Source: Candidatus Levyibacteriota bacterium
GTDB taxonomy: Bacteria; Patescibacteriota; Microgenomatia; Levybacterales; UBA12049
Length of the DNA stretch: 64,000 nucleotides
Assembly (NCBI GenBank): GCA_027334565.1
Contig: DAHWUP010000002.1
Coordinates: 13,203-77,202, forward strand
Direction of reading: 5' to 3'
The translations under genes were made by a program, and so were the position numbers. How positions within the stretch are numbered: position 1 is the stretch's first letter; each line of letters starts with the position of its first letter. Shown here piece after piece: positions 1 to 64,000 of the stretch. The notes beneath the pieces are model-generated. The model was not told the origin of the DNA, did not search any database, and worked only from the letters and a program-made list of their open reading frames with translations.

Positions 1-1
1 A

Positions 2-139
2 ACGCTTTCCGACGTTTCCAAAGTCGAAAGAGAAAGGCATTTGGAAGGCAAAAAATTAATTATTTTGATTGCGCCGGAGAAAAAACACGGAGAAACGCAA
101 ACAGACGAGGAGACAAACAATGTCGAAGAAAAAAATTAA
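2..139 (+). CDS. infC: Translation initiation factor IF-3, C-terminal fragment (gene starts upstream of window)
   Basis: Frame 2 is open from the window edge to TAA at 137-139. Its translation (...KVEREGRHLEGKKLIILIAPEKK...) matches the IF3 C-terminal domain motif (EGR.M.M.LAPK). It sits immediately upstream of rpmI-rplT as in the canonical infC-rpmI-rplT operon. Confidence 0.5.
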   Translation, partial: TLSDVSKVERERHLEGKKLIILIAPEKKHGETQTDEETNNVEEKN

Positions 140-317
140 AAAATCTGTATCAAAAAGGTTCAAGGTTACCAGAACGGGGAAGGTATTGTATAGTCATCAA
201 TATGGGAGCCATAAAAAACTTAATAAAACTAAAGCCAGATTGAGAAGGCAGAAGGAGCCGGCCGTACTTAAGGGTAAATTCGCTAAAAAGGTAAAAAAAA
301 TGCTGGGTAAGGACTAA
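120..317 (+). CDS. rpmI: 50S ribosomal protein L35
   Basis: MSKKKIKKSVSKRFKVTRTGKV... is a basic 65-aa protein with the L35 signature (KRFKVT.TGK). Listed ORF 69..317 probably over-extends; ATG at 120 gives canonical length. Confidence 0.85.
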   Translation: MSKKKIKKSVSKRFKVTRTGKVLYSHQYGSHKKLNKTKARLRRQKEPAVLKGKFAKKVKKMLGKD

Positions 318-494
318 TAAGCTAAAATATGAAAATCAGGAACATTAATTTTAGGCAATCCAAATCCGAAAGAAGCGGAGAAAGATCTTATTCTAATTTT
401 AGAAAAGAAATGGTAAGGAAATTCAAACTGGAAACCGTCAAAGAAAAATTTAATTTCAGTAAAGCTTTCGGTTTTAAAAAAGGGAATATCAACG

Positions 495-839
495 ATGGCA
501 AGAATTAAACGGGGAACCGTTTCAAGAAAAAGACATAATAAATTGGCAAGTCTCACCAAGGGATACCGCGGGACTAAAAGTAGGCTGGTCAAAAAACAGC
601 ACGAAACTATTTTGCACGCCGGGGCATATGCGTTTCATGGCAGAAAGTTGCGCAAAAGGGACATACGAGGCCTCTGGATCGTGAGAATTTCGGAAGCCTG
701 CAAAAAAGAAGGGACGTCATACAGCAAATTCATCAAAGGACTGAAAAAAGCCAACATAGAATTGGACAGAAAGATATTGGCTGATTTGGTGGTTAATGAT
801 CCCGAAACTTTCAAACAGATTGTTGCATCGGCAAAATAG
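495..839 (+). CDS. rplT: 50S ribosomal protein L20
   Basis: MARIKRGTVSRKRHNKLASLTKGYRG...RKLRKRDIRGLWIVRI...YSKFIKGLKKANIELDRKILADL is near-identical in pattern to bacterial L20. Confidence 0.95.
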   Translation: MARIKRGTVSRKRHNKLASLTKGYRGTKSRLVKKQHETILHAGAYAFHGRKLRKRDIRGLWIVRISEACKKEGTSYSKFIKGLKKANIELDRKILADLVVNDPETFKQIVASAK

Positions 840-859
840 CCCCAAATTATCCTATAATA

Positions 860-887
860 TTGACATATCCGAATTTTACTATATAAT
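860..887 (+). promoter_or_regulatory. Sigma70-like promoter (TTGACA-N16-TATAAT) ending 6 nt before ATG of 894 gene; leaderless transcript likely
   Basis: ttgaca at 860-865, tataat at 882-887, then gcgagc, then ATG at 894. No Shine-Dalgarno sequence. Confidence 0.5.
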
Positions 888-893
888 GCGAGC

Positions 894-1571
894 ATGGAAA
901 AAAGGGAAAGATCACCCGTTCAAGAACTGGAATTACCTCATGTTGATGCTTTGATTGTATTGGGAAGGAATTTCCAGCCGGGATTTAACAGGAAAACCTT
1001 AGCCGAGCAAAGATTTAACTTAAGCCCGGGATCAAGGATCAACGATCTTCCTGCAGGATTATTATTAAAGGCAGGGTTGACGGATACTCTGATTATTTCG
1101 ACCGGCCATACCGCCGGTACAAACGTGCGCTCGGAAGCTAAGGCCATGAAAGACCATATTCAGGGAATATTCAAAAATATACCTGACAGCTCATTTATTT
1201 TGGAGGAAACTTCAATCGACACGGAAGGCAATGCCAGGGAGGTTAAAAAAATTATCGATGCGCATCCGGAATTACAAACATTCGGCTTACTTACAGACAG
1301 CAGTCATATGGAAAGAGCTGTACGGCTTTTCAAAAAAGCCGGAATATCGGTAATACCGTTTGATGCCCTGGCAATCATGCGAAATATGCGACCAACCTTA
1401 ATAGAACATTATTTAAAATCTGAGGTTTACCGTAAAACGGAAAAACAAGAAAGAAATGCGCGAATAGTACAAACTTTACCTGTTTTACATCCTTTAACCT
1501 CAAGGGTTTTGCATCAGGTTGCTCTTCGAACCAGAAATCCTAACACTTACAATCCGTATTATAAACGCTAG
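894..1571 (+). CDS. DUF218 / YdcF(ElyC/SanA)-like domain protein
   Basis: Contains the S-x-DTxxNA motif of DUF218 (SIDTEGNA) and a VLG core typical of the YdcF family. Confidence 0.65.
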   Translation: MEKRERSPVQELELPHVDALIVLGRNFQPGFNRKTLAEQRFNLSPGSRINDLPAGLLLKAGLTDTLIISTGHTAGTNVRSEAKAMKDHIQGIFKNIPDSSFILEETSIDTEGNAREVKKIIDAHPELQTFGLLTDSSHMERAVRLFKKAGISVIPFDALAIMRNMRPTLIEHYLKSEVYRKTEKQERNARIVQTLPVLHPLTSRVLHQVALRTRNPNTYNPYYKR

Positions 1572-1607
1572 TTTCGGTTATACTTGTTTTTAAATCTAAA
1601 AACGCAC

Positions 1608-2060
1608 ATGAAAACGATTCTGTTTACCGATTACGGTTATAAACAATTAAAAGCCAAGCTGGATACCGAAATGAATAAAAGACCCGGCGCCGTAATAGCC
1701 CTGCAAAAAGGAAGGGATATGGGCGATTTATCGGAAAACGGTTTATATAAAGCTGCAAAAATGGAACTTAGCAATATCGATAGACAGATAAGATATCTTA
1801 AACACCTGCTTAAATACGGCAAGCCAACTGCGCCTAAAGACAATTCAACCATTCAGTTTGGGCATTTCGTTACGATCGAAGACAAAACGGGACGAAAGAC
1901 ATATCAAATAGTGGGCGAATACGAAGCCAATCCCGGTGATTATAAAATATCTTTTATATCACCCCTTGGCAAGAACCTATTGGGAAAAGGAATAGGAAAC
2001 AAAATTCATCTTAAGACCATAAGAGGCATGAACGAATATTTAATCATTAAAATCGCTTAA
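1608..2060 (+). CDS. greA: Transcription elongation factor GreA
   Basis: GDLSENGLYKAAK matches the GreA/GreB acidic-finger motif (GDLSENAEY.AAK). About 150 aa with a C-terminal FKBP-like domain. Start taken at MKTIL (1608) rather than ORF-track 1584. Confidence 0.8.
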   Translation: MKTILFTDYGYKQLKAKLDTEMNKRPGAVIALQKGRDMGDLSENGLYKAAKMELSNIDRQIRYLKHLLKYGKPTAPKDNSTIQFGHFVTIEDKTGRKTYQIVGEYEANPGDYKISFISPLGKNLLGKGIGNKIHLKTIRGMNEYLIIKIA

Positions 2061-3220
2061 AGATCAAAGCCGAGAACTTTCAAAAATTCCCTGGTTTTGA
2101 CCGGATCGCTTTTCCCGATATTTTCATAGATCTCTTTCAGTACGGACGGTGTATCTAAATCCTCCTCGAGTAACGCCAGCAGCTTATAAGTCGGATCAAA
2201 CCGGCGTGTCTTTCCCGATCTTATCCATTGCAAAATATCTTTAAATTTTTTGTCGGCATTGTTCATTGCCTTTTCCGTATATTCCCAGTCATTTCGATAG
2301 TGGTTTGACAAAAGCATAAAACGGATCGAATTCGCGGAAAATTTTTCCTTCAAATCCGAAATCATCACCAAGTTTCCCAACGATTTGGACATCTTTTCAC
2401 CTTTGTACGAAACTTGTCCGGTATGCATCCAATACTTTGCAAAAGGAATTTTTCCTGTGGCTTTTTCCGATTGCGCTATTTCCGCTTCATGGTGTGGGTA
2501 AATAAGATCTTTTCCCCCGCCGTGAATATCAATTTGTTCGCCCAAAGAACTTACCGCCATAGCCGAACATTCGATATGCCACCCGGGTCTCCCCTTACCG
2601 AAAGGACTGCTAAAAGCAGGTATATGTTTGGGTTGATCGTCTTCTGTTTTCCTCCAAAGTGTGATGTCAAGGGGGTTGTGTTTATCCTTGTTGTCGATAT
2701 CCTCTTCAAAATCACGCGCTATTTTCAGCATGTCCTCTTCGTGTAATCCGGATAGTTTTCCGTAGTCTTTGTCCTTTTTAACGTCGAGATAAACATTTCC
2801 GTCGTAAATATAAGCCGACTTATTATCAAGAAGTTTTTCGATAAGAACGACCATCATCGGAATTTGTTCGGAAGCAAAAAGATAATGGTCGGGTTTTAAC
2901 CAATTTAGAAAGTTCATATCATTAAGGAATTTTCTTGTCCAAAAGGAGGATAAGTTTTCCCAGGAAACGTTTTGTTCTTTCGCCCGTTTTAAGATATCAT
3001 TATCCCTGTCGTTTATGTCGGTTACGTTTTGCGAGTAATCAACCCGGTAGCCTTTATACTTAAAAAATCTTATAAGTGCGTCAAATGAAATATATGTGAA
3101 GGCATGACCCAGGTGGGTCGTGTCGTATGGTGTGATACCGCAAACATAAATTGTTACGGTCTTATCTTTCAGTGTTTCAAAATACTGAATGTTTTTGGTC
3201 AAAGTATTATAAATTTTCAT
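2057..3220 (-). CDS. cysS: Cysteinyl-tRNA synthetase catalytic core (class I; lacks C-terminal anticodon-binding domain) or MshC-like cysteine ligase
   Basis: Carries HIGH-type GITPYDTTHLGHA, KMSKS (KMSKSLGN) and the Zn/Cys-binding GWHIEC motif of CysRS. Collinear with E. coli CysRS residues 1-380 but ends about 80 aa early. Confidence 0.8.
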   Translation of the reverse strand: MKIYNTLTKNIQYFETLKDKTVTIYVCGITPYDTTHLGHAFTYISFDALIRFFKYKGYRVDYSQNVTDINDRDNDILKRAKEQNVSWENLSSFWTRKFLNDMNFLNWLKPDHYLFASEQIPMMVVLIEKLLDNKSAYIYDGNVYLDVKKDKDYGKLSGLHEEDMLKIARDFEEDIDNKDKHNPLDITLWRKTEDDQPKHIPAFSSPFGKGRPGWHIECSAMAVSSLGEQIDIHGGGKDLIYPHHEAEIAQSEKATGKIPFAKYWMHTGQVSYKGEKMSKSLGNLVMISDLKEKFSANSIRFMLLSNHYRNDWEYTEKAMNNADKKFKDILQWIRSGKTRRFDPTYKLLALLEEDLDTPSVLKEIYENIGKSDPVKTREFLKVLGFDL

Positions 3221-3272
3221 AAGAAGTAAATCATACTATATTTTAAGTGAATAGTGTATAATCCAAAAACAC

Positions 3273-3977
3273 ATGAAAACGCTTTTAATCTTTGCGCATC
3301 CCGACGATGAAACCTTTTCAAGCGGAGGGACAATAGCAAAATTAACATCTAAAGGTAATGTAGTAAATTTAATCACAGCCACCAAAGGCGAGGCAGGACA
3401 GGTTGGCGATCCACCGGTTACCGACAGGAAGCATATTGCTAAAGTACGGGAACAGGAGTTAAGAAATGCCGCCAAAATCCTGGGAATTTCAAAGATCCAT
3501 TTTTTGGGGCTAATTGACGGAACCCTACATAAAGTCAAAACCGAAGCGATAGTAAAAAAAGTTTTGCCGATTCTCAAACAGGAAAAGCCTGACGTGATTA
3601 TCACTTTCGATTCAACCGGCGCTTCAAACCATCCGGATCATATCGCAATGAGTAAAGCAGCGACCATAGCTTTCAACCGATACGCGGTTTCCGTTAAAAA
3701 ACACATCAGACTGTATCATACTGCCATTCCGCTTTCAAACCTAAAGAAACTTGAAAAAACCGGTATGTCGTACAACGCTTTCGGAAAAATGAAAGGAGTC
3801 TCGGATGAACTGATAACCACCAAATCCGACATTTCCAAACAATTTAGAAAAAAAGTTAAAGCTTTAAAGCAACACCGAACGCAGCACAAGGATTGGGAAA
3901 GATTTTTAAAAAGAGAATTTGCTGTTGATTTGAACAAAGAATATTTTACCCTAATCTCCGAGAACGAAATCGGCTAA
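3273..3977 (+). CDS. PIG-L/LmbE family N-acetylglucosaminyl deacetylase (BshB/MshB-like)
   Basis: N-terminal AHPDDE motif and downstream HPDH (NHPDHIAMS) are diagnostic of LmbE-like Zn deacetylases. Confidence 0.8.
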   Translation: MKTLLIFAHPDDETFSSGGTIAKLTSKGNVVNLITATKGEAGQVGDPPVTDRKHIAKVREQELRNAAKILGISKIHFLGLIDGTLHKVKTEAIVKKVLPILKQEKPDVIITFDSTGASNHPDHIAMSKAATIAFNRYAVSVKKHIRLYHTAIPLSNLKKLEKTGMSYNAFGKMKGVSDELITTKSDISKQFRKKVKALKQHRTQHKDWERFLKREFAVDLNKEYFTLISENEIG

Positions 3978-4021
3978 TTGAAACTCCCAATTTAGTCCGG
4001 TTTTTGCTATCATAATAGACA

Positions 4022-5056
4022 ATGGATGAAGAACTGATAGGAATTAAAAACACGGCCTTATCGCTCATTTTGGAATCCGAAGACCTTGAAAGTTTGGAGG
4101 AAACCAAACTACAATTTTTGGGCAGGAACGGGAAACTGACCCTGGCGTTAAAAAAAATTACCGAAGTCCCGGTCGATGAAAGAAAGGAATTCGGAATTTT
4201 GGCGAATGAAGTAAAACAAGCCATCGAAGAAGCGATACAATCACAAAGTAATAAACTAAGTAAACGCAAGCTAACCCGGGTAATTGAAAAGATAGATGTT
4301 ACAAATCCGGGTATAAAACCCGCCTTGGGTCACTTGCACCTGGTGACCCAGGCGATCGAAGAAATAACCGCCGTTTTTGCCAAGATCGGTTTTGAAAGAG
4401 TAAGGTATCCGGAAATAGAATGGGATTGGTATGCTTTTACAGCGCTAAATTTTCCTCAAAATCATCCGGCAAGAGACGAATGGGAGACATTCTTTATCGA
4501 TACCCCCCCGGATCCCGAAAAAGGCAAAATGGTTTTAACTCCGCATACTTCTTCGGGACAGATCCGTGAGATGGAGAAGAGTAAGCCACCGATAAGAATG
4601 TTAAACATCGCCAAATGTTATCGAAGACAATCGGACATCTCTCACACTCCGATGTTTCACCAATTTGAGGGCCTGGTCATAGACCAAAACATCTCCATTA
4701 CCCATCTTAAAGGCACGCTTGATTATTTTGCCAAAAGTTATTTCGGACCTAAACGCATATCAAGGATAAGGCCGTATCATTTCCAATTCACAGAACCCTC
4801 GTTTGAAGTCGATGTGACCTGCGGAGTCTGTCTTGGTAAAGGTTGTAAACTGTGTAAGGATGGATGGCTTGAAATGGGAGGCGCGGGAATGGTCCACCCG
4901 AACGTTTTGATAGCGGGAGGAATCGATCCGAAACAATATTCGGGATTCGCTTTCGGATGGGGGGTTGAACGGGTTTTAATGATGAAAGAAGGCATGCAAA
5001 TAGACGACCTAAGACTTTTATATTCTAACGATTTAAGATTTTTGAAACAATTTTAA
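4022..5056 (+). CDS. pheS: Phenylalanyl-tRNA synthetase alpha subunit
   Basis: FPQNHPARDEWETFF and GFAFGWGVERVLMM are class II motif 2/3 regions characteristic of PheS. Confidence 0.95.
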   Translation: MDEELIGIKNTALSLILESEDLESLEETKLQFLGRNGKLTLALKKITEVPVDERKEFGILANEVKQAIEEAIQSQSNKLSKRKLTRVIEKIDVTNPGIKPALGHLHLVTQAIEEITAVFAKIGFERVRYPEIEWDWYAFTALNFPQNHPARDEWETFFIDTPPDPEKGKMVLTPHTSSGQIREMEKSKPPIRMLNIAKCYRRQSDISHTPMFHQFEGLVIDQNISITHLKGTLDYFAKSYFGPKRISRIRPYHFQFTEPSFEVDVTCGVCLGKGCKLCKDGWLEMGGAGMVHPNVLIAGGIDPKQYSGFAFGWGVERVLMMKEGMQIDDLRLLYSNDLRFLKQF

Positions 5057-5086
5057 AAATAAATAAACAATTAAACGCTTAAAACA

Positions 5087-7036
5087 ATGAATATCAAAAT
5101 TTTAGACAGCTGGTTAAGAGACTACCTTAAAACCGAAGCCTCGCCTCAAAAAATCGGCGAGCTGCTTTCCTTATCCAGTGTTTCGATCGAGAGAATTGAA
5201 AACTACGGTAATGACTATATTTACGATATCGAGGTAACCACCAACCGGCCAGACCTGATGAGTATCACGGGAATTGCCAGGGAAGCGGCGGCGATACTTC
5301 CCAGATTTGGTATTAAAGCTGAATTTTTACCTCCCAAAATCCCCAAAGTCTTTCCGGGGGAAAACTTATCGATAAAAATTATCAACGATCCAAAACTGGT
5401 CAACAGGGTATTGGCAGTTTCGATGGATGTAAAAATCAACCCCTCGCCCAAGATCGTGAGAGAACGCCTGGAAACAAGCGGTATCAGGAGTCTGAATAAC
5501 GTCATCGACGTCACCAATTACGTAATGCGAATCGTAGGACACCCCGCGCATGTTTTCGATCTGGACAGACTGAATTCAAAAGAGTTGATTATCCGGGAAG
5601 CAAAGAAAGAGGAACAGATAGAAACCTTGGATAACAAAATTTATTCGCTTAAGGGCGGAGAAATCGTAGCGGAGAACGATAAGGGCGAAGTCGTCGATTT
5701 ATTGGGAATCATGGGTCTTGCCAATAGCGTCGTTACCGACGAAACTCAACGCATCCTTTTTTTCATTGATAACAATGATCCTTATCGTATTCGCAAAACG
5801 TCGATGGATATGGGCATAAGAACCGAAGCGGCCACCATAAACGAAAAGGGGATCGATCCGGAAATAGCCCTTGAGGCTTTAACCCTGGGTATTTCTTTAT
5901 TTGAAAAGTATGCACAAGCAAAAAATGTCTCTCAAATAGTTGATATTTATCCCAATAAACCCGTGCAAAGGAAAATTACGGTTTCATTTGACCAAATTAG
6001 AAGAATCATCGGAGTAGATGTTGACGACAAACAGTGGACAGCCGCTCTTGGGATGATGGGTTTTATTACTAAAATCGAAAAGGGTGTATTTGAAATTTCC
6101 GTACCTTCTTTCAGACTTTCTGACATAAGAAATGAAGAAGATGTGATCGAGGAAATCGCCCGAATCTACGGTTACCATAAACTACCCAGTATTTTGCCAC
6201 CTTTAAGCCAGACCATAACCGCACGTTCTGCAATAGACCGTTTTTACTGGGAATCCAAGATAAAACAAGCAATGAAATACTGGGGTTTTACCGAATGTTA
6301 TACATATTCATTCGTTTCGGAAGAAATGTTTGACGGACCGATCGATAAAGCGTTGAAAATCGCCAATCCTTTGACCAATGACTACATCTATATGCGCAAT
6401 TCCTTGGTTCCAAGTCTTTTGCAGGTTATCAGTGACAATAAGCAGACAGAAGAAATGGCATTATTTGAAATATCCAATATTTATTTAAAAAGAGCCGGCG
6501 GTTTACCTAGGGAAAATCTTTCTTTCGCAGGTGTCTTAAAAAAGGAAAAAGCCGATTTTTTTAAATTAAAGGGGCTTATCGAACAGGTTTTAGCCGATAT
6601 CGGCGTAGAAACATTAACCTTTAAACCGTCCACAAAAGGCGGTTCGGGCGCATCGGTTTTTATCAAAAGCGAATATTTAGGCGAAATTGAATTACTCGAC
6701 ACCGACTTAGTTGATTTCGAACTTGATTTGGACCTGATATTGGAACACGCCAGCAATAAAAAAGTGTTTAAGCCGTTTGCGAAGTACCCGCCTATGGTCG
6801 AGGATTTAACACTAAACGTCAACGAAAGGATCAATACTCAGGAAATCATCGATCATGTTCTTAGACAAAGTAACCTGATCACTGCAGTTACTCTAAAGGA
6901 TACCTATAAAAATTCCAGGACTTTCCATATCATATTCCAGGATCTTGAGAAAAATTTGACCAAAAGTGACGTTACCAGGTTAAGGGGAAAAATCATTGCA
7001 TCTTTAGCCGAACGCTTTAAAGCAGACATCAAATAG
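5087..7036 (+). CDS. pheT: Phenylalanyl-tRNA synthetase beta subunit (short form, 649 aa)
   Basis: NRPDLMSITGIAREAAA and overall B3/4 plus B5 domain pattern. Follows pheS directly. Shorter than the typical ~800 aa, suggesting loss of N-terminal tRNA-binding extension. Confidence 0.9.
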   Translation: MNIKILDSWLRDYLKTEASPQKIGELLSLSSVSIERIENYGNDYIYDIEVTTNRPDLMSITGIAREAAAILPRFGIKAEFLPPKIPKVFPGENLSIKIINDPKLVNRVLAVSMDVKINPSPKIVRERLETSGIRSLNNVIDVTNYVMRIVGHPAHVFDLDRLNSKELIIREAKKEEQIETLDNKIYSLKGGEIVAENDKGEVVDLLGIMGLANSVVTDETQRILFFIDNNDPYRIRKTSMDMGIRTEAATINEKGIDPEIALEALTLGISLFEKYAQAKNVSQIVDIYPNKPVQRKITVSFDQIRRIIGVDVDDKQWTAALGMMGFITKIEKGVFEISVPSFRLSDIRNEEDVIEEIARIYGYHKLPSILPPLSQTITARSAIDRFYWESKIKQAMKYWGFTECYTYSFVSEEMFDGPIDKALKIANPLTNDYIYMRNSLVPSLLQVISDNKQTEEMALFEISNIYLKRAGGLPRENLSFAGVLKKEKADFFKLKGLIEQVLADIGVETLTFKPSTKGGSGASVFIKSEYLGEIELLDTDLVDFELDLDLILEHASNKKVFKPFAKYPPMVEDLTLNVNERINTQEIIDHVLRQSNLITAVTLKDTYKNSRTFHIIFQDLEKNLTKSDVTRLRGKIIASLAERFKADIK

Positions 7037-7037
7037 T

Positions 7038-9482
7038 TTAAGGGGTCGGCGTTGGTGTCTGGGTCGGCGTTGGTGTCTGGGTCGGCGTTGAACCTGAAGT
7101 CGGTGTCGGTGTCGGCGTGGTAGCGGATGAACTCGGATACTGGTAATCCGAGGTTTCGGTAGGCGGATAATACTCCGGATGATCGGCCGCATAGGTCTGC
7201 TTTATCCATGCGTCTATTCCATCCTGCCACCGGTTTTTGCCGTCCGTTGAAATCGGGTCATTTTCCTTAAACACGATGTAGTCTTTAACGGTATAATCTC
7301 CGTGGTCTATCTCGGCCTGATTGGCAAGTTTACCGCTTTGATGATTGGATAATTTGATTTTGGCATAAATCGGTGAAGGGGAGGTCGGCTCCGTACCTTT
7401 GATAAAGTACTCGCTTCTTGTCGGCTCTCCCGACACCGGCAGACCTCCACCATAAGCATCGATTAGCATTGCGATTACATCGTCAGGTTTTTGCGGCGGC
7501 TGGTCGGGTTTTCCCTTTAAAACAAAGCTAATGATCTTATTCCAGATGGGTGCAGCACCGGTGATTCCCGAAGCTACCTTGTTCATCGGGCTATTATCGT
7601 TATTTCCCACCCAGACGCCGACGACATATGACGGGGTATACCCGATGGTCCAGTTATCCCTGATATCGTTGGTGGTTCCGGTTTTCACGGATACGCTCGG
7701 ATGTCCGGCAACGACCAACTGGGAATATAAACCGAATTCGGCACTTCTGGCATTGTTATCAAGCAGGATATGGGAAATCAGGAAACTTACTTCCGGTGAA
7801 AATATCCGTTGCGGCTGGGGTGAATTATATTTATAGAGTACGTTACCTTTAGAATCGTCAACTTCAAGTATGCTTACCAAAGGCATTTTTTCTCCTCCGT
7901 TGGCAAATACCCCGTATGCCTCCATTTCATCGATCAACCGAACGTCCCTTCCGCCCAAAACCAGTGAATAACCGACGCTTTGCAAATTGGCCGGAGTCGG
8001 TTGCCAGTTTTCGATTCCCATGTCGTATGCGTTTTGCATGACATTCTTAATTCCCACCATCGCCAACATTTTTACCGCGGGAACGTTGATGGAATTTGCA
8101 AGAGCAAATCTTACCTGGATAGGACCCCGGTATTTGCCGTCGTAATTTACCGGTATGTAATCGGGTTCGCTGTCCGTCGCTTTAAAATTGGTCGCAACAT
8201 CCATCAAAAGGGTTGCAGCAGTGTACCCTCTGGTAAAAGCGGTAGCATACGTAATTGGCTTAAGCGACGATCCGGGCTGTCGATATGACAACGCTGCGTT
8301 GAAATTACCATCGTTCTTGGTATCAAAATAATCCTCGCTTCCCACCATTGCCAAAATTTGCCCCGTCTTAGGATCGGTAACCATTGCAGCTGCGTTGGTC
8401 AAATGAAATTCGTTTTTATCCTTGGCAACTTCGCTTTTGACGATTTGTTCCGCCTGTTGTTCGATATTATAATCTAAAGTTGTTTTAACCCGTAAGCCAC
8501 CGTTTTCAACCACCTGTTCACCGAACTGATTAATTAACTGCTGCTTAACGTAAAAAACAAAGTGTGGTGCCTTGATGCCGGTGTTGTTTTCCGAGAAAGT
8601 TGTATCCGCGATTTCTTTGTTCGCCGCATCAGCCTGCTTTTGCGTGATATATCCGTCTCTCACCATTGCGCTTAACACTTCCTGGGTTCTTTGCAGATAA
8701 TATTTGTTTCCGGAAAACGGCGAGTAGGTCGACGGGCTTTGCGGAAGACCGGCCAAAAATGCACATTGTGCCAAGTCGAGGTCTTTGACATCTTTACCAA
8801 AATAAGTCTGCGCCGCGGCCTCAACGCCAACCGCCGTCCCGCCATAAGGCACGTCATTTAGGTACATTTCGAGGATCTGGTCCTTCGAATATTTCCTGTC
8901 CACCTGGATCGATAAGATCAGTTCCTTTATTTTCCTCGGCAATGTCTGTTCGGACGTTAAAAGCACATTTTTTACCAGCTGCTGAGTCAATGTCGATCCT
9001 CCGGAAACTCCCCTAAGAAGGATAATATCGCGTATGGCTCTTAAATATCCGGTGATAGAAAATCCGCTGTTTTGATAAAAGGTTCTGTCCTCAATGGAGA
9101 TCGTCCCCTGTTGCAAGTACTTAGGTATATTATTTATAGTTACGTAAGAACGGTTCTGGTTTTGATAAACCGAATAAAGCAAAACACCGTTCCTGTCGTA
9201 GATACCGCTTGATTGGCTGGATTGCGCGGCAATTAACTTACCCGGGGCAGGCAAGTCCCTTCCGTACCAGACAAACAAAACTACGGTAAGTAAAATAATT
9301 CCGATCAAACCGAAAAAAGCCAGTTTTGCCAGCCTTTGGTATAAAACCAGTTTGGGTGTGCGGCTAAGATTACGATTAAGATTGCGGAAAGGATTATACC
9401 TTTTTGGAATGCTGGGAAGACTTAGGATGAAGTACTTACTCCTCCTTCGTGAAGTTCTGGCGTAATCGAGCATAAACAACAA
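7038..9482 (-). CDS. Class A penicillin-binding protein (PBP1A-type bifunctional transglycosylase/transpeptidase) with Thr-Pro-rich C-terminal tail
   Basis: N-terminal TM anchor, GT51 glycosyltransferase motifs (RTFYQNSGFS..., GGSTLTQQL), transpeptidase SxxK/SxN-type region. C-terminus is TPTPTPTSGSTPTQTPTPTQTPTPTP. Confidence 0.9.
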   Translation of the reverse strand: MLFMLDYARTSRRRSKYFILSLPSIPKRYNPFRNLNRNLSRTPKLVLYQRLAKLAFFGLIGIILLTVVLFVWYGRDLPAPGKLIAAQSSQSSGIYDRNGVLLYSVYQNQNRSYVTINNIPKYLQQGTISIEDRTFYQNSGFSITGYLRAIRDIILLRGVSGGSTLTQQLVKNVLLTSEQTLPRKIKELILSIQVDRKYSKDQILEMYLNDVPYGGTAVGVEAAAQTYFGKDVKDLDLAQCAFLAGLPQSPSTYSPFSGNKYYLQRTQEVLSAMVRDGYITQKQADAANKEIADTTFSENNTGIKAPHFVFYVKQQLINQFGEQVVENGGLRVKTTLDYNIEQQAEQIVKSEVAKDKNEFHLTNAAAMVTDPKTGQILAMVGSEDYFDTKNDGNFNAALSYRQPGSSLKPITYATAFTRGYTAATLLMDVATNFKATDSEPDYIPVNYDGKYRGPIQVRFALANSINVPAVKMLAMVGIKNVMQNAYDMGIENWQPTPANLQSVGYSLVLGGRDVRLIDEMEAYGVFANGGEKMPLVSILEVDDSKGNVLYKYNSPQPQRIFSPEVSFLISHILLDNNARSAEFGLYSQLVVAGHPSVSVKTGTTNDIRDNWTIGYTPSYVVGVWVGNNDNSPMNKVASGITGAAPIWNKIISFVLKGKPDQPPQKPDDVIAMLIDAYGGGLPVSGEPTRSEYFIKGTEPTSPSPIYAKIKLSNHQSGKLANQAEIDHGDYTVKDYIVFKENDPISTDGKNRWQDGIDAWIKQTYAADHPEYYPPTETSDYQYPSSSATTPTPTPTSGSTPTQTPTPTQTPTPTP
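7040..7105. repeat. Tandem ~21-bp repeat (gggtcggcgttggtgtctg x3, last partial) encoding the TP-rich tail of the PBP
   Basis: Direct reading: gggtcggcgttggtgtctgg gtcggcgttggtgtctgg gtcggcgttgaacc. Confidence 0.8.
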
Positions 9483-9547
9483 GTATTACCAATTTTACGC
9501 TTAATTAAAAAATATATCAACCGCTAAGACCTTGGTTCCCAATCTTT

Positions 9548-10756
9548 GTGTATGCTATACTTAAAAATATGGAAATGAACGTAAACGACGAGCTGTTGAC
9601 TCGCGGGGTCGCCAATATCATTCCCGGGAAAAAAGAACTTAAAGGCAAACTCGATAACGGTAAAAAAATCAATGTTTATTTGGGGATCGATCCGACTTCA
9701 ACCAAAATCCATCTGGGACACGCTGTTGCTTTGCGAAAACTCAACGAATTCGCCAAGAAGGGACATAACGTCACCTTCTTAATCGGCGATTTTACCGCCT
9801 TGATCGGCGACACGTCTGATAAAGAAACCGAAAGGCCGGCCTTAACTTTCGATGAGATAACCGAAAATTTTAAGACCTACAAAAAACAAGCGGAGAAAAT
9901 CCTTGATTTCTCTTTGGTCAAAATAAAATATAACAGCCAGTGGCTCAAACCCTTGACTTTCGAAGAGATTCTTAAACTTACCCAACATTTTAGCGCAGGT
10001 GATTTTATCGGAAGAGAACTCATCAAAAAGAGACTGGCGGAAGGGAAAAGGGTCGGACTACATGAGCTGCTTTATCCGGTAATGCAGGGCTATGACAGTT
10101 TTATGCTCGATACCGATCTTCAAATCGGCGGAACCGACCAAACCTTCAACATGCAGTCGGGAAGAACCATCATCAAAGTTAGACAGGGAAGAGAAAGTTT
10201 CATACTGACAACTCCTATCCTGGAAGGACCGGACGGAAGAAAAATGAGTAAATCCTGGGGGAATGCCATCTGGCTTGAAGATCCGCCTGAAGAGATGTAC
10301 GCAAAAGTAATGTCTATAAACGATGATCAAATAATCACTTATTTTGACCTTGCTACCAACTTGGGGATCAGGAAGATCAAAGACTTTGAACAACGACTGA
10401 AAAAAGAGAATCCGATCAATATTAAAAAAGAACTTGCTCGCCAAATAGTTTCGGAACTTCATTCCCCAAATGATGCCACTAAAGCGCAGAAAAAATTTGA
10501 AACCACCGTTCAAAAAAAAGAAATACCAGACAATATTAAACTTTTTTTCTTCGACCTGCCGGAACTCGGAATCGTCGAGATATTGATTCATACGAAACTA
10601 GCATCAAGTAATTCCGAAGCAAAAAGATTGATCGAACAAGGCGGGGTGGCAATCGATGATGTTATTATCAAACACCAAGACCAAATAATCGAAATTGGCA
10701 AGCAAAGATTGCTTCGGGTTGGAAAAAGGAATTTTGCAAGAATTGTGGTAAAATAG
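9548..10756 (+). CDS. tyrS: Tyrosyl-tRNA synthetase
   Basis: HIGH-type motif (KIHLGHAV), KMSKS (KMSKSWGN), and C-terminal S4-like RNA-binding domain (AKRLIEQGGVAIDDVII). True start may be ATG 9569 (MEMNV...), preceded by TATACT-N7. Confidence 0.85.
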   Translation: MYAILKNMEMNVNDELLTRGVANIIPGKKELKGKLDNGKKINVYLGIDPTSTKIHLGHAVALRKLNEFAKKGHNVTFLIGDFTALIGDTSDKETERPALTFDEITENFKTYKKQAEKILDFSLVKIKYNSQWLKPLTFEEILKLTQHFSAGDFIGRELIKKRLAEGKRVGLHELLYPVMQGYDSFMLDTDLQIGGTDQTFNMQSGRTIIKVRQGRESFILTTPILEGPDGRKMSKSWGNAIWLEDPPEEMYAKVMSINDDQIITYFDLATNLGIRKIKDFEQRLKKENPINIKKELARQIVSELHSPNDATKAQKKFETTVQKKEIPDNIKLFFFDLPELGIVEILIHTKLASSNSEAKRLIEQGGVAIDDVIIKHQDQIIEIGKQRLLRVGKRNFARIVVK

Positions 10757-10926
10757 TCATATGGAAATGTTCAGGCGGAAACAATGGATTTGGAAAATAA
10801 TCGTAATAATTTCCTCGCTCGCCCTAATTGTAAGTTCGGCATTGGTGTTCTTGCCTCCTCCCAAGTAATAACTTCCGAATTATGGATTTACAATTACCGG
10901 TTCAAAAGTTTTCAAGAAGCTATAAA

Positions 10927-12894
10927 ATGTATTTCCGAAAGCTTGAGCGTTTGGGTATTCACAAGCTAGAAGATTTTTTATTTCATATCCCGTTTAGATA
11001 TGACGATTATTCACTGACATCAAATGTCTCGGCACTTCAGGAAGGCGAAACGGTTACCGTTATGGGTAACCTTGAAAGCATAAAAAACGTTTATACCTAT
11101 CACCGGAAAAACCTGCAGCAAGCGGTGATCGCCGATAATACCGGAAAGCTCAATGTCCTCTGGTTTAACCAGCCGTTTCTGACCAGAATTTTAAAACCCG
11201 GAGACCATGTTTCGCTTTCCGGCAAAATCGTCACCGATAAGGGCAAGCTTGCAATGATTTCCCCGGAATATGAAGTGATCTTTGGCGGAAAGAACATCCA
11301 CACCGGTCGGTTGGTTCCGGTCTATCCCGAGACGCACGGAATTTCCTCAAAATGGCTCAGGCGACAAATCTACAAGCTGTTGGACCAGGCTTATCAAATC
11401 AAGGAATATCTGCCGCCACAGGTTATTGACGATAATAATCTGATGGACCTTTCCGATGCCTTACGCTTCGTCCATTTTCCGAATAGTCTTAAAGAGGCCG
11501 ATCGGGCAAAACAAAGATTAGCTTTCGATGAACTGTTCGATATGCAATTACAATCACTGGTACGAAAAAAACTATGGCAGCAAAAAATTATCAAAAAACC
11601 GATGGAAATCGAACGAGGGAAAATAGAAGGTTTTATCAAATCGCTTCCCTTTGAATTAACAAATTCACAAGTAAGCGCCGTCGGGGAGATAATTAAAGAT
11701 TTATCTTTGGAAAAACCGATGAACCGTCTGCTTGAGGGGGACGTGGGTAGCGGAAAAACCGTGGTCGCCTGTATTGCAATGTATATCGCCTTTATGAATA
11801 ATTTACAATCTGCTTTTCTCGCACCGACGGAAATTCTTGCAAAGCAGCATTTTAAAACCATCAAAGACTTTCTTTCTCCGTTCGGATTACAAATTAAACT
11901 GTTTACGGGATCATCAAAGAAAAATCAAACCGCAAAATTTGATATTGCGGTCGGTACCCATGCACTAATTTACAATCGGATAGAATTTGAACATTTGGGT
12001 CTTGTTGTTATCGACGAGCAGCAACGATTCGGCGTGGAACAACGCGCATCTATTAGAGGGAAAGGCAATAATCCTCACCTTTTGACCATGACTGCCACTC
12101 CGATCCCCAGAACTGTTGCTTTAACAATGTATGGGGATTTGGATCTTTCGCTTTTAAGCGACATGCCTAAGGGAAGGAAAATCGTCAAAACGTGGCTTGT
12201 TCCGCCGATTAAGCGTAACGGGGCCTACGCCTGGATTGAAAAAAAAATAAAAACCGAATTCGATCAGGTATTCATTGTCTGTCCGTTCATCGAGGAATCG
12301 GAAAGCATGGTCACTGTTAAAGCTGCGAAAATGGAGTACGAAAGGTTGAAAAATGAAATCTTTCCTGATCTGAAACTGGGCCTCTTACACGGCAAATTGA
12401 AGGCGGATGAAAAAGACCGGGTTTTAACCGAATTTAAAGACCGGAAAATAGATATTCTTGTTTCGACTCCGGTAGTTGAAGTTGGCATAGATATCCCTGG
12501 TGCTTCGATCATGCTAATAGAAGAGGCCGAGAGATTCGGACTTGCCCAACTGCACCAACTACGAGGTAGAGTAGGACGTTCGGATAAGCAGGCTTACTGC
12601 CTGCTATTTACGCAAAGCAAAACCAAAGAGACTTTGGACAGGTTAAAATTATTGGAAACCGTCTATTCCGGAGCGCAACTTGCCGAATTCGATCTAAAAC
12701 TTAGGGGCCCGGGACAGATCCACGGAACAGCCCAGCACGGAATTCCAAGACTAAAAATTGCCAGTTTTGCCGATTTTGATTTAATTGAAAAAACCGGAAT
12801 CGAAGCTAGAAAAATTTTTCACCAACTCAAACAATATCCCATGCTTTCGGCAAGAATCAAGCCTTTAAGCGAGCAACTTGTTTCACCCGATTAG
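10927..12894 (+). CDS. recG: ATP-dependent DNA helicase RecG
   Basis: Wedge-domain N-terminus (LGIHKLEDFLFHIPFRYDDY), Walker A DVGSGKTVVA, DEQQRFG, helicase motif VI (QLRGRVGRSDKQAYC). Start chosen at MYFRKLE (10927); ORF track gives 10882. Confidence 0.9.
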   Translation: MYFRKLERLGIHKLEDFLFHIPFRYDDYSLTSNVSALQEGETVTVMGNLESIKNVYTYHRKNLQQAVIADNTGKLNVLWFNQPFLTRILKPGDHVSLSGKIVTDKGKLAMISPEYEVIFGGKNIHTGRLVPVYPETHGISSKWLRRQIYKLLDQAYQIKEYLPPQVIDDNNLMDLSDALRFVHFPNSLKEADRAKQRLAFDELFDMQLQSLVRKKLWQQKIIKKPMEIERGKIEGFIKSLPFELTNSQVSAVGEIIKDLSLEKPMNRLLEGDVGSGKTVVACIAMYIAFMNNLQSAFLAPTEILAKQHFKTIKDFLSPFGLQIKLFTGSSKKNQTAKFDIAVGTHALIYNRIEFEHLGLVVIDEQQRFGVEQRASIRGKGNNPHLLTMTATPIPRTVALTMYGDLDLSLLSDMPKGRKIVKTWLVPPIKRNGAYAWIEKKIKTEFDQVFIVCPFIEESESMVTVKAAKMEYERLKNEIFPDLKLGLLHGKLKADEKDRVLTEFKDRKIDILVSTPVVEVGIDIPGASIMLIEEAERFGLAQLHQLRGRVGRSDKQAYCLLFTQSKTKETLDRLKLLETVYSGAQLAEFDLKLRGPGQIHGTAQHGIPRLKIASFADFDLIEKTGIEARKIFHQLKQYPMLSARIKPLSEQLVSPD

Positions 12895-12937
12895 CTACCC
12901 GTTGCATGCCGAAACGAAATAAAGTAAAATACAGATT

Positions 12938-13159
12938 ATGCCACAAGAGCCGAAAAAAAGACACAGCAGACAAAGACAAGGTAAAAGAAGAGCAGCTATC
13001 AAACTGACGGTTTTACGTACCGTAATATGCACAAATTGCGGTAAATCGATCCCTTCGCACAAAGTTTGCAAATATTGCGGTTTTTATAAAGGAAAAAGGG
13101 TGGTAAATACGGCAAAAAGAGAGAAAAAGGAAGAAAAAACAAAATCAGGCCAAACCTAG
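12938..13159 (+). CDS. rpmF: 50S ribosomal protein L32
   Basis: Basic N-terminus (KRHSRQRQGKRRA) plus CxxC...CxxC zinc ribbon (CTNCGKS...CKYCGFYKGKRV), typical of L32. Confidence 0.8.
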   Translation: MPQEPKKRHSRQRQGKRRAAIKLTVLRTVICTNCGKSIPSHKVCKYCGFYKGKRVVNTAKREKKEEKTKSGQT

Positions 13160-13174
13160 ACAGCTATTCAGAAA

Positions 13175-13522
13175 ATGAAAACTCCTCTTGACCCCAGACA
13201 TCAAAAAAGAAGGAAAGCTGTTGAAGATCTTTTTAAATCTCAGTTTTTAAAACAACCGATCGGGGAAATCGCCCAAAAGATTATGCGACAGCAGGATTTC
13301 ATAGATCAAAAGATCAATGAGATTGCTCCGGATTTTCCTATAGATAAGGTCAATAAAATAGACCTGGCTATCCTTAGGCTATCGATTTTTGAGCTTTTGA
13401 TTGACAAAACTCAACCCCCGAGGGTTATAATAGATGAAGCTGTTGAGCTCGCCAAGGAATACGGAGGGGAAACCAGCCCAAAATTTATTAACGGAGCACT
13501 GGGTAAATTAATCAAGCAATGA
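13175..13522 (+). CDS. nusB: Transcription antitermination factor NusB
   Basis: RRKAVE...DLAILRLSIFELL...VIIDEAVELAKEYGGETSPKFINGALGKL matches the NusB fold pattern. Overlaps rnc by 4 nt. Confidence 0.85.
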   Translation: MKTPLDPRHQKRRKAVEDLFKSQFLKQPIGEIAQKIMRQQDFIDQKINEIAPDFPIDKVNKIDLAILRLSIFELLIDKTQPPRVIIDEAVELAKEYGGETSPKFINGALGKLIKQ

Positions 13523-14205
13523 TCGATATTCCGAAATTCAAAAATCAACGTTTATTCGAACAGGCGTTCATACACCGAAGTTATCTAAACGAAACCAAGG
13601 AACAACTTTCATCCAACGAGCGCCTGGAATTTTTAGGTGACAGTATTATTTCGTTCGTCGTTTCAAAACATTTATTTTCAAAGTATCCGGATTATAACGA
13701 AGGAATACTTACCAACCTAAGGTCTCTTTTGGTCAACACCAAAAGCTTGGCCAAAATAGCCAAAGAATTAGGTTTTGGTAACCTCCTAAAGCTTTCAAAG
13801 GGTGAAGAAGACTCCAAAGGCAGGCAAAACCAAAGCTTGCTCGCTGATTGTTTTGAAGCTTTCATCGGTGCCCTTTTCATCGACCAAGGAATCGATATTG
13901 TCATCGATTTTCTCAATAAAACCTTAATTCCCAAAGTCGAAGAAGTCGAAAAAACCCGAACATATAAAGATCCCAAAAGCCTTTTGCAGGAATATGCTCA
14001 AGCAAAAAGATTTAGCTCTCCCGTATATAAGGTTCTTCAGGAATCCGGACCTGCACACAAAAGAATTTTTAAAATCGGAGCTTATGTGAATAATCAGTTG
14101 GTCGGAGAAGGTTTCGGGAAATCCAAGCGTGACGCGGAAGAACAGGCGGCAGAGAAAGCCCTCGAAAAAGTCAAATCCCAAACACCGTTGAAGAGTCGAA
14201 TCTAA
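13519..14205 (+). CDS. rnc: Ribonuclease III
   Basis: RNase III signature ERLEFLGDSII and C-terminal dsRBD (PKSLLQEYAQ...). Confidence 0.9.
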   Translation: MIDIPKFKNQRLFEQAFIHRSYLNETKEQLSSNERLEFLGDSIISFVVSKHLFSKYPDYNEGILTNLRSLLVNTKSLAKIAKELGFGNLLKLSKGEEDSKGRQNQSLLADCFEAFIGALFIDQGIDIVIDFLNKTLIPKVEEVEKTRTYKDPKSLLQEYAQAKRFSSPVYKVLQESGPAHKRIFKIGAYVNNQLVGEGFGKSKRDAEEQAAEKALEKVKSQTPLKSRI

Positions 14206-14223
14206 AATGGTAAAATATACTTT

Positions 14224-14442
14224 ATGCTAATCATTCGATCATCTACAACCGGTAAAAGAGGAGAACGGAAATTCAGGATCGTTGTAAAAGAGAAAAGATC
14301 CAGAAGAGACGGCAAAGCTATAGAGACCTTAGGCTGGTACGAAAAAGGTCCCAACGGAAAAAAACAAATCGATAAAGTAAGATATGATTACTGGGTTTCA
14401 AAGGGGGCGGTTCCAACGCCTGCCATTGAAAAATTAATTTAA
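14224..14442 (+). CDS. rpsP: 30S ribosomal protein S16
   Basis: KRGERKFRIVVKEKRSRRDGKAIETLGWY... matches the S16 pattern. Followed by a KH protein and trmD as in the rpsP operon. Confidence 0.8.
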   Translation: MLIIRSSTTGKRGERKFRIVVKEKRSRRDGKAIETLGWYEKGPNGKKQIDKVRYDYWVSKGAVPTPAIEKLI

Positions 14443-14681
14443 TGAAAGACACACTTTTATATATTGTTTCGTCTATAGTCGAGCATCCGGATAAGGTATC
14501 TGTGAGCGAAGAGGAGAGCGAGGGTGTAATAAACTTCCAAGTGAATGTTGATAAAGAGGATATGGGAAGAGTAATCGGTAAGAACGGAAAAGTGATCAAA
14601 GCTATCCGAAATGTATTGAAAATTCCTGCCATAAAAAGCAATAAAAAAATCTATATCGCACTATCCGAAATTCCCCAGTAG
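14442..14681 (+). CDS. KH-domain RNA-binding protein (YlqC/UPF0109 family)
   Basis: GRVIGKNGKVIKAIR is a KH GXXG motif. Conserved position between rpsP and trmD. Confidence 0.75.
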   Translation: MKDTLLYIVSSIVEHPDKVSVSEEESEGVINFQVNVDKEDMGRVIGKNGKVIKAIRNVLKIPAIKSNKKIYIALSEIPQ

Positions 14682-14685
14682 GATT

Positions 14686-15399
14686 ATGAAAATATCAATC
14701 ATCACGCTCTTTCCGGAAATGTTCGACGGACCGTTTAAATATTCCATTGTCCAAAGAGCTATCGAAAAGAAACTGGTACAAATTTCGTTTATTAATCTTC
14801 GGGATTTCGGACTTGGAAAACATAAGTTGGTTGACGACACGCCGTACGGTGGAGGGTACGGAATGATTCTAAGGGCAGATGTGTTATTAAAGGCCGTTCA
14901 AAGCGCAAAAATTCGCGACACAAAAACAAAACAAAAAGTCGTATTGTTGAGCCCGCACGGCAAAAGCTTTAAGCAGAAAATTGCGAAACGGTTCTCAAAA
15001 CTTGATAATTTGATCCTAATTTGCGGACACTATGAAGGATTTGATGAGAGAATAAAGAATTACATCGACGAAGAAATATCGGTGGGTGATTTTATTTTAA
15101 CCGGAGGAGAACTACCGGCAATGCTTGTGACCGATTCCGTCGTAAGGCTGATTAAAGGCGCTATTGCAAAAGGTTCCCCAGAGGAAGAATCCTTTTCTCC
15201 ACTGCTTGAATATCCGCAATATACCAAACCTGCGGTATTTAAGGGATTACATGTTCCCGATATCCTGCTGTCGGGAAACCATAAAGAGATTGCCAAATGG
15301 AGAATGGAGAAATCGCTCCAAATCACCCGAAAACTTAGGCCCGACCTAATCAAAACGGCGAGTAATTCGTCTGAGAAGAAGAACTGGCCACTAAACTGA
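14686..15399 (+). CDS. trmD: tRNA (guanine37-N1)-methyltransferase TrmD
   Basis: MKISIITLFPEMF...DDTPYGGGYGMIL carries the SPOUT/TrmD signature motifs. Confidence 0.9.
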   Translation: MKISIITLFPEMFDGPFKYSIVQRAIEKKLVQISFINLRDFGLGKHKLVDDTPYGGGYGMILRADVLLKAVQSAKIRDTKTKQKVVLLSPHGKSFKQKIAKRFSKLDNLILICGHYEGFDERIKNYIDEEISVGDFILTGGELPAMLVTDSVVRLIKGAIAKGSPEEESFSPLLEYPQYTKPAVFKGLHVPDILLSGNHKEIAKWRMEKSLQITRKLRPDLIKTASNSSEKKNWPLN

Positions 15400-16150
15400 C
15401 GCTGGCTGAAGCGATCGCCTGTGTATCCGATAACAATAGCCCATTTTGTACAATCAGATTATTCCAGGTGTATAAATTGGTAATAAGACTTTTATCACCG
15501 GATGATAGGGGATTAATCGGTGTTTCATCGCTCAAATTCTGCGGCGGAAAAGGTTTAAAAAAGAAGTTTAATAATAAGTCCGCTTGGGTATTGTTTAGTT
15601 TGATGCTGTAAACCTCTGCCAAGGGTACGGTCTTATATAACTCATTAAGAAACGACGTCAGCGAGGCAGTGCTTCCGTTTGTTTGAAGCTGCACTTGTAT
15701 GGTTGGATAGGGTAAGTTATCAGAACCGGTTAATTTGGATAAATTTCCCGGACTGAATTGAAAACTATTTATAGCTATTCCCGCTCTTGCGGAAGCTACG
15801 GAAATCGCGGTCATAATACCGTAAAAATCTTTCCCGGAAGGCAGTGTTTTTGTTAGCAGTTTTAAATCCGAACTCGACTGGGTATCATCAAGGCTGACCA
15901 AATAATTATAATTATTTTTTAAAACGTTCAACTGTTGTGTGGCCTGATCGAGCTGATTTTTAGAGCTAAAATATTGGTTAATTTGGGGAATAATCACCAT
16001 GAATAATATCAAGATGCTTGCAAGTATAACAATCATGGGAAATAAATAACCTTTATATTTATTGTAGGTTATATATAACGATTCCTTATCCGGCTTTAGA
16101 TCCTGAATTCCCTGCAAATTTAAATTGTTTAGTCCAAAATTTTGTTCCAT
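15350..16150 (-). CDS. pilO: Type IV pilus assembly protein PilO-like (single TM helix plus periplasmic domain)
   Basis: Position after pilM-pilN, N-terminal TM helix, coiled-coil then periplasmic domain. Weak sequence-level support. Confidence 0.55.
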   Translation of the reverse strand: MEQNFGLNNLNLQGIQDLKPDKESLYITYNKYKGYLFPMIVILASILILFMVIIPQINQYFSSKNQLDQATQQLNVLKNNYNYLVSLDDTQSSSDLKLLTKTLPSGKDFYGIMTAISVASARAGIAINSFQFSPGNLSKLTGSDNLPYPTIQVQLQTNGSTASLTSFLNELYKTVPLAEVYSIKLNNTQADLLLNFFFKPFPPQNLSDETPINPLSSGDKSLITNLYTWNNLIVQNGLLLSDTQAIASASVSLVASSSSQTNYSPF

Positions 16151-16152
16151 AT

Positions 16153-16686
16153 TTATAAAATATCTGCCTGAAACGTCAACCTGTACACCGATAGATCCGA
16201 ATTGTACACCAGACTTTGTATGCTAAAATTGGATATTTTACTATTTTTATTGACCGAATCGATCAAACCGTTGATGTAATCGTTCATTGACATAAGCGAA
16301 GCACCTGTCACAGTGATCGATAATGAACCGTTATCGAGTATCATTTGGGTTACCGTTAGGTCCGACGGCAAAATGGTCATGAACTGATTGACTATTTGTG
16401 GATAATCTTTACGTTTATTAAGTAAAATCTGGATGTTATGAACTCTGTCCTGCGTTAACACCACCGTCACTATCCTTTGATGTAGTTGCGAAATTCCCTG
16501 CAGGGTTTGATTCTGACTGTTTTTAACCGCGTTGATAGGCAAAAGCAAGGTAATGGCGAAAAATATAATCGAAATCAGTCCGACACAAATAATTGAGCAT
16601 AGAGCGAGTATTTTTACTATCTTTTGCTGTTTAAACTGATTCTCAACTTCTACACTTCTTCCCGGTGCCAGATTAATTTCATTCAT
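16153..16686 (-). CDS. pilN: Type IV pilus assembly protein PilN-like
   Basis: Short cytoplasmic N-terminus, TM helix, periplasmic domain. Overlaps pilM stop. Gene order pilM-pilN-pilO. Confidence 0.6.
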   Translation of the reverse strand: MNEINLAPGRSVEVENQFKQQKIVKILALCSIICVGLISIIFFAITLLLPINAVKNSQNQTLQGISQLHQRIVTVVLTQDRVHNIQILLNKRKDYPQIVNQFMTILPSDLTVTQMILDNGSLSITVTGASLMSMNDYINGLIDSVNKNSKISNFSIQSLVYNSDLSVYRLTFQADIL

Positions 16687-17713
16687 AATCTCTCATTGCC
16701 AAACCGACTGCGATTGTATAATCCGCAGCATTGTCTATGATTTCCTTCGGAACCTCCTGAGACGCTAAAATCTTCCAGGGGTTGGCGATGGCTGTTTCAA
16801 TGCCTGAGTTATTGGCAAAATATAATTCAATTCCCGGTAACTTGGCCGATCCACCGCATAGTATGATCTGTCTTATCGGTGAGTCGTTCTGATATTTTTG
16901 CGAATAATAGGCGATGGATTTTTTGATTTCAGCCAAAATGGAATTTAAGATTGGTACGGTTGCCCGGCTGATTTTTCCACCCAACGATTTTTCGGATACT
17001 CCATAAACCCTTTTATACTCTTCCGCCTGTTGGGGCGTAAGTCCGAAATCCGTAGCAATTGCCCTGTTGATTGCGGCACCGCCCAAGGACATCGAATAAG
17101 TAAATATCATTATCCCGTTTTTAACAATCGCGAAAGAAGTGCTTATCGCACCGATGTTAACGATAAGACTGGTCGGATAAGTTTCATCCAATACCAAAGC
17201 CCGTAAGGTTGAAAGGATCTCTGTTTCCATCCCCTTGACCGAAAGTCCCGCCATTTGAGCGACTCTTTGATATTTATTAACCAATACCGTTGGTGCCCCA
17301 ACCATCAAAACCTGCATCTTTCCCGCAGTTCCTTTATCCAACGGTCTTTTTAAAACATTCCAAACCAAAGTTATATTTTGCAGGGGAACGGGAATATATT
17401 GTTCTGCTTCCCAATATATGGCCGAGGCCAGTTCCTTATCGGAAATCACAGGCATATCCAACACCTTGGTGTAAACCTGATTTTCGGGCAAAGCAATGTT
17501 TACCAAGCTGGAATTGATACCGGTATCTTTTACCATTTTTGCTACGGTCTGTGCCATCGCTTCTTCGTCAAGAGGAGAGCCGGACATCATTCCCTTGGGA
17601 GGTGAAGGAACAATTGATGCGGCCTTTAACACGAACGACTTGTTCTTGCCCGAAAGCATAACAAGTTTGATAGATGTTGCACCGATATCGAGACCGAAAG
17701 ACTCTTTATTCAT
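16679..17713 (-). CDS. pilM: Type IV pilus assembly protein PilM (actin-like ATPase fold)
   Basis: FGLDIGATSIKLV start and actin/FtsA-like fold motifs (ILCGGSAKLPG). Confidence 0.8.
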   Translation of the reverse strand: MNKESFGLDIGATSIKLVMLSGKNKSFVLKAASIVPSPPKGMMSGSPLDEEAMAQTVAKMVKDTGINSSLVNIALPENQVYTKVLDMPVISDKELASAIYWEAEQYIPVPLQNITLVWNVLKRPLDKGTAGKMQVLMVGAPTVLVNKYQRVAQMAGLSVKGMETEILSTLRALVLDETYPTSLIVNIGAISTSFAIVKNGIMIFTYSMSLGGAAINRAIATDFGLTPQQAEEYKRVYGVSEKSLGGKISRATVPILNSILAEIKKSIAYYSQKYQNDSPIRQIILCGGSAKLPGIELYFANNSGIETAIANPWKILASQEVPKEIIDNAADYTIAVGLAMRDYE

Positions 17714-18600
17714 TACGGCTGAAACAGATTATAAGGAAAGAATTCGGCAGGAACTTCGGGGTATCCCTCATAAACAGTAATCTTTCGGGTTGTACTGTTA
17801 TTGGCTGTACCTTGAGATGTAATTATCCTGCCTTGCGCCGGTAATGTGGGAGTTCCAAAAACGCCGATCGCTGTTCCCATGTAGATCGGGTTTATTCTGA
17901 TAAGAAGCACATTAGGAGGCAATACTCCCGAGCCAGAGGTAAGGGTTGCTCTGTATTGCAGGGTTTGCCCACCGATATTTGTAGTGGCCTGTGAAGTTGA
18001 GGTGGCCGTACCGAAATGATTTACCGCTCTTCTTGCCGAACACGGATCGATCGTAACCCTCTTAAGACTTGGTGCTGCTTTAGTGCCGTAAATAATGGCA
18101 ACCTCAAGCGCTGCATTATTGCAAGGATTATTTTTATCGTTTCCCCAGAAAATATCAAACTCGGAGCCCGACCAGCTTGTACTAAATGCCGTGGCAGGAT
18201 CGGAAGAGTAGGTTGTGACCCAGACATCGATCGCATCATCTTTGGAAACCAGGTCTCCGCCGTTTATCAAAAAATTTTGTGTGGTATTCTGGGTACTTAC
18301 GGTCGTAGAATATGAGGTTGCATTTGTGGTACCGGTCGTATTAAATGTTCCGACGATCGCGGGCGCCCCGGGTGCGGTATCGTTTTTCAATGCCTGTTCG
18401 ACTCCTGCCTCCGCTGCGGCCAGTGCTTTCTGCGAATTTGCTTGGTTGGTAGTATTTTTAACGTTTACGACACTGCGCGTGGCAATCGACAGGCCTACCG
18501 TCAAAGCGACCACCATTATTAAAACTACTATAAGAAGAGCCTGTCCTCCCTGGCTTTTGAGCCTATTTGTAAAAGTCATACTCTTAATATAGAGTAGCAA
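17713..18600 (-). CDS. PilX-N-like pseudopilin / pilus assembly protein
   Basis: N-terminus KSQGGQALLIVVLIMVVALTVGLSIATRS...AEAG resembles the PilX_N family hydrophobic anchor. Thr/Asn/Ser-rich extracellular part. Confidence 0.5.
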   Translation of the reverse strand: MLLYIKSMTFTNRLKSQGGQALLIVVLIMVVALTVGLSIATRSVVNVKNTTNQANSQKALAAAEAGVEQALKNDTAPGAPAIVGTFNTTGTTNATSYSTTVSTQNTTQNFLINGGDLVSKDDAIDVWVTTYSSDPATAFSTSWSGSEFDIFWGNDKNNPCNNAALEVAIIYGTKAAPSLKRVTIDPCSARRAVNHFGTATSTSQATTNIGGQTLQYRATLTSGSGVLPPNVLLIRINPIYMGTAIGVFGTPTLPAQGRIITSQGTANNSTTRKITVYEGYPEVPAEFFPYNLFQP

Positions 18601-18631
18601 TAAATCTTACGGCTTGTCAACTTCCCGAAAC

Positions 18632-19246
18632 TTAATTACTGTTCCGCGGTTGCACGCTGGTTTCAAAATCCAAACTGGACTTTTGTTCGGCCAGCTGGGC
18701 AGGGTTTAAAGGATTGAATGTTTGGACGGTGAACGAAATCGTTACCAGCGGACTGACTCCCGTGCCTGAACCGTTACAGAGGATCTGGCAGTTGGTAACA
18801 TACAGTGAACTATCTACCAAAGATGCCCCGTTTGAAGCGATCGTATAGGGCGGTGAATCGGTTTGTCCGTTGCAGCTGTAAACGGTGGTGCCTCCGTCAA
18901 AAGATTGAACCCGGATATATTTGTAAACCGTTGTTGAAGTTGACGGACAATCGGTTATATACGTACTTCCGTTCGTACCGTTGACATCGCATGAATTATT
19001 TAAAATACCGGGGTTGTTATCGGTGCTTACACCGCAAAAGTTTTGTGCATATGCGATTGTTTTACTGATCTGAGAAAGCGCATAATTTCCGTTTTGACGG
19101 ATATTGTTGACGCTTGAAGCTTTGTTTATCCCGCGAAGCGTACCGGTAATTATGCCCAAAGCAACGCCTCCTACAATGGTTAATATCATCAATACAACCA
19201 AAAGTTCTATTAATGTAAAACCTTGATCATTTAATGTTTTTTTCAT
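18632..19246 (-). CDS. Type IV (pseudo)pilin, minor
   Basis: Class III signal: KKTLNDQ G|FTLIELLVVLMIL (Gly-1, Phe+1, Glu+5). Confidence 0.7.
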   Translation of the reverse strand: MKKTLNDQGFTLIELLVVLMILTIVGGVALGIITGTLRGINKASSVNNIRQNGNYALSQISKTIAYAQNFCGVSTDNNPGILNNSCDVNGTNGSTYITDCPSTSTTVYKYIRVQSFDGGTTVYSCNGQTDSPPYTIASNGASLVDSSLYVTNCQILCNGSGTGVSPLVTISFTVQTFNPLNPAQLAEQKSSLDFETSVQPRNSN

Positions 19247-19728
19247 GGGTTAGGCGGATTAGCTATTTGTGCAAAACAGGAATCTAAGGTCACGTTTTCA
19301 CAATATTTGTTGCTTCCGGTACATTTGGAATCAGGCCAGGAAACGGATACCGTCACCTTTTCACCGGAACCGCAGCTAGCGTCGGCGGTGTTAATCACAA
19401 CCGACCGGATAAAATTATTATTATTACTTGTGATATTCGGGGTACTACAACCCCCGGTCGGAGAACCAAGGTCGGTAGAATTTTCAGCCAGGCAATAAGT
19501 CCCGGATACATAAGCCGAAAAGGCGCTCCAGTTGGAATCGCTTTGTTGTCGTACAATATCTAAAGCCTGCTGGGCATATTGGGTTGCCAGATTCTGGGTT
19601 TTGGAATAATCCGCATTATTTACGGTTGTTAATACTACCAGGGCTATAGATCCGATAATAATTGCCGCAACTCCCAATGCCAGCATCGCTTCAACCAGTG
19701 ATTGTCCTTTATCATTTATAATCATCAT
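19243..19728 (-). CDS. Type IV (pseudo)pilin, minor
   Basis: Start re-set to MMIINDKGQSLVEAMLALGVAAIIIG (prepilin motif with Glu+5). The ORF-track 76-aa N-terminal extension would overlap the upstream pilin; ATGA overlap with its stop. Confidence 0.65.
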   Translation of the reverse strand: MMIINDKGQSLVEAMLALGVAAIIIGSIALVVLTTVNNADYSKTQNLATQYAQQALDIVRQQSDSNWSAFSAYVSGTYCLAENSTDLGSPTGGCSTPNITSNNNNFIRSVVINTADASCGSGEKVTVSVSWPDSKCTGSNKYCENVTLDSCFAQIANPPNP

Positions 19729-20213
19729 CGTACAGTGATCACTCCCGCTGAACTTACATTTACGGTTTTGGATAGGCCGTTTTCCGAAAAAACATAATTT
19801 CCGCTGCCGGATACATTTCCCGTCAATAACAGGAAAATAATATCGTCCCAACCGCCGGTAACTCCGGGGAAAACTACGGTTGTTCCGAAACTTTTGGTAA
19901 ATAAACCGTCCTGTACGGTTCCGCAATCGGCATAAAGAGTATACTTGGTTTTCCATACCCTGACGCGGTAATCCTGCAAGGGTTTACCGGCACAATTTGC
20001 GTCAGTTGGCACAACCTGAGAATATGCATTCGATTTGGCGGTATTTAGGGTATTGACAAAATCCGACAGATCCTGCTGAAAAGCCTGGCTTTTATTATAA
20101 TTTACGAATGCGCTGACACCTACCGCCGAAATTATCCCAATTAAAGCGATGACAACCAGAAGTTCGATCAGGGTAAAACCCTTTGCGGCGAGCAGTAAAC
20201 CGTTTCTATTCAT
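19725..20213 (-). CDS. Type IV (pseudo)pilin
   Basis: MNRNGLLLAAK G|FTLIELLVVIALIGII is a class III signal peptide. Confidence 0.7.
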   Translation of the reverse strand: MNRNGLLLAAKGFTLIELLVVIALIGIISAVGVSAFVNYNKSQAFQQDLSDFVNTLNTAKSNAYSQVVPTDANCAGKPLQDYRVRVWKTKYTLYADCGTVQDGLFTKSFGTTVVFPGVTGGWDDIIFLLLTGNVSGSGNYVFSENGLSKTVNVSSAGVITVR

Positions 20214-20219
20214 AAAATC

Positions 20220-20681
20220 TTAGGGATTGGTTACCGTGTATGTAATTCCCGTTCCTCCGGCCACTGAACAAGACGCACCTCCGGCTGCTTGGGGATCGTT
20301 AACATTTTCCAGGCAGGCGGAAAGCGTATAAGAAACAACAGGTGTACCGCCGGGAGTATAGATATATGAACCTCCTTTGGGGTCTGTAGGAATAATCGAC
20401 ATGTAAATGATCGAACAATCAGGACTGCCAAACTTACCGGAGCAATCGTTTAAAAGCGCGGGGTAACTTCCGTTGTCCGAACGATACATCTCCAATGCGG
20501 ACTGAATTCGCCTCAAATCGGACTTCCTTTGCGTATCCCTCGCTTTTTGTAATTGCCCGAGCGGATTGACAATCACTATCAGTGTTCCCGCCATAATCCC
20601 GAGTATCGCAATCACAACGGTAAGTTCAATCAGCGTAAAACCCGCATGAGGATATGTAAACCGCTTAATTGTTCTTATCAT
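20220..20681 (-). CDS. GspG/PulG-like pseudopilin (type II secretion / T4P pilin family)
   Basis: HAGFTLIELTVVIAILGIMAG...QKARDTQRKSDLRRIQSALEMY is typical of the GspG N-terminal helix. Confidence 0.75.
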   Translation of the reverse strand: MIRTIKRFTYPHAGFTLIELTVVIAILGIMAGTLIVIVNPLGQLQKARDTQRKSDLRRIQSALEMYRSDNGSYPALLNDCSGKFGSPDCSIIYMSIIPTDPKGGSYIYTPGGTPVVSYTLSACLENVNDPQAAGGASCSVAGGTGITYTVTNP

Positions 20682-20726
20682 ATATTAATAGCCTAGCATA
20701 AATTTGATACGCTTGTCTATCGATTG

Positions 20727-21521
20727 CTATAATCCAAAAATCTTAAAGAATAAATAATTGAGCCGGCTTTGAAAAAAAAGCGTAAGAAAAGATCCTGCAA
20801 CCAGAAAAGGTCCGAAGGGCAGTGCGCTTTGAAATTTCTTTTTTTTAAGGAAAATCAAAAACAGGGCGCCTATTGCTCCTAATATGAAGGCCAGGTAAAG
20901 CGCAATGAATATTCCGGGAAAACCAAAAAACAATCCCAAAACAAACGACAGTTTTACATCACCACCTCCCATACCTTCTTTTCTTGTAAACAAATAAAAA
21001 ATATAAGAGACTGCGACAAAAAACAGCAAGCAGCCTATACCGGAAAGCAAGTGATTTACTATCACCGAAAGCGGGTTAAAAGAAAGCCAAAGTAAAATTA
21101 AAACAATGTCGAATATTAATATCGAATCGGGAATTATGCCTTTTTTAAAATCGATAAAAAATATTAAGATAAAACTGGAAATCATGGCTAGCAGATAAAA
21201 AAAGTAAAACAAAAACCTTAAATTTATTAGCGTAAGGGGAGTAATGAATATAAAAACGGCTATTGCAAACAAAAAACCCGTTACCAACTCTATTAAGGGA
21301 TAAAATAAAGACAATTTAGTTTTGCAGTAATGACATTTACCTTTCAGATAAACATAGGAAAAAATAGGAATCAAATCATACCAGGCAAGAATGTGTTTGC
21401 AGGTCTCGCAATATGAGCGGCCTACAAAAACAGACTCATGACGGGGAAATCTGTTAATTACTACGCCTAAAAAGCTCCCGATAAATAGACCGAATAAAAA
21501 CGCAAGAAAGACGTACATCAT
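20727..21521 (-). CDS. pilD: Prepilin peptidase PilD (A24 family)
   Basis: Tetra-Cys Zn motif CETCKH...CHYCKTK and multiple TM helices. Embedded among pilin genes. Confidence 0.85.
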   Translation of the reverse strand: MMYVFLAFLFGLFIGSFLGVVINRFPRHESVFVGRSYCETCKHILAWYDLIPIFSYVYLKGKCHYCKTKLSLFYPLIELVTGFLFAIAVFIFITPLTLINLRFLFYFFYLLAMISSFILIFFIDFKKGIIPDSILIFDIVLILLWLSFNPLSVIVNHLLSGIGCLLFFVAVSYIFYLFTRKEGMGGGDVKLSFVLGLFFGFPGIFIALYLAFILGAIGALFLIFLKKKKFQSALPFGPFLVAGSFLTLFFQSRLNYLFFKIFGL

Positions 21522-21551
21522 TATATATATCTTATTATATAAAAACCGGAT

Positions 21552-22100
21552 TTAATAGAGGGTTATACCGGCCGCAGGGGCCGTTGTGGCTGAGGCGATA
21601 CATCCTACGCCCGCTTTTCCTTGCGTAGAATCGTAGACAAACACTGCAGTTTGGCCTGTTGTACATTTGGCTTTAGTGAACGACTGATTAGATTCCGCGT
21701 CGGTCCAGACCAGGAAATTGGAAGTCCCGTTCTCCGAATAACAGAAAGTTCCTTGTGCGGCGGTGCCGGCCATTGTACCTCCGCAATTTGAATTTTGGGT
21801 AGGTGCCGTAATCGTATTCTTGATATCCTGAGAGTAAACAAGCACATTTTGCCAACCGGTAGAGAAGTTTGCGCCTGCAGGAGCTGTGCTTAACAACCCG
21901 GATTGTGCCGTGTAATAAGCCTGCACCGCGTGCCCCAACTGAGCTACATCGGAAAGCCTTCCGGAGTCCCTACCTCTTGCCAACTGTTCCAAAGGATTGA
22001 TGGCAACCAAAACTACGGCTGCCAAAATACCCAAAACTGCGATTACAATTAAAAGCTCGATCAGGGTGAAGCCTTTTGAGGATTTATATAACTTCTTCAT
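21552..22100 (-). CDS. pilA: Type IV major pilin (PilA-like)
   Basis: MKKLYKSSK G|FTLIELLIVIAVLGILAAVV with Cys-containing C-terminal domain. First pilin after pilC. Start set at 22100 (ORF track 22139). Confidence 0.7.
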   Translation of the reverse strand: MKKLYKSSKGFTLIELLIVIAVLGILAAVVLVAINPLEQLARGRDSGRLSDVAQLGHAVQAYYTAQSGLLSTAPAGANFSTGWQNVLVYSQDIKNTITAPTQNSNCGGTMAGTAAQGTFCYSENGTSNFLVWTDAESNQSFTKAKCTTGQTAVFVYDSTQGKAGVGCIASATTAPAAGITLY

Positions 22101-22202
22101 GTATATATAATGATATACATACATTTTAAAGTCTGTCAAGAGTCAATTTAAGGCCAGATATTTGAACTTGATAAATTAAGTTTTGAAAATGCCTTTGATT
22201 TA

Positions 22203-23414
22203 TTATTGGTTTCCAACCGAATTGATGAGGCTATATATCGGAGTGATCACCGAAATCAACAGGAAGGCGACACCTGCTCCCAGAATGATCATAATGATGG
22301 GTTCAAGAGCGGTTGTTAAGGTCTTGACCATCTGATCCGCCTCGCTCTCATAGTATTCCGAAGCTTTCATCAGACCCTCGTCGATCTTACCGGTCTGTTC
22401 GCCAACCTCAACCAACTGTATCAGCATTGGGGGAAATAATGTATAGCTGGACATCGAATCACCTATTCCGACGCCCTTTTCGACCATTTTTGCTACATCG
22501 ATAATGGCGGATTTATATAGAACGTTTCCCGTCGTATCCGCCGTTTCAAGCAAAGCCTGAACTACCAATGTGCCGGTGCCGACCAGAAGGCTTAAAGTCC
22601 TCGTAAATTCTGCCAGAATCGAATTGGAAAATAGCTTTCCGAATATCGGCAATCTTAGCAGTGCGCTATCGTAGATGAACCTGCCGTCGGTCGTATTTAT
22701 CCATTTTCTGAACGCAAAAATAACCACTGCAATAATTGCCAATACGACAGGCCAAGCTGTTACGATGAATTTTGACACATCCAACACTATCTGCGTAGGC
22801 AAAGGGATAGACACATTCATAGACGTGTATAAATCACTTAGTTGCGGTATCACGAAAAAAGTCATGATCATCATCACTCCGAACATCATGATGATGACAA
22901 TCGCAGGATACATCAATGCCGATTTTATTGTTGACTTAAGTTGTGACTGCCTCTCCATGTTCTCGGAAAGCCTCAAAAGTACCTTATCCAACAGCCCTCC
23001 CTGCTCACCGGCTTTTATCACCGAAACATAAATGGGCGTAAACACTTTAGGGTGCTTTTCTACCGCCTGACCCAAAGTTTTACCCTCCTGAACGTCATTG
23101 ATTATAGAGGTAATTACTTCGACGAAAGCCTGGTTCTTAATTTGGGCCTTTAAAAGTTCCAACGATTTTACCACCGTCAGACCCGAGGAGAGCATCGAAG
23201 AAAGCTGACGGGTAAAGATGATCAAATCCCTTGAACCGACCTTTTGTGACAAGAACGGCAAGTCGGACCAGAATTTATTGTCGATGCGGTCGATTGAAAT
23301 CGGCATCAGCGCTTTTTGTCTTAAATATTCGGCCGCGTCATCAATCGATTCCGTATCCAATAATCCGCGGGAAACATTTCCGTTATTATCTGTCGCTTTG
23401 TACCTGACTCTCAT
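22203..23414 (-). CDS. pilC: Type IV pilus platform protein PilC (GspF family)
   Basis: Two GspF repeats and 3 TM segments. About 400 aa. Confidence 0.9.
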   Translation of the reverse strand: MRVRYKATDNNGNVSRGLLDTESIDDAAEYLRQKALMPISIDRIDNKFWSDLPFLSQKVGSRDLIIFTRQLSSMLSSGLTVVKSLELLKAQIKNQAFVEVITSIINDVQEGKTLGQAVEKHPKVFTPIYVSVIKAGEQGGLLDKVLLRLSENMERQSQLKSTIKSALMYPAIVIIMMFGVMMIMTFFVIPQLSDLYTSMNVSIPLPTQIVLDVSKFIVTAWPVVLAIIAVVIFAFRKWINTTDGRFIYDSALLRLPIFGKLFSNSILAEFTRTLSLLVGTGTLVVQALLETADTTGNVLYKSAIIDVAKMVEKGVGIGDSMSSYTLFPPMLIQLVEVGEQTGKIDEGLMKASEYYESEADQMVKTLTTALEPIIMIILGAGVAFLLISVITPIYSLINSVGNQ

Positions 23415-23424
23415 ATAAAGATTC

Positions 23425-24492
23425 TTATTCTATCAAGCGCATCAATTCCTCAGTTCGAAGAGCATAGGCTTTGGCGGTTTCGATACTAACCGCCCCGGAC
23501 ATAACCAGCTGTGATAAAGAATGCTCAAGCGAGATCATTCCCGCATCCTGAGAGGTCTGGATGATCGAATCGATTAAATGCGTTTTTCCTTCCCGGATGG
23601 TACTTGCAACAGCCGAAGTGCCGACCAAAACCTCCACTGCGGGTATCCTGCCTCCGTTGACCATCGGGATCAACCTTTCCGATACCACTCCTTTAAGAGT
23701 AGCAGCCAGCTGAACCCTGACTTGCGCCTGTTGGCTGGCCGGAAAAGCATCGATTATCCTGTCTACCGTTTGTGCGGCAGAATTGGTATGCAAGGTGGAG
23801 AAGACCAAATGACCTGTCTCGGCGATGGTTAGTGCCGACGCGATGGTTTCGGGGTCCCTCATCTCACCCACAGAAACAACATCGGGATCCTCCCGAAGCG
23901 CCGACCTTAAAGCCATATTCCATGAATGGGTATCCACATCCATTTCTCTTTGGGAAATGATGCTTTTACCAGGAGGATAAACATACTCGATCGGATCTTC
24001 GATGGTCAGAATATGATTCGCAGTTTCAAGGTTTATCTCGTTGAGCATGGAAGAAATGGTTGTGGATTTACCGTGACCCGACGGACCGGTTACCAAAATG
24101 AAGCCTTGTTTAAGTTGAGCGAATGCGTGGCAAATCTTGGGTAAGTGGAGTTCCTCGACCGTTTTAATTTTCGGCTGCAGATATCTGAACGCAACACTCA
24201 TCAAACCTCTCTGATAATAAATATTGGCCCTGAACCTTCCCAGATCGCCATAAGCGCCTCCGCCAAAACCGAAGGAAAAATCGATTTCCTTGTTATTTAT
24301 CAACAGCTCCTTTTGTTCCGGTTTTAAAATCCCCATGAGCATCATCTCGATGTCTTTGGCTGCAAGCTGATTGTAACTTGTCAGATACCTTAATTCTCCG
24401 TCGATCCTTATCGCCGGATAATTTCCCGGTAAAAGGTGTAAATCCGATGCATTATTTTTAATTGTTAAATCCAATAGTTCCTGTATCGACAT
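23425..24492 (-). CDS. pilT: Twitching-motility retraction ATPase PilT
   Basis: Walker A VTGPSGHGKSTT, Asp box, His box. About 355 aa, PilT-size without the GspE N-domain. Confidence 0.9.
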   Translation of the reverse strand: MSIQELLDLTIKNNASDLHLLPGNYPAIRIDGELRYLTSYNQLAAKDIEMMLMGILKPEQKELLINNKEIDFSFGFGGGAYGDLGRFRANIYYQRGLMSVAFRYLQPKIKTVEELHLPKICHAFAQLKQGFILVTGPSGHGKSTTISSMLNEINLETANHILTIEDPIEYVYPPGKSIISQREMDVDTHSWNMALRSALREDPDVVSVGEMRDPETIASALTIAETGHLVFSTLHTNSAAQTVDRIIDAFPASQQAQVRVQLAATLKGVVSERLIPMVNGGRIPAVEVLVGTSAVASTIREGKTHLIDSIIQTSQDAGMISLEHSLSQLVMSGAVSIETAKAYALRTEELMRLIE

Positions 24493-24495
24493 AGT

Positions 24496-26241
24496 TTATT
24501 CCTGGGCAACCCTTAATACTTCCTCGATGGTCGTGACCCCGGCCAACACCTTCAGATAACCGTCCTGTTTCATGGTTATCATACCTTCAAGTATCGCCTC
24601 TTTTTCTATTGTACCAGAATCGGCGTGTTGTAAAATCAGCGTCGCGATTCTTTCGTTTATCGGCAATGTCTCAAAAATACCGATTCTTCCGATATAACCC
24701 GATCCGCCGCATTCCTGGCAACCCTTTCCTTTATAAAACTTTATTTTCCCGATATTTGCCGGGAAGTATTTACCCAACACGTTCTTTATCTCCGTGACCA
24801 GCGGGGGAGGAGGCGTCAGTTCAACTTTACAATGTTGGCAAATCTTGCGCACGATCCTTTGTCCGAGTACAGCATTCATGGTGGATGCCAGCAAAAAAGT
24901 CTCCGCACCAAGATCGAGAAGCCGGGGAAGTGCTCCGGCAGCATTTGAGGTATGCAGGGTTGAAAACACCAAATGTCCGGTCAAAGCGGCTTGAATAGCA
25001 AGTTCTGTAGTTTCCGGGTCCCTGATTTCTCCGACCAGAATGATATTCGGGTCCTGCCTTAAGAAAGACCTTAAGCCTTCCGCAAAAGTAAGACCCACCG
25101 CAGGATTTATCTGCACCTGATTGACCCCCTGCATTTGATATTCAACCGGATCCTCAAGCGTTGAAATATTAACCCTGGTTGTATTCAATTTGTTCAAAAC
25201 GGAATAAAGGGTGGTCGTTTTACCGGAACCGGTCGGACCTACTACAATGATTATACCATGGGGCCTAAGCATTGCCGTTTCCAGATTGCGCAAAGAAGAA
25301 CCGTTTAACCCCAGTTCTTCAAGCGTAGGTACGCCGCCGGATTTTCTTAAAAGCCTCATCACGATCTTTTCACCAAAAGTTGTCGGCAAGACCGAGATCC
25401 TCAGGTCAACTTCCTTATCGTCAACCTTGAAATTGAATCTACCGTCCTGCGGGATACGGTGCTCGTCGATCTTCATCTCGGACAAAATCTTGATCCTGGA
25501 AATAACCGCTTCCTGAACGCTTTTGGGCAACGACAATCTGTCGTATAAGATTCCGTCTATGCGGTACCTTACCCTGACCCGGTCTTCCATCGGCTCGATA
25601 TGAATATCCGACGCTCTGCTGTTGACAGCGTACTCGAGTATGGTCGAAACGATTTTTGCTATCGGCGCCTCTTTGATTATCTGGGCGATTTGTTGGGTAT
25701 CGACCGTTTTAATTTTGGAGGTGGTCTCAGTTTCTTTCAGGGCTTCTCCCACTTCCCCCACCAATTCCTGTCGGTATTGCTGGTCAATAGCCCGTTGAAC
25801 CTGCGTTTTTGAAGCCGCAAAGGCTTTAATGGTCTGACCCGATCTTTCCTTGACAAAAGTGATCGCCTCAAGGTCGACCGGGTTGGACATGGCAATAGAA
25901 AGGATTTTTGACTTCTCGTCATACAAAAACGGGATCAGCGAAAATCTTTCCGCGACCGAACGCGGAACAAAACCCAGGGCTTGGGGGGAAAACGATTGGG
26001 TGTCAAGCGAAACGAAAGGTATGTCAAAGACCTTCGCTTTTGCCTGCGCCAGTTTTTCTTCGGGAACAATATTCGAATCCTCGACAATGCTTTCTTCGGT
26101 TGCGCCACTTGAAGCACTTTTTACCTTAATGTCGTCGTATTGTTGTTTGGTTATGAGCTTTTCCGAAAATAACACATCGGCAATGGTTTTGGCGTCGGAA
26201 AAGCCGTCGGCACCTGATGATAAAGTTATCGTATCGGGCAT
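24496..26241 (-). CDS. pilB: Type IV pilus assembly ATPase PilB (GspE family)
   Basis: N-terminal GSPII_E_N domain, Walker A VVGPTGSGKTTTLY, tetracysteine motif CQHC...CQEC. Confidence 0.9.
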   Translation of the reverse strand: MPDTITLSSGADGFSDAKTIADVLFSEKLITKQQYDDIKVKSASSGATEESIVEDSNIVPEEKLAQAKAKVFDIPFVSLDTQSFSPQALGFVPRSVAERFSLIPFLYDEKSKILSIAMSNPVDLEAITFVKERSGQTIKAFAASKTQVQRAIDQQYRQELVGEVGEALKETETTSKIKTVDTQQIAQIIKEAPIAKIVSTILEYAVNSRASDIHIEPMEDRVRVRYRIDGILYDRLSLPKSVQEAVISRIKILSEMKIDEHRIPQDGRFNFKVDDKEVDLRISVLPTTFGEKIVMRLLRKSGGVPTLEELGLNGSSLRNLETAMLRPHGIIIVVGPTGSGKTTTLYSVLNKLNTTRVNISTLEDPVEYQMQGVNQVQINPAVGLTFAEGLRSFLRQDPNIILVGEIRDPETTELAIQAALTGHLVFSTLHTSNAAGALPRLLDLGAETFLLASTMNAVLGQRIVRKICQHCKVELTPPPPLVTEIKNVLGKYFPANIGKIKFYKGKGCQECGGSGYIGRIGIFETLPINERIATLILQHADSGTIEKEAILEGMITMKQDGYLKVLAGVTTIEEVLRVAQE

Positions 26242-26318
26242 TACTATTATAGTAATTAAAAATAAGTTATAATGTCAACCAGAAACAACGACTAAAAAAC
26301 AGTCTGTCGAATAATCGT

Positions 26319-26957
26319 ATGCAAAGCGTGATCATCCTTGGTACAACCGAGAAAACCAGGGAGAAAGCAAATCAGATCCTTTCCGAATACAAAATCTCGA
26401 ATTTTGACGCTTCGGTCTTTTCCTCGGATAAGGCAATCGGAATTCCGGAAGTCAGACTCCTGCAAAAAAATATTTTTCTAAAACCGTTTGCGTCGGAAAA
26501 GAAAGCCGTGGTTTTGGAATGCTTTTGCGGCGTCACCGTCGACGCTCAAAACGCGTTTCTTAAAGTTTTGGAGGAGCCTCCGACAGACACTATTATAATG
26601 TTACTTGCCACAAGCCTTGATTTTATCTTACCGACGGTTTTATCAAGGTGCAATTTGATCGACCTGACAAGCAGAATACAGCAGTTGCCCAAACAACGTA
26701 AGGAAAATTTAGAACTGCTGGAATCATTGGTCTTTAGCGCGGAAAATCCCTTGCTGATCGCGCAAAACTACGGCAAATCCAAAGAATCTGCCCTCAAGAT
26801 ATTGGAAGAATTGATCACCGCTGCCGAAGAAAAAATGCAGACCGATCATTCGCTGGCAAAAACGCTGAAAGAGCTTCAAAAAACTTATACTATTATCAAA
26901 TCCACCAACGTTAATGTCCGTTTTGCCCTGGAAAACCTATTTTTAAATCTTAAATAA
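26319..26957 (+). CDS. holB: DNA polymerase III delta-prime subunit-like (short)
   Basis: AQNAFLKVLEEPP and LPTVLSRC are clamp-loader delta' motifs. Only 212 aa. Confidence 0.65.
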   Translation: MQSVIILGTTEKTREKANQILSEYKISNFDASVFSSDKAIGIPEVRLLQKNIFLKPFASEKKAVVLECFCGVTVDAQNAFLKVLEEPPTDTIIMLLATSLDFILPTVLSRCNLIDLTSRIQQLPKQRKENLELLESLVFSAENPLLIAQNYGKSKESALKILEELITAAEEKMQTDHSLAKTLKELQKTYTIIKSTNVNVRFALENLFLNLK

Positions 26958-26963
26958 CCGTCC

Positions 26964-27617
26964 TTAAGCGTTACGGCAATAGGAGAAAAGCGAAAAGACA
27001 TTCCCGAATCCTTTTGAGAATATGCCGTGCATTATGCAGGGAAGGAAATCATGCAACCTTATCATTGCCAGAAATCCCAAACCAATCACCAAAATGAAAA
27101 GGGTAGCAAAGTTATTTTTGACGAACTCAAGGCTTAACATTTTATTCTTACCGCGTTTATCTTTTACCAGCGAAACGATATTAAGTAAAACCGCCAGAAA
27201 AGGAAAGAACAACACCCAAGTAAAAAGCACAGGTGCCCGGTAAAGAAATGTATGGCTAAAAAAATTATACGATTGTTGATTAATATGCCCCAAGTTTCCC
27301 TGCGCGACCCTGCTTGAAAAATCAATGACGGACATCAATAAAATGGGCAAAAGAAGAACTGCTCCGGCGATATTAAAATTGTTAAGATGAAAATATTTTT
27401 TCATACCGACCTCTTGCATTTCGTATATATTCTCAAAAATAATACCTTTTGATAAATCCATTAACTGAAACGTCCAAAAACCGGCCCCGGCTTTTCCCTT
27501 GGCTCTCAACTCGTCATGATATAAATCCTCAAGATCCAAGAGTATTTGACTTTTGAATCTTTGCCGGTAGCTTTCGGGATAAAAACGGAGTAATTTTTTA
27601 TATATTTGTTCATACAT
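26964..27617 (-). CDS. PadR-associated integral membrane protein (hypothetical)
   Basis: Cytoplasmic N-domain (YPESYRQRF...LLDLEDLY) followed by about 4 TM helices. Overlaps the upstream padR stop by 8 nt (co-transcribed). Confidence 0.5.
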   Translation of the reverse strand: MYEQIYKKLLRFYPESYRQRFKSQILLDLEDLYHDELRAKGKAGAGFWTFQLMDLSKGIIFENIYEMQEVGMKKYFHLNNFNIAGAVLLLPILLMSVIDFSSRVAQGNLGHINQQSYNFFSHTFLYRAPVLFTWVLFFPFLAVLLNIVSLVKDKRGKNKMLSLEFVKNNFATLFILVIGLGFLAMIRLHDFLPCIMHGIFSKGFGNVFSLFSYCRNA

Positions 27618-27963
27618 AGCATAAGAAAAGTTTTAATGTTGCCGGATCTTCCAGGACATTGATCTTTTTTGCTCGATGAAGTGTTTCTTCATACCTTTGT
27701 AATTCGGACGAAAGATTTCTTCTGCCAAGCGACGTTAAGGTGTAATATTTTCTTCTGTCCTTTTCCCCGGCTTCTTTTACCCAACCGCTCTTAAGCATCC
27801 TTTTTATAGCGCCGTACAGCGTGCCCGGGCCCATGGCGACTTTCCCTTTTGAGTCGGTTTTGACCTGTTTCATGATATCGTAGCCGTGTCTATCCTTAAC
27901 CGCCAGAGAAAGGAGGATAAAAAGGACCTGTGGGGAAATAGAATCAATGGTTTTGCTATTCAT
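27610..27963 (-). CDS. PadR family transcriptional regulator
   Basis: Winged-helix region HGYDIMKQV...GPGTLYGAIKRMLKSGWV is the PadR signature. Confidence 0.85.
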   Translation of the reverse strand: MNSKTIDSISPQVLFILLSLAVKDRHGYDIMKQVKTDSKGKVAMGPGTLYGAIKRMLKSGWVKEAGEKDRRKYYTLTSLGRRNLSSELQRYEETLHRAKKINVLEDPATLKLFLCYV

Positions 27964-28024
27964 GCCTTTATTATATCACTTCGCGATATACTGTCAAGTC
28001 TACTAATATTTTCAAAAATTATGA

Positions 28025-28030
28025 TAGAAT
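28025..28030 (+). promoter_or_regulatory. -10 element TAGAAT 6 nt upstream of ATG 28037
   Basis: tagaat, then aatttt, then ATG. Confidence 0.4.
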
Positions 28031-28036
28031 AATTTT

Positions 28037-28243
28037 ATGAGCGCAGAAAATCTTGGTGAAAGGCCCCGAACCGCCTTGGAAATGTCCATACACTTGAGCA
28101 GATTATTGCCGCAAATGGGCATCCATCCCGAAGTGGCCCTTCATGAAGCACTTTTGCGGATGTCCGCTGAGAAAGAGCATGAACTGCCCTTTGAACGAAC
28201 ACAAACGGATGTTAACCAAAAAACCCGAAGCCCCGTGCTATAA
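28037..28243 (+). CDS. Hypothetical small protein (68 aa)
   Basis: ORF preceded by -10-like element. No recognisable domain. Confidence 0.3.
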   Translation: MSAENLGERPRTALEMSIHLSRLLPQMGIHPEVALHEALLRMSAEKEHELPFERTQTDVNQKTRSPVL

Positions 28244-28244
28244 T
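28236..28244 (+). promoter_or_regulatory. Extended -10 (TGcTATAAT) 7 nt upstream of GTG 28252; overlaps stop codon of preceding ORF
   Basis: tgctataat at 28236-28244, then tttccca, then GTG. Confidence 0.45.
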
Positions 28245-28251
28245 TTTCCCA

Positions 28252-29253
28252 GTGAGTAAAGCGGTGATCCCACATAAAGACGCAATTATCGATAAAGGTT
28301 CGTTCAGAAATGTAATGGCCCTTGCCCTTGATCCGTCAACACATTACAAAACCGGGCTCATCAGATGCATCACCAAAAGGACAGGCAAACTCCATGTCAG
28401 GGGCTATATCGATGAAAGCCTGCTGTATAAAGTTGAAAGAAGCGGCTTGGAACATTTTATAATCACCGACAGGTTAAAAATTGAAAATGAAAATGAATTG
28501 ATTAATAACTTAACCGGCGGCAGGAAGTTCTTGGGACTTGAGGATCCGGATATCTGGCTGGATGAAGAATCACAAAGGCTGCATGTTTATTACACCATTC
28601 CCTTTCTTGACGAAAACCGCAAAAAAACGGAGACCTACCTTGGCCACGCGGAAGGAAACGATTTGGATTCGTTAAAAATGACGGCGCCGCTTATTTCGCC
28701 CGATGCGCAAATCTCCCGCGCCAAAGAGGTTTCGATCGCTCCCAAAAATAGTCGGGGAGTGAGACTGAATTTAATTGAATCACGCGAAAGAAACGACACC
28801 ATCGATTATTCGACCGTACGCGTGGCGGTTGCCCCAAATCCTTCGGATAACTGGTCACTGGGGAATCTGGTGTTTCATCCAAAAACAAACGGTTACGATT
28901 GGTGCAGCGGCCACGCTTCGCCCGGTCCTATGTTTTCCAAAAATTTTATTGACGTCGGGAAGAACAAAGTGCTTGCGATACTAAACGGCCGCGAAAAAGA
29001 GGTCCGCAAAAACGGAAAAGCTTATTACGGAATGTTTTCGGTCGGACTGATGATCTATAACTTCGAAGAGGGTAAGATCGAATGGACCTCTAAGCAACCG
29101 CTTATTAAAGACCCAAACGCCAAAACTATCACTTTTGCCAGCCAGTTTGTGCAAACGAATGCAAATGAAGGAATTCTTTATGCACATATCGACGATTCAT
29201 TCGTGCGTGCATATACCCTCAGAGCCGATGGATTACGAAGTCTCCTACCGTAA
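28252..29253 (+). CDS. Hypothetical protein, 333 aa (possibly beta-propeller glycosidase-like; unverified)
   Basis: GTG start. Long ORF with clean codon structure. No motif I can assign with certainty. Confidence 0.5.
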   Translation: MSKAVIPHKDAIIDKGSFRNVMALALDPSTHYKTGLIRCITKRTGKLHVRGYIDESLLYKVERSGLEHFIITDRLKIENENELINNLTGGRKFLGLEDPDIWLDEESQRLHVYYTIPFLDENRKKTETYLGHAEGNDLDSLKMTAPLISPDAQISRAKEVSIAPKNSRGVRLNLIESRERNDTIDYSTVRVAVAPNPSDNWSLGNLVFHPKTNGYDWCSGHASPGPMFSKNFIDVGKNKVLAILNGREKEVRKNGKAYYGMFSVGLMIYNFEEGKIEWTSKQPLIKDPNAKTITFASQFVQTNANEGILYAHIDDSFVRAYTLRADGLRSLLP

Positions 29254-29300
29254 CTTTGTCAAAAATATCACGCGGGACAGGAAATGGTATAATTCCAACC

Positions 29301-29561
29301 ATGCCGATAGCAGAAACACTTAGTAACTCTTTACATAATCAGCTAAACCGCGAAGTTGCTACCGCTTCAATTTTCGGTCTGGGTGGTATCGCACTCACCG
29401 TAGCGGGTCTTGATACAACAATCCGCGGATTTGAACATCAGGATTTAATCGGAATAGGTTTCGGAACTTTCGAACTGCTTTTGGCGACCCAACCGGCAAC
29501 GGATTTTAGACAGCATCTCCGTGCTCTCAATGCAACCCCTCACACGAATGGAAAAAAATAA
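29301..29561 (+). CDS. Hypothetical small protein
   Basis: Start moved to ATG 29301 (MPIAETL...), which is preceded by TGgTATAAT at 29285-29293 plus 7 nt. Confidence 0.35.
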   Translation: MPIAETLSNSLHNQLNREVATASIFGLGGIALTVAGLDTTIRGFEHQDLIGIGFGTFELLLATQPATDFRQHLRALNATPHTNGKK

Positions 29562-29564
29562 TTT

Positions 29565-29816
29565 ATGAATCCTAAAGAAAGCTCAAAATTACAATTATTA
29601 AGAAGGATCGAACGTAACCCTCGCTCGGAACTCGGACAGACATTTCGCATGGTCAGAGATTTGCTGCAACAAACCGCAAGGGAACAAGATATGCTTGACG
29701 GGGGAAACGGCAGGACTTTTTACAGGTATACGCTCCGCGACGCTATCGACTTGGCCTGGGAAGAAGGGGAACCAAGCAACCTTAGTATCAGAAAATTATT
29801 CGATCAACCGCACTAA
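29565..29816 (+). CDS. Hypothetical small protein (83 aa)
   Basis: ORF only. Confidence 0.35.
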   Translation: MNPKESSKLQLLRRIERNPRSELGQTFRMVRDLLQQTAREQDMLDGGNGRTFYRYTLRDAIDLAWEEGEPSNLSIRKLFDQPH

Positions 29817-29865
29817 TCAGCTTATAGTAATATGGCTTGATTAGACTTAACCTTAACCCATGCGC

Positions 29866-29871
29866 TATAAT
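29866..29871 (+). promoter_or_regulatory. -10 TATAAT 6 nt upstream of ATG 29878
   Basis: tataat, then tcgcac, then ATG. Confidence 0.45.
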
Positions 29872-29877
29872 TCGCAC

Positions 29878-30087
29878 ATGCGGAGCTTGGAATCGATGGA
29901 AAGGGCAACCCCGGAGTTTCAATCACTTTCATTAGCGGAAAAATTCAAAAGGACCCGTGAACTTTCGCAGGTGCTTGAATTGATACTGAACCGTGAACTT
30001 CCTTTGGAAGGCGCTCAGGAAATTGTCTCAATCGCTCTGGAAAGACACCTGGCGGGAAGAGTCTTAAGACATAAATTAAAACCGTGA
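29878..30087 (+). CDS. Hypothetical small protein (69 aa)
   Basis: ORF with leaderless-type promoter. ORF track gives 29860. Confidence 0.35.
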   Translation: MRSLESMERATPEFQSLSLAEKFKRTRELSQVLELILNRELPLEGAQEIVSIALERHLAGRVLRHKLKP

Positions 30088-30165
30088 CCGCCGCGCTTTA
30101 AATAATGATTAATTTAGCAGTGTAAAACATATGTTAGAACAATGGACAAAATAACCGACAAAAGT

Positions 30166-30194
30166 TTGTTTATCACTCTTATCTAAGCTATAAT
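30166..30194 (+). promoter_or_regulatory. Promoter TTGTTT-N17-TATAAT, 6 nt before ATG 30201
   Basis: ttgttt at 30166-30171, tataat at 30189-30194, then cctctc, then ATG. Confidence 0.5.
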
Positions 30195-30200
30195 CCTCTC

Positions 30201-30728
30201 ATGCTTCAGATCAATTTTTATCCCGAATGCGATAATCCGGTCTTTGAAAAAGCCGCGGAAGAATACGGGCGTCTTTGGCACGAAGAAGAAGAAAGAATTG
30301 TTGCAACAATTGAGGAAGTAAGCGGATTAAAATTCAGGGAAACAATCATAAACGCAATTGTTTACGACAGATCCTCTTATTCAAAACCACTTAGCCTGGA
30401 AGCAAAACTTTCTAAAGATGATAAGAAAGAAGCATTGATTCATGAAATCTGTCATCGGTTACTGCTGGGCAATAAAATAAGGTGGGAAAAATTAAAAGGC
30501 AAACACGCTTCCTACTTGATATCCCATAAACCCTTGGATTTAATTCTATATGACATTCTTGTAAAACTATACGGAAAAAACTTTGCCAAAAAAAGTGTAG
30601 AAACCGAAATAAATGAATGGCAGAAATGGGGCGGGATCGGTGTAAGTCCTTATAAATTGGCCTGGGACTGGGCGCTGGCAATGAGCGGAGAAGACAGGCA
30701 AAGGGAATTCAAAAAATATTTGTTATAG
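30201..30728 (+). CDS. Hypothetical protein with HExxH motif (HEICH), putative minimal zinc metallopeptidase
   Basis: EALIHEICHRLLLGN contains HExxH. No other assignable domain. Confidence 0.45.
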   Translation: MLQINFYPECDNPVFEKAAEEYGRLWHEEEERIVATIEEVSGLKFRETIINAIVYDRSSYSKPLSLEAKLSKDDKKEALIHEICHRLLLGNKIRWEKLKGKHASYLISHKPLDLILYDILVKLYGKNFAKKSVETEINEWQKWGGIGVSPYKLAWDWALAMSGEDRQREFKKYLL

Positions 30729-30756
30729 ATATAGTATAGTAATTAATACGGAGGTA

Positions 30757-30785
30757 TTGACATTTTTATAGACCTCTAGTATAAT
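30757..30785 (+). promoter_or_regulatory. Perfect consensus sigma70 promoter TTGACA-N17-TATAAT, 6 nt before ATG 30792
   Basis: ttgaca at 30757-30762, 17-nt spacer, tataat at 30780-30785, then gtacgc, then ATG. Confidence 0.6.
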
Positions 30786-30791
30786 GTACGC

Positions 30792-31238
30792 ATGAAATTT
30801 TTTGAGAGACGGATTCCTGGAAGGGCGCAGGCGATAGCGGAGGAAATTGCGATATCCGAAGCTGTCCAGCCGGCACAACCGATTTACGTCTGGAAAGATG
30901 AAAGAAGCGAAGAGGAAGAAGAGCAACTACGACTGGCCGCTCTTAACCACAGTTATGCCTCAACATTGATTGGCGAATTAAACGGACACCCACAGGTTGA
31001 AGTCGAAAATCCGGACTCCTGGTATCCTAATGTATATATCCATGACGAACGCTTTCCCGATGACGTTCATTACCGCATCGGATTTGTAGGCAGGTTAGAC
31101 GGGGGAGTTACCATCGGACACATTGATTTAAACCGAAGACAGGCTATAGACCCTCAACTGGTAACAAACGCGTTCAATCAGGCGCGTGAAACAGCCGAAC
31201 CGATCTTCGGAAAACTTCGATTAGACGCTAATCGATAA
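30792..31238 (+). CDS. Hypothetical acidic protein (148 aa)
   Basis: ORF plus consensus promoter. Confidence 0.45.
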   Translation: MKFFERRIPGRAQAIAEEIAISEAVQPAQPIYVWKDERSEEEEEQLRLAALNHSYASTLIGELNGHPQVEVENPDSWYPNVYIHDERFPDDVHYRIGFVGRLDGGVTIGHIDLNRRQAIDPQLVTNAFNQARETAEPIFGKLRLDANR

Positions 31239-31304
31239 ATAGACCGTAAAAAACACCCCTACACAACAATTATTTAAAACACAAAATGATATAATACTCA
31301 CTTA

Positions 31305-31634
31305 ATGTTAAGCGAAAGTGAACCAACGCTAAGATTGATACGGGGTGGCGTCAGCGGTTTGGAAAATGAACTTACCAACGGCCTATATTCCGTCAAGGTG
31401 GTCAGATCGCCGCTTGGCCGGACCGTAAGCGATACCGGCACAACCATTATCGGTAGGAGTCAGGGAGTTTCAATAACCGTAGAAACGGACGGTAAAACAG
31501 TCCACGAAGAACGGGTTTATCCGGTCTTTACAAGCATAAGAGACAGATTCGGTATCGAAGTTAAAAAACCGTTTTATGACGAAAGAATTGTACTGGCACA
31601 AAACAGAGCGGTACGGATTGCCTCGAAACTTTAG
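31305..31634 (+). CDS. Hypothetical protein (109 aa)
   Basis: ORF. TGaTATAAT at 31287-31295 lies upstream. Confidence 0.4.
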   Translation: MLSESEPTLRLIRGGVSGLENELTNGLYSVKVVRSPLGRTVSDTGTTIIGRSQGVSITVETDGKTVHEERVYPVFTSIRDRFGIEVKKPFYDERIVLAQNRAVRIASKL

Positions 31635-31783
31635 TTCTTACCCTGATATTCTGCTTTGAAGTCAACGGTGATATAATAACTCCATGCCAGAGCAAGGGGT
31701 CGAAAGATCAAGGGGACCTGCGTTTTTGGAAAGAATCGAATATGCTTTTGTTCATCTGATCTTGGAAAGGACCGTTAAGTTTC

Positions 31784-32011
31784 ATGGCAAATTTTGAATC
31801 CGAAAACAAAATCACTTTAAGAAATGTGGGCAACAAAAACTTACAAGAGGCGTATAGAGCTGTCGCTTCGGTTCTCCTGAAAGAACTCCCTCATGCAAAA
31901 TTCTTTAGAGAAGGGCTTGATGACGCCGATGTCAGAAATTCCGAGCTTGGAATATGGGCGATACAAAAAGCCGGAAATTTCGGTTCTTCCCGTACCGGAG
32001 TAATTTCGTAA
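31784..32011 (+). CDS. Hypothetical small protein (75 aa)
   Basis: ORF only. Confidence 0.3.
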   Translation: MANFESENKITLRNVGNKNLQEAYRAVASVLLKELPHAKFFREGLDDADVRNSELGIWAIQKAGNFGSSRTGVIS

Positions 32012-32018
32012 CGCAAAT

Positions 32019-32047
32019 TTGGTTTTGTAATCTGTCTTCGCTATAAT
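32019..32047 (+). promoter_or_regulatory. Promoter TTGGTT-N17-TATAAT, 6 nt before ATG 32054
   Basis: ttggtt at 32019-32024, tataat at 32042-32047, then ccgcat, then ATG. Confidence 0.5.
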
Positions 32048-32053
32048 CCGCAT

Positions 32054-32599
32054 ATGCAAACTTATGAAGTCGAATTAAGAGCATTTATTTCCAAAACGCA
32101 ATACACGAATCTTCTTAAAAAATTCGGTTCGCTATCAAAAGGAGAACAGGATAATGCTCGTACCTACACTTTTGTGACATCGGATATCAACATAAAGGTC
32201 AAAAACCTGATTTCAAGGAAAAAGGCGAAAATCACCGTCAAAAATGGCGCTGAGTACAGACAGGACGTCAAAGAAACGGAGCTTGAAATCGATCCCAAAA
32301 ATGTTTTAAAAGCCGTTGAGTTAGTCAAGGCCATCACGGGATTCAAACAATTCATACCGAGTTTTCAAAAACGCATCAACTTTATGATCAACGGCATTGC
32401 AGTTTCCGTAAAAAACGACACACACTGGAAATATCACGTCGAGGCCGAAATACTGGTAAAAAACAAAAAGGAAATTCCTGCCGCTAAAAAGAAGTTGAGA
32501 AAGTTTTTTGAAGGATACGGACTTAAACCCGAAAGCGAAAAAAATTTAAGAAAAAAAATAAATCATTACATATCAAAGTATGGTTTTAAAAAAATATAG
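32054..32599 (+). CDS. Hypothetical Lys-rich protein, possibly CYTH-like (triphosphate tunnel metalloenzyme) fold
   Basis: N-terminal MQTYEVELRAF resembles the CYTH ExExK/R motif. The 181-aa size fits CYTH. Weak support. Confidence 0.4.
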   Translation: MQTYEVELRAFISKTQYTNLLKKFGSLSKGEQDNARTYTFVTSDINIKVKNLISRKKAKITVKNGAEYRQDVKETELEIDPKNVLKAVELVKAITGFKQFIPSFQKRINFMINGIAVSVKNDTHWKYHVEAEILVKNKKEIPAAKKKLRKFFEGYGLKPESEKNLRKKINHYISKYGFKKI

Positions 32600-32649
32600 C
32601 GCTTGAGAAATATTCGACAACCCTTGGCAACTGAGGTATAATTTCCGAC

Positions 32650-33099
32650 ATGGAAAGTGAAGCGCGCATCGTCGATGTTATCCAAACCCATGGGAAAATA
32701 CACGTTTATTCGACCGTAGACTATGGTGATGGAGAATCACATAGAAGCGAACCAACGCCTTACCCCTCGTTCGAAACAGCCGAACAGCAGCTCGGAAACG
32801 AAATCAAAGACTCCTCGGTAAAACAGGATATCTATCGCAATTTAAAAAAAGTTGAAGCGGCGGCTTTTGGATTGATAGTGTTAAAAGACCTGATTACAAC
32901 CCAGATGAGTAACAGAGCCGACACGGATTTAATTCCCATCATCTCGGTGGCCGGGATATTCGTATTTACCAATATTGTCGATGCATTCAACAGCAACCGA
33001 CTGGTTTCGTCAAGACAAGAATACGCTGCAGTGGTTGAAGCCAAGGATAAAAACCTAGTCCAATATGAAAGGGTCTTTCCGCTTTATGATGAAGAATAA
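32650..33099 (+). CDS. Hypothetical protein (149 aa)
   Basis: ORF. TATAAT at 32637-32642 lies 7 nt upstream. Confidence 0.4.
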   Translation: MESEARIVDVIQTHGKIHVYSTVDYGDGESHRSEPTPYPSFETAEQQLGNEIKDSSVKQDIYRNLKKVEAAAFGLIVLKDLITTQMSNRADTDLIPIISVAGIFVFTNIVDAFNSNRLVSSRQEYAAVVEAKDKNLVQYERVFPLYDEE

Positions 33100-33186
33100 A
33101 TTACCAATCGGGAAAAGTACCCCCGTAATATTTGAAATTTAAACAGTTTATTTGATATTTTTTATTTTTTTGCTACAATTTGCGTC

Positions 33187-33630
33187 ATGGCTTTACTTGA
33201 AGCGGGCAGATTCAAAGAACAACCTATCCCCATAGTAACCGACAGAGAACGGGAAATTCCCCATGACCTTATCGATCCTGATTACTCCGACAAAAGATTC
33301 GTAGAATCGAGCGCGGCAACCACAGTCTTTTTGGATCCCGGATCCCGGACGGTGACCAGTATGGGCTTGGAATTCGTTCCCGGCGCCCACTACGAATATG
33401 ACGACAGACTGTTGCAGAAAAACCACGAAGCTTATCAGAAAGCCTGGGAAAAGGCTTCCGAGCTGACAGACGGAACCAGAAATGCCCGCTTTTATGAGGA
33501 ATTTCTAAGGACTTTATATCAAAATCCCCATACGAAACTGGTACATATCTTAACTGGTATCAACCGGGGCAACGGTTTTTCGTACCGGGCTTTTGGAACA
33601 ATAGATACATCGATACAGCCCCAACAATAA
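33187..33630 (+). CDS. Hypothetical protein (147 aa)
   Basis: ORF. TGcTACAAT at 33171-33179 lies 7 nt upstream, with TTGATA at -35. Confidence 0.4.
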   Translation: MALLEAGRFKEQPIPIVTDREREIPHDLIDPDYSDKRFVESSAATTVFLDPGSRTVTSMGLEFVPGAHYEYDDRLLQKNHEAYQKAWEKASELTDGTRNARFYEEFLRTLYQNPHTKLVHILTGINRGNGFSYRAFGTIDTSIQPQQ

Positions 33631-33731
33631 ATAATTACGGTAATATTTTGAAGATGGAAAAACCTATGTTTTAGAAAAAAATTTTGGCCGGAAAAGTTGG
33701 CAGGATAAAAAATAAACCGGTTTTTATCGAC

Positions 33732-34484
33732 TTAAGAGGGTTTAAAGTGATCTTTCCAGTCTTTTGGCCCAAACTGCCCGAACGGACGGCCGGTAAGATG
33801 GGCCAACATCTCTTCTTCGCTTACGCCCATCGCCTGAAGCTGTCCGACCCTATGCTTTGCCAAATGATGAAGTTTGCCGGGATCTTCACCCTCCATCCAA
33901 TAGTCATCAACGTCCAAATAATACTTCATAAAAAGTGCGGCAAAGGCGTCCGCTTTCATCTCTTCGAATATGGTTTCCTCAATGTGCTCTCCCAGCGAAT
34001 GTCCGTATTCGTGGGCCAGAATCTCCATAACATCTTCATGTTCGACCTGGGTGGTATCTTTGCCGAACCCCAATCTTATCCTGAATCCTACCGGCAACCT
34101 GGTCAAGTCACCGGCAATTCCGTTAAGTATATAGGGGCCGTATTTTCTGACCAAAGCCAGCTGATCTTCGGGAAGCTTGGGTATCATTTTACTTGCGGGA
34201 ATAAAATATATTTCGCGGTCGTCTAAGGGAAGCTCCACACCGGTGAGCCCGCTTATCTGTCCGATCGTATCCCTGTACTCGGCGATGACATTCCTTCTTG
34301 ACCAGGGTCTTATTCCTTCCACGATTTCTTCTTGGGAATCGGTGGTCTGATTGTTGTTTAAAACCTCATCATTAGAATCGTTGATAACATCCATTCCTCT
34401 TTTCCTAAACAAGGAAAAGGTCCTCGGGCTTCTTGGAGCCCTCGGCGCTGTAAATTTAACGCCTTCGAAATATCTTTCTTTCAT
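33732..34484 (-). CDS. Putative zinc metallopeptidase (HEYGH motif; ImmA/IrrE-like)
   Basis: ILAHEYGHSLGEHIEE fits the HExxH...H pattern of M78 (ImmA/IrrE) peptidases. Chosen over the overlapping antisense ORF 33684..34226. Confidence 0.55.
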   Translation of the reverse strand: MKERYFEGVKFTAPRAPRSPRTFSLFRKRGMDVINDSNDEVLNNNQTTDSQEEIVEGIRPWSRRNVIAEYRDTIGQISGLTGVELPLDDREIYFIPASKMIPKLPEDQLALVRKYGPYILNGIAGDLTRLPVGFRIRLGFGKDTTQVEHEDVMEILAHEYGHSLGEHIEETIFEEMKADAFAALFMKYYLDVDDYWMEGEDPGKLHHLAKHRVGQLQAMGVSEEEMLAHLTGRPFGQFGPKDWKDHFKPS

Positions 34485-34585
34485 AAATGCGAATTATAGC
34501 GCATTTTCGGGCAAAATTAAAACTTAGAATTGTTTGCATTTTACGGTTCCAAAGAGTATAAAAATAATATATCAGATAAAATCAC

Positions 34586-36031
34586 ATGTTTGGTTCATTT
34601 AATAAATGGTTTAATAAACCAAGAACTAACCAGTTAGGGTTTTTAATCATATTTTTCTTCTTTTTAATTTACCTGACCTTGTCCCTGGTAACCCATTTTC
34701 ATTTTTTATCCGGATATGACCTTGCGATAGTTAACCAATATGTTTATGAGTGGTCGCATTTTAAAATTCCCGTATCAACGGTAAGCGCTTATCCGTTTTT
34801 GCCTTTTTATACCGACCATATCGAACTCATATTCATGCTTCTTTCTCCTTTTTACTGGATTTATCCCAACGCCGTCACTTTGCTTGTTTTGCAGGCCTTT
34901 TTTATGGCGCTTTCCGGTATCGCCGTTTTGTTTCTTTGCCAAAGATACAAGATCAATTCGTTTCTTACCTTGTCCATTTTGACCTCCTACCTGTCTTTTT
35001 ACGGCATCCAGTTCGCTGTTTATTACGATGCGCACAGTCTGGTTTTTGGGGCCGCATTCCTGGCTTTTTTTATATATTTTCTGGATAAAAATTCAAGATG
35101 GTCCATTTTGTTTTTTCTTCTAGCGGTTACGTCAAAAGAGGATATCGCGCTCCTGACGCTTTTGCTCTCTTTTATTGTTTTTGCCGTCAAAAGGACCAAG
35201 CTGAGTTTTTATTTCATGCTCGGTTCGGTACTTTACTTGATTATGATCTTTATGGTCATTTTCCCGCATCTTGCCCAAGGATTCGGGGCGCAAAAGCAAA
35301 AAAATATAAACTTCGACCCTAGAAACTTCGTCAATACCGGGACAAAAATCGAGGTGATAGGCTATTCGCTGGGGTGGTTCGGTTTGCTGCCCTTGTTTTT
35401 GCCTTTATATCTTATTCCGTTCTTAGGCGACCTGTTCCATTATTTTGTGCTGGGTGAAGCGGTATCAACCGCGCAGGGCTTTTACTATCATTACCGGGTG
35501 ACCATCGCCATCTTGCTCACCTATCCGACTATCTTGGTTATAAGCAAGTCAAAAATCCTTAACCGAAGATACACCGGCTTATATCTTCTTCTGTGTGCGC
35601 TACTTTTTACTTATTTGATCCACGCGCCATTTACTTACCTTGCAAAAAAATGGTTCTGGACAAAGCCCCGCTCGGCCGGTGAGATCACCAAAGTATTGGC
35701 GTATCTGCCGAACAACGCTTCGGTTGTAGCACAAAACAACATTACATCACATATTTCAAACCGGATGAATGTTTTTACTCTCTGGCCGGATAAAAGAACA
35801 TTCAAAACCGGTTCGCCCTGCCAAAAACCGGTCTGTGACTGGTTTAAGTGGTCCGGAAACCCGCAATATCTGGTCGTTGATACGTCTACCGCTTGGGATG
35901 CCCGCTTTTTTTTAACCGACAGGCAAAGTTTTATTTTAGGACTTGACAACATGGAAAAAGAAGGGATCATTAAAAAGTATGTACAGGCGGACACTTCGGT
36001 TTTGTATAAGATTCAAAAACCTCCGTATTGA
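34586..36031 (+). CDS. Polytopic membrane protein, DUF2079 / GT-C-fold glycosyltransferase-like
   Basis: About 11 predicted TM helices in the N-terminal 350 aa plus a C-terminal soluble domain. Architecture and size match DUF2079-type membrane proteins. Confidence 0.5.
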   Translation: MFGSFNKWFNKPRTNQLGFLIIFFFFLIYLTLSLVTHFHFLSGYDLAIVNQYVYEWSHFKIPVSTVSAYPFLPFYTDHIELIFMLLSPFYWIYPNAVTLLVLQAFFMALSGIAVLFLCQRYKINSFLTLSILTSYLSFYGIQFAVYYDAHSLVFGAAFLAFFIYFLDKNSRWSILFFLLAVTSKEDIALLTLLLSFIVFAVKRTKLSFYFMLGSVLYLIMIFMVIFPHLAQGFGAQKQKNINFDPRNFVNTGTKIEVIGYSLGWFGLLPLFLPLYLIPFLGDLFHYFVLGEAVSTAQGFYYHYRVTIAILLTYPTILVISKSKILNRRYTGLYLLLCALLFTYLIHAPFTYLAKKWFWTKPRSAGEITKVLAYLPNNASVVAQNNITSHISNRMNVFTLWPDKRTFKTGSPCQKPVCDWFKWSGNPQYLVVDTSTAWDARFFLTDRQSFILGLDNMEKEGIIKKYVQADTSVLYKIQKPPY

Positions 36032-36079
36032 TTTGGCTTTGTAAACGAAAAAGTTTGAGGGATTTAGCCGTTGGGCATA

Positions 36080-36107
36080 TTGACAACGCCTTAACTATTT
36101 GTATAAT
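36080..36107 (+). promoter_or_regulatory. Promoter TTGACA-N16-TATAAT, 6 nt before ATG 36114
   Basis: ttgaca at 36080-36085, tgtataat at 36100-36107, then cctaac, then ATG. Confidence 0.55.
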
Positions 36108-36113
36108 CCTAAC

Positions 36114-36584
36114 ATGGCAGAGATATTAAGAAGAACTCTTGGTTCCGACCTCCACGAACCCTTACCCGGCTCACCCAAACCTCCGCGAATCGACGCGAAG
36201 CTGGAAAGATTATTCGAGAAAGCAGATTCGGCAGAAGCCGAAGGCCTTGAAGACACACCACGCAGGTTTCGTCTGGCTGCCGCAGGCGCATTGGAAAGAT
36301 ACGAGTCATTCCGTCCCGTAAATCCCGATGAGCAAGTTTTGCAGGCCGAATACGGAGATATGGCGCTAAGAGGTTATCTTGGGGCTGGTGATACCGAAGA
36401 AGCCGTAGACCTTGCGGAAAGATTAGCAAAATCGGCACCCAGTGCACATTATTTTGAAAGAGTAACAAAAAGACTGCAACTCGCAGATCCGAGTTTGTTA
36501 AACGAACTTTTAAGAAGAAGGGAAGCCGTGCGCCGTTCGTTTGAAGATTTCCATCTTACACTACATTCTAAACCCGTAAAATAA
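36114..36584 (+). CDS. Hypothetical Ala/Arg/Glu-rich helical protein
   Basis: ORF downstream of a consensus promoter. ORF-track start 36099 overlaps the -10. Antisense ORF 36109..36468 judged spurious. Confidence 0.4.
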   Translation: MAEILRRTLGSDLHEPLPGSPKPPRIDAKLERLFEKADSAEAEGLEDTPRRFRLAAAGALERYESFRPVNPDEQVLQAEYGDMALRGYLGAGDTEEAVDLAERLAKSAPSAHYFERVTKRLQLADPSLLNELLRRREAVRRSFEDFHLTLHSKPVK

Positions 36585-36630
36585 CTTCAAGCAAATTCGA
36601 ATCCAAAGCCGGAAGTGGTATAATTTTTTT

Positions 36631-37227
36631 GTGGCCAACGACCTGGTGAAACAAAGTTACGAAAAAGTAGCGAAAGACTATGTCTCAAAACGGGATCAGT
36701 TCAAAAGTTTAAAATATCTGGAACGGTTTTCGCAGCTGGTCAAACAGGGAGGTGCAATTCTGGACGTTGGCTGCGGCGCAGGCCTTCCCGTCGATAGATT
36801 TCTGATAAAAAAGGGTTTTTCCGTAAACGGATTGGATATTTCGCCAAAAATGGTAAAGCTTGCAAAGCGGAATGTCCCGCAGGCTTTTTTCGAAGTCAAA
36901 GACATGTCAGAACTTAATAAAGGAGAGTATCGCGTTGACGGAATCGTTTCTTTTTATGCCATATTCCACATTGGAAGAGAACAGCATCAGGATCTTTTGA
37001 AAAAATTTGCATCTTTCATGCCAAACGGAGGACCTATACTCGTGACAATGGGGGCAGAAGAATGGGAGGGGACGGAAGAAAACTTCCATGGAGAAAAAAT
37101 GTTCTGGAGTTTCTACGGAAAAGAGAAAAACAGAAAACTTTTGGAAAACGCGGGATTTAAAATTTTATCGGATGAAATCGATACTTCTGGCAACGAAAGA
37201 CACCAGATAATTATTGCCAAAATTTAA
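36631..37227 (+). CDS. Class I SAM-dependent methyltransferase
   Basis: Motif I ILDVGCGAGLP and motif II/III spacing typical of the Methyltransf_11/25 family. GTG start preceded by TGgTATAAT at 36616-36624. Confidence 0.8.
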   Translation: MANDLVKQSYEKVAKDYVSKRDQFKSLKYLERFSQLVKQGGAILDVGCGAGLPVDRFLIKKGFSVNGLDISPKMVKLAKRNVPQAFFEVKDMSELNKGEYRVDGIVSFYAIFHIGREQHQDLLKKFASFMPNGGPILVTMGAEEWEGTEENFHGEKMFWSFYGKEKNRKLLENAGFKILSDEIDTSGNERHQIIIAKI

Positions 37228-37265
37228 TCTCCGAGGCTGAAAGTGTTATAATTAAAAAAGCTTCC

Positions 37266-38003
37266 ATGAGACGGAGGAAAATTAAACAAACTACTAAATC
37301 CTCGATAAAAGCCGGCGTAAATATTGTTCTCTTGGCATTATTAATTTTAATATTTATTTTTTACCTTGTATTTACTTACCAAAAACAAATATTTGGGATT
37401 GCTGGAATTTCAAACAGCAAAACTGACAATTTTACTCAAAAGATAGAAGACTTAAAATTTATATCACCGTCTCCAACTAGAACCCCAACACCGACACCGA
37501 CACCAATAATTAACAACTACCAAAATAATGGACAGACAAATAATCTTAATGCACAATGGGGCGTTGCTAAACAAACGGGTTCGGATACTTGGTCGCAACA
37601 AATAGGTTGTGATAACAAAATGGGCACACCTGATGATGTTTTTCAGGCGTTAAATAATTATAGGCACGTACACAACGTTGGTGGGCTAACTTGGAATGAT
37701 AATTTGGCTGCGGAAGCACAATCCAGAGCGGATTATTTTAATTCGATTGGTAAAATTGATGATCACGTTGGACTAAATGATTTTCTAAATAACCAAAACG
37801 GATTTAATAAATTAGGATTTGGATACGTTGGAGAAAATTCTTCATTGGGACAATGTCCATTACTAGGAGTCCACATAATCGAATGGATTTTTGCTTCAGA
37901 TCAACCTCATAACGCAAATCAATTAAATCGCGATTGGGGTTATGTTGGAGTAGGTGTAAGTGGTTATGCTGTTGATTTAATCTTCGGCGCAGATAAATAT
38001 TAA
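37266..38003 (+). CDS. Membrane-anchored CAP/SCP (PR-1-like) domain protein with Thr-Pro linker
   Basis: N-terminal TM helix, TRTPTPTPTP linker, CAP motifs (HNVGGLTWNDNLA..., GENSS, WGYVGVG). Confidence 0.65.
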   Translation: MRRRKIKQTTKSSIKAGVNIVLLALLILIFIFYLVFTYQKQIFGIAGISNSKTDNFTQKIEDLKFISPSPTRTPTPTPTPIINNYQNNGQTNNLNAQWGVAKQTGSDTWSQQIGCDNKMGTPDDVFQALNNYRHVHNVGGLTWNDNLAAEAQSRADYFNSIGKIDDHVGLNDFLNNQNGFNKLGFGYVGENSSLGQCPLLGVHIIEWIFASDQPHNANQLNRDWGYVGVGVSGYAVDLIFGADKY

Positions 38004-38015
38004 CTAATCTGAAAA

Positions 38016-38024
38016 TGCTATAAT
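38016..38024 (+). promoter_or_regulatory. Extended -10 TGcTATAAT 6 nt upstream of GTG 38031
   Basis: tgctataat, then ccagtc, then GTG. Confidence 0.45.
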
Positions 38025-38030
38025 CCAGTC

Positions 38031-38507
38031 GTGGAGACAAAACGGTGGATTAATTTTTTAAAAAGGATTCCTAGCATCTTAAAGCAACTTGCTTCTTTAA
38101 CTAATGGGCGAATGTGGTTGGACGCGGAAAGGAATTTTTTTGAATACAATAAATCAATAATAACACTTGCATCATCTGCCTTAGTATTATCATTTACTGC
38201 AGCTAAAATTAGTAATTTACACACCAACCTAATAACACTTGCAATAAGTTGGGTTGGTTTTATTATAACCATATTTTTCGGACTATCAATCCAGCTAATG
38301 AACTTTCTCTATTCTCTTGCTGAAAGCAATATCCATAAGCTTTCAGAAGATAAAGTGTTTAAGTCAGAAAACCTTAAGAATCCAGAGGTTGGATTTTACT
38401 GGGAAGCTAGAATTGTTATGTTTTGGATATCAATTTTTGAAATGTTTTTATTTATTTTATCATTAGTTTTTTTAATGATATCAGCGTTCCTTACAATCAG
38501 TTATTAA
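38031..38507 (+). CDS. Hypothetical membrane protein (about 4 TM helices)
   Basis: Hydrophobic segments. No recognisable domain. Confidence 0.4.
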   Translation: METKRWINFLKRIPSILKQLASLTNGRMWLDAERNFFEYNKSIITLASSALVLSFTAAKISNLHTNLITLAISWVGFIITIFFGLSIQLMNFLYSLAESNIHKLSEDKVFKSENLKNPEVGFYWEARIVMFWISIFEMFLFILSLVFLMISAFLTISY

Positions 38508-38613
38508 AATGATTATGGATGCGGAAATAACCACCAGAAAATTAGTTCTTCGAGGAACGATCAGGTAAAAACAATTGAAATAAAATTCTCATTGAGTATA
38601 ATAGACAACTATT

Positions 38614-38952
38614 ATGCCTCCGTATGAGTGCCCGGAGAGGGGCGCAAGATTCAACGCAAGGTTTATAAGAATCGGCGAAAAACTTTACTCGGGAAAAAAT
38701 ATACATGAAACCCACGGCCATATCGCGGAAATGGACCATCTTAAACAGGCGATCGGGGACTTAAAACGTGTAAATTCAGCCGAAGTGGACGGAGGAATAT
38801 ATCATGCAACAAGTGACGGTCAGATACTGATAATCGGAAATTCCGCGACATTTGATATTCCCGTTAGTGGTGTTAAGAGGCTTGCGCGCGAACTGACAAA
38901 GGAAGCATTTCAGGCGCAAAGCCCCGGCCGCGAGGTAATTATCATTAAATAA
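38614..38952 (+). CDS. Hypothetical protein (112 aa)
   Basis: ORF only. Confidence 0.35.
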   Translation: MPPYECPERGARFNARFIRIGEKLYSGKNIHETHGHIAEMDHLKQAIGDLKRVNSAEVDGGIYHATSDGQILIIGNSATFDIPVSGVKRLARELTKEAFQAQSPGREVIIIK

Positions 38953-38998
38953 ATTCAATTTGGGCGCTGGAAATTTACCGTTCGGTTTGTTAAAATAG

Positions 38999-40975
<1,977 letters not shown>

Positions 40976-40992
40976 CTGATATAATTAATGGC

Positions 40993-41727
40993 ATGTTCTA
41001 CAATGCTCATGCTTATGTCGCAGGGAAAATCTTTGGTTCCGACGACAAGCTTTTGCTGACCGGTAGTTTTCTTCCCGATATCGCAGTACTTAAAATTATC
41101 GACTGGGACAAAAGCGGCATGCACGGAAGGGAAGCCGCTAAAAGATTTAAGGATTACATTGAAAAACATCACTCCGACTACCTTAGCCTTGCCAAAGGTG
41201 TTATCGCGCATAATATTCTTGATGATTTCAGCCATTTCGATTATAACGGCGGCAAGGGCTATGCCTACATCAATAACAAAGAACTGGTAAAAAAAACTTC
41301 CCAATATTATGGAGACGACGGAAAATTAGGCCTTCGCAAAGCTCATAATTTTATCGAATCCGCCGTTGATATCCTGTTACTTCAGAAACAGAGCGACATC
41401 TATACGAAAATCGTTGACGCAACCGAAAAGGTGGATAAAAACGCACTGGCTAAGGTCGTCGGAGAATTCTTTGGCATCGACGAATCGAAAACAGAGCAAA
41501 CCTTAACCGAATATTTTGCACTGATCAACTCGCATGATCTTTGTAATAAGAATAACTGGATTTTTCTATGGCAGAAGCTAAATAAGCTGATGGGACTTAG
41601 AAATCTTGAGGATAAACAGATACTCGATCTTCTCGATACGGGAATTGCCTCGGTAACCCCGACCTTTACCCAATTTATGGATTTTGCGCTTACGGAAGGC
41701 ACAAAGAGAAAAGATGCTTATGTTTAA
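40993..41727 (+). CDS. Hypothetical protein; possible Zn-dependent PLC / S1-P1 nuclease-like fold
   Basis: N-terminal NAHAYVAG and HNILDDFSH resemble the His/Asp Zn-ligand pattern of the S1-P1 / phospholipase C superfamily. Weak support. Confidence 0.4.
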   Translation: MFYNAHAYVAGKIFGSDDKLLLTGSFLPDIAVLKIIDWDKSGMHGREAAKRFKDYIEKHHSDYLSLAKGVIAHNILDDFSHFDYNGGKGYAYINNKELVKKTSQYYGDDGKLGLRKAHNFIESAVDILLLQKQSDIYTKIVDATEKVDKNALAKVVGEFFGIDESKTEQTLTEYFALINSHDLCNKNNWIFLWQKLNKLMGLRNLEDKQILDLLDTGIASVTPTFTQFMDFALTEGTKRKDAYV

Positions 41728-42286
41728 AGACCCTGTCTTGAAAAAACTTTATAAAAAATACGGTCCGCATAAGTTCGAGGACAGAAGCGAACGGCTGATG
41801 GAAGAACTGGTCGAAGCTATCATCAGTCAGCAACTTTCCAATAAAGCTTCCGATACTATATATAAAAGGTTCCTGGACCTTTTTAAGGGTAAGTTTCCCA
41901 AGCCGGATGAAATATTGTCAATGGACGACGAAAAATTAAGAAGCGCCGGAATGAGCTATTCGAAAGTCAAATATATCAAAAATATCGCCGCGGCATTTAA
42001 AAACGGCGATTTGAATATCAATAAGATTAGCAAAATGTCCGACGATGAAGTTATCGAAGAGCTTACTAAAATCAAAGGGGTAGGGAGGTGGACCGCGGAA
42101 ATGATCCTGATATTTACCCTTAAACGGGAGGATATATTTTCTTTGGGCGACGCGGGTCTTAAAAAAGCGGTTAAAAATTTATATAATCTTGAAAAAGAAA
42201 CGGAAATACTAAAACTGTCTAAGAGCTGGAAACCGAAAAGAAGCTATGCCTGCTGGTATTTATGGAGAAGTTTAGAGAATGATTAA
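41717..42286 (+). CDS. HhH-GPD DNA glycosylase (AlkA / 3-methyladenine glycosylase II-like)
   Basis: LTKIKGVGRWTAEMILIFTL...LGDAGLKKAV is the HhH-GPD motif with catalytic Asp. Start set at ATG 41717, overlapping the upstream stop. Confidence 0.7.
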   Translation, partial: LMFKDPVLKKLYKKYGPHKFEDRSERLMEELVEAIISQQLSNKASDTIYKRFLDLFKGKFPKPDEILSMDDEKLRSAGMSYSKVKYIKNIAAAFKNGDLNINKISKMSDDEVIEELTKIKGVGRWTAEMILIFTLKREDIFSLGDAGLKKAVKNLYNLEKETEILKLSKSWKPKRSYACWYLWRSLEND

Positions 42287-42860
42287 AGTGATTGCTTTCG
42301 ATTTTGCGGACGTTATCGTCGAGGGGCCCGTATCGGGATGGCTTAAAAAAAACAGGTCGGAAAACACAAAAGCCGATTGGCATGAATATAAACAGAAGGC
42401 ACATCTTTGGGATACCGGTCAAATGGATTCAAAAGCGGTTTATGAATTTCTTTCAAAACTTACCGGGATAGACGAGGAAGCCATCTGGAAAGAACTTTAC
42501 GAAACCGCTCATTTGAATGTGGAGCTGGTAGAGCTTATAAAAAGGCTCAAGCCAAGCTATAAAATCGCCATTTTTTCCAACTACATTTCAGAACAACTGA
42601 AAAAACTGCTGGTTCACCACAAAATCGATAAACTATTCGACGAAGTGATAGTTTCTTCCGAACACGGCGTTAAAAAACCCGACCCAAAATTTTTTGAAGC
42701 TTTGGTGACAAAAGCGGGAGTCAACAAAGACGAAATATTTTTTACCGACGACAATCTTGACAATATAGAAGCCGCTTCTACCTTTGGTATTAAAGCTTAT
42801 CGTTTTACAACAGTTGGCAAATTAATCGAGGATCTGCAAAAAGAAGGGATTAACGTTTAA
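42279..42860 (+). CDS. HAD superfamily hydrolase (subfamily IA)
   Basis: Motif I VIAFDFADVIV (DxD) and motif IV FTDDNLDNI. Confidence 0.8.
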   Translation: MIKVIAFDFADVIVEGPVSGWLKKNRSENTKADWHEYKQKAHLWDTGQMDSKAVYEFLSKLTGIDEEAIWKELYETAHLNVELVELIKRLKPSYKIAIFSNYISEQLKKLLVHHKIDKLFDEVIVSSEHGVKKPDPKFFEALVTKAGVNKDEIFFTDDNLDNIEAASTFGIKAYRFTTVGKLIEDLQKEGINV

Positions 42861-42914
42861 ACACGAATAAGTCTTGAAAATAAGCTTAACCTTCTTTATA
42901 ATTGAAAGGTTCTT

Positions 42915-44954
42915 ATGACCTTATCCATATTATTTTTTCATAAGCTCATCATTCCGTTCGTTGCGGGACTTATTTCTATCGCCTACGGATTGTTCCTGAC
43001 CTACCGGGTCTTATCGCATAAAACCGGAGACAAGAAAATGAACGCCATTTCGGATGCCATTGCAGAAGGCGCGGTAGCTTACATGAAAAGACAATACAGC
43101 GTTGTCGCGGGTATCGGAATCATCATCTTCATTGTGTTATTTTACTTCCTCGGACCTTTGAGCGCATTCGCCTTTGCTTTGGGTGCCATCTGTAGCGCAA
43201 TCGCCGGAATCATCGGTATGAACGTTGCGGTAAGAAGCAACATCCGAACCGCGGAAGCGGCTAAAACCGGACTCTCCGAGGCTTTCTCGCTGGCTTTTGA
43301 AGGCGGTGCCGTAACAGGGCTGATGGTCTCGGGGCTGGCGCTTGCGGCACTTTCCGTTTCGTATTGGTATGTAGAAAAATTTGCGGGTAGCACACTCCAA
43401 CCTTTGATCGCTTTGGGTTTCGGAGGCTCATTGATTTCCGTATTTGCCAGACTCGGCGGAGGGATATTCACCAAATCCGCAGATGTCGGAACCGATATGG
43501 TCGGTAAAATCGAAAAAGGAATTCCCGAGGACGATCCGAGGAATCCGGGCGTAATTGCCGATCTGGTCGGAGATAACGTCGGTGACGATGCCGGAATGGC
43601 GGCGGACCTTTTTGAAACTTATGTGATCACCGCGGTGGCGGCAATGATCTTAGGACACTTGACCTTTCCGCATAATTCGTATGTCGTATTTTTCCCGCTT
43701 CTTATCGGTGCGATTTCAGTTATCGCCGGCATCATCGGCACCTGGTTTGTACGACTTTCGGGGAACGGAATTATGAAAGCGCTCTACCAGGGCTTAATAG
43801 CCGCCATGGTGATTGCAATCGCGGGCTTTTACATTCTTACCCTGGGAGTATTTCCGAACGGGCTCGGGACCATAAGCATGCTAAGCATTTTCTATACATT
43901 GATAATCGGAATAGTTGTAACTTTGGGGATGGTGATCATCACGGAATATTTTACCTCAAAGAAGTTTCCGCCGGTTAGGGTGATCGCCAACGCCTCGACC
44001 ACCGGACACGGCACAAACATTATCGCGGGGCTTGCGGTATCAATGAAATCCACGCTCGCGCCGATTCTTCTTATCGCCGCAGCCATCTGGGCGTCCTATA
44101 CATTTGCCGGACTTTACGGCGTCTCTGTAGCTGCGATGAGCATGCTTTCCTTGGCCGGTATCATCGTTGCCATCGATGCGTTCGGGCCGATAACCGATAA
44201 CGCCGGGGGCATAGCCGAAATGGCCGGTCTTGATAAAAAAGTCAGGGATGTAACCGACCCTTTGGACGCGGTCGGAAACACAACCAAAGCCGTTACCAAA
44301 GCTTATGCTATCGGTTCTGCGGGCCTCGCGGCTCTGGTACTTTTTTCAAGCTATACCCAGGAATTGGCTGGTTCTGCCAAATTTTCCGAGGTCGGCGGAT
44401 TATTTTCTTTGTCCGACCCGAGCGTGATTATCGGTCTATTCATCGGCGGAGCGCTTCCTTATTTCTTTGCTTCTTTAGCGATGGAAGCGGTAGGAAAGGC
44501 AAGCGTTTCGATAGTAGATGAGGTCAGAAGACAATTTAAGGAAATCAAAGGGTTGATGTCCGGTAAGGCCAAACCGGAATACGGAAAAGCCGTAGACATC
44601 GTCACTAAAGCCGCCATCAAAGAAATGATGCTCCCTACTTTGATAACCGTTTTATCACCGATATTGGTCGGGTTTATCTTAGGTCCCAAAGCGCTGGGAG
44701 GACTTCTGATCGGCAGCATCATCACGGGATTGTTTGTTGCGATATCGATGACCACCGGAGGCGCAGCCTGGGATAACACGAAAAAGTATATCGAAGAAGG
44801 CAATTTGGGCGGCAAAGGCGGTTTTGCCCATCAAAGTGCCGTAACCGGCGATACCGTAGGTGACCCCTACAAAGATACTGCCGGCCCGGCCATCAATCCG
44901 ATGATCAAAGTTTTGAATATTGTCGCATTATTAATAGCCGGTTTCCTTATTTAA
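42915..44954 (+). CDS. hppA: Membrane-bound H+(or Na+)-translocating pyrophosphatase
   Basis: [36 protein letters not shown], and GNTTKA (Lys at the K+-dependence determinant position, suggesting a K+-independent type). Confidence 0.95.
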
Positions 44955-45103
44955 ATCAGCAATTGCGAAGGTTGCCTTGGTATAAGACGGAACCCCCGCA
45001 AAATTTTTTCAAAATTCGTCAGAATTTTGAAGAGGAGTAAACAGCCGCTCGGCCGAAATTTAAGCTATGCTTAAACGAAGGCAAAGGGCTGAATTAAGAC
45101 GAC

Positions 45104-47572
45104 ATGGCCGATATCGGAAAACTACAATCAGCAGAAATTACCTCGGAAATGAAGCGGGCGTATTTGGATTACGCCATGTCTGTGATAGTTTCGAGGGCAC
45201 TGCCCGATGTCAGAGACGGGCTTAAACCGGTGCACCGAAGAATATTGTTCGCGATGCATGAGATGGGTTTGCCGCATTCCGCAAAGTATTCAAAATCCGC
45301 CAAGATCGTCGGAGAGGTGATGGGAAAATACCATCCCCACGGTGACGTACCGATTTATGACGCTCTGGTGCGCTTGGCCCAAGATTTTTCCATGCGCTAT
45401 CCGTTGGTCGACGGACAGGGAAACTTCGGCTCGATGGACGGTGACCCGCCGGCCGCAATGCGTTATACGGAAGCCCGAATGGCGGCTATTACCGCCGAAA
45501 TGCTTTTGGATATTGAAAAAGAAACGGTCGATTATCTCCCGAACTTCGATTCGACCCTTAAAGAACCGGTTTTCCTGCCAAGCCTGTTACCAAATCTTCT
45601 TTTGATGGGAAGCGAAGGAATAGCCGTCGGAATGGCCACCAAGATCCCGCCGCATAACTTGGGAGAAGTGGTCGAGGCAACCGATTATCTGATATCAAAA
45701 GCCAAGATAACCCCCGAGCCGTTCGATCTTACTTCCGACGTAACGGTTGAGGAACTGTTGGAATATATCAAAGGGCCGGATTTTCCGACAGCCGGCGCTA
45801 TTTACGACTGGGCGGAAATTAAAAATGTCTATACCACCGGCCGGGGCAGGATATTAATCAGGGGTAAAGCCGATATCGAAGATATCGGACAGGGAAAAAG
45901 CGCAATTATCATTACCGAGCTACCTTATCAGGTAAATAAAGCTCTGTTGGTTGCGCGCATCGCCGAACTGGCCAAAGAAAAGAAGATAGACGGTATTTCC
46001 GACCTTCGCGACGAGTCCGATCGTCACGGCATACGGGTGGTCGTCGAACTAAAAAGAGACGCAGCCCCGAAGAAGGTTCTGAATAACCTATTCAAATACA
46101 CTTCGTTACAGTCCAGCTTCCCGGCCAATATCGTCGCCTTGGTCGACGGCACTCCCCAAACATTGAACTTAAAAACCATTCTTGAGGAATTCGTCAAACA
46201 TCGATTCTTAGTCGTTAGACGAAGAAGTGAATTCGAACTAAGACAGGCCAAAGCCAGGTTGCATATTCTGGAAGGGTTAAAAATTGCGGTTGAGAACATC
46301 GACGCGGTCATAAGAACCATTAGGGAAAGCAAAACACAGGAGGACGCAAAGCAAAATCTGATGAAAAAGTTTAAATTGACCGACATTCAGGCAACGGCGA
46401 TATTGGACCTGCAACTTAGAAGACTGGCTGCCTTGGAAAGACAAAAAATTGAAGAGGAGTACCAGATGGTTAAAGAGATCATCGCTTACCTTGAAGACCT
46501 TCTGGCGCATCCGGCAAAAATCTTAACGGTTATCAAAAACGAGCTGGACAAACTAAAGGAAAAGTACGCGGACGACAGGCGCACTAAAGTCTACAAAAGC
46601 AAGGTAGGAGAATTTTCCGAAGAGGACCTGATAACAAACGAACCGACGGTGGTAACCTTAACCGACACGGGCTACATCAAAAGGCAGAGTCTGACCAGTT
46701 TTAAAACGCAGCAACGTGGGGGCAAAGGCGTCATCGGTATGACCACCAAGGAAGAAGACGCGATAGCCGATATTAAGTATCTTGAAACACACGATAACCT
46801 GCTTTTTTTCACCAATAAAGGAAAGGTTTACCAGACCAAGGCCTATGAAATCAACGAATCCTCAAGGACCAGTAAGGGTACGGCGATAGTCAATCTTTTG
46901 AACATCGAGGCAGGGGAAAAGGTGGAAAGTTTTCTAAATTACCGTAAAGACTCCCAGGCAAAATTCGTTTTTTTAACCACCAAAAACGGCACTGTAAAGA
47001 AATCCGCCTTGAGTGAATTTGAAAACATCCGAAAATCCGGAATTCTGGCTATCAAGCTTGATAAAAACGACGAACTGGTCTGGAGCAAATTAACGACCGG
47101 AGACGAAGATATCCTTCTGGTTACGCGCAACGGTAAATCCATCAGATTTTCGGAAAAATCGGTCAGACCGATGGGAAGAAATACCATGGGAATTAGGGGA
47201 ATCATGATCGGAAAGGACGACCGGGTGATCCAAATGGACGTGGTCCAAAAAGGAAGCAAACAAGACGTACTTACCATCATGGAAAACGGCCTGGGCAAAA
47301 AAACAACCATTGATCAGTTCAAAACACAGGGCCGCGGCGGACAGGGAATAAAGGTCGCTGAGGTAACGCAGAAAACCGGAAAAATCGCATCCTCACAAAT
47401 AGTTCCGTCCGGCGCAAAAGAAGTAATTATCACTTCGCAAAAAGGCCAAATCGTAAAGCTTGAGGTCGGATCGATCCCCAGACTTTCCCGCGCAACCCAA
47501 GGCGTTATTTTGATGCGTTTCTCCGACACCTCTGACCATGTTGCCTCTGCGACCTACATCGAAGAAGGTTAA
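45104..47572 (+). CDS. gyrA: DNA gyrase subunit A
   Basis: Active-site region GKYHPHGD...Y, and GyrA-box QQRGGKGV in the C-terminal beta-pinwheel (GyrA rather than ParC). Confidence 0.95.
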
Positions 47573-47581
47573 AATATTATC

Positions 47582-48427
47582 ATGAAAATAGACGGCCGAC
47601 AAATAGCTGCAGACATTTTGGAAGAGCTGAAAATCCGGGTCGAAGAACTAAAGCAAAAAGAAATCACACCACGCATGTACATAATTTTATTAACGGATGA
47701 TCCCTCGACTATTTCCTATATCAAGCAGAAACTTTTATTCGGGGAGAGAGTCGGCGTAAAAATTACCGTCGACACCGAAAGTCCGGATATTGCAACGGAC
47801 AAACTCATCTCTAAAATCGAAAAACTGAATTCGGATGATTCCGTTCACGGAATCATCGTTCAGCGTCCCGCCCCCAAGCAGCTCGAAATGGAAAAAATTG
47901 ATAACTTGATTGATCCGCGCAAAGAGATAGACGGTTTTGGCAGTAACTCCCTATACAACGCACCGGTTGCTTTAGCTGTTGCTAAAATTTTAAGAGTTAT
48001 TCACGCCGGTTTATCTTCGAAAGAAAATTTTTCCGAGTGGCTTCTTGGAAAAACGGTTGTCGTAATGGGGAAAGGTCATACGGCAGGTATTCCAATCATC
48101 AATTACCTGAAAAATAATGGGTTGGAACCTATCATTATCGATTCCAAAACGACTGAAAAAAATAAATTTCTGAAAAAGGGCGATGTCGTGATTTCGGCGG
48201 TAGGGAAAGGCGGGGTAGTTACCATACGGGATTTGAAGAAAGGTGTATTTTTGATAGGAGTCGGCATGCATAAGGAAAACGACGGTAAATTCCACGGCGA
48301 TTTTGAAGAAAATGATATCTCGGACAGGGTTTCTTACTTTACTCCTACCCCCGGAGGAGTCGGCCCGGTCAACGTCGCCTGCCTTTTGCAGAATCTGGTT
48401 GAAGCAGCGGAAATTCTCTCAAAATAA
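47582..48427 (+). CDS. folD: Bifunctional 5,10-methylene-THF dehydrogenase/cyclohydrolase
   Basis: Conserved YxxK region and TPGGVGPV motif. Confidence 0.9.
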   Translation: MKIDGRQIAADILEELKIRVEELKQKEITPRMYIILLTDDPSTISYIKQKLLFGERVGVKITVDTESPDIATDKLISKIEKLNSDDSVHGIIVQRPAPKQLEMEKIDNLIDPRKEIDGFGSNSLYNAPVALAVAKILRVIHAGLSSKENFSEWLLGKTVVVMGKGHTAGIPIINYLKNNGLEPIIIDSKTTEKNKFLKKGDVVISAVGKGGVVTIRDLKKGVFLIGVGMHKENDGKFHGDFEENDISDRVSYFTPTPGGVGPVNVACLLQNLVEAAEILSK

Positions 48428-49514
48428 GAAAAACTTCTAATACCCAGACCAGAACCGTTCCGTAAAAAACATGTGAGGTGATAATTACCGGAAAATCCTG
48501 TGGATTCTTAAAGTTAAACGAAATTAGCATATAGGAGACGAATAGGACAAGAAGACCCCGATAATTTTTCTTATCCTTTAGATAAAACATGTTGAACAAA
48601 AAAGGGAAAATCATAAATACGAAATGATGCTGCCAGGAGAAATTACTGACCAGCAAACCGAGTATCACCAAAAGCGACAAATGAAGATAAATCAACTTAT
48701 CCGTTCTGGTCCTAATAATCGTCCATAAAGTGATCAGAACAAAGAACATAGTCAGGACAATTCTGACAGCTTCACGCCAAAAATGATCGCTGATAATTCT
48801 CCCGACAAATCCCGTAAGCGACTGATTGTAATAATCAAGTTTCCATCCTCCGATGAACTGAAAGACAACTTTTGTGTAAAAATAAATTACCAGCTCGGGA
48901 TAAATCAAGAAAATAATTAAGTGTAATAATACGAAAGTCAAAAATAACCAAAGCAAATATTTCCATTTTTTGAATATTAAAAAATATACAGGCAGGAAAG
49001 GAGGAAAAAACTTCATCGACAGAGATAGGACAAGGAAGACGGCGGATGAAAAAAAACGCTTATCGTTAAAAAAGTATACGGATAAACAGGTTAAAAATAA
49101 GACCAAAGTATTTATCTGTCCCATACCAAAATTAAATTTGACCGGAAAAGATAAGAATATGAAGGCAAGGACCATAAGACCCAAGCCTGAAAAAAACTTC
49201 TTTTTGGCAATTTTAAAAATTAAATAAACCGACAAAAAAAGACAAATAAGCGAAACGACAAACCAAAGCTTTTCCGCCGCAGGAAGCGGCAGGAGAATGA
49301 ACGGAAAGAAAAACATAATTGTTGCGGGCGGATAGACGTCGGGAAAGAATGCCAGACGACCGAACGTATACGGATTACCGCCTGCTAGCAAAACCTGTGG
49401 TGAATAATAATGCACTAAAAAATCGGGATAACCCGGTAAAAGAAAAGCTTTTAGAAAAATAGCAATGGAAAATATAAAAAATAATGGGGGAAAATACTTT
49501 TTGATAAATTTCAT
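48369..49514 (-). CDS. Polytopic membrane protein, GT-C/DUF2029-like (putative glycosyltransferase)
   Basis: About 11 TM helices, aromatic-rich loops. 3' end overlaps folD by about 59 nt (convergent), so the exact stop is uncertain. Confidence 0.45.
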   Translation of the reverse strand: MKFIKKYFPPLFFIFSIAIFLKAFLLPGYPDFLVHYYSPQVLLAGGNPYTFGRLAFFPDVYPPATIMFFFPFILLPLPAAEKLWFVVSLICLFLSVYLIFKIAKKKFFSGLGLMVLAFIFLSFPVKFNFGMGQINTLVLFLTCLSVYFFNDKRFFSSAVFLVLSLSMKFFPPFLPVYFLIFKKWKYLLWLFLTFVLLHLIIFLIYPELVIYFYTKVVFQFIGGWKLDYYNQSLTGFVGRIISDHFWREAVRIVLTMFFVLITLWTIIRTRTDKLIYLHLSLLVILGLLVSNFSWQHHFVFMIFPFLFNMFYLKDKKNYRGLLVLFVSYMLISFNFKNPQDFPVIITSHVFYGTVLVWVLEVFLILREFPLLQPDSAKGRRR

Positions 49515-49600
49515 ACAAACATTAAATAATTAAATATTGAATATGTCAACCGTACCGTAAACTTGACAAGTAGGGTAAAATTTACAACAATAATGTTAAT

Positions 49601-50173
49601 ATGGCAAGAAAGGGGTATGGGTTTTCGGACAGATTTCCCCATGTAGGGTTATTTTTTATTATAGCTCTGATACTTGCGATTCCTCTTACGGTCTGGTCTT
49701 TAAATAACGCTTCTACCAATTTTATACAGCAGGCGCAATCGTTTAAATGCGGGCCATTTAACAATAATCCTGCCTGTCCGCCAGGTTTTAAGTGCGAATA
49801 CAACGCAAATACCGCCGTTTTAGGTGGCAGCTGCAATCTGGTGGCATTGCCGGCCCCGACCGGCTTAACTACGGCGTCAAGCTGTATTTCAAATCTGGGT
49901 ATGCCCAATCAGGCTACATTTTCCTTAAGCTGGAACAGGGTGAATTACGCAACCGGTTATAGAGTCTACGGCAATTACTATTATTTCGACGGGAAAAACC
50001 TATCCGATGTTAAAGTCGGACCTTACCGAACAGATACCAATTCATATACTCTAAACCTGCCCTTACCGCGTGGGGTCAGTAATTTTTACTGGTATACCGA
50101 TGCGTATAATTCCGTTTACAACGTCATTAGTCAGCACAGCGCATTATCAACCGGTGCCTTAAATTGCCGCTAG
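49601..50173 (+). CDS. Secreted/anchored Cys-rich protein, paralog A
   Basis: Conserved N-terminus RFPHVGLFFIIALILAIPLTVWSLNN (TM/signal anchor), then 8 Cys. The same N-terminal module occurs in the 50221 gene. Confidence 0.5.
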   Translation: MARKGYGFSDRFPHVGLFFIIALILAIPLTVWSLNNASTNFIQQAQSFKCGPFNNNPACPPGFKCEYNANTAVLGGSCNLVALPAPTGLTTASSCISNLGMPNQATFSLSWNRVNYATGYRVYGNYYYFDGKNLSDVKVGPYRTDTNSYTLNLPLPRGVSNFYWYTDAYNSVYNVISQHSALSTGALNCR

Positions 50174-50220
50174 TTAAAAAATACTTGACATAAAGCTGAA
50201 AATAAATTAATAATATATCA

Positions 50221-50637
50221 ATGGCAAAAACCAATGATTTTGCTGCTAGATTTCCACACGCGGGTATATTTTTGGTGATTGCCGTTGCTATCGCGATACC
50301 TCTTACCGTCTGGTCACTGAACAATGTCCCGACCAACACCCAGCAATTCGCGTCGGGAGGGAATAACGGACAGGGACATGCATATGGGCACCGTTATACA
50401 CCTACTCCTACACCCACGTACAGCCCTACGCCAACATATACGCCCACACCGACTCAGGCCTGCAATAGTACCGGGACCGGCGGTTGCGTGACTCCGACAC
50501 CGTCTGTTGCTTGTACTTCCTTAGGGGGCAATTGCTACAACACGGTAAGTTGTCCGATTGGAACGACTATAATTCAATCAACTTCTCCTCTTTGCAGTCC
50601 CTTGGGCTCAAATACCAGCGCTATCTGTTGCAAATGA
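50221..50637 (+). CDS. Secreted/anchored Cys-rich protein with TP-rich linker, paralog B
   Basis: N-terminus RFPHAGIFLVIAVAIAIPLTVWSLNN matches paralog A. Contains TPTPTPTYSPTPTYTPTPT linker and a Cys-rich C-terminus. Confidence 0.5.
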   Translation: MAKTNDFAARFPHAGIFLVIAVAIAIPLTVWSLNNVPTNTQQFASGGNNGQGHAYGHRYTPTPTPTYSPTPTYTPTPTQACNSTGTGGCVTPTPSVACTSLGGNCYNTVSCPIGTTIIQSTSPLCSPLGSNTSAICCK

Positions 50638-50678
50638 ACCCACTTGACACCTTAAAATAAATTAACTAGGATGAAGGT

Positions 50679-51467
50679 GTGAGTAAATTCTACAAGCGGT
50701 TTGAAGCACAAATTGTAACCATAGTTTTAATTCTCATCGGCGTATTTTTATACATCAAGGTCGCCGGTCCGATCCCGTTTTTCATCAATAGCGTTCAAAC
50801 GACCAAAACGGATCTGTTTTCCTCCGACGGTGAGGGAACGGTTACAGCCGCTCCGGATACAGCGGAAATAAACCTCGGCGTTACCCAAACGGGAGCAACC
50901 GTTTCGGATGCGCAATCAAAGGCAAATTCTACGGCGAATAAAATAATAGCCGGTTTAAAAAAATTGGGGATTTTGGAGAAAGACGTCAAAACCACCAATT
51001 ATTCGATTAGTCCAAATTACCAATCGGCGGACATAAACGGACCTTTTCTTCCTACAAGAGGCGGGGGCATCACCGGTTATACGGTCACTCAAAACCTGCA
51101 GATTAAGGTAACTCCCATTGATAAGGTAAATAATGTTATCGATTCGGCCACCGCAGCAGGCGCAAACCTGGTAGGCGGAGTGAATTTCACTTTTAGTGAT
51201 AATCTGCAAAACAATTTGGAAAATGAAGCGATGCAACAGGCGGTTAATAACGCCAAGCAAAGGGCTCAAAATCTTGCGAGCGCTTCCGGAATAAATTTGG
51301 GAAGGATAGTGAACGTGGTCCAAAGCTCGAACAACCCAAGACCTATAACCTTTGGGGGCCCCGCGGTCGCTAATTCTACGGTCCAGGAGGCCGCGCCACC
51401 AACCGATGTCACACCGGGACAGAATACCGTTACCGTTGATGTAGTCCTTTACTACGAAACTTATTAG
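50679..51467 (+). CDS. SIMPL/DUF541 family periplasmic protein
   Basis: Signal anchor plus DUF541 pattern (GTVTAAPDTAEINLGV...ANKIIAGLKKLGI...NYSISP). GTG start preceded by TTGACA-N17-TAGGAT. Confidence 0.7.
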   Translation: MSKFYKRFEAQIVTIVLILIGVFLYIKVAGPIPFFINSVQTTKTDLFSSDGEGTVTAAPDTAEINLGVTQTGATVSDAQSKANSTANKIIAGLKKLGILEKDVKTTNYSISPNYQSADINGPFLPTRGGGITGYTVTQNLQIKVTPIDKVNNVIDSATAAGANLVGGVNFTFSDNLQNNLENEAMQQAVNNAKQRAQNLASASGINLGRIVNVVQSSNNPRPITFGGPAVANSTVQEAAPPTDVTPGQNTVTVDVVLYYETY

Positions 51468-52363
51468 CCTCCTGCATTCTGATTTTGAGAAGAGGACATT
51501 TTTTCCATCTTAAGTATTTCCTGTAAGCGTCCTTTTGCCAAATATTCATCGCCGGTATATATCGATAGCGAGTTCAACATCGACTCGTAGTCACTTAAAC
51601 CCCTATCACGATAAAGAACATAATTATCACTAATCATTTTGGCCGCAGCGGCGATCATTTCCCAGTCATCCTGATGACGTTGTGGCATACCTGCCAAGTC
51701 GGAAAACGGTTCGGAAGCTTTCTTGATGTATTCGGGGGTCCAGGTATCGATATTTATCTGTGCGATTCCGTAAATCGGATAGTTTTCCTTGCTGAAAGCC
51801 TTTTTACTTCTTGAGGCGTGGCTTTCCTGCTCAATGGTAACCATCAACACTTCCCAGGGAATGCCATAATACTGTGCGATCGGTTCAATGATAGGATAAT
51901 AGATCTTAACGTCTTTTAAGAGCTGTTCATTGGTTACCGCATGGAGAATTTGGGGAGCACTGTCTATCGCGGCAACGATTTCGCCCAAACGGACATCCGA
52001 GTTCAATTTGATTAGTTTTTCCGTGAATTGATTTGATGGTATTGATGTTGCAGGAGAACTTTGAGGTGATAAAGGTTTAAATTCATCCATAAATCCAGGC
52101 CCGGGACTATTGTCAAAAATTACATTCGAAGCCTCCCGGCTGTCATGGTTGAACCCCTGCATCCCGTCCGAAAGTACCGATGGAGTAGACGACTGATCAT
52201 CCAATACCTTCACAATAGGCACCCCGGCGGCGTCAATGATTTGGCTTTCAGGGCCTGCAACCAGCACGCCCGCCACCAGCAAGGCCGCTGCCTTGGAAGC
52301 TGCTCTTCTCCTTTTCAATCTGGTTTTTTCGTCTGTTTTGTTTATTGACTTATCTCTTTCCAT
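51464..52363 (-). CDS. Lysozyme-like / lytic transglycosylase (SLT)-like domain protein, membrane anchored
   Basis: N-terminal TM anchor. C-terminal region EQESHASRS...YGIAQI resembles the SLT/GEWL catalytic Glu-Ser and GLMQ-like motifs. Moderate support. Confidence 0.5.
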   Translation of the reverse strand: MERDKSINKTDEKTRLKRRRAASKAAALLVAGVLVAGPESQIIDAAGVPIVKVLDDQSSTPSVLSDGMQGFNHDSREASNVIFDNSPGPGFMDEFKPLSPQSSPATSIPSNQFTEKLIKLNSDVRLGEIVAAIDSAPQILHAVTNEQLLKDVKIYYPIIEPIAQYYGIPWEVLMVTIEQESHASRSKKAFSKENYPIYGIAQINIDTWTPEYIKKASEPFSDLAGMPQRHQDDWEMIAAAAKMISDNYVLYRDRGLSDYESMLNSLSIYTGDEYLAKGRLQEILKMEKMSSSQNQNAGG

Positions 52364-52597
52364 AATAATAAAAAGTTAATAAAGTAATTAACTAAACCTG
52401 TTTTTATTACCGCCACAAACGCAACGGGGAATGATGTTGTAAAACAATTATAGGATATCCTCATCTTCCTGTCAACCCCCTTTCAGCGATATTTTGGTTT
52501 GTTCTACGAATCAATTGAAATTTCGGCAGCTTATTTAAAAAAGATTTTAACTTATGCATTCTGAAATCGAGGGCCGTAAGGAGTATCCCACTGAATT

Positions 52598-53530
52598 TTA
52601 TTTATTTCCGCTGTGGAAATTGTGATGGACATCGCGAAGCTGTTTATTGGTGATATGTGTGTAGATCTGGGTGGTGGCAATATTTTTATGTCCGAGCATC
52701 TCCTGTACCGAACGAAGATCCGCACCGTTGGTCAAAAGGTCGGTCGCGAAACTATGCCTTAGCGTATGGACCGTGGCATCAACCGGAATTCGGGCCAACC
52801 GTACATATTTTTTGACGATCCGTTCGACACTCCTCGGCGTTAATCTCATTTTTTCCCCTCCGTCATCTTCGTTAACCGCACCCGAATACCTTATAAACAA
52901 CGGTTTAAATACGTCCTCGCGTTTGTCGAGGTACCGTTTTACCCAATCGGCGGCTCTGTCGGAAATAAATACGATCCTGGCTCTTCCGCCTTTTCCAATC
53001 ACTCCGAACTCGCGTCTGACTAAGTTTATCTGGTCTTGGTTAAGTTTTATCAACTCGGATACCCTTAACCCGGTCGAGAACAACAACTCCAGAATGGCCC
53101 TGTCCCTTAAACCTTCCTCTTTGGAGGTATCACAAACCGTTACCAGACGGTCTATCTGATCCTTTTCCAAAAACTTTAACGACCTTGATTCGGTTTTGGG
53201 TAAATCAATTTTTGAGGGCTCCAGAGTTTTAAAATCGTTTTTGATCAAAAAGCGTAAGAATGACCTTAGGGCTATCACGTAATAGTTCTGTGTCACTCTT
53301 TTTATCGGCTGATTTTTTTCGTCGGTTTTGTTGGCCAAAAAAACGCGATATTTTCGCACGGTGGCAAGATCCAATTCCTCGATATTTTTTTGGGGAAGGG
53401 TAGAGGTAAGCCACCGGTTGAAAACTTCAAGATAATGCCTGTAATCCCGCAGGGTCAACTTGCTGCAGTTTTTTTCAATCTCAAGATATTCCAAGAACTG
53501 ATCGATTAGTCCTGACAATTCTTCATTCAT
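52598..53530 (-). CDS. Tyrosine recombinase, XerC/XerD family
   Basis: C-terminal HTLRHSFATDLL...GH...Y catalytic RHRHY motif and an N-terminal SAM-like core-binding domain. Start set at MNEELSG (53530). Confidence 0.85.
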   Translation of the reverse strand: MNEELSGLIDQFLEYLEIEKNCSKLTLRDYRHYLEVFNRWLTSTLPQKNIEELDLATVRKYRVFLANKTDEKNQPIKRVTQNYYVIALRSFLRFLIKNDFKTLEPSKIDLPKTESRSLKFLEKDQIDRLVTVCDTSKEEGLRDRAILELLFSTGLRVSELIKLNQDQINLVRREFGVIGKGGRARIVFISDRAADWVKRYLDKREDVFKPLFIRYSGAVNEDDGGEKMRLTPRSVERIVKKYVRLARIPVDATVHTLRHSFATDLLTNGADLRSVQEMLGHKNIATTQIYTHITNKQLRDVHHNFHSGNK

Positions 53531-53560
53531 TGTGCGACGTAATAATATTATGCGACGTAT
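53531..53560. repeat. dif-like recombination site candidate / direct repeat doublet (tgcgacgta x2 around palindrome ataatattat), immediately 5' of the recombinase gene
   Basis: tgtgcgacgtaataatattatgcgacgtat. GTGCG and TTATG are in the same register as E. coli dif (GGTGCGCATAATGTATATTATGTTAAAT). Confidence 0.45.
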
Positions 53561-53615
53561 AGATTTGCCTGTCAAGGTTGACAGAAAGCCCAAAAATCAG
53601 GCATACTGAAATATA

Positions 53616-55142
53616 ATGCGGGATAAATATATCGAATTAATCATCGATTACATCAAAGAACGTCCGGACTACGAACATGCTTTGGACGAGATCAAAAAGG
53701 AGGTTCTGGCACTTGGAGCGACGGAGAACGAATTCGACGAAGCTATGAACCGGATTACCGGCTACGCACCTTCCGATAAGTCACGGGGAGCGGCAGATTT
53801 CATCAGCCAAAACACCGTCCAGCCGGAATTTAAATCCTCAAACCGGGAAAAACTGGTTGAAAAAATTACGGATTTTGTCGATAAGGCGAAAATAATCAGA
53901 CCGACACGGAAATCCGTCGCGGTACTGGCTGTGATATTAATTCTGGTGGTAGGACTAACACAGCTTTTAAAATTCAATAATAATCCTCCAAGCGCGGCCG
54001 TAACCGAAAACCTACCTCAAGTTAGCAGAAGCGAACAGACTCTGGTCCCGGTCGTTTACGCCAGTTCCTTACCGGTCGATGCCGGCAAGATCTTTTCGGT
54101 TCCGTCTCCTTCAAAAATTCAGTTGACCGTAACCGGAAAACCCAAAAAAACTATTTTCGGTTTTTTCCCGTATTGGATGATGGGTGAAGCCGATAATATC
54201 ACCCTGAATACGCTTACCGATGTCAGCATTTTCGGACTTGAAACCGACCAAAACGGAAATATCATGACCGGGGGAAACGACGAAGCGGGCGGCGGCTGGC
54301 AGATGTGGACAGACCCTCTTTTGGACAGATTCATCTCGAGGGCACGGTCATACGGCATTAAAATCAGCCTGACTATCAAGTCATTCAATAATGGCAATAT
54401 TGCAGCTGTTGTAACCTCCGACAACGCCCAAAAAAACCTCATCGCGAATATCCTATATCTTGTGAATTCCAAAAATCTTGACGGGGTCAATATCGATTTT
54501 GAGTACGTCGGAAATCCAAGCCAGACGGTAACGGACGGTTTTACGAGATTTATCACCAACCTGAATACGGAACTTAAGCGGCAAAATCCCAATTCGATAC
54601 TTACTATCGATACTTATCTTGCGTCAGGTTCCGATGACGGACTCTTTGACCTGCCGGCACTGGCTCTTCAAAGTGACGCTTTTATCATCATGGGTTATGA
54701 TATGCATACACCAAAGGGCGATCCCGGACCCGTTTCGGCAATGGGCGGCGATTCCAATATCATCGGCTACGTACAAAATTATCTGGAAAAGGTCAGTCCG
54801 TCAAAGATTATTTTGGCCGTACCATATTACGGTTATGATTGGCCGCAAAACGGAACCAATGACCCCAGCAATGTAAAGATACTGCCATACGCTCTAATCG
54901 CCGACCAGAGCAAGAACCTACAGCTAAATTGGGATACTACCTCCGAAACCCCTTCATTTACCTACAAGGACAGCTCAGGAAACCCCAGAATCGTATATTT
55001 TGACAACGTCAGATCTTTGGGAATTAAATACGATTTTATCAACGAGAAAAACCTAAAAGGCGTCGGAATCTGGGCACTTGGCTACGACGGCAACAATCAG
55101 GACCTTCAGAAACTGTTAATTGATAAATTTATTAACCAATGA
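53616..55142 (+). CDS. Glycoside hydrolase family 18 domain protein (chitinase-like), membrane anchored
   Basis: TM anchor plus GH18 TIM-barrel motifs (GFFPYW..., LDGVNIDFEYVG = DGxDxDxE variant with Asn at D2, and YYGYDW). Confidence 0.7.
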   Translation: MRDKYIELIIDYIKERPDYEHALDEIKKEVLALGATENEFDEAMNRITGYAPSDKSRGAADFISQNTVQPEFKSSNREKLVEKITDFVDKAKIIRPTRKSVAVLAVILILVVGLTQLLKFNNNPPSAAVTENLPQVSRSEQTLVPVVYASSLPVDAGKIFSVPSPSKIQLTVTGKPKKTIFGFFPYWMMGEADNITLNTLTDVSIFGLETDQNGNIMTGGNDEAGGGWQMWTDPLLDRFISRARSYGIKISLTIKSFNNGNIAAVVTSDNAQKNLIANILYLVNSKNLDGVNIDFEYVGNPSQTVTDGFTRFITNLNTELKRQNPNSILTIDTYLASGSDDGLFDLPALALQSDAFIIMGYDMHTPKGDPGPVSAMGGDSNIIGYVQNYLEKVSPSKIILAVPYYGYDWPQNGTNDPSNVKILPYALIADQSKNLQLNWDTTSETPSFTYKDSSGNPRIVYFDNVRSLGIKYDFINEKNLKGVGIWALGYDGNNQDLQKLLIDKFINQ

Positions 55143-55187
55143 ACAACAATTGACAATAAACAAACGACAATGCTAAGCTAATAAATT

Positions 55188-55859
55188 ATGAGTGACAGAG
55201 ATCAAGAAAATATGCGCCCATCACGGTTGGACACCTTAACCGAGAATTCGGCCGATACCAGAAGATCGGCAGGGTCAGGAATGTTGACCAGAAGAAGAGC
55301 GCTGGCAGGAGCTATTTTAGTGCCAGCCATCGCTTTAGCCGCTACATCCGGACCGGAGTTCGTAAATTCTATCACGAAACCTTTTTCACCGGAAAATTCC
55401 CGCGCCAATTACGTGACGACCGTCGACCAGGATGCCATTATAAGACTTGGGCTTGATGCCAGTAACCACTACGGAGCACTTATTTTCCCCGGCGGTCTTG
55501 ACCAGAACTTGATGGCTGTCTCCGAACAAGGCGGAATCGAAGGAAACCAGATTAAAAGCATAGAGGGAAAACCAGTATTGCCGGGAGCGACGGCCTTTGA
55601 GGTTAAAAACCCCGGTGCCAACGATGAAGGCCAGATGCCGCTTATCGTTACCTTTGAAGACAGCGGCAAAGTCCTGCCTGCCGTTCTGGAGCCGTTATTT
55701 CCCACCAACGGTGAATTGATCCAGCAAGGCAACATTAGAACCGTTAACGGAAGTGTAGAAAGAAATGCACAGGGTCAAAGAACCGAAACCGGAACCGGTT
55801 TGACCGTCGATCAGATCAGTTTCATAACCAGTACCGCATCTCCCTCCGAAACCCATTAA
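55188..55859 (+). CDS. Hypothetical secreted protein with Tat-like signal (TRRRALAGAILVPAIALAA)
   Basis: S/T-R-R-x-[AFL] motif followed by a hydrophobic h-region and AxA. Confidence 0.4.
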   Translation: MSDRDQENMRPSRLDTLTENSADTRRSAGSGMLTRRRALAGAILVPAIALAATSGPEFVNSITKPFSPENSRANYVTTVDQDAIIRLGLDASNHYGALIFPGGLDQNLMAVSEQGGIEGNQIKSIEGKPVLPGATAFEVKNPGANDEGQMPLIVTFEDSGKVLPAVLEPLFPTNGELIQQGNIRTVNGSVERNAQGQRTETGTGLTVDQISFITSTASPSETH

Positions 55860-56094
55860 AACAAACAATTATCTAACATTTTAACGACCAATTTGGAAAT
55901 TAATGAATTTAGCTTCAAATAGCCTCAAAAATATAAATTATAAATCCCATAGTAGGGGAGTGACAAAAAATCTCTATACCAACTTGAAAAATGGTGTAAT
56001 TAACTAAGCCGGAGTAGAAAGTTTAAGAAATAACAAATATATGAACAAAAAATAGTCAGATTTAAGGTCCTTCCCCCAAGCTTTGAAGCTGGCT

Positions 56095-56126
56095 GGCGTC
56101 GTAAAAGTATTATTGTGCGACGTAAT
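56095..56126. repeat. Second copy of recombinase-adjacent repeat (shares 15-mer attgtgcgacgtaat with 53529-53545)
   Basis: ggcgtcgtaaaagtattattgtgcgacgtaat. The left arm and start of the spacer are identical to the site at 53531; the right arm diverges. Confidence 0.45.
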
Positions 56127-56802
56127 CAATTTCTCTTTCCTGCTGCCATAAGGCAACCAAAAATCCGTAGTCATAAGCGTTGCGCCTTAGGGGAAAGAAG
56201 ACTTAATGCCTGTCTGAAAGCCCGTTACTCTTTTAAACGGTTAAATCAAATGTTTTATTTTATTATTTACCTTAGCGTACCTTTTAAGCAACCCCTACCC
56301 CCGGGATCGGATACTTGTGCCATGTTTAGACTGCCAATACAATCTAATCTCACGAATTTAGCCTCAAAAACGTATATTTTAGCAACCACATTTTCCCGGA
56401 GTATCGAGACCATTCGATCAGATGGCATTCGAGTTTTTTTCGTATAAGTCACAAATATTTATGTCTTCGGTAATTAAACAGGAGAGCATTACTTCCTCCA
56501 TCCGTGAAAAGTCGGCCAAAAAACCCGTGAAAACACACGTAAGTTTTCCACATTGAAGATAAATATATCCTATAATTGTTAATTTATGTCTATATCAAAC
56601 TATATCACTATTTTCTACTTCAAACTGTATCAACCCCTGACTTTATCCGCTACTCCACTTCCCTGTTACAACGATGCCAAGAATAATTTTTCAGGATAAA
56701 CAACAATTTATTAAGATAAATTGTACCGGCATTTATTGGTATTTGAGGCCAAACTATAGATGATCTTATCCAATAATGCCGCGCTTCCCCAGAGCCAGTG
56801 CG

Positions 56803-57642
56803 CTAAACCCAGTTGGTGAACAAAATTAAAAAAATAAAAGAAATTACGGTCAGCCAAAAATACTCAAGCAACACACTCCTAAACAATCGCTTCTCAAACC
56901 AAGCCTGGGTAACCCCGGTAAAAACATAAAAGGTTGAGGTCAGAAATAATGCGGAAACCGTAGGTGAACTTGGACCAAACCATAAAAATAAGGCCACCTC
57001 CAAAAGGCAAGTACTTAGTCCCAAGATCCAGAAGACGTTCGCATGAATTCTTCTATCAAGAGTGTAAACCCAAATAGCTTGCATGACCATCAAAAAAGTG
57101 TATACAAAAATTAATCCTAAAGTTATAAAAACATTGATATGAAAGGAAAAAACAACGTTGGAAATAAAGAAGAACGACAATAGCGACAAAACAAAAGACA
57201 CGGTACGCGCGCTGGACAAAAGCTGTATAGTCCGAATGGCAGAAACCGTAAAAATGTTCTGACTTAAGAAAATCGAATAAAGGCCCAACGCATACAAACT
57301 GGTCATCCCTACCCTGGTAATAAATCTTGCCGGAACCAATAAATAAAACAGGCCGAAACTAAGGGTGTACATAAAAGGTAGAATAAAAACCTGTGGCGTA
57401 AAATTACCCTTCAGATCGGATCGTAAAGAAAAGAATAAAAGTATATCGGTCAAAAACGCCAGGCCTATTACGGTATAAATACCCGACCTTCCCAAGAGAT
57501 ATTCGGCAACGAATAGACCTAAAGACAATAACAATACCGAGAAAATAAACCTTTGTCTTTTACTGATTAGATTTTTGCCGATAAAATTTTTGACTCTTTT
57601 TTTAGAATTACCGACACGTCTGATATTTTTGAAAGTAACCAT
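56803..57642 (-). CDS. Hypothetical polytopic membrane protein
   Basis: About 8 TM helices. Start set at internal ATG 57642 abutting the yebC stop; ORF-track start 57738 would overlap yebC by 95 nt. Confidence 0.45.
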   Translation of the reverse strand: MVTFKNIRRVGNSKKRVKNFIGKNLISKRQRFIFSVLLLSLGLFVAEYLLGRSGIYTVIGLAFLTDILLFFSLRSDLKGNFTPQVFILPFMYTLSFGLFYLLVPARFITRVGMTSLYALGLYSIFLSQNIFTVSAIRTIQLLSSARTVSFVLSLLSFFFISNVVFSFHINVFITLGLIFVYTFLMVMQAIWVYTLDRRIHANVFWILGLSTCLLEVALFLWFGPSSPTVSALFLTSTFYVFTGVTQAWFEKRLFRSVLLEYFWLTVISFIFLILFTNWV

Positions 57643-57643
57643 G

Positions 57644-58366
57644 CTACCCAAGGTTAGTGTAAACTTTCTGCACGTCGTCCATTTCTTCCAAGGCAGATAT
57701 AAAACTATCGATCTTAGAAAGTTTTTCGTGATCGTCAACCGAAACCGTAACCACCGGTTCTCTGATTAAATCTGCTTCTGCAATCTCCAGCCCCTTTGCG
57801 GATAGCGCGTCTTTTATTTTCGAAAGGTCCGACATGGTCGTATAAACAAATACCTCATCCCCTACTTCCTCGATGTCTTCAGCCTGATTATCCAAAGCGA
57901 TCGCAAAAATATCATCAAAAGTATTTGTCCCCTTTTTTACAATGATCCTGCCGATATGTTTAAACTGGTACGAAACCGAACCGGGTTGACCAAAAGAAGC
58001 ATTGGATTTGCTGAAAACATTTTTTACTTCGGAAGTAGTACGCATAGGATTATCGGTTGCTGCCTCAACTATTACCGAAACCCCGCCGGGAGCGAAACCT
58101 TCATAAGTTACTTCGCTTAACTCCCCCGCCGTTTTCTCCGACGCTCTCTTAATTGCCCTCTCGATGTTCTCCTTAGGCATATTTGCAGCTCTAGCCGCAT
58201 CCATGGCAAGTCTTAACCTGAAGTTCGAATTCGGGTCACCGACTCCCCCGCCCTGTTTCACAGCGATAGTGATGGCATTGCCGAGCTTGGTAAAAGTTTT
58301 ACCTCTTTTTTGATCGTTAATGCCCTTTTGTCTTTTAATTTGAGCCCATTTTGAATGTCCAGACAT
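57644..58366 (-). CDS. yebC: YebC/PmpR family transcriptional regulator
   Basis: MSGHSKWAQIKRQKG N-terminus is diagnostic. Confidence 0.9.
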   Translation of the reverse strand: MSGHSKWAQIKRQKGINDQKRGKTFTKLGNAITIAVKQGGGVGDPNSNFRLRLAMDAARAANMPKENIERAIKRASEKTAGELSEVTYEGFAPGGVSVIVEAATDNPMRTTSEVKNVFSKSNASFGQPGSVSYQFKHIGRIIVKKGTNTFDDIFAIALDNQAEDIEEVGDEVFVYTTMSDLSKIKDALSAKGLEIAEADLIREPVVTVSVDDHEKLSKIDSFISALEEMDDVQKVYTNLG

Positions 58367-58490
58367 ATAAAAAACCCTAAATTACCAATAAAAACCCGTT
58401 TTTCAATACGAGCACAGTCCATTATACCTTTTCTGTATTGACTTTTGCAATAAAATTATTGTAGAATTCTCAAAAGTTATTATCATAAAA

Positions 58491-59201
58491 ATGACGTTAA
58501 AAACTCAGGCAATTCAAACCGCTTTAAAAGGCAACTGGGAAGAAGCAATTTCGCTAAACAAGTCTCTCATCGACGAAGACCCACAAGATATAGACGCTTT
58601 AAACAGACTGGCACTGGCCTACACTATCACCGGTAACGCAAAAGAAGCGAAATCTTTATACCTTAAGGTGATCGGACTTGATCCTCTAAATGCGATCGCA
58701 CTAAGAAATTTAAGAAAGTTCAAAGAAAAGACTTCTACGCCATCCAACGGATACGCACTTAAACTTATCAATAATAAATTTTTGGAGGAACCGGGAAAAA
58801 CAAAGGTTGTAGAGTTGGTAAATATTGCGCAACCGCATATTACTGAAAATTTAAGAACCGGACAGTCACTTGAACTGTCCATTAAAAGGTTAAAAATCTT
58901 TGTTTCGGAGGATAAACAGTATGTTGGCAGTCTTCCCGACGACATCGCAAGAAGATTGATCAAATTTATTAAGGCAGGAAGCGTTTACGATGCATATGTT
59001 AAATCCGCCAGCGCACATAAAGTCTCCATTTTTATAAAAGAGCTGAAAAAAGCGTCAAGATATAAGGACCAGCCTTCCTTTACGACTCTTTCCGAAAGTC
59101 ATCTGGAATTTGACAAAAACAGTAAAATAAAATCAAGGGTCGAACAGCAGCTCGAGAAAGAAGAGGAACAGGAAGATCCCGCCTTTCAAGAAGAAGAGTG
59201 A
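58491..59201 (+). CDS. TPR-repeat protein
   Basis: Two to three TPR-like repeats (ALNRLALAYTITGNAKEAKSLYLKVIGLDPLNAIALRNL), acidic C-terminus. Confidence 0.55.
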   Translation: MTLKTQAIQTALKGNWEEAISLNKSLIDEDPQDIDALNRLALAYTITGNAKEAKSLYLKVIGLDPLNAIALRNLRKFKEKTSTPSNGYALKLINNKFLEEPGKTKVVELVNIAQPHITENLRTGQSLELSIKRLKIFVSEDKQYVGSLPDDIARRLIKFIKAGSVYDAYVKSASAHKVSIFIKELKKASRYKDQPSFTTLSESHLEFDKNSKIKSRVEQQLEKEEEQEDPAFQEEE

Positions 59202-59335
59202 GAAATAATCTTACTTTTGTCTAAGCCCCTTTTTACGTTCTTGACCGAAGGTTTCTCATTCAATTTTCTCGCAGATCTTATTGCGAGTAAAAACGAAAAC
59301 GCCAATAACAAAACGGTTATATCCAAAAACATATT

Positions 59336-60124
59336 TTACAAGCTGTTGTCAAAATCCTTTCCGATTACTATTATAACATCTGCTATCCCCCGGCTATCGG
59401 TCTTCTCGACCGGTAAATTAAAGTACGAACTGAGTCTTTGTACCGTATAAGACATTTTTCCGGTATAGATAATCTTCGACATATTCTCGGGTCGGTCGCT
59501 ATTGGTGATAAGTATCGGATTACCTCCGATATTGGATACGAATGCGGCAAATCTGGCACCCAGGCCATTGATATCCGTTGCATTTACCACCTGAATGCTC
59601 AGGTTTTCATCATAAATTGCCGGATCGGTAAATGTAAGTGAGATTAGGGTATTTTTTTGCGAATCGCTTAAGTTGTCGGAATATTCCCTCTGATAAAGCG
59701 AATCGGGAGTAACCGTCCTTGTAAACAGCGCCAGCCTGAGTAAGTCCAAGAAGGTCAACTTTTGTACTGTTTGACCCAATGGTAATTCGGATCTAAATAA
59801 CAGCATAGATAGGTTGTTAACATTTAAATTACCTCTAACTGTTATTTCGCCATCCACGGGTACCTCCAAAGATTTTGCCGGATCTTGATATGTCGTATCT
59901 AATTTTAATTCCGAAATGGAATGCGTCGAAGGAGAAAACGATACGATATCCTGTTCGTTTTTACCCGTAAGCAGGACATTGAATTTATGAGCTCCGTCGA
60001 ACCTGCTTTCCCTTATCACGAAAATGAATTTGATTACGAACGATAAGAATACCAATCCTAAAACAACGGCAATAAATATTCCTGCCAGACGAAGGTTTCC
60101 TTCTTTTATTTTCCTCTTGGGCAT
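59336..60124 (-). CDS. LytR_C (LytR cell-envelope-associated C-terminal) domain membrane protein
   Basis: N-terminal TM anchor. C-terminal IQVVNATDINGLGARFAAFVSNIGGNPILITN resembles LytR_C. Confidence 0.5.
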   Translation of the reverse strand: MPKRKIKEGNLRLAGIFIAVVLGLVFLSFVIKFIFVIRESRFDGAHKFNVLLTGKNEQDIVSFSPSTHSISELKLDTTYQDPAKSLEVPVDGEITVRGNLNVNNLSMLLFRSELPLGQTVQKLTFLDLLRLALFTRTVTPDSLYQREYSDNLSDSQKNTLISLTFTDPAIYDENLSIQVVNATDINGLGARFAAFVSNIGGNPILITNSDRPENMSKIIYTGKMSYTVQRLSSYFNLPVEKTDSRGIADVIIVIGKDFDNSL

Positions 60125-60333
60125 ATGGTTTAGTAGTCTTTTTTCTTTTTTGATACCAATTCTGGCATGGAAAAAACCGGAGCGTTTCCGATGCTCGCTT
60201 TATTTTGTCTGTCTTTCTTGGGTTTTTTCTTGTCTCCTTTATAATATCCGCCGAAACTTCCCATAAAATCACCTCCGCTGACCTAAATATCGTATCAGGT
60301 AATTAAACTTAAAATCAAGCCCGTATAGCGTTT

Positions 60334-61086
60334 TTAAGACAAATTGGTTTTATTTAAGAGCTCTAAGACCGTCGTAAGTTCCTGCGGTAAATCGGAATTA
60401 AATATTAGCCGTTCCCCGGTCTTGGGATGGTTAAACGATATAGTCTTTGCGTGTAAAAAAATCCTGTCCAAAACTTTACGATCTGCACGGGAAGTTTTTC
60501 TTCCCGCGTATAAAGGATCACCAAAAACAGGATGGTTGAAATACTTAAGGTGCACTCTGATTTGATGTGTTCTGCCTGTTTCAGGGTTAAGTTCCAACAG
60601 CGTAAGTGTTTCGGAATGTTTATTTAATTTAAAGTCATACTCTGCCTCTACACGATATTTAGTAGTCGCTGCCTTACCACCCGCCAAAACACCAAATTTT
60701 TTCCGATTCCAGGGAAGCCTCCCTACGGGAACGTTTATTTCTCCATTTTTAGGATAAACCGACCCGTGCACCAAGGCTACGTAGGTTTTATTTACAAGCC
60801 GTTGTTTAAACTGATCTTGAAGATTAGAAAAGCTGTCGGGGGTTTTGGCAATAACCAACAAGCCGGATGTTTCTTTATCCAACCGATGAACGATTCCGGC
60901 GCGCCTGAAAAAATCAGACTCCCTATCGGAATTAAGCCATTCCTCATTGGAAGAAAACATTTTTTCAATCAGGTCTTGGACCGTCAATTCATTTCTGGTA
61001 GTATCGGCTTTATTTACGGTGATTCCTGCAGGCTTATCGACCACTAAAAGATAATCGTCCTCGAATACTATATTTAGTATTTTCAT
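60334..61086 (-). CDS. RluA-family pseudouridine synthase
   Basis: Catalytic HRLDKETSGLLVIAKT motif. Confidence 0.85.
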   Translation of the reverse strand: MKILNIVFEDDYLLVVDKPAGITVNKADTTRNELTVQDLIEKMFSSNEEWLNSDRESDFFRRAGIVHRLDKETSGLLVIAKTPDSFSNLQDQFKQRLVNKTYVALVHGSVYPKNGEINVPVGRLPWNRKKFGVLAGGKAATTKYRVEAEYDFKLNKHSETLTLLELNPETGRTHQIRVHLKYFNHPVFGDPLYAGRKTSRADRKVLDRIFLHAKTISFNHPKTGERLIFNSDLPQELTTVLELLNKTNLS

Positions 61087-61772
61087 TTTTTCGTGAGGTA
61101 TTTATTGATTAGCTCTTGGTTAATAATTAAAATCAAAGACACAAAAAAAGTCACCAATATAAAAATATTTTCCGGCATCATAAACGAAAAGTCTTTTACG
61201 TCCAAAAACAACTTTCCCGTAAAATAAATAAATGCCAGGATTAATACGAATATAAGCGCCAGAGTGCCGTCTCGTATTTCCCCCTTAGAAGCAAAAGGAA
61301 ATAACAGCTTAGTAAAAACAAATAATAAGACTATCGCTGAAACAAAAATGACATTCTCCAAAGCGGATTCCCTACCCAAGAGCAAAAAAATATGAAACAT
61401 ATATGCAATCGGAAAAACCCCGATAAATGCCATCGTAAATAGATCGGTCAATCTTCCAACAGGCATTTTCTTAAATAAAGCATACATATAAACAAAAACT
61501 TCTCCACTCACTACCCCGCCGATTAAAGAAAGGCCGGGATAATACGGGATCGCAAGAAAAACCAGGGGATTCAGATAAATCTGTTTAAAATTAAAAATTA
61601 CAAAAAAGAACCTGGCAAATATCAGAGTCACTATGCCTGAAATAATCGCCATAGTAAAAATCTTATCCAATGCGATGTCTTTTCTGATAATAACAAAATC
61701 GTCCCGTGCAAGGTAATATAAGAAGAACAGGAACAGGAAAAATGCGACTAACAATATAAATGTATTTATCAT
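61083..61772 (-). CDS. lgt: Prolipoprotein diacylglyceryl transferase-like membrane protein
   Basis: Polytopic protein. YYPGLSLIGGVVSG and a GRL-containing loop resemble Lgt signature regions. Moderate support. Confidence 0.45.
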   Translation of the reverse strand: MINTFILLVAFFLFLFFLYYLARDDFVIIRKDIALDKIFTMAIISGIVTLIFARFFFVIFNFKQIYLNPLVFLAIPYYPGLSLIGGVVSGEVFVYMYALFKKMPVGRLTDLFTMAFIGVFPIAYMFHIFLLLGRESALENVIFVSAIVLLFVFTKLLFPFASKGEIRDGTLALIFVLILAFIYFTGKLFLDVKDFSFMMPENIFILVTFFVSLILIINQELINKYLTKK

Positions 61773-61773
61773 A

Positions 61774-63042
61774 TTAATCTTTTAAAAATGTTCTGATCAT
61801 CGCTATAGCTAAGACGACCAAGCCGATCACGGATACGATAGTGCCAACTCCGAATATATCGGCCAGACCCCCCACCAATATAACCGGAATTATCGAAGTT
61901 ACACCGACGAAAGTATTTAGAATACCATATATTTTACCCCTACTTTCATCTCCTGCTTCTTCTTGCAAAATCGTATTGGCAGGAATAAATACAAAAGCTA
62001 CGGCAAAACCGATTATAAAAGCCAACAGTACCATTATATGCAAAATATTAATCCTTAACATGTGCGGCAGATAGAGATTTAACAGATGCGCAATCGACCT
62101 TGACTCCACTTTTGAACCATAAGGTAAAAGCAAAACAGCGATACCCAAGATATAGAGACCTACTTTGGTCAATAAACTTCTTGAGGTTTTCGGAAAAAAG
62201 CTACCAATGATAATTGCACCCAAAAAAATTCCCAAAATAGCAGGTGTAACAAAAAGTATCGGGAAACTTTCAACTCTTATCTTTAATACCTGCGTCGCAT
62301 ACCCCGGGCCGATGGCGGCAAACGCCAAAACAATGACCTGGATAAGTGTCAACGAAAAAAGCGCATGGTATAAATTCTTGGTCTTGGAGATCAGTTGAAA
62401 TACAATCTTTGCCTCCTGCTTAAAATCCAGTGCCGCGCCGTTAATGGCTTTTGGTTCAATTCGGGATTTGTCGGCTTTTATCAGGACGATAAACAAACCG
62501 GCAATTAGATAAACAATCGCTAACACCAAAAAGATATTCGATCTGCCGAATAAGTATATGAAAGGGCCGGACAAAGCATAAGCTAAAAATATCGAGACAT
62601 AAATTCCCATTCCAAATAACGCATTTGCGGACAAAAGCAAATCTTTTCTGACCAAAAGCGGAATTATCGGAGTTTCCGCCGGTATAAAGAACTGTGTGAC
62701 CACCGAAACACAAAATGTGAATAAATAAACCAACCAAAGATTGGTATTAAAAAATATCAGTGGTATGATAAATAACCCCCTTAGCACATTTGTTAATAGC
62801 AGAACGGATTTTTTATTCCACCTGTCGACCATTACCCCTGCCCAAACCCCGAAGAGGATACTCGGAATAGTAAACGCCATAACCACTCCGGCAACGGCAG
62901 TATTTGAACGCGATATCCCGAAAACGACGATCAAAAGCGCGAAGTTCAACAAGTTATTCGCAAACATTGCGAAAAATTCAGAAAGCACGAGGAATAAAAA
63001 AGGCCTAATACGCAAGGTTTTTAAAATCAGGTTTTCGTTCAT
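61774..63042 (-). CDS. MFS transporter
   Basis: 12 TM helices in 6+6 arrangement, typical MFS size. Confidence 0.8.
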   Translation of the reverse strand: MNENLILKTLRIRPFLFLVLSEFFAMFANNLLNFALLIVVFGISRSNTAVAGVVMAFTIPSILFGVWAGVMVDRWNKKSVLLLTNVLRGLFIIPLIFFNTNLWLVYLFTFCVSVVTQFFIPAETPIIPLLVRKDLLLSANALFGMGIYVSIFLAYALSGPFIYLFGRSNIFLVLAIVYLIAGLFIVLIKADKSRIEPKAINGAALDFKQEAKIVFQLISKTKNLYHALFSLTLIQVIVLAFAAIGPGYATQVLKIRVESFPILFVTPAILGIFLGAIIIGSFFPKTSRSLLTKVGLYILGIAVLLLPYGSKVESRSIAHLLNLYLPHMLRINILHIMVLLAFIIGFAVAFVFIPANTILQEEAGDESRGKIYGILNTFVGVTSIIPVILVGGLADIFGVGTIVSVIGLVVLAIAMIRTFLKD

Positions 63043-63054
63043 ATTTTATCCACA

Positions 63055-63615
63055 TTACGAAGCTTTTTCAGTGTAGGCGCCGGTTCGCGTATCTACTCTA
63101 ACCCTTTCTCCTATTTTTATAAACAACGGTACTTTAATTGTCAATCCGTTCTCCAATGTCGCGTCTTTAAAAACGTTGGTTGCGGAATTACCCTTGACGC
63201 CCGGGGCAGTTTCGGTAACCTCGAACACCATTTTTGGAGGAAGGTTTATCGAAAGCGCTTCGTTTGCCAAAAAACTGATATTATAGTTTTCTCCTTCTTT
63301 AAGGTAATATACGTCATCGCCAATTGTCTTCAACGGAATTTCGATTTGATCAAAAGTCTGTGGATTCATAAAATAGGCATTGTCTCCGTCTTTATATAGA
63401 TATTGGAAATCCTTTTTTAAAACCCGGACGTCGTTGACCTTGGCCGTATTAATAAAACTTTTATCCGTAGTAGAACCTGTCCTAAGGTTTTTTACTTTAA
63501 CCTTAATATTGGCACTTCCCCTCCCCATTTTTATATGTTCGTAAGATAATACCTGTAAAAGATTTCCGTTTTCTTCAAATATGGTCCCTGCCCTTAATTC
63601 TTGAACTCCGATCAT
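63055..63615 (-). CDS. efp: Elongation factor P
   Basis: KOW-like N-domain and OB domains, collinear with E. coli EF-P. Loop residue equivalent to Lys34 is Arg (IKMGRGSAN). Confidence 0.9.
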   Translation of the reverse strand: MIGVQELRAGTIFEENGNLLQVLSYEHIKMGRGSANIKVKVKNLRTGSTTDKSFINTAKVNDVRVLKKDFQYLYKDGDNAYFMNPQTFDQIEIPLKTIGDDVYYLKEGENYNISFLANEALSINLPPKMVFEVTETAPGVKGNSATNVFKDATLENGLTIKVPLFIKIGERVRVDTRTGAYTEKAS

Positions 63616-64000
63616 ATTAACAAGTTGAGAACGGTTCTTACACCGTGCCCGGTACCTCCTTTCGGCGAAAGGTCGGTTGCTTTTGCTGAAAATGCCGGCC
63701 CGGCTATATCCAGATGCGCCCAGGGTAAGTCTTTCACGAATTCTTGTAAAAACAATGCGGCGGTAATGGCTCCACCGTACCTCGTGTTAGGAATATTAGC
63801 GATATCAGCTACTTCGCTTTTATTAAGCTCGCGATAATCCTTTTCAAGTGGAAGCTCCCATACTTTTTCCCCCGCGTCGAAGGCTGCGCGTTTTATTCTT
63901 TCGGCCAATTCCCTATTGTTTGAAAAAAGACCGGCAATATCGGTGCCCAAGGCAACCATACAGGCTCCGGTGAGAGTCGCGAAATCGATCACTTCGCTTG
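63612..64000 (-). CDS. pepA: Leucyl aminopeptidase (M17), C-terminal part; gene continues beyond window
   Basis: NTDAEGRL-like region (NIPNTRYGGAITAALFL) and M17 catalytic-domain motifs. ORF is open at the window edge. Confidence 0.8.
   Translation of the reverse strand, partial: SEVIDFATLTGACMVALGTDIAGLFSNNRELAERIKRAAFDAGEKVWELPLEKDYRELNKSEVADIANIPNTRYGGAITAALFLQEFVKDLPWAHLDIAGPAFSAKATDLSPKGGTGHGVRTVLNLLI

What the first reader, a model, noticed from the sequence alone, without database searches (positions are those of the whole stretch)
2057..3977. Truncated CysRS-like gene divergently paired with an LmbE/PIG-L deacetylase (MshC/MshB-like arrangement)
The CysRS homolog retains HIGH, KMSKS and the Zn/Cys-binding GWHIEC region but stops about 80 aa short of canonical CysRS. 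It therefore lacks the anticodon-binding domain.

This is the architecture of the mycothiol ligase MshC, which is a CysRS paralog.

Immediately adjacent and divergently transcribed is a PIG-L/LmbE deacetylase (AHPDDE, HPDH). This is the family of MshB/BshB, which deacetylates GlcNAc conjugates in low-molecular-weight thiol biosynthesis.

Either this is the sole, minimised CysRS of a reduced genome, or the pair encodes a two-step Cys-ligation pathway for a thiol/glycoconjugate.
Basis: partly seen in the sequence, partly recalled or inferred. Interest (0 to 1): 0.5.

Follow-up and report, generated by a model that had tools for sequence, protein, structure and literature searches.

The report
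Short CysRS-like ligase paired with LmbE
A cysteinyl-tRNA-synthetase relative that lacks its anticodon-reading domain sits head-to-head with a sugar deacetylase in an ultra-small (CPR) bacterium, and this pairing recurs and is even fused into one protein elsewhere, which points to a mycothiol-like cysteine-sugar pathway outside the Actinobacteria.

Summary
A 387-aa CysRS homologue (2057-3220, minus strand) with HIGH, KMSKS and the Zn/Cys site ends at a real stop after the helical bundle. A 234-aa PIG-L/LmbE gene (3273-3977, plus strand) lies 52 bp away, divergent.

The short form is not a local truncation. It belongs to a clade of anticodon-domain-less CysRS homologues in Microgenomates (CPR), Chloroflexota and Actinobacteriota. 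Genuine MshC nests inside this clade.

The pairing is not chance. LmbE is the immediate neighbour in 15 of 27 CPR-type loci, in two orientations and with two LmbE subfamilies. Two divergent proteins fuse the two domains. In three loci an MshA-like GT4 glycosyltransferase sits beside the pair, and in two of them a histidine phosphatase as well.

The catalytic core nevertheless keeps most CysRS-invariant residues. It passes NCBI's cysS cut-off and fails the MshC cut-off. No second cysS could be searched for genome-wide.

Best reading: a functionally coupled MshB/MshC-like module making a Cys-GlcN conjugate. The ligase may also be the cell's CysRS. This is a new variant of a known kind, with moderate-to-high interest.

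The parts
2057..3220 (-). ABD-less CysRS-family cysteine ligase, 387 aa (Rossmann core + CP + SC fold + helical bundle; no C-terminal alpha/beta anticodon-binding domain)
3104..3115 (-). HIGH motif (HLGH, res 36-39) within the clade-typical CGITPYDTTHLGHAFTY
2669..2752 (-). CP1 loop (SGLHEEDMLKIARDFEEDIDNKDKHNPL). It is 4 residues longer than in full-length CysRS, and the canonical GAR motif is absent. The extra length is shared with MshC.
2567..2584 (-). GWHIEC (res 213-218), Zn/cysteine-binding region
2465..2497 (-). PHHEAEIAQSE (res 242-252). It keeps the His and Glu that align with E. coli His234 and Glu238. That these two residues are zinc ligands in CysRS is from my memory. The Glu is lost in MshC.
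2381..2395 (-). KMSKS motif (res 276-280)
2060..2275 (-). C-terminal helical bundle (res 316-387) ending ...LGFDL, at the same end point as MshC
3221..3272 (.). 52-bp divergent intergenic region shared by the two genes
   Evidence: the promoter scan is not above chance
3273..3977 (+). PIG-L/LmbE family metal-dependent N-deacetylase/amidase, 234 aa ('type D' subfamily; best NCBIfam match is BshB2, below cut-off)
3294..3311 (+). AHPDDE metal-binding/catalytic motif of LmbE
3630..3641 (+). HPDH motif of LmbE

Best explanation
The two genes form a conserved functional module of the MshB/MshC type.

**Proposed mechanism**
- The LmbE enzyme removes the N-acetyl group from a GlcNAc-glycoside (or cleaves the matching amide). 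This step is inferred from the family.
- The ABD-less CysRS-family enzyme activates cysteine as Cys-AMP on its intact Zn/HIGH/KMSKS site. The site is shown; the activity is inferred.
- It then transfers the cysteine to the freed sugar amine, giving a Cys-GlcN-X compound of the mycothiol/bacillithiol kind (inferred).
- In relatives, the upstream steps are encoded alongside: an MshA-like GT4 glycosyltransferase and a histidine-phosphatase-family phosphatase.

**What is not settled**
- The aglycone X is unknown.
- It is unresolved whether the same enzyme also charges tRNA-Cys for translation. Its core keeps most CysRS-invariant residues, so a dual role is possible.
For: 1. **Clade.** On 323 catalytic-core columns of 235 sequences, 48 of 51 short proteins form one clan with no full-length CysRS inside. 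The clan includes M. smegmatis MshC and P0248. P0248 is a true MshC by HMM (517.9 bits against a cut-off of 485).
2. **Shared derived characters with MshC.**
   - Loss of the alpha/beta anticodon-binding domain, with the same C-terminal end.
   - A 27-residue CP1 loop in 38 of 48 short proteins, against 23 residues in 147 of 184 full-length CysRS. The GAR motif is lost.
   - Changes at E. coli positions R42, K73 and N237.
   - The model superposes best on MshC: 3c8z rmsd 2.0 A with TM 0.89/0.87, against 1li5 at 3.1 A.
3. **Neighbourhood.**
   - A jackhmmer search over all ORFs of 166 loci (2.1 Mb) found 15 LmbE genes. Every one lies directly beside a short cysS, and none lies beside the 76 full-length cysS genes.
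   - LmbE is the -1 gene in 15 of 27 CPR-type loci with enough flank.
   - Some pairs are divergent, as in the window. Others are co-directional with gaps of 1-9 bp.
   - Two LmbE subfamilies are involved, only 27-32% identical to each other.
   - The surrounding genes vary between loci.
4. **Fusions.** P0127 (634 aa) and P0293 (648 aa; 56% identical to P0127 over its full length) are single ORFs. Each joins the short CysRS to a PIG-L domain.
5. **Rest of a pathway.**
   - An MshA-like GT4 lies beside short cysS in L094, L081 and L097, and nowhere else in the 2.1 Mb. It scores 389.5 bits on TIGR03449 over positions 2-404 of 406.
   - A His_Phos_1 phosphatase lies beside short cysS in L094 and L081.
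   - L094 carries all four genes.
Against: - The protein passes the curated cysS cut-off (377.7 against 340) and fails MshC (341.7 against 485.1). However, the LmbE-fused proteins and the cluster-embedded relatives score the same way.
- It keeps 80 of 93 positions that are at least 85% conserved in full-length CysRS. Eleven of these are lost in both MshC sequences, among them the residues aligning with E. coli H224, E238 and W254.
- In this lineage the pair sits inside the thrS-infC-rpmI-rplT...pheS-pheT translation cluster.
- No GT4, GNAT or inositol-phosphate synthase was found among the window ORFs that were scanned.
- LmbE is below every curated cut-off.
- Clan bootstrap is only 130/200, from a neighbour-joining tree. 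The MshA-like GT4 occurs in only 3 loci. There are only two fusion contigs.
- No full-length CysRS from Microgenomates turned up. This leaves open that the protein must serve translation.
Confidence: 0.55

Rival explanations
1. Plain housekeeping CysRS. The short form is simply this lineage's only cysteinyl-tRNA synthetase. It would recognise tRNA-Cys without reading the anticodon (through U73, the acceptor stem and the tRNA core). LmbE would be a functionally unrelated neighbour.
For: - It passes the TIGR00435 cut-off.
- It keeps the CysRS Zn site and 80 of 93 CysRS-conserved positions.
- NCBI names the family cysteine--tRNA ligase.
- It lies in a translation-gene cluster.
- ABD-less CysRS can charge tRNA: CysRS* and an engineered delta-ABD variant (PMC5389517).
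- No full-length Microgenomates CysRS appeared among 120 relatives of a Wirthbacteria/Dojkabacteria-type enzyme.
- In 30 Chloroflexota-like loci the upstream gene is a TatD-like hydrolase (identified by eye), a context I take to be housekeeping.
Against: - It does not explain LmbE at position -1 in 15 of 27 loci, in two orientations and with two LmbE subfamilies.
- It does not explain the two fusions.
- It does not explain the MshA-like GT4 and phosphatase neighbours.
- The canonical acceptor-stem GAR loop is replaced.
Confidence: 0.15
2. CysRS coupled to cysteine salvage. The protein is the cell's CysRS. LmbE acts as an amidase or deacetylase of the Mca/BshB2 type that frees cysteine or N-acetylcysteine from host-derived thiol conjugates. 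This would feed an organism presumed unable to make its own cysteine.
For: - The window's LmbE scores best on BshB2 (118.7 bits), and also on MshB (93.8) and Mca (91.2).
- Tight operons and fusions fit substrate channelling towards CysRS.
- That CPR bacteria generally lack amino-acid biosynthesis is established knowledge and was not tested here.
Against: - The MshA-like glycosyltransferase and phosphatase beside the pair are biosynthetic steps, not salvage steps.
- The co-directional and fused LmbE type scores best on BshB1, the biosynthetic deacetylase.
- All of these scores are below the curated cut-offs.
Confidence: 0.12
3. Dedicated MshC-like ligase only. The protein has no tRNA function, and an unseen full-length cysS elsewhere in the genome serves translation.
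For: - All the coupling evidence listed under the best explanation.
- MshC nests in the clan.
- Both short and full-length forms occur in Chloroflexia and in Dehalococcoidia, though in different MAGs.
- Full-length CysRS does exist in some CPR lineages (Dojkabacteria, Wirthbacteria).
Against: - No full-length cysS in the window, and none within +-10 kb in 90 loci.
- No Microgenomates full-length CysRS was seen.
- The core is far less diverged from CysRS than MshC is.
- Net charge of the CPR proteins is not acidic as in MshC: +2.1 against -13. This is confounded by amino-acid composition.
Confidence: 0.18

Closest known systems
MshC (L-cysteine:GlcN-Ins ligase, TIGR03447; PDB 3C8Z, 8HFM)
   Same: - Class I CysRS-type core with Zn, HIGH and KMSKS.
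- No alpha/beta anticodon-binding domain, and the same C-terminal end.
- A CP1 loop 4 residues longer than in CysRS.
- The same clan in the tree.
- The best structural superposition (rmsd 2.0-2.4 A).
- A partner LmbE deacetylase, with an MshA-like GT4 in relatives.
   Different: - Scores 341.7 bits against a cut-off of 485.1.
- Keeps the CysRS residues aligning with E. coli Glu238, His224 and Trp254, which MshC has lost.
- The CP1 motif is FEED-x-DN rather than ERGG-x-PD.
- Occurs in CPR/Microgenomates, not Actinobacteria.
- To my recollection the actinobacterial msh genes are scattered, whereas here the genes are adjacent or fused.
- The acceptor is unknown, and no inositol-phosphate synthase was seen.
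Canonical bacterial CysRS (TIGR00435; PDB 1LI5, 1U0B)
   Same: - Passes the curated HMM cut-off.
- Keeps 80 of 93 invariant core positions.
- Has the N-terminal MKIYNTLT...F strand.
- Keeps the Cys, His and Glu residues that align with the CysRS zinc site.
- Has the SC fold and the helical bundle.
   Different: [quoted passage not shown]
- Lacks the GAR acceptor-stem loop.
- R42, K73 and N237 (E. coli numbering) are replaced.
- Clusters apart from all 184 full-length sequences.
CysRS* of Desulfobacterales (Mukai et al. 2016, PMC5389517)
   Same: A natural CysRS homologue without the anticodon-binding domain and with an altered CP1 motif. It is a precedent that an ABD-less CysRS can still charge a tRNA.
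   Different: - CysRS* is a second copy beside a normal cysS.
- It is linked to selB*/selC* and is dedicated to a UCA-anticodon tRNA.
- No link to LmbE is reported.
- Its relationship to the present clan was not tested.
MshB / Mca / BshB1 / BshB2 (LmbE-type deacetylases and amidases of thiol pathways)
   Same: PIG-L fold with the AHPDD and HxDH motifs. These are the best-scoring curated families for both LmbE subtypes.
   Different: - All scores are far below the cut-offs (window: BshB2 118.7 against 195; MshB 93.8 against 224).
- Two distinct subtypes are each paired with the short ligase.
- One subtype is fused to the ligase in P0127 and P0293.
Bacillithiol pathway (BshA-BshB-BshC)
   Same: A GT4 + LmbE + cysteine-adding logic that yields Cys-GlcN-X. 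No N-acetyltransferase was seen next to the module here.
   Different: - BshC is not a CysRS homologue.
- The GT4 here resembles MshA (389.5 bits), not BshA (110.3 bits).
- The presence of a phosphatase implies a phosphorylated acceptor.

Membership tests
CysRS (cysteine--tRNA ligase, TIGR00435) | Class I catalytic core with HIGH and KMSKS | tested here: met
   HLGH at residues 36-39 and KMSKS at 276-280; Pfam tRNA-synt_1e E = 2.8e-102
CysRS (cysteine--tRNA ligase, TIGR00435) | Zn/cysteine-binding residues (E. coli C28, C209, H234, E238; ligand list from memory) | tested here: met
   C27, C218, H243 and E247 are present; all four columns are conserved in the CPR family
CysRS (cysteine--tRNA ligase, TIGR00435) | Score above the curated equivalog cut-off | tested here: met
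   377.7 bits against 340, but only profile positions 1-327 of 466 are matched. LmbE-fused homologues also pass, so the cut-off does not discriminate.
CysRS (cysteine--tRNA ligase, TIGR00435) | C-terminal alpha/beta anticodon-binding domain (CysS_C, PF23493) | tested here: not met
   No Pfam hit. The ORF stops after the helical bundle, and the model has helices only to residue 382.
CysRS (cysteine--tRNA ligase, TIGR00435) | CP1 acceptor-stem loop with the GAR motif (23-residue loop) | tested here: not met
   27-residue loop with ARDFEEDIDN in place of GAR
CysRS (cysteine--tRNA ligase, TIGR00435) | Aminoacylates tRNA-Cys; is the only CysRS of the genome | not testable with these tools
   Only 64 kb of a 170-kb contig is available, and whole genomes could not be scanned. 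There is no second copy in the window.
MshC (TIGR03447) | Score above the curated equivalog cut-off | tested here: not met
   341.7 bits against 485.1. The control MshC P0248 scores 517.9.
MshC (TIGR03447) | ABD-less architecture ending after the helical bundle | tested here: met
   The alignment covers MshC profile positions 18-380 of 411. TM 0.89/0.87 and rmsd 2.0 A to 3c8z.
MshC (TIGR03447) | Groups with MshC rather than full-length CysRS in a core phylogeny | tested here: met
   Short clan of 48 sequences including MshC, with no full-length member. NJ bootstrap 130/200, which is moderate.
MshC (TIGR03447) | MshC-specific active-site substitutions (E238 to S/C, H224 to Q, W254 to Y; E. coli numbering) | tested here: not met
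   The window protein keeps the CysRS residue at all 11 such positions.
MshC (TIGR03447) | Works with MshA, a phosphatase, MshB and MshD on a GlcN-inositol substrate | tested here: inconclusive
   LmbE is adjacent here. An MshA-like GT4 lies beside the pair in relatives L081, L094 and L097, and a His_Phos phosphatase in L081 and L094. Neither was found in the scanned part of the window. No MshD or Ino1 was seen anywhere.
MshB / BshB / Mca (LmbE thiol-pathway enzymes) | PIG-L fold with the AHPDD and HxDH motifs | tested here: met
   PF02585 E = 9.5e-37; AHPDDE at residues 8-13 and HPDH at 120-123
MshB / BshB / Mca (LmbE thiol-pathway enzymes) | Score above a curated equivalog cut-off | tested here: not met
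   BshB2 118.7 against 195.25; MshB 93.8 against 224.35; Mca 91.2 against 277.15; BshB1 71.8 against 182.5

The most novel reading that the evidence does not exclude
In Microgenomates the short enzyme is the only CysRS homologue and is bifunctional. It would charge tRNA-Cys for translation. Together with the adjacent or fused LmbE, an MshA-like GT4 and a phosphatase, it would also ligate cysteine to a GlcN-glycoside to make a so far unknown low-molecular-weight thiol. It would then be a living intermediate between CysRS and MshC. It would also be the first thiol cofactor pathway proposed for CPR bacteria.
Probability: 0.22. Interest if true: 0.88.

Novelty: new variant of a known kind. Interest (0 to 1): 0.64.

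Why it matters
- **Where mycothiol-type chemistry occurs.** To my knowledge mycothiol biosynthesis and its CysRS-derived ligase are regarded as restricted to Actinobacteria, and I know of no low-molecular-weight thiol described for CPR/Patescibacteria. Searches of the held literature found nothing linking mycothiol-type pathways to CPR or Chloroflexota.
- **What a conserved module implies.** The LmbE plus ABD-less-CysRS module is conserved, sometimes fused, and sometimes accompanied by an MshA-like GT4 (three loci) and a phosphatase (two loci). That would extend this chemistry to ultra-small bacteria and to Chloroflexota.
- **Origin of MshC.** It would root MshC in an old short-CysRS clade rather than in an actinobacterial duplication.
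- **Annotation.** Thousands of database entries are called either 'cysteine--tRNA ligase' (NCBI) or 'MshC' (JGI) for the same family. Neither name has a tested basis.
- **Translation.** If the enzyme is also the only CysRS, it raises how tRNA-Cys identity is kept without reading the anticodon.

Tried and rejected
1. **Early view that the adjacency is mere local synteny.** This came from 5 look-ups: 2 syntenic loci with LmbE and 3 without. I rejected it after 80 further loci and a profile search.
2. **The genome-contig scan with the whole protein** was swamped by the universal WHIECSAM motif. It returned mostly full-length CysRS.
3. **Looking up the window's own protein** to find its contig returned 'not on record'.
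4. **Searches for a second cysS.**
   - None in the window.
   - None within +-10 kb in 90 loci.
5. **Fishing for a full-length Microgenomates CysRS.**
   - Cluster names of 30 representatives gave archaea, Dadabacteria, Dehalococcoidia and Wirthbacteria.
   - A search with the Wirthbacteria enzyme gave DPANN archaea and one Dojkabacteria.
   - No Microgenomates sequence appeared. This is suggestive only.
6. **Literature and supplements** on truncated CPR CysRS, K15526, or mycothiol in CPR or Chloroflexota gave nothing.
7. **Net-charge comparison by domain** is confounded by amino-acid composition and does not decide the matter.
8. **Promoter and terminator scan** of the region did not exceed shuffled controls.
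9. **No tRNA genes** in the window.
10. **HMM cut-offs as a discriminator** were rejected, because the LmbE-fused proteins also pass cysS.
Full report
**What is in the window**

ORF 2057..3220 (-) encodes a 387-aa protein. ORF 3273..3977 (+) encodes a 234-aa protein. They are separated by a 52-bp divergent spacer.

The first protein:
- It is a class I CysRS-type enzyme: Pfam tRNA-synt_1e, E = 2.8e-102.
- It carries HLGH (36-39), GWHIEC (213-218), PHHEAEIAQSE (242-252) and KMSKS (276-280).
- It ends at a genuine TAA that overlaps the stop of the convergent greA. The shortness is therefore not a frameshift artefact.
- Alignment to solved CysRS structures runs to the helical bundle and then stops at ...LKVLGFDL.
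- A high-confidence model (pLDDT 94.5) shows four terminal helices and no alpha/beta anticodon-binding domain.

The second protein is a PIG-L/LmbE enzyme (E = 9.5e-37) with AHPDDE and HPDH.

**Genomic setting**

- The surrounding genes are rpmI, rplT, a DUF218 gene, greA, then the pair, then pheS, pheT, a PBP1a and tyrS (gene names up to the PBP1a by eye translations).
- Further along lie recG, rnc, trmD, a type IV pilus cluster, gyrB/gyrA and an H+-pyrophosphatase.
- The closest homologues of the CysRS-like protein are named Levy-, Collier- and Daviesbacteria. The organism is therefore a Microgenomates-type CPR bacterium.
- The window contains no second CysRS homologue, no detached anticodon-binding ORF and no tRNA gene.

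**The short form is a clade, not a local truncation**

- The best 120 database relatives are all 354-422 aa long.
- Short forms also occur in Chloroflexota and Acidimicrobiales, in genomes of 3-4.6 Mb. 'Minimisation in a reduced genome' is therefore not the explanation.
- I built a neighbour-joining tree on 323 catalytic-core columns of 235 sequences. The set comprised:
  - representatives at 50% identity;
  - CysRS genes from GTDB genomes, almost all full-length;
  - M. smegmatis MshC, recovered from the PDB alignment.
- In this tree, 48 of 51 short proteins form one clan with no full-length CysRS inside. Bootstrap support is 130/200.
- MshC nests inside the clan. One of the two MshC references, P0248, passes the MshC cut-off at 517.9 bits against 485.
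- The clan shares derived characters:
  - a CP1 loop of 27 residues rather than 23, in which the canonical GAR motif is lost. That motif is implicated in reading the first acceptor-stem pair (PMC5389517);
  - replacements at E. coli positions R42, K73 and N237.
- The model superposes a little better on MshC (rmsd 2.0-2.4 A, TM 0.89-0.91) than on CysRS (3.1-4.3 A).

**But the core is still very CysRS-like**

- NCBIfam gives cysS 377.7 bits (cut-off 340, passed on profile positions 1-327 of 466). It gives MshC 341.7 bits (cut-off 485.1, failed).
- Of 93 columns at least 85% conserved in 184 full-length CysRS, the CPR family consensus keeps 80. Other short forms keep 86. The two MshC sequences keep 69 and 65.
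- At 11 columns the CPR family agrees with CysRS while both MshC sequences differ. These include the residues aligning with E. coli Glu238, His224 and Trp254. Only 2 columns go the other way.
- An important control: the LmbE-fused proteins and the cluster-embedded relatives described below behave the same way. They score 360-392 bits on cysS and 334-377 on MshC. Neither the cut-off nor these residues therefore decide between tRNA charging and sugar ligation.

**The pairing with LmbE is conserved**

My first five neighbourhood look-ups suggested plain local synteny. That view did not survive a larger sample.
- A metagenome scan with the clade-specific motifs CGITPYDT and THLGHAFT gave 80 more loci.
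- A jackhmmer search with the window's LmbE ran over every ORF of all 166 loci (2.1 Mb). It found 15 LmbE genes, including the window's own. Every one lies directly next to a short cysS. None lies elsewhere, and none lies beside the 76 full-length cysS genes.
- Among CPR-type loci (cysS at least 54% identical to the window's) with enough upstream sequence, 13 of 24 have LmbE at position -1. Three further look-ups added two more with LmbE and one without.

The arrangements differ between loci:
- Divergent, as in the window: L084, L085, L089, L133, L154 and L170.
- Co-directional lmbE-then-cysS, with gaps of 1-9 bp: L090, L092, L094, L100, L111, L120, L148, L161 and L171.
- Downstream of cysS: L097.

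Further points:
- The two main arrangements use different LmbE subfamilies that are only 27-32% identical. The window type scores best on BshB2, the other on BshB1.
- Genes outside the pair vary: pheST, radA-yacL, gdh, enolase, a transposase (several of these names assigned by eye).
- LmbE-linked members fall in at least five separate branches of the clan.

**Fusions and the rest of a pathway**

- P0127 (634 aa) and P0293 (648 aa; 56% identical to P0127 over its full length) come from two unrelated contigs. Each is a single ORF: a short CysRS, a linker of about 16 residues, then a PIG-L domain.
- In L094 (CPR-type, GC 0.41) the order is: His_Phos_1 (reverse strand) | LmbE, cysS, His_Phos_1 (forward strand) | GT4 (reverse strand).
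- In L081 (a 1.14-Mb CPR contig) the order is: GT4 (reverse strand) | His_Phos_1, cysS (forward strand).
- In L097 the order is: cysS, LmbE, GT4 (all forward).
- The GT4 matches MshA far better than any other curated family. It scores 389.5 bits over positions 2-404 of 406, and the next family scores 139.9. It is still below the 462.5 cut-off.
- In the 2.1 Mb examined, this GT4 occurs only next to short cysS.
- Glycosyltransferase, phosphatase, deacetylase and Cys ligase is the MshA-MshA2-MshB-MshC order of reactions (established pathway knowledge).
- No inositol-phosphate synthase or MshD-like GNAT was seen. The aglycone is therefore unknown.

**Interpretation**

- Shown: the anatomy; the clade; the recurrent and fused pairing; the occasional full gene set.
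- Inferred: that LmbE frees a sugar amine and the ligase transfers Cys-AMP-activated cysteine to it.
- I give this coupled MshB/MshC-like reading 0.55.
- Unresolved: whether the same enzyme is also the cell's CysRS.
  - For a dual or sole role: the conserved CysRS core; the precedent of ABD-less CysRS charging tRNA (PMC5389517); and the absence of any Microgenomates full-length CysRS among relatives of the Wirthbacteria/Dojkabacteria enzyme.
  - Against it: the replaced acceptor-stem loop, and the presence of both forms in different MAGs within Chloroflexota classes.
- Whole genomes could not be scanned with these tools.

**Comparison and novelty**

- The closest known system is MshB/MshC of mycothiol biosynthesis. 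The closest known enzyme by curated score is CysRS.
- Membership in MshC, MshB, BshB or Mca fails the curated cut-offs. Membership in CysRS fails on the anticodon-binding domain and the CP1 loop.
- I found no paper linking mycothiol-type genes to CPR or Chloroflexota, or describing short CPR CysRS.
- Databases name the same family 'cysteine--tRNA ligase' (NCBI) or 'MshC' (JGI).
- I rate it a new variant of a known kind, with interest 0.64.

**Caveats**

- The tree is neighbour-joining with moderate support and only two MshC references.
- The metagenomic loci are not phylogenetically independent. Most were assigned to a taxon by similarity and GC content only.
- The full four-gene set is seen in one locus. 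The GT4 is seen in three loci.
- Only two fusion contigs are known.

Noticed in passing
L102-L163 (30 loci, e.g. L106 4334-5164 and L130 1856-2941): In high-GC, Chloroflexota-like loci the gene immediately upstream of the short cysS, and co-directional with it, is a TatD-like hydrolase in 30 of 30 cluster members. The family was recognised by eye from the sequence, not by a family search. This is a second, different conserved partner of the short form.
   Followed up: partly
P0154, P0262, P0193 (representative search; Pfam): Other CysRS fusions exist. One has a hexapeptide-repeat transferase N-terminal to a full-length CysRS (711 aa). One joins a CysRS catalytic domain to an M20 peptidase (637 aa). 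One is an 858-aa protein with two tandem CysRS parts.
   Followed up: no
L081 8112-9370: The MshA-like GT4 next to the short cysS on the 1.14-Mb CPR contig is split into two overlapping ORFs (289 and 148 aa). This could be a frameshift, a pseudogene, or an indel error in the assembly.
   Followed up: no
L110 7634-7873: A tRNA-Phe, tRNA-Gly and tRNA-Cys(GCA) cluster lies about 2 kb upstream of a short cysS (46% identical to the window's).
   Followed up: no
window 16153-26241: A type IV pilus gene cluster on the minus strand: PilM, PilX-like and N-methyl pilins, an A24 prepilin peptidase, T2SSF and two T2SSE ATPases.
   Followed up: partly
window 53616-55142 and 48369-49514: A GH18 (chitinase-like) protein and a GT87 glycosyltransferase. 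The window's LmbE also resembles archaeal diacetylchitobiose deacetylases in the PDB, so a role in GlcNAc or chitin handling was considered. These genes are about 45-50 kb from the pair.
   Followed up: no
window 7038-7200: The PBP1a-like protein (7038-9482, minus strand) ends in a Thr/Pro-rich low-complexity tail (...TPTPTPTSGSTPTQTPTPTQTPTPTP).
   Followed up: no
window 52598-53593: A tyrosine recombinase (phage-integrase family) gene lies upstream of, and divergent from, the GH18 gene.
   Followed up: no
window 894-1571: A DUF218/ElyC-like gene is inserted between rplT and greA. It is absent at that position in relatives L084, L085 and L170.
   Followed up: no
P0485, P0504: The full-length CysRS of Wirthbacteria and of a Dojkabacteria (CPR) MAG is closest to DPANN archaeal enzymes (Diapherotrites, Woesearchaeota). 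This suggests an archaeal-type CysRS in some CPR lineages.
   Followed up: no

Follow-up and report, generated by a model that had tools for sequence, protein, structure and literature searches.

The defining feature of GeneMarkS-2 group C genomes is a Pribnow box located 6-8 nt ahead of the start codon; their remaining genes use ribosome-binding sites (RBS), and Deinococcus-Thermus is part of this group (PMC6028130). For D. deserti, the count cited in that report is 167 leaderless genes among the 262 with mapped starts. Group B genomes carry one non-Shine-Dalgarno (non-SD) motif before all genes, internal ones too, and have leadered mRNAs (PMC6028130). For leaderless initiation in mycobacteria, ATG or GTG at the 5′ terminus is both required and sufficient (PMC4633059).

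The 64-kb stretch of DNA analyzed here as a whole (the window) belongs to a Microgenomates-group CPR bacterium. It resembles the Actinobacteria (Mycobacterium tuberculosis, M. smegmatis, Streptomyces and Corynebacterium) and group C in having the first-gene -10 at 6-8 nt (PMC6028130, PMC4633059), predicted transcripts that open with ATG or GTG, a frequent extended -10 (TGn) and an often weak -35. The overlapping ORF 31684 even has a parallel in mycobacteria, where small leaderless ORFs are coupled to the genes that follow them. Unlike those genomes, it has 42% G+C and the full TATAAT consensus, its lineage is CPR/Microgenomates, its leaderless state is predicted from sequence, and no SD enrichment is seen, whereas they use SD at leadered and internal genes. 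Deinococcus deserti and Deinococcus-Thermus share the high proportion of transcription units with a promoter at the start codon, but the phylum is unrelated and has RBS at other genes, where the window shows no SD enrichment. The group B Bacteroidetes likewise combine no SD enrichment with AU-rich upstream regions; the motif here, however, has the -35 or TGn of a promoter and prefers free-standing genes. Archaeal leaderless genes (Haloferax and Sulfolobus; group D) are similar in the fixed distance between promoter and start codon and in that most transcription units are leaderless, but their TATA/BRE box lies about 26 nt upstream, in contrast to the bacterial -10, -35 and TGn of the window. 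The predicted leaderless architecture is of a known kind, combined here with no detectable SD use, and we found no published description of such a layout in CPR or Microgenomates. We consider it probable, at roughly 80%, that sigma-70-type promoters place the transcription start at or near the start codon and so give rise to leaderless, SD-less mRNAs.

Spacing between -10 hexamer and start codon

TATAAT followed after 6-7 nt by RTG occurs 15 times in the window, against 2.65 ± 1.66 expected from 300 dinucleotide shuffles (z about 7 for the spacing-specific enrichment), which makes RTG about sixfold enriched at this distance 3′ of the hexamer. The hexamer itself is only mildly over-represented (70 copies versus 55 ± 8 expected), and RTG stands at spacing 6 after 11 of these 70 copies, compared with about 1.7 at other spacings. 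When longest-ORF starts only, picked without reference to the motif, were taken, a near-consensus -10 at 6-7 nt preceded 14 of 72 starts (8 at distance 6 and 6 at distance 7) but 4 of the 510 in-frame ATG/GTG codons inside ORFs (Fisher, p = 1.2 × 10-10). These upstream regions showed no second peak farther out, with 0.67 hexamers per distance at 14-40 nt. The canonical distance from -10 hexamer to transcription start is 6 nt, and 6 nt is also the commonest spacing between hexamer and start codon in the window. RNA polymerase would accordingly begin with the first nucleotide (A or G) of the start codon at a spacing of 6-7 nt, and 1-6 nt upstream of it at 8-13 nt. Such transcripts would bear 5′-AUG or 5′-GUG at the very end, with no RBS, and ribosomes may load straight onto this terminal codon, by analogy with Mycobacterium and Deinococcus.

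The initial annotation had listed 16 starts with a TATAAT-type -10 at 6-7 nt, and this held for 14. Exact TATAAT is found at 894, 28252, 29301, 29878, 30201, 30792, 32054, 32650, 36114, 36631 and 38031, and a hexamer with one mismatch at 28037 (TAGAAT), 33187 (TACAAT) and 9569 (TATACT). At 50679 the hexamer is weaker (TAGGAT at 6 nt) with a perfect TTGACA 17 nt upstream of it, and 4022, listed as probable, is off the spacing (CATAAT at 5 nt or TATCAT at 8 nt). As also claimed, TGn (7 of the 16) and a TTGACA-like -35 with at least 5/6 matches at 16-17 nt (6 of the 16) accompany the listed hexamers, and both ATG and GTG are used, the latter at 28252, 36631, 38031 and 50679. The motif-position check proposed there was run on the window and related loci, and in the window the TATAAT-to-start spacing was enriched over both shuffles and internal ATG/GTG. 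Sites of the same kind beyond that list lie at 14224 (rpsP), 31305, 31684, 39005 (gyrB), 40993, 47582 (folD) and 58491, and on the minus strand at 18579, 26241 (pilB), 27963, 34484 and 49514.

Promoter elements and Shine-Dalgarno signal

A -35 with at least 5/6 matches accompanies 8 of 29 start-proximal hexamers and TGn 13; one or the other is present at 19 of the 29, compared with 65 of 719 other -10-like hexamers (p = 1 × 10-12). Exact TTGACA has 41 copies. Eight of them stop 27-34 nt short of a longest-ORF start, where 0.18 would be expected, and none does so at 35-80 nt. At the sites read in the window, weak -10 hexamers go with perfect TTGACA, and where a -35 is lacking, the promoter has TGn and perfect TATAAT. 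C occupies position -1 in 13 of 22 cases versus 6 of 41 (p = 4 × 10-4), and 21 of the 22 starts in this set are ATG or GTG; this C before a +1 purine is consistent with a start-site motif. Judged by these surrounding elements, the hexamers behave as sigma-70 promoters and not as ribosome sites.

The SD signal had been described as absent, and in the window SD-like pairing before starts indeed averages -1.4 kcal/mol, less strong than the -2.2 kcal/mol of random positions, with the core tetramer at -16 to -5 in 4% of starts and 5% of random positions. SD enrichment was not found in the window's relatives either. The identical pipeline detected SD in 34-39% for Firmicutes and Chloroflexi control loci, and in 6% for Bacteroidota loci, which is at random level as is the 4% of the window.

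The motif is present at 23 of 47 free-standing genes and 4 of 20 coupled genes, a difference of modest significance (p = 0.03). About half of the free-standing genes qualify with a hexamer at 5-9 nt, and about two thirds when leaders up to about 7 nt are included; since about half lack a hexamer at 5-9 nt, leadered, SD-less mRNAs must also exist. Four closely abutting genes have the motif too, and internal promoters within the upstream coding sequence would therefore be required. Genes without the motif have AU-rich upstream regions (A 38%, T 33%). These last two observations, together with the need for some initiation signal where SD motifs are absent, would suit an AT-rich non-SD translation signal in longer leadered mRNAs, comparable to that of group B Bacteroidetes. 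We regard this as unlikely, because such a signal gives no reason for TTGACA 16-18 nt upstream or for TGn, would not require C at -1, predicts equal use at coupled internal and first genes, which is not the case, and does not account for the joint conservation of -35 and -10 in orthologues.

With start-codon promoters, access to the downstream cistrons of conserved operons would be by way of stop and start codons that overlap or nearly touch, at AU-rich, weakly structured junctions and with no reliance on SD pairing. A gene uncoupled from its upstream cistron would then need its own promoter at the start codon, which may be why the small genes at 27-39 kb are laid out with one promoter each. 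We infer where exactly transcription begins, how ribosomes load and this causal link to gene layout.

Predicted promoters and start codons along the window

Promoter coordinates are given in brackets, on the plus strand unless marked. Outside the variable region, TTGACA-16-TATAAT-6-ATG precedes the ElyC/DUF218-like gene 894-1571 (860..896), TGcTATACT-7-ATG tyrS 9569-10756 (9553..9571), TGgTAAAAT-7-ATG rpsP (S16) 14224-14442 (14208..14226) and TTGACA-18-TACTAT-7-ATG pilB 24496-26241 (26239..26278, minus). TGtTAAAAT-8-ATG lies before gyrB 39005-40975 (38988..39007), TGaTATAAT-7-ATG, its -35 region within gyrB, before ORF 40993-41727 (40977..40995), and TAAAAT-6-ATG, with the gyrA stop codon inside the hexamer, before folD 47582-48427 (47570..47584). 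Further ORFs are 48369-49514 (TTGACA-17-TTTAAT-6-ATG; 49512..49549, minus), 50679-51467 (TTGACA-17-TAGGAT-6-GTG; 50644..50681), 53616-55142 (TTGACA-18-CATACT-8-ATG; 53578..53618) and 55188-55859 (TTGACA-18-(TGc)TAAGCT-8-ATG; 55150..55190). A weaker candidate is TATTAT-7-ATG of ORF 58491-59201 (58478..58493), which showed no conservation in the orthologues compared.

A 12-kb lineage-variable insert (26964..38952, no strand assigned) extends from a holB-like gene (26319-26957) to gyrB and contains about 22 genes, most of them small, and almost every one has a start-proximal promoter to itself. The PadR regulator 27610-27963 (TTGACA-16-(TGa)TATAAT-6-ATG; 27961..27997, minus) is divergent from the promoter of the 68-aa ORF 28037-28243 (TGaTAGAAT-6-ATG; 28022..28039), for which the NCBI call is identical. 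The conserved 333-aa protein 28252-29253 follows (TGcTATAAT-7-GTG; 28236..28254); as had been noted, its hexamer (28239-28244) includes the stop codon TAA (28241-28243) of ORF 28037-28243. TGgTATAAT-7-ATG (29285..29303) serves the 86-aa ORF 29301-29561, followed by the coupled ORF 29565-29816, and TAGACT-18-TATAAT-6-ATG (29842..29880) ORF 29878-30087. TATAAT-6-ATG is found at the 175-aa ORF 30201-30728 (30186..30203) and the CYTH-like ORF 32054-32599 (32042..32056). All 12 consensus positions are matched at ORF 30792-31238 (TTGACA-17-TATAAT-6-ATG; 30757..30794) and ORF 36114-36584 (TTGACA-16-TATAAT-6-ATG; 36080..36116). ORF 31305-31634 (TGaTATAAT-9-ATG; 31287..31307) has a predicted leader of about 2-3 nt, and the 37-aa ORF 31684-31797 (TGaTATAAT-6-ATG; 31669..31798) overlaps ORF 31784-32011 by 14 nt. 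The remaining sites belong to ORFs 32650-33099 (TCGACA-17-TATAAT-7-ATG; 32614..32652), 33187-33630 (TTGATA-16-(TGc)TACAAT-7-ATG; 33152..33189) and 33732-34484 (TATAAT-8-ATG; 34482..34498, minus), the methyltransferase 36631-37227 (TGgTATAAT-6-GTG; 36616..36633) and ORF 38031-38507 (TGcTATAAT-6-GTG; 38016..38033), which has a weak 8xMP membrane-protein match.

Comparison with the N-termini of homologues or models confirmed four start codons. In the alignment, 14 homologues begin where GTG 28252 does, and the N-termini of TyrS, S16 and FolD fit NCBIfam models; because TyrS residues 2-394 match TIGR00234 positions 3-405, its start is 9569 and not GTG 9548. For gyrB there is no alternative start codon in the open frame. 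These checks bear on the idea that the promoters are real but the true starts lie further downstream, so that ordinary 5′ UTRs open with a fortuitous ATG/GTG. Most genes at 28-33.6 kb have no Pfam match or checked homologues, their starts resting on ORF structure and gene callers, and NCBI differs at 2 of the 10 listed starts on its contig, 28252 and 29878. Its call for the former, 28315, however, removes the invariant H8 and F18, and that for the latter, ATG 29860, is just upstream of the -10, inside the promoter. NCBI agrees at the other 8, the promoter-adjacent start was right in every case with homologues or curated models to compare, and an unused codon would leave the RTG enrichment after the hexamer unexplained; downstream starts are therefore very improbable.

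Variable insert and related genomes

The initial annotation had placed the architecture at 28020-38035, where it is indeed dense because this part of the insert is a run of small, separately promoted genes, but housekeeping genes throughout the window and related Microgenomates-group genomes have it too. A mobile element or prophage remnant with strong early-type promoters, in place of a host trait, would fit a lineage-variable insert between conserved neighbors, its many small genes without Pfam matches, and the highest density of consensus promoters, some with near-identical cores (a 17-nt exact repeat). This origin is nevertheless hardly credible, as 10 insert proteins gave no PHROG match, no integrase-type domain occurs in the insert proteins scanned, the window contains no tRNA gene, and the base composition of the insert equals that of the surrounding sequence. 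Furthermore, tyrS, rpsP, gyrB, folD and pilB outside the insert have the same architecture, which recurs at orthologous housekeeping genes and all across related genomes. Chance co-occurrence in AT-rich intergenic DNA, for which the 58% A+T of the window and the mild TATAAT excess might speak, is already refuted by the shuffle, longest-ORF and TTGACA-position tests and by the background level at 14-40 nt.

The spacing peak was observed at 7 of 22 starts in the related locus L001 and 15 of 115 in other labelled Microgenomates loci, with genes called crudely there as the longest ORF. It was present in all four bands of metagenome loci (14/91, 14/180, 5/58 and 63/474, versus about 1% at internal ATG/GTG), which were placed by GyrA identity alone, those at 50-54% included. 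It was absent from the sampled Parcubacteria/Peribacteria-type CPR loci and low-GC non-CPR loci (3% each).

Although the flanking sequence of orthologue promoters diverges, their -35, their -10 and the spacing of 6 nt persist. Counting the window, 11 loci were compared for gene 50679, and 8 of them retain TTGACA-17-TAnnAT-6/7-RTG; the layout of gene 53616 is likewise conserved. Of 13 folD orthologues in relatives, 6 have TATAAT at 6-7 nt, and 9 of the 12 gyrB loci examined, window included, show a -10-like hexamer 5-12 nt before the gene. This conservation joins the spacing, the -35 or TGn, the C at -1, the start codons and the lack of SD in backing the leaderless architecture that had been proposed, which we hold as a prediction; all computational tests made here speak for transcription starting at or very near the start codon. 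The pilB layout recurs in L001 and L092, and the orthologue of the 30201 ORF in L087 has TGtTAAAAT-9-ATG.

Position of -10 hexamers relative to start codons

The initial annotation had listed 16 starts in the window with a TATAAT-like -10 hexamer 6-7 nt upstream of the start codon. When the region of 27.9-33.3 kb was read directly and the 45 nt 5′ of all 16 starts were inspected, an exact TATAAT was found to end 6 or 7 nt 5′ of the start codon at 11 starts, and a hexamer with one mismatch at the same spacing at three more (28037, TAGAAT; 33187, TACAAT; 9569, TATACT). Start 50679 has a weaker hexamer at 6 nt, TAGGAT, preceded at 17 nt by a perfect TTGACA, and the claimed spacing failed only at 4022, where the hexamer is either CATAAT (5 nt) or TATCAT (8 nt). 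Re-reading of the upstream sequences also bore out the extended -10 motif (TGn), the -35 elements and the four GTG starts. The hexamer at 28239-28244 includes, as had been described, the stop codon TAA of the upstream ORF (28037-28243), and the same arrangement is seen at 47570-47575, where gyrA ends before folD; the putative promoters are thus packed into gene ends.

Chance occurrence in AT-rich background had been set as the test of this spacing. The string TATAAT-N6-7-(A/G)TG occurs 15 times on both strands, compared with 2.65 ± 1.66 expected from 300 dinucleotide-preserving shuffles, and ATG or GTG follows at spacing 6 for 11 of the 70 TATAAT copies, while any other spacing from 0 to 30 nt accounts for about 1.7. 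In a motif-blind test, 72 ORFs selected by codon usage were each examined at their first start codon for hexamers with at least 5/6 matches, A2 and T6 being required. Such a hexamer was present at 6-7 nt for 14/72 ORF starts and for 4/510 internal in-frame ATG or GTG codons (Fisher, p = 1.2 × 10-10), and the same upstream regions had 8 hexamers at 6 nt and 6 at 7 nt, versus 0.67 per distance at 14-40 nt. Because the enrichment is specific to the spacing in both the shuffle and the motif-blind tests, with a control of internal codons and flat counts at the longer distances, AT-rich background is excluded as the explanation.

The start codons themselves were compared with a public annotation of the same sequence (NCBI GCA_021832785.1, contig JAKBIG010000003.1), which covers ten of the listed starts. 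The NCBI calls match eight of these and differ at 28252 (NCBI, 28315) and 29878 (NCBI, 29860). Homologues of the 333-aa product of the gene at 28252-29253 number more than 1000; they are 332-351 aa long, occur mostly in Patescibacteria/Paceibacterota and show 51-60% identity and 95-100% coverage. The GTG-initiated N-terminus of the product (MSKAVIPH...) aligns with the N-termini of 14 homologues. The start at 28315 (312 aa) would drop 21 residues including the invariant H8 and F18; judged from this alignment, the public call appears to be 21 residues too short. This protein contains many invariant residues, e.g., GHASPGP and DDSFVRAY, and gave no Pfam or PHROG match. Among other genes, TyrS (9569), S16 (14224) and FolD (47582) match NCBIfam models from model position 3-4 on, and the open frame of gyrB has one possible start codon only.

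Promoter features and ribosome-binding signals

A -35 element with at least 5/6 matches to TTGACA was found at 16-18 nt from 8 of the 29 start-proximal hexamers, and TGn at 13. One or the other accompanies 19/29 of these, versus 65/719 of the other -10-like hexamers in the window (p = 1 × 10-12). A trade-off in strength between promoter elements is classical for sigma-70 promoters, and here perfect TTGACA accompanies the weak hexamers TAGGAT, TTTAAT, CATACT, TAAGCT, TACTAT and TATCAT, while promoters lacking a -35 have a perfect TATAAT plus TGn. Exact TTGACA occurs 41 times in the window; eight of these copies end 27-34 nt 5′ of the start of a longest ORF, where 0.18 are expected, and two further copies are in register if a promoter-adjacent in-frame ATG is taken as the start. 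None of the 41 lies 35-80 nt 5′ of a longest-ORF start, where the -35 of ordinary leadered mRNAs would be expected.

The canonical distance from the -10 hexamer to +1 is 6 nt. Position -1 is C at 13 of the 22 sites with spacing 6-7 and at 6 of the 41 genes without the motif (p = 4 × 10-4), and the former show the pyrimidine(-1)/purine(+1) context of a transcription start site. The motif was present at 23/47 free-standing genes (divergent genes, and genes at least 40 nt from the one upstream) versus 4/20 genes overlapping or abutting the upstream cistron, a modest difference (p = 0.03). A spacing of 8-13 nt is also found (e.g., 31305, 34484, gyrB, 3273, 38614 and hppA), and would give leaders of 1-7 nt with no room for a ribosome-binding site. 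These several independent features identify the hexamers as probable sigma-70-type -10 elements, and from the spacing and the C(-1)/R(+1) context we infer that transcription starts at the start codon. The leaderless mRNAs of the initial annotation, although predicted from sequence, were favored by every computational test run (spacing, -35/TGn, C at -1 and orthologues). Folding of the predicted leaderless mRNAs is weaker over their first 45 nt (-5.1 kcal/mol) than in internal segments (-6.7 kcal/mol; p = 0.007), but weak 5′ folding is expected at any gene start and was therefore set aside as evidence.

Some promoter cores are nearly identical beyond the hexamer. The exact 17-mer ATGCGCTATAATTCGCA occurs on opposite strands at 29860-29876 (+) and 34488-34504 (-), and similar pairs are found at 30182/32035 and 32028/38005. 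Families of the form cgcTATAATyCGCAy-ATG can be recognized, and L001, the homologous locus of the closest relative, carries gaTATAATccgcatATG at approximately 7770-7788. The likeness could reflect a shared extended consensus (G at -14 and a C/G-rich discriminator), a regulator site or promoter duplication.

Shine-Dalgarno (SD) pairing, computed for the 18 nt upstream of starts against a generic anti-SD tail, was weaker at starts than at random window positions (mean, -1.4 versus -2.2 kcal/mol), and values of -4.5 kcal/mol or lower were reached at 10% of starts versus 18% of random positions. The SD core tetramer was present at positions -16 to -5 for 4% of window starts (random positions, 5%), for 7% in labelled Microgenomates loci (random, 7%) and for 6% in loci of Bacteroidota, a known SD-poor phylum (random, 7%), while the same crude pipeline gave 39% for Firmicutes loci and 34% for Chloroflexi loci. 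With pairing and tetramers at or below the random level, the absence of SD sequences from these starts, as first read, stands. Rfam and tRNA scans of the window detected no rRNA or tRNA gene, and no conserved 16S motif was found across the 2.3 Mb of compared loci; loss of the anti-SD has been reported only for a subgroup of Parcubacteria (PMC9297842). By measured base composition, the sequence upstream of genes that lack the promoter motif is AU-rich. In conserved operons such genes overlap the cistron before them or lie right next to it (gaps of -8 to +12 nt), which suggests coupling of termination and reinitiation.

The sole hint of a short purine-containing leader was seen at a gene resembling those for H+-pyrophosphatases (42915-44954). 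Here (42874-42917), and in most relatives in a comparison with the loci L001, L082, L099, L100 and L116, TTGAAA-17-TATAAT lies 12-14 nt from the ATG, with a conserved leader of about 6 nt that often contains AGGTT.

Related genomes and known leaderless systems

The GyrB encoded in the window is 85% identical to that of a MAG contig titled 'uncultured Gammaproteobacteria', 74% to that of a MAG of Candidatus Levyibacteriota and about 60% to those of Daviesbacteria and other Microgenomates MAGs, and the type IV pilus genes beside gyrB are syntenic with these genomes. On this evidence the window belongs to a CPR bacterium of the Microgenomates group. The long cluster at 15350-26241 (-), which resembles type IV pilus and type II secretion clusters and is syntenic with other Microgenomates loci, contains PilB, PilT, PilC, a prepilin peptidase and several pilins with N-methyl motifs. 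The title 'uncultured Gammaproteobacteria' is carried by six loci (L001, L007, L009, L019, L045 and L075) that are close or closest relatives of the window, with GyrB identity of up to 85% and syntenic pilus and gyrB genes; on this kinship, the labels look wrong.

The peak at 6-7 nt recurs in L001 (7/22 genes), and other labelled Microgenomates loci peak at 6-8 nt (15/115), while sampled CPR loci of the Parcubacteria/Peribacteria type and low-GC non-CPR loci showed no 6-7 nt peak (3% each). When 80 metagenome loci retrieved with GyrA were divided by GyrA identity, the hexamer was found at 6-7 nt for 14/91 starts at 82% or higher, 14/180 at 71-79%, 5/58 at 56-66% and 63/474 at 50-54%, and internal ATG or GTG controls gave about 1% in all bands. 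In the 50-54% band, 43 hexamers lay at spacing 6, versus a background of about 5.5 per distance.

Conservation of individual promoters was taken from a start-anchored listing of upstream sequences. At gene 50679, TTGACA-17-TAnnAT-6/7-ATG/GTG is kept in 8 of 11 loci, the window counted, with variation in the spacers and even in the start codon. The pilB orthologues keep TTGACA-18-TACTAT-7-ATG, and those of the gene at 53616 keep TTGACA...CATACT at 8-11 nt. TATAAT lies at 6-7 nt from folD in 6/13 relatives, a -10-like hexamer 5-12 nt upstream of gyrB in 9/12 loci, again with the window counted, and TGcTATAAT-6-ATG is the layout at a homologue of the 333-aa gene from Paceibacterota.

The leaderless layout is well known from Actinobacteria and Deinococcus. 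In the classification of GeneMarkS-2, group C (bacterial leaderless) is defined by first genes whose start codon has a Pribnow box 6-8 nt away, and comprises 1028 of 4769 bacterial genomes, mostly Actinobacteria and Deinococcus-Thermus (PMC6028130). The window resembles this group in four respects, namely a sharply localized Pribnow-box-like motif, here peaking at 6-7 nt, its -35/TGn companions, the preference for first genes and the ATG/GTG start, but differs in that the remaining genes of group C use an SD-type ribosome-binding site whereas those of the window show none. For leaderless initiation in mycobacteria, a 5′-terminal ATG or GTG is both necessary and sufficient, and coupling of small leaderless ORFs to downstream genes is common there (PMC4633059); at the 22 window sites with spacing 6-7, the start codons are 18 ATG, 3 GTG and 1 TTG. 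Group B (non-SD ribosome-binding site, Bacteroidetes) likewise has no SD consensus upstream of genes, but there one non-SD motif lies a short distance before all genes, those inside operons included, whereas the hexamer of the window is depleted at coupled genes. In group D (archaeal leaderless), a TATA box lies about 26 nt upstream; the window has no peak near 26 nt from start codons, and its motif is at the -10 position with bacterial -35/TGn elements. In the literature open without subscription, we found no report on initiation of the leaderless or SD-less kind for CPR, Patescibacteria, Saccharibacteria, Parcubacteria or Microgenomates; for the first three of these, leaderless genes came up in incidental mentions only. 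What we describe is a known gene organization in a lineage for which it is apparently undescribed, combined with no detectable use of SD.

In a tentative reading, to which we give somewhat less than even odds (roughly 0.4), translation is initiated essentially without SD pairing throughout the Microgenomates group, and this has shaped the layout of its genomes. Under SD-independent initiation, half to two thirds of the transcription units would lack a leader, stop-start coupling or AU-rich junctions would give access to the other cistrons, and the promoter would double as a determinant of translation initiation. Genes that are uncoupled or newly acquired would each need a promoter adjacent to the start codon, as in the insert at 27-39 kb. 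SD-independence might be linked to the reduced CPR ribosome, which lacks uL30 and, in most Microgenomates, bL9, and has a shortened bS1 of 3-4 domains (PMC9297842). For annotation, a leaderless model would be advisable for start calling in these genomes, as the apparently truncated public call at 28252 illustrates, and expression constructs for CPR would place the promoter directly before the ATG, without a ribosome-binding site. Leaderless initiation is often considered ancestral; if a large, deep-branching radiation with a pared-down ribosome relies on it without SD pairing, this would be a natural system for finding the ribosome components needed by SD-independent initiation. These implications for annotation, biology and tools are predictions from sequence.

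The variable region between the holB-like gene and gyrB

In Daviesbacteria and other Microgenomates loci, a holB-like gene is directly followed by gyrB, beside the pilus operon. The window instead has 12 kb (26964-38952) between the holB-like gene (26319-26957) and gyrB, and a different 6 kb in L001 and about 3.4 kb in L087, a locus of another relative, occupy the same site, which seems to be a hotspot for variable gene content within the clade. The insert, whose composition resembles that of the flanking sequence, holds about 22 mostly small genes separated by gaps of 42-113 nt, with a promoter at the next start codon in nearly every gap, and the inserts of relatives show the same layout. With neither SD nor coupling available, an independently acquired gene would be translated only as the 5′-proximal codon of its own transcript.

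Since the architecture is shared by housekeeping genes and by related genomes, a mobile element with its own promoters is rejected as the source of the pattern. The block does not qualify as a prophage or mobile element by its proteins or by an attachment site either: no phage- or mobile-element-type Pfam domain (integrase, structural or replication) was found among 20 proteins scanned from the insert region, ten insert proteins gave no PHROG match, and the window has no tRNA gene as attachment site. Few of the insert genes have Pfam matches; those among the 20 scanned proteins include PadR, DUF2079, methyltransferase and CAP, with CYTH and 8xMP below the cutoff. Intrinsic-terminator-like hairpins are not enriched at 27.5-39.1 kb (14 versus 13 expected), and despite hairpins at the expected level, the insert genes look monocistronic.

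At 31684-32011, a consensus TGaTATAAT-6-ATG opens a 37-aa ORF that overlaps the next ORF (75 aa, other frame) by 14 nt. Two readings fit: a small leaderless ORF that overlaps the gene downstream, analogous to those of mycobacteria, or a frameshifted gene of 108 aa. The 175-aa product of 30201-30728 contains an HExxH motif (HEICH), recognized by eye, which suggests a small metallopeptidase-like protein, and an orthologue with 51% identity is located in the variable insert of L087.

Follow-up and report, generated by a model that had tools for sequence, protein, structure and literature searches.

The question raised by this locus is whether a dense block of short ORFs, lying between a PadR regulator gene and a DUF2079 membrane protein gene, encodes one functional system or brings together unrelated genes. 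The block (the island, 28037-34484) belongs to a metagenome-assembled CPR/Microgenomates (Levybacteria-like) genome, of which a stretch of 64,000 nt (the window) was analysed. It consists, as an earlier note had stated, of 12 plus-strand ORFs (68-333 aa) and one minus-strand ORF (250 aa), numbered here i01 to i13 from left to right. That note had also suggested that they form a defence, toxin-immunity or effector island, possibly a single undescribed system. The reading that we favour, with a good though not overwhelming degree of confidence, is that at the holB-gyrB junction, otherwise conserved, a hypervariable accessory region of 12 kb has the island as its core, and that the island is made of unrelated and independently expressed genes and not of one system.

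The variable region (26958-39004) is bounded by two conserved plus-strand genes. The left anchor is holB (26319..26957; DNA polymerase III delta'; Pfam DNA_pol3_delta2, E=4.9e-21), whose orthologs are adjoined by pilB in 59 related loci, and the right anchor is gyrB (39005..40975; Pfam DNA_gyraseB, Toprim and HATPase_c). The two genes are neighbours in about 20 other loci from Microgenomates, with a gap of 30-530 bp; in Levybacteria relatives the gap is 0.3-8 kb, versus 12 kb in the window genome, which gives an overall span of about 30 bp to 12 kb. The gene content of the gap is almost wholly genome-specific: when its 101 ORFs from 14 genomes were grouped into families, 77 were found at a single locus and only 10 were common to more than one. 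The holB-gyrB junction is an accessory hot spot, whose content and length vary across genomes. To the left of the island, on the minus strand, a 217-aa membrane protein gene (26964-27617; three TM segments) overlaps the PadR gene (27610-27963; Pfam PadR, E=1.2e-16). This pair, for which the promoter scan gave a perfect TTGACA-16-TATAAT promoter at 27970-27997, has no counterpart in the relatives' loci. To the right are six plus-strand genes, annotated with the help of Pfam: those for the DUF2079 membrane protein (34586-36031), p161 (36114-36584), a SAM methyltransferase (36631-37227), a CAP-domain protein (37266-38003), a weak 8xMP-like membrane protein (38031-38507) and p112 (38614-38952). 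Apart from p112 and p161 in the related locus L086, none of the six was found at the relatives' syntenic site, and three have a perfect TATAAT 6 nt upstream of their start.

Accessory behaviour is also what the island itself displays, as the earlier note had anticipated. The closest Levybacteria relatives in the genome collection yielded no island gene at the syntenic site; only i13 recurs, on another two Levybacteria-like contigs that different searches retrieved, and co-occurrence of any part of the island in another genome was not found. The nearest available relatives are distant (HolB 43-47% identical), so that some of the apparent gene absence could be divergence past recognition, proteins of 70-150 aa being able to escape detection at such distances. 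One could then argue that the small ORFs are for the most part old, fast-evolving genes of the lineage, the region being less accessory than it seems, or that some are not genes. The recognisable sharing of i13, p112 and p161 with L086 speaks for this view, as do the strain-level SNPs (N=21, S=12), which are no more than a weak sign of constraint. A gap whose length varies between about 30 bp and 12 kb implies, however, that gene number truly differs; moreover, the annotated frame scored best for all 13 ORFs under a host-trained codon model, and promoters stand exactly at their starts, which speaks against their being non-coding. Overall, we judge this view unlikely. The GC content of the island is unremarkable, its codon usage is host-like and the strain variants show zero indels and zero stop codons within the ORFs, which look like real, host-adapted genes. 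There is no paralogy among them, and no N-terminal hydrophobic segment of the signal-peptide kind was detected in their products by the hydrophobic/TM-segment scan. The description of several of these proteins as strongly acidic was overstated: the pI is 4.8-5.5 in four and above 8 in seven.

Eleven of the 13 ORFs possess their own -10 box 6-9 nt before the start (nine TATAAT, plus TAGAAT at 28037 and TACAAT at 33187). From left to right on the plus strand, i01 (28037..28243), a 68-aa orphan forming a 90%-identity cluster of 1 member, has its TAGAAT 6 nt before the ATG and its best codon score in the annotated frame, and i02 (28252..29253, 333 aa) has a GTG start 7 nt after TGcTATAAT. TATAAT is found 7 nt upstream of i03 (86 aa from 29301, the start also given by NCBI; one TM segment), and i04 (29565-29816, 83 aa), which begins 3 nt after i03 and has no promoter, probably forms a coupled pair with it. 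For the 69-aa orphan i05 (29878..30087), the longer start at 29860 is probably wrong, since the ATG at 29878 has a TATAAT 6 nt ahead of it. The 175-aa orphan i06 (30201..30728) has the box 6 nt upstream. i07 (30792-31238, 148 aa; no relatives found) follows a TTGACA-17-TATAAT promoter at 30757-30785, the only one in the island where -35 and -10 are both perfect, and the 109-aa orphan i08 (31305..31634) has TATAAT 9 nt upstream. An extra 37-aa ORF (31684-31797), also called as a gene on Logan contig L002, has TATAAT 6 nt upstream and shares 14 nt with the beginning of i09 (31784-32011, 75 aa), which is without a promoter of its own; the two are probably coupled. Thus both ORFs lacking a -10 box (29565 and 31784) abut or overlap their upstream ORF. 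The series ends with i10 (32054..32599, 181 aa; TATAAT 6 nt upstream), the orphans i11 (32650..33099, 149 aa, one TM segment; TCGACA-17-TATAAT) and i12 (33187..33630, 147 aa; TTGATA-16-TGcTACAAT), both with 7 nt between box and ATG, and, on the minus strand, i13 (33732..34484, 250 aa; TATAAT 8 nt upstream).

Start-adjacent perfect boxes are concentrated in the island. Perfect TATAAT hexamers on the plus strand number 10 between 27990 and 33700, versus 3.1 expected (P=0.0015), and in nine cases the hexamer ends 6-9 nt upstream of an ORF start, the ORFs being eight of the island and the 37-aa one. A perfect start-adjacent TATAAT precedes 9 of the 13 island ORFs (a count including the minus-strand ORF, at 8 nt, and the re-assigned starts 29301 and 29878) versus 6 of 60 window genes elsewhere (Fisher P=2.6e-5). 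The earlier claim that almost every ORF has its own near-consensus -10 or -35/-10 element therefore stands as regards the -10 boxes, but a perfect -35 is present only once and the boxes are not island-specific: they are found throughout the window, in the window as well as in Levybacteria and other Microgenomates the distance from TATAAT to ATG has a sharp maximum at 6 nt, and the L086 gap likewise has one TATAAT-N6-8-ATG per ORF. Shine-Dalgarno-like motifs are at background level (6 of 73 genes versus 8.9% of random positions), and such sites seem to be little used in this lineage. A start-adjacent -10 box precedes 1 of 18 tightly coupled genes versus 15 of 31 genes separated from the preceding one by more than 40 nt. 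Perfect-consensus promoters are found for 13 of 21 variable-region genes versus 2 of 52 backbone genes, an excess for which operon structure accounts only in part.

A sigma-70-type -10 box ending 6-7 nt upstream would make transcription begin on the start codon or directly beside it, and the mRNA would be leaderless, in keeping with the independent leaderless expression previously proposed. Under such a regime, a gene without translational coupling to the preceding one would need a promoter at its own start codon; hence one consensus promoter per singleton ORF, and promoterless ORFs only where they abut or overlap the ORF upstream.

The cargo would comprise a GH130-like propeller, a probable CYTH enzyme, a zincin metallopeptidase and about ten small proteins for which no relatives were detected in a non-exhaustive remote-homolog search, two having a single membrane segment each; hidden links among these ten may exist. 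The qualification of lineage-specific does not hold for the largest ORFs. The 333-aa i02 has more than 1000 full-length homologs (100% query cover, 50-60% identity) across Patescibacteria/CPR, found singly and in unrelated neighbourhoods. Its AF2 model (pLDDT 94.4) has GH130 mannoside phosphorylases as top Foldseek matches (E=6e-12, TM about 0.7, identity 8-16%). On this model, i02 is predicted to be a GH130-like five-bladed beta-propeller representing a large CPR family, and, judging from the fold only, would probably act on sugar phosphates or glycosides. Neither the 49 family members searched nor the family profile gave a sequence-level match in Pfam or the PDB.

The three motifs singled out beforehand, HEICH in i06, an N-terminal EVELR in i10 and HEYGH in i13, are present in the translations. 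i10 matches Pfam CYTH over its full length (E=5.5e-4; 20.3 bits for a cut-off of 23.2 bits), PDB 2een (PH1819; E=1.2e-4, residues 4-159) and NCBIfam cyaB (E=0.003); it is a probable, if borderline, CYTH (triphosphate tunnel metalloenzyme) domain protein. The i13 family has 72 cluster representatives, one of them on an archaeal-type contig. In this family the HExxH is invariant and followed by a downstream Glu (HEYGH...E175...H206 in i13), and Peptidase_M48 was weakly matched by 11 of 65 members, i13 itself being below every Pfam threshold. We view i13 as a putative zincin metallopeptidase, from a small family of ultra-small prokaryotes, nearer to M48/gluzincins than to ImmA/IrrE; the ImmA/IrrE assignment first given to it finds no support. 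As to i06, searches of protein families, the PDB, metagenomes and viruses found no relatives, and its similarity to the i13 family is at the motif level only (hhalign probability 8.5%).

Could the 13 genes nevertheless form a single defence, toxin-immunity or effector system, with peptidase-like and CYTH parts that cooperate? They do form an accessory block in a hot spot, next to a PadR regulator, and include two HExxH proteins and a CYTH-like one. Furthermore, an 18-nt motif, ATGCGCTATAATTCGCAT, occurs three times, versus 0.06 expected, in the promoters of i05 (29860..29877, plus strand, 1 mismatch), i10 (32036-32053, plus strand, 3 mismatches) and i13 (34487-34504, minus strand, exact). The repeat scan gave a 17-nt exact inverted repeat (I11) for it, and its palindromic ends could make it an operator; it hints at some co-regulation and counts against full independence. 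Against a common function, PADLOC gave one insignificant match (E=0.014), PHROGs only insignificant ones (E>=0.02) and the phage, plasmid and IMG/VR searches zero matches; signal-peptide-like segments are missing, the genes are monocistronic and their order is conserved nowhere. Homologs of i13 are found alone, adjoining NUDIX or PsiE genes, or on the archaeal-type contig, and those of i02 are equally solitary. In L086 and L096 an i13 homolog sits in the same holB-gyrB gap without any of i01-i12, the remaining genes being different; i13 is a recurrent resident of the hot spot. We therefore give very little credence to a single system and, from the unrelated contexts of the i02 and i13 homologs and the lack of paralogy, infer that the genes are largely independent.

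A set of independent genes at one site, different in every genome and rich in short relative-less ORFs, could also be a decayed prophage, an integrative element or an integron-like cassette array inserted between holB and gyrB. We hold this to be highly improbable: no integrase, transposase or tRNA was found at the region, the repeat scan revealed neither flanking direct repeats nor an attC-like recurring element, significant PHROG matches and viral or plasmid relatives are lacking, and composition and codon usage are those of the host. The dense same-strand run of short unrelated single genes does recall integron cassette arrays, but cassettes are typically promoterless whereas here, besides the missing integrase and attC-like repeats, each gene tends to have its own promoter. 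Genomic islands and hypervariable plasticity zones resemble the accessory region that we favour, with their core-gene flanks (here holB and gyrB), a content changing in nearly every genome and a cargo mostly without an assigned function; the region differs from them by the absence of integrase, tRNA, flanking repeat and compositional anomaly, and by a consensus -10 box at the start codon of nearly every gene.

Among the individual proteins, i02 shares, in its high-confidence model, the five-bladed beta-propeller with GH130 beta-mannoside phosphorylases and related glycoside phosphorylases and transferases, but at a sequence identity of 8-16% and with no sequence-level Pfam or PDB match. i10 resembles the CYTH, class IV adenylate cyclase and triphosphate tunnel metalloenzymes by its full-length profile, its PH1819 alignment and its N-terminal ExEx, but scores below the Pfam gathering threshold, has Arg (EVELR) in place of the signature Lys of ExExK, and its activity is a prediction. 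i13 has in common with M48-type peptidases, gluzincins and minigluzincins the HExxH, the downstream Glu and the weak family matches, and differs in being soluble, about 250 aa long and endowed with a conserved N-terminal YFP...F segment. Finally, leaderless gene expression is established in Actinobacteria, Deinococcus-Thermus and archaea, and a search of one literature library found no paper describing it in CPR/Microgenomates. The window shares with the former groups a -10-like TANNNT 6-7 nt upstream of the start and no Shine-Dalgarno enrichment, the difference being that here this style of expression is predicted for a Microgenomates lineage.

The 13 ORFs under study (i01 to i13, 28037-34484) belong to a variable region, 26958-39004, bounded by holB (26319-26957) and gyrB (39005-40975). 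To the left stands a type IV pilus operon, pilC-pilT-pilB on the minus strand, then holB. A PadR regulator and a three-TM membrane protein, both on the minus strand, separate holB from the 13 ORFs. To the right of the latter come, in order, a DUF2079 gene, a 156-aa ORF (36114-36584), a SAM methyltransferase, a CAP-domain protein, a weak 8xMP-like membrane protein, a 112-aa ORF (38614-38952) and gyrB. Between gyrB and gyrA (40993-47572) lie a Zn-dependent phospholipase C-like gene, two small ORFs and a membrane H+-pyrophosphatase. The same DNA is also found in assembly GCA_021832785.1 (contig JAKBIG010000003.1) and in two further assemblies from metagenomes. Relatives anchored on PilB include MAGs bearing the label Candidatus Levyibacteriota and, after these, Gottesman-, Shapiro-, Woese- and Amesbacteria, which places the organism among the CPR/Microgenomates bacteria.

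The distance from holB to gyrB, which is 12 kb in the window, is 30-530 bp in about 20 Microgenomates loci and 0.3-8 kb in the Levybacteria relatives. Searches by tblastn and phmmer detected no gene of the stretch 26964-38952 in the loci of the closest relatives. Two further contigs with the same hot spot, L086 and L096 (L087 being a shorter copy of the latter), were reached through homologs of i13; within the holB-gyrB gap, L086 shares with the window i13, the 112-aa ORF and the 156-aa ORF, and L096 shares i13 only. When the 101 gap ORFs of 14 genomes were grouped, 77 families were confined to a single locus and 10 were common to more than one. Because the nearest relatives are distant (their HolB proteins are 43-47% identical), some of the small proteins might merely be beyond recognition there; the gap does differ in length, whatever the divergence. 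The accessory behaviour put forward for the block is confirmed by these absences and by the variation in length and content of the gap, and it follows from the same comparison that the island forms the core of a more extensive hypervariable stretch.

All 13 ORFs stand at the positions first assigned to them (i01 to i12 on the plus strand, starting, with the revised starts of i03 and i05 given below, at 28037, 28252, 29301, 29565, 29878, 30201, 30792, 31305, 31784, 32054, 32650 and 33187; i13 alone on the minus strand, 33732-34484). A codon-usage model, for which 17 backbone genes having a clear family match or a large size served as training set, ranked the annotated frame first of the six for 13 out of 13, at 0.12-0.31 bits per codon against 0.17-0.40 in the training genes; the GC content of the island is unremarkable. 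Two strain variants, one with 5 SNPs in 20 kb and the other with 37 SNPs in 5.5 kb, carry neither an indel nor a stop codon in any ORF; with N = 21 and S = 12 for the latter, the differences are too few for selection to be demonstrated. In one strain-variant contig, L093 (ENA ERZ27233560 k141_912741), window position 29968 is joined to the reverse complement of 31319-31210, a junction explained either by chimeric assembly or by an inversion within the island. A 180-aa plus-strand ORF (33684-34226) that runs antisense to i13 is almost certainly no real gene (codon score 0.13 versus 0.32 for the same stretch on the i13 strand). There is also an extra 37-aa ORF (31684-31797, plus strand), called as a gene in one assembly, with a perfect TATAAT 6 nt upstream and a 14-nt overlap with the start of i09.

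The positions of the -10 boxes led to revised starts for i03 (29301), i05 (29878) and the 156-aa ORF (36114), which differ from the longest-ORF or database calls. For i02, the GTG at 28252 is backed by the position of its -10 box and by coverage of its N-terminus in all homologs; the NCBI start, an ATG 63 nt (21 codons) downstream, is judged too late. Standard gene callers therefore misplace several starts in this region.

These boxes bear out the claim that the island ORFs have their own promoters: a start-adjacent -10 box is present at all but i04 and i09. Perfect TATAAT hexamers occur 10 times on the plus strand between 27990 and 33700, against 3.1 expected (P = 0.0015), and nine of them end 6-9 nt ahead of an ORF start, eight belonging to island ORFs and one to the 37-aa ORF. 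On the minus strand, i13 has a TATAAT 8 nt upstream, and variant boxes are seen at i01 (TAGAAT) and i12 (TGcTACAAT). As to the two promoterless ORFs, i04 begins 3 nt after the preceding ORF, and i09 overlaps the promoter-bearing 37-aa ORF. Counting boxes with at least 5 of 6 consensus positions, 36 of the 73 ORFs in the whole window have one next to their start, and Shine-Dalgarno (SD) motifs are not enriched, SD-like sequences preceding 6 of the 73 genes versus 8.9% of random positions. The TATAAT-to-ATG spacing has a sharp maximum at 6 nt, both in the window and in 12 Levybacteria loci, and again in 53 loci from other Microgenomates; none of eight non-CPR loci showed the 6-nt spacing, but TATAAT is rare in them (12 in 131 kb), which makes them a weak control. 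L086 likewise has one TATAAT-N6-8-ATG per ORF.

In sequence terms these look like leaderless units, with a -10 element ending about 6-7 nt before the start codon and no SD, and expression throughout the lineage seems to be leaderless and to make little use of SD sites. Only 1 of 18 tightly coupled genes has a start-adjacent -10 element, versus 15 of 31 genes whose upstream neighbour is over 40 nt away. We infer that this lineage would initiate either by a leaderless start or by translational coupling, in which case any uncoupled gene would need a promoter of its own at its start codon; this would explain why a run of unrelated singleton genes shows one consensus promoter per ORF. Perfect-consensus promoters are concentrated in the variable region (13 of 21 genes versus 2 of 52 backbone genes, P = 1.9e-7), and operon structure accounts for only part of that concentration. 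In the literature searched, no paper describing leaderless expression in CPR was found.

Some of the promoters resemble each other beyond their boxes. Those of i05 and i13 share 17 identical nt (ATGCGCTATAATTCGCA) and that of i10 is similar; the 18-nt motif ATGCGCTATAATTCGCAT has three matches where 0.06 are expected: 29860-29877 (plus strand, i05), 34487-34504 (minus strand, i13) and, less close, 32036-32053 (plus strand, i10). The motif, whose ends are palindromic (ATGCG-N8-CGCAT), is absent upstream of the i13 homologs in L086 and L096. It may represent an operator common to these genes or a promoter that was duplicated. That PadR is what binds it is speculation; PadR operators such as ATGT-N8-ACAT have a spacing unlike that of this motif. 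The divergent promoter of the PadR gene (27965-28000) is a perfect TTGACA-16-TATAAT with a TG in front, and a palindrome in its spacer, ATATC-N7-GATAT, is a plausible candidate for an autoregulatory operator.

Three of the island proteins could be related to a fold or a family. For the longest, i02 (333 aa), more than 1000 homologs were found at 50-60% identity; all are full length and nearly all are devoid of a Pfam domain. Those bearing a name are labelled Patescibacteria, Paceibacterota or Parcubacteria, and their gene neighbourhoods are unrelated to the island. Its AF2 model (pLDDT 94.4), compared with the PDB by Foldseek, gave as its top 30 or so matches GH130 beta-mannoside phosphorylases and related mannosyltransferases (E-values down to 6e-12, TM-score about 0.7), and the predicted structure has the five-bladed beta-propeller of GH130. 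At the sequence level, no Pfam model, Glyco_hydro_130 included, was matched by any of 49 family members, and the family profile found nothing among PDB sequences at E ≤ 10. An E97-D98-P99-D100 motif is invariant in the family. In one homolog, P0063 (474 aa), a fused NUDIX domain is a hint of sugar-nucleotide chemistry. Widespread in Patescibacteria and lacking a Pfam model, this family with a GH130-like propeller merits characterisation.

For i10 (32054, 181 aa), the alignment with Pfam CYTH (PF01928) is full length and falls below the 23.2-bit gathering cut-off (20.3 bits, E = 5.5e-4); PH1819 (2een) was matched in the PDB at E = 1.2e-4. The N-terminus, E5-V-E7-L-R9, aligns with YEVELK of PH1819 and has an Arg where the ExExK signature has its Lys.

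The minus-strand ORF i13 (250 aa) had only two homologs in a word-indexed search; an exhaustive profile search brought the family to 72 cluster representatives, with a length of about 250 aa in nearly every case. Among 65 family sequences H158, E159, G161, H162, E175 and H206 are invariant, so that the HExxH and a predicted downstream Glu ligand, the hallmarks of a gluzincin, are conserved family-wide; the fold is likewise that of a zincin. We regard i13 as a putative zincin peptidase with predicted zinc binding and catalysis. The ImmA/IrrE-like identity suggested by its HEYGH motif did not hold: neither i13 nor the 65 family members match M78 (PF06114), the weak matches being to M48 (Peptidase_M48, in 11 of the 65), M10 and M12. 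Nor is an ImmA/IrrE-type partner at hand, for no Xre-type HTH gene sits beside i13, whose neighbours are i12, with no HTH-family match, and the DUF2079 gene. Elsewhere, family members stand alone, beside NUDIX or PsiE genes. One of them (L090, 10001-10768; L090/L091, ENA ERZ930069/70) is carried by a contig with genes for PCNA, Hjc and an archaeal-type primase, so the family looks common to CPR bacteria and an apparent archaeon, possibly a DPANN one. Residues 1-20 (consensus M.E.YFP...F......P) are conserved and modelled with a pLDDT of about 85, residues 22-46 being disordered; the N-terminal segment may dock onto the catalytic domain in a propeptide-like manner. This small family, which has no Pfam model and one member on an archaeal-type contig, also merits characterisation.

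The other ten ORFs (i01, i03 to i09, i11 and i12) gave no significant match in Pfam, and the seven of them that were scanned gave nothing significant in NCBIfam, PADLOC or PHROGs. Each forms a 90%-identity cluster of one or two members. PDB sequence searches returned nothing significant for i06, i07, i11 and i12, nor for i02 and i13, and a metagenome pattern scan with i06 (30201, HEICH) found no relatives. That i06 might be a paralog of i13 was ruled out by an hhalign probability of 8.5%; paralogy was rejected for the island as a whole, there being none between its ORFs. One TM segment is predicted in each of i03 and i11, and an N-terminal hydrophobic segment of the signal-peptide kind is found in none of the ten. 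The strong acidity ascribed to several ORFs is reduced to four mildly acidic proteins, i13 among them. We treat these ten as probable orphans.

The earlier note had likened the island to a defence, toxin-immunity or effector locus. In PADLOC-DB 2.0, scanned with the 10 longest ORFs, there was no significant match, the sole hit being peptidase_U41 over the HExxH motif (E = 0.014, 12.9 bits); the suggested check by domain searches yielded nothing significant in Pfam, NCBIfam, PADLOC or PHROGs save the borderline CYTH. A single novel defence or toxin system made of a subset of the island genes is an unlikely possibility and has no positive support.

Tests for mobile elements were negative too. 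When the 13 proteins were pooled and compared by tblastn with 50,697 phage and 72,556 plasmid records, no match was obtained, and IMG/VR contained no relatives of i02, i06, i07, i10, i11 and i12. Domain searches found no integrases or transposases, the window has no tRNA, Rfam gave nothing in 26-40 kb at E ≤ 0.1, and the promoter boxes are the only flanking or recurring repeats. A prophage or integrative element was rejected on the failure to find an integrase or recombinase, att repeats, a tRNA target or phage-like genes. An integron cassette array, for which attC sites were looked for, was rejected likewise: no integrase domain was found, and no intergenic repeat recurs but the promoter boxes. 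A bolder reading makes the holB-gyrB junction of Levybacteria a dedicated site that would gather single-gene cassettes (an ORF and its -10 box 6-7 nt before the ATG) without integrase or att, a nursery or exchange point for orphan host-interaction or defence proteins of episymbionts, with i05, i10 and i13 co-regulated through the shared 18-nt operator; taken jointly, these propositions seem to us improbable.

The best-supported reading is that of a hypervariable accessory region whose genes are independent, each having its own promoter, and probably leaderless. They form a mixed cargo of one GH130-like and one CYTH-like enzyme, a zincin peptidase and small proteins for which no relatives were detected. 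The island reveals no new system and leaves current understanding unchanged; it does show the holB-gyrB junction to be a concrete case, within a CPR lineage, of a hot spot where genes turn over, and it gives useful leads for annotating CPR 'dark matter'.

Follow-up and report, generated by a model that had tools for sequence, protein, structure and literature searches.

A single Xer-type tyrosine recombinase and its probable dif-type recombination site in Levybacteria and other Microgenomates

Comparison with described Xer systems

Streptococci and lactococci have the XerS/difSL system, in which dif, an asymmetric site, is the substrate of a single recombinase whose gene lies beside it. Archaeal XerA works without FtsK, and the dif site of Sulfolobus lies outside the fork-fusion zones. 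The cer site of ColE1 and the psi site of pSC101 are Xer sites of unidirectionally replicating plasmids and are accompanied by accessory sequences.

The 64-kb stretch of DNA analyzed herein (the window) came from a tiny-genome groundwater bacterium of Levybacteria (Microgenomates). It contained a xer gene, two half-sites at the xer promoter and start codon, and a distal 24-bp site (core site). In Microgenomates, the single tyrosine recombinase of Xer type probably has its cognate recombination module at this locus, where the core site would be the clade's counterpart of dif. The pairing of enzyme and site appears to be genuine and previously undescribed, and a single-Xer dif-type site with promoter half-sites looks like a new type.

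The sequence comparison was applied to this locus together with five groups of described systems. Like XerS/difSL, it had one Xer and an asymmetric site linked to the recombinase gene (250 to 1000 bp upstream of xer, with zero genes between, in distant Microgenomates), but its protein was not XerS, its site sequence was unrelated, no skew switch was present at the site, and extra half-sites were located on the promoter. It shared with XerA/dif of Pyrococcus, Thermoplasma, and Sulfolobus the single recombinase (matching XerA at 218.5 bits and structures 4a8e and 5hxy), and the position of Sulfolobus dif paralleled the missing skew switch here; it differed in its bacterial lineage, in arms nearer the bacterial XerC arm than the archaeal dif, and in a score below the XerA equivalog cut-off (220 bits). 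It shared with XerC/XerD-dif a core of 11-6-11 type, the motif TCGCAyAA (inner XerC arm of classical dif), one site copy per locus, exploitation by phages, and XerD as the best family, but both its arms were XerC-like (which implies one protein), it matched Escherichia coli dif at 14 of 28 positions, and it was located off the GC-skew switch. As with IMEX, elements such as CTX-phi and GGI that integrate at dif through the host Xer, phages carried the core site without a recombinase, a Zot inovirus-like element included, and phage DNA abutted the chromosomal site in metagenome contig L151; unlike IMEX, most of these carriers were tailed phages rather than the classical type, and no two-site element was recovered. 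As in cer and psi, the Xer core was surrounded by a few hundred bp of conserved, protein-binding-type motifs and was near DnaA-box DNA, but the replicon here was a chromosome, and the flanking motifs, present to the left and right of the core, were unrelated to ArgR, PepA, and ArcA sites.

The xer gene and its promoter half-sites

The xer gene (52598 to 53530, minus strand) encoded a 310-aa XerD/XerA-like tyrosine recombinase with Phage_integrase (Pfam, 151 bits) and SAM_1 domains. All six catalytic residues (R, K, H-x-x-R, H, and Y) aligned with those of XerD 1a0p; this full catalytic set and the Phage_integrase domain bore out the Xer-family assignment made in the preliminary description. 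NCBIfam scores were 257 (XerD), 250 (XerC), and 218.5 bits (XerA), all below the equivalog cut-offs, and the nearest solved structures were XerD 1a0p (1e-39) and XerA 4a8e (1e-36), with XerA 5hxy also matched; XerD thus gave both the best family score and the best structure match. Homologues displayed 59 to 89% identity in genome loci across Microgenomates and 44 to 89% over approximately 180 Microgenomates loci, and no second xer was seen within the window. Three other assignments were rejected: (i) XerS, with 131 bits on NF003462 versus a cut-off of 267; (ii) XerH, whose structure matched at only 6.5e-11; and (iii) integron integrase, with 116 and 66 bits versus cut-offs of 265 and 435. No integron-type repeated sites were found between the cargo genes at the locus.

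The sequence TGCGACGTA had exactly three copies in the window, all on the plus strand (53533, 53551, and 56116), versus 0.22 expected, and 0 of 100 shuffles reached three. The 15-mer ATTGTGCGACGTAAT was present as exact copies at 53529 to 53543 and 56112 to 56126 and as an 80% copy at 53547 to 53561. The preliminary description had reported this 15-mer at both places and a site abutting the xer start codon; its underlying observation of a repeat beside xer plus a distal copy was confirmed, the ATG being the complement of 53528 to 53530 and the 15-mer starting at 53529. The repeated motif very probably represented the sequence bound by Xer.

That description had taken the xer-adjacent sequence as the true dif and the distal copy as a hybrid. 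These roles were reversed: the complete site was the distal copy, while the two xer-adjacent copies were tandem direct half-sites (GTCGCAYAAT on the xer strand) without an inverted arm: (i) half-site 1, GTCGCACAAT (53529 to 53538, minus strand), which overlapped the start codon and had the same sequence as the full site's left arm, and (ii) half-site 2, GTCGCATAAT (53547 to 53556, minus strand), whose last six bases, CATAAT, served as the -10 box for xer. A promoter scan gave TTGACA(53575)-17-CATAAT(53547) with 11 of 12 matches, and in the palindrome CTGTCAAGGTTGACAG (53569 to 53584) the -35 boxes of two divergent promoters, those of xer and of a GH18 gene (see below), stood back to back; the arrangement TGTCAA-N2-6-TTGACA recurred in relatives. 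Of 77 relatives searched for the repeat next to xer, 55 had a forward half-site in the 150 bp preceding the gene (about 1 expected), and only 2 had one in reverse orientation there; the forward half-site sat at the -10 position, with TTGACA 17 to 18 bp upstream in 30 of the 55. These promoter half-sites occurred whatever filled the interval between xer and the core site, empty intervals included. Xer bound to the half-sites on the -10 box and the start codon would repress its own transcription.

The core site and its conservation

The core site (56098 to 56121, minus strand) read GTCGCACAA-TAATAC-TTTTACGAC on the xer strand and displayed a 9-6-9 layout (24 bp), in which a 6-bp centre separated two inverted arms whose symmetry held at 8 of 11 positions; one to three more bases were weakly conserved on its flanks, reaching 56095 to 56124. 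This agreed with the layout of a dif-type core, in which two inverted arms, each approximately 11 bp long, enclose a centre of 6 to 8 bp. A 'degenerate gcgtcgtaa' noted earlier did precede the distal copy, but it was actually the second, inverted arm of this palindromic site. Both inverted arms were similar to the XerC-type arm (TCGCAyAA) found in classical dif. On this predicted substrate, two Xer monomers would bind the arms and exchange strands in the 6-bp central region, and chromosome dimers would be resolved there.

The core site was near-invariant and present as one copy per locus over approximately 180 Microgenomates loci, with a constant gene order DUF5656–site–xer and a constant left/right asymmetry and orientation to xer; the preliminary description had anticipated the kind of linkage between a dif-type core and xer that single-Xer systems display, and it was found in this form. 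The arms were invariant (about 1.8 of 2 bits per arm position), and variation was mostly confined to the 6-bp spacer and one Y/R position per arm. A strict pattern found the core site in 65 of 83 sequences (82 fetched loci plus the window), together with three variants; sequences without the site had too little flank, and the site was present in all loci with DUF5656 in range. The gene for this DUF5656 membrane protein (56803 to 57642, minus strand) invariably adjoined the site on its upstream side, and yebC was always two genes upstream. An independent DNA-pattern scan recovered at least 120 metagenome stretches, and all 120 listed shared the same context: among these listed matches, all 85 loci with enough flank had DUF5656 upstream of the site, 65 of 70 had a downstream xer that shared its orientation, and each contig had one stretch, contigs of 0.5 to 0.9 Mb included. 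Neither a PWM search of 63 loci nor a pattern search of approximately 300 loci revealed a second full site.

Similarity of the core to E. coli and Bacillus subtilis dif was just 14 to 15 of 28 positions. The E. coli dif resemblance described earlier was above random but modest, with 16 of 28 matches for the proximal sequence and 14 of 28 for the distal site, versus 7.4 ± 2.3 for random 28-mers of the window.

Genes between xer and the core site

Two genes of variable cargo were located between xer and the core site in the window: (i) a GH18 glycoside hydrolase gene with an N-terminal membrane anchor (53616 to 55142, plus strand), its GH18 identity upheld by a Pfam score of 115 bits, and (ii) a gene encoding a 223-aa protein (55188 to 55859, plus strand), for which the Tat-signal label given earlier agreed with the twin-arginine-like N-terminus RRRALAG but no Pfam family was found. 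GH18 adjoined xer in a few relatives only (L010, L030, L039, L048, and L130), and a homologue of the 223-aa protein was found in L007 only among relatives. The interval contained zero to eight unrelated ordinary genes depending on the locus, the spacer being variably filled in Levybacteria, and the cargo of relatives included trehalase, transaldolase, a kinase, and GreA.

The preliminary description had read the GH18/Tat segment as an IMEX inserted at dif, excisable as a circle and bracketed by two sites 2.6 kb apart, a true dif beside xer and a hybrid dif. The 15-mer shared by both ends would fit such an element, as would the variable interval content, the empty-site variants that it had proposed to look for (loci without the 2.6-kb insert did exist, their interval containing other genes or none), and the elements exploiting the site elsewhere. 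However, the xer-side copy consisted of promoter-embedded direct half-sites lacking an inverted arm, even at empty intervals; no locus had a second full site; no replication or phage functions were found in the cargo; and the GC3 skew of GH18 and the Tat-signal protein gene matched the local strand bias. Moreover, several lineages carried GH18 (42 to 74% identity) at this position, a pattern suggestive of vertical inheritance combined with losses. Since no locus combined two full sites and the cargo was ordinary, with local strand bias, the geometry of an IMEX was absent from the GH18/Tat segment; its reading as an IMEX was largely refuted and is highly improbable. GH18 and the Tat-signal protein gene were ordinary accessory genes outside the recombination module, and mobile elements using the site were found elsewhere, on phages.

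Phages carrying the core site

An arms-only pattern matched at least 120 viral contigs, versus 13 for the reversed control, and the site was intergenic in 107 of the 120 phage contigs listed. The site-bearing contigs were true phages with terS, terL, and portal genes, and one was a Zot-encoding inovirus-like element. Phage copies had the core in common, while their flanks were unconserved and their spacers were diverse and unlike the chromosomal one. With about 9 kb inspected per contig, a recombinase was located near the site in just 1 to 2 of the 120, and the listed phage contigs thus displayed the IMEX hallmark of a dif-like site without an own recombinase; no close Xer homologue was found in viral contigs. 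The core site would double as an attachment/resolution site for phages having the same arms and no recombinase. Contig L151 was composed of a left flank like the chromosomal gap, the site, and then phage genes for HNH endonuclease, exonuclease, and MazG.

These phages bear on two other readings. If the site were mainly an attB for phages or other elements and Xer a domesticated integrase, with dimer resolution elsewhere or absent, then the many site-bearing phages, the L151 junction, the variable region beside the site, and the position of the site away from a skew switch would all be expected. This is unlikely: none of the approximately 180 chromosomal loci had an integrated element with the site at both ends, and the 24 bp were conserved across lineages in which Xer identity spanned 44 to 89%, which argues for a housekeeping role parasitised by elements, like classical dif and IMEX.

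An ordinary transcription factor, such as YebC or one encoded elsewhere, might instead use the motif as its operator and control transcripts of xer and the conserved non-coding region, given the half-site overlapping the xer -10 box, the palindromic full site, and the invariable location of yebC two genes upstream. This seems quite unlikely: one full site per region with fixed asymmetry and a 24-bp footprint was unlike a regulon operator, variation was mainly in the central 6 bp, the bare core was carried by more than 100 unrelated phages with neither conserved flanks nor a nearby target gene, and phage DNA in L151 joined exactly at the site. A site recognized by Xer, which we infer to be the binding protein, remained the preferred reading.

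Non-coding region and replication context

The site was located in a non-coding gap of 350 to 1500 bp with strand-specific conserved blocks. The gap of the window contained three such modules, all on the minus strand: (i) a conserved block downstream of the site (55905 to 55971) with TCCCCTACTATGGG and GAGGCTA/GAAGCTAAA motifs (repeat families D6 and D12); (ii) a further copy of the TTTTTGAGGCTAAATTC motif across the site (56354 to 56381; D6 and D12), making direct repeats approximately 440 bp apart; and (iii) a conserved array (56503 to 56631) composed of GATACAGT and TGATATAGTTTGATATAG repeats (56631–56590), a DnaA-box-like element TGTGGAAAA (56552–56544), and two TTTTCACG motifs (56533–56526 and 56510–56503). 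Over approximately 180 loci, GA[AG]GCTAA was enriched 50 to 70 fold at -300 to -150 and +150 to +300 from the site.

These strand-specific blocks, together with purine and pyrimidine tracts flanking the site in Levybacteria, could mean that DUF5656 and xer flank a structured RNA that has escaped recognition, with the 24-mer as its conserved loop or helix. This is extremely improbable: Rfam gave no match even at E <= 10, the MFE z-score was 0.14, and the RNAalifold consensus contained the palindrome only; flank covariation was absent (p = 0.17), with matched and mismatched flank duplexes alike; combinations at positions 5 and 20 were as under independence, the non-pairing C/A being commonest; and module order in the gap differed between lineages, while phage copies shared the core alone.

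To our knowledge, every characterised bacterial dif sits at a skew switch. The terminus check by GC skew proposed earlier revealed no switch in third-codon (GC3) skew at this locus: over approximately 180 loci, GC3 skew was +0.167 ± 0.013 left and +0.131 ± 0.011 right of the site, with an identical sign on both sides in 91 to 96% of these loci and along the whole window, so the site was not at a skew switch. Complete genomes of related Microgenomates are reported to have a monotonic cumulative GC skew and no skew switch at all (PMC7143001).

A conserved DnaA-box array was located 0.1 to 0.85 kb from the site. The perfect DnaA box TGTGGATAA was found in 119 of 183 loci, one per locus and in fixed orientation, 111 of these within 700 bp of the site, a zone in which box density was 60-fold above that in the rest of the loci. 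Besides the perfect box, there were two DnaA boxes with 7 to 8 of 9 matches and repeated GATATAGTTT 10-mers, and two TTTTCACR motifs were present in 103 of 150 loci. There was no clear AT-rich peak in the gap, the richest stretch being 72% AT at +50 to +100, and a search for a DnaA signature came up empty in all loci and in the window. Two usual marks of oriC, a skew switch and an adjacent dnaA, were thus absent here.

We nevertheless consider it possible, if doubtful, that the DnaA-box/repeat array between DUF5656 and the Xer site was oriC, beside the dimer-resolution site, with the chromosome copied one way in the xer sense. Replication would then end where it began, and the Xer site 0.1 to 0.85 kb away would be at the terminus. 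Such a side-by-side oriC and Xer site would explain the monotonic skew reported for complete genomes (PMC7143001), the missing GC3 switch, and a dif-type site near DnaA boxes. The sign change in GC skew near 50 kb of the window merely tracked gene orientation.

Identification of a dif-type core site linked to xer

The locus, on a Levybacteria (Microgenomates, CPR) MAG, holds a new dif-type core site of a single-Xer system; the site is linked to xer and, on the sequence evidence, exploited by phages. No dif or Xer target for Candidate Phyla Radiation was described in the literature searched, in which the site sequence returned unrelated primers only. The observation in the preliminary description was confirmed, while its interpretation proved correct in part. 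The xer ORF, located by direct sequence reading, ran from 53530 (ATG) to 52598 on the minus strand, and its product had Phage_integrase and SAM-like domains, XerD, XerC, and XerA as best-scoring models (all equivalog cut-offs being missed), and all catalytic residues aligned with those of E. coli XerD. The repeated motif also held: TGCGACGTA occurred in three copies across the 64-kb window (53533, 53551, and 56116; 0.22 expected, with three reached in 0/100 shuffles), and the 15-mer ATTGTGCGACGTAAT had two perfect matches (53529 and 56112) plus a third at 80% (53547). In xer-strand orientation, the unit of the repeat was GTCGYANAA(T).

The distal copy had an inverted partner, and the two composed GTCGCACAA–TAATAC–TTTTACGAC at 56098–56121; this was the core anatomy of a tyrosine-recombinase site, and thus the distal copy was the complete site and the xer-adjacent copy was not. 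The sequence comparison was applied to 80 loci from distinct species, with 59–84% Xer identity. An inverted pair of identical geometry was found 0.25–5.4 kb upstream of xer in almost every locus fetched; three further loci had single-base variants of the core site, and the remaining loci were without enough flank. The 24 bp were nearly invariant (arm positions scoring ~1.8 of 2 bits each), with variation located in the 6-bp spacer (TAATAC in 52/63 loci, plus eight other spacers) and at one Y/R position per arm; left/right asymmetry and orientation towards xer were constant in all loci. The gene order was TPR–YebC–DUF5656–non-coding gap–site–variable interval–xer–SIMPL. An independent scan of metagenome contigs, using just the DNA pattern, gave at least 120 stretches, and among the matches listed there was one site each, DUF5656 lay upstream of the site in 85/85, and xer lay downstream in the same orientation in 65/70. 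Levybacteria-type synteny with 76–81% identical Xer was also seen on many contigs titled 'uncultured Gammaproteobacteria bacterium' and on one with the title 'Bathyarchaeia archaeon' (L014, L015, L017, L019, L021–L023, and others); the public MAG records concerned probably bear wrong labels. In another related locus (L061), two tandem Xer paralogues were found at 1954–2859 and 4486–5388, which were 36% and 63% identical to the Xer of the window; a recognisable core site was absent within range.

A reading of the core site as an RNA gene was rejected by several tests: Rfam gave no match at gathering thresholds or at E <= 10, a tRNA/tmRNA search gave no support for an RNA gene at the locus, the MFE of the locus was not unusual by z-score, the RNAalifold consensus was the palindrome only, pairing between flanks was no stronger within a locus than across loci (p = 0.17), and combinations at the Y/R arm positions were as expected under independence, non-pairing C/A being the commonest. 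The 64-kb window as a whole contained no tRNA and no Rfam-recognised RNA.

Half-sites in the xer promoter

The sequence adjoining xer, taken for dif in the preliminary description, was instead composed of two half-sites in direct orientation, 18 bp apart (53529–53538 and 53547–53556, minus strand): (i) the upstream copy formed the -10 hexamer of a promoter TTGACA-17-CATAAT with 11/12 consensus matches and (ii) the downstream copy overlapped the xer ATG. A forward half-site was present within 150 bp upstream of xer in 55/77 relatives (~1 expected; the reverse orientation in only 2), and 30 of those 55 had a TTGACA-like -35 box at 17–18 bp. GTCGYANAAT as a general promoter motif was discarded, there being just six matches in 64 kb, three of them within genes, and the site was likewise not read as the operator of a regulon. 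The promoter-embedded half-sites point to a putative circuit in which xer is likely autoregulated. For an entire superphylum of uncultured bacteria, the locus would offer a precise 24-bp site together with a predicted recombinase and a circuit of likely autoregulation.

A perfect palindrome CTGTCAAGGTTGACAG at 53569–53584 contained the back-to-back -35 boxes of the divergent xer and GH18 promoters, and this TGTCAA...TTGACA arrangement was found again in relatives; the xer and GH18 leaders would be very short, without obvious Shine-Dalgarno sequences.

Interval between the core site and xer

A domain match confirmed GH18 in the interval, and a 223-aa protein had a twin-arginine-like leader. The two ORFs at 51464–52363 and 55188–55859, on either side of the xer/GH18 pair, encoded mutually unrelated proteins of no Pfam family, both with arginine-rich, Tat-like N-terminal leaders. 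The preliminary description had read the GH18/Tat segment as a candidate integrative element exploiting Xer (IMEX), bracketed by a true dif and a hybrid dif. The intervals of relatives held 0 to 8 ORFs (109 ORFs in 66 protein clusters), including trehalase (12 loci), GH18 (4), transaldolase, TreT-like glycosyltransferase, histidine kinase, GreA, and racemase, with no replication, integrase, or phage-structural genes among them; distant Microgenomates had an interval without any ORF. No second or degenerate full site was found by PWM scan in any locus, exactly one site was present in 300/300 site-bearing loci, and GH18 and the Tat protein had the same strand bias as their surroundings. Ordinary genes, a single full site, and local strand bias therefore led to rejection of the IMEX reading: the interval is a plastic spacer adjoining the site, and GH18/Tat is ordinary cargo. 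A prophage beside xer in L013, L048, and L049, three related loci with no site within 6 kb, was sought with zero phage-protein matches.

The core site on phages

With the chromosomal spacer fixed in the search pattern, no viral contigs matched; with the spacer free (GTCGYACAA-N6-TTTTRCGAC), at least 120 viral contigs matched, versus 13 for the reversed control. The 111 non-identical phage sites displayed many spacers (TATATC, TATACA, TATGTA, TAATCA, and others), three of which were common to chromosomes (TATATC, TATACC, and TAATAG), and their flanks were unconserved. Among the matches listed, 107/120 sites were intergenic, and a tyrosine recombinase was encoded in the stretch around the site in 1–2/120 contigs; no close homologue of the window Xer was found in viral contigs. 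Small and large terminase genes and portal genes adjoined the site, identifying the contigs as real phages. A small Zot-encoding inovirus-like element (L259, 6.3 kb, and L300) also carried the site, with spacer TATATC. Phage carriage suggests that the host Xer is exploited by tailed phages as well as inoviruses, and with the site on more than 100 recombinase-less phage contigs, spacer matching may tie phages to such hosts.

In metagenome contig L151 (Ga0070741_10047756), the site (5054–5077) lay directly between a left flank of the chromosomal gap type and phage genes, the latter being an early-gene module (HNH endonuclease, exonuclease, and MazG). This is the arrangement expected from integration at the site, making L151 a candidate integration junction; no free-phage relative of the L151 element was found. 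The strongest support for the 24-mer as recombination target of a host enzyme came from L151 together with the presence of the site on phages without a recombinase.

In several phage contigs the terminase genes lay ~0.5 kb downstream of the site, and ACCCCTGT(T) repeats were found within 400 bp of the site in a subset of the IMG/VR contigs L205–L324 (17-fold enrichment). The L259/L300 element contained an AAA_15/AbiEii-like ATPase and no integrase.

Replication context and adjoining motifs

Total GC skew changed sign at ~50 kb in the window, tracking gene orientation. Coding-sense third-codon skews were opposite in plus- and minus-strand genes, and thus the bias was strand-specific with a single sign throughout the window. 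Across ~180 loci, GC3 skew on the xer-sense strand was positive on both sides of the site (left, +0.167 +/- 0.013; right, +0.131 +/- 0.011); since the sign was kept, the site did not coincide with a skew switch, in contrast to the characterised dif sites of bacteria. Placement of the terminus by total GC skew was accordingly dismissed, and a terminus at the locus, for which the preliminary description had looked to GC skew, gained no support from GC3 skew. Plus-strand-sense GC3 skew was negative for nearly all window genes of either orientation, placing the whole window (1–64000) on one replication arm.

A conserved non-coding array was located 120–850 bp upstream of the site in ~180 related loci (window 56503–56631, minus strand). 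It contained one perfect DnaA box TGTGGATAA in 119/183 loci (window version TGTGGAAAA), two TTTTCACR boxes, and GATATAGTTT/GATACAGT 10-mer repeats; its motifs were strand-specific with fixed orientation, the module order varied between lineages, and at up to 700 bp from the site DnaA boxes were 60-fold denser than elsewhere in the loci. Kadnikov et al. (PMC7143001) reported monotonic cumulative GC skew in complete genomes of several Microgenomates and proposed either that origin and terminus adjoin or that theta replication is unidirectional. An array of origin-like type next to a dif-type site without a skew switch agrees with this proposal; a combined origin/terminus at the locus is nevertheless rather unlikely, as dnaA was absent from the window and from the related loci and the DnaA-box count was small. 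The array and the lack of a skew switch make the question of chromosome replication and termination testable at one defined locus.

GAATTTAGCYTCAAAAA direct repeats lay on either side of the core site (55905–55942 and 56354–56381), ~440 bp apart, and in relatives GA[AG]GCTAA was 50–70-fold enriched on both sides at +/-150–300 bp. The flank motifs of the chromosomal loci were absent from phage copies, with no enrichment near them, and a general role of these motifs as accessory sites for Xer was set aside. In five related loci (L013, L022, L023, L028, and L031), the GA[AG]GCTAA/GAATTTAGCYTCAAAAA motif was immediately upstream of the xer ATG. The window also harbored a type IV pilus cluster (PilM, prepilin peptidase, PilC-like T2SSF, and two T2SSE ATPases) as well as gyrB and gyrA, grouped together as regions 15350–26241, 39005–40975, and 45104–47572.
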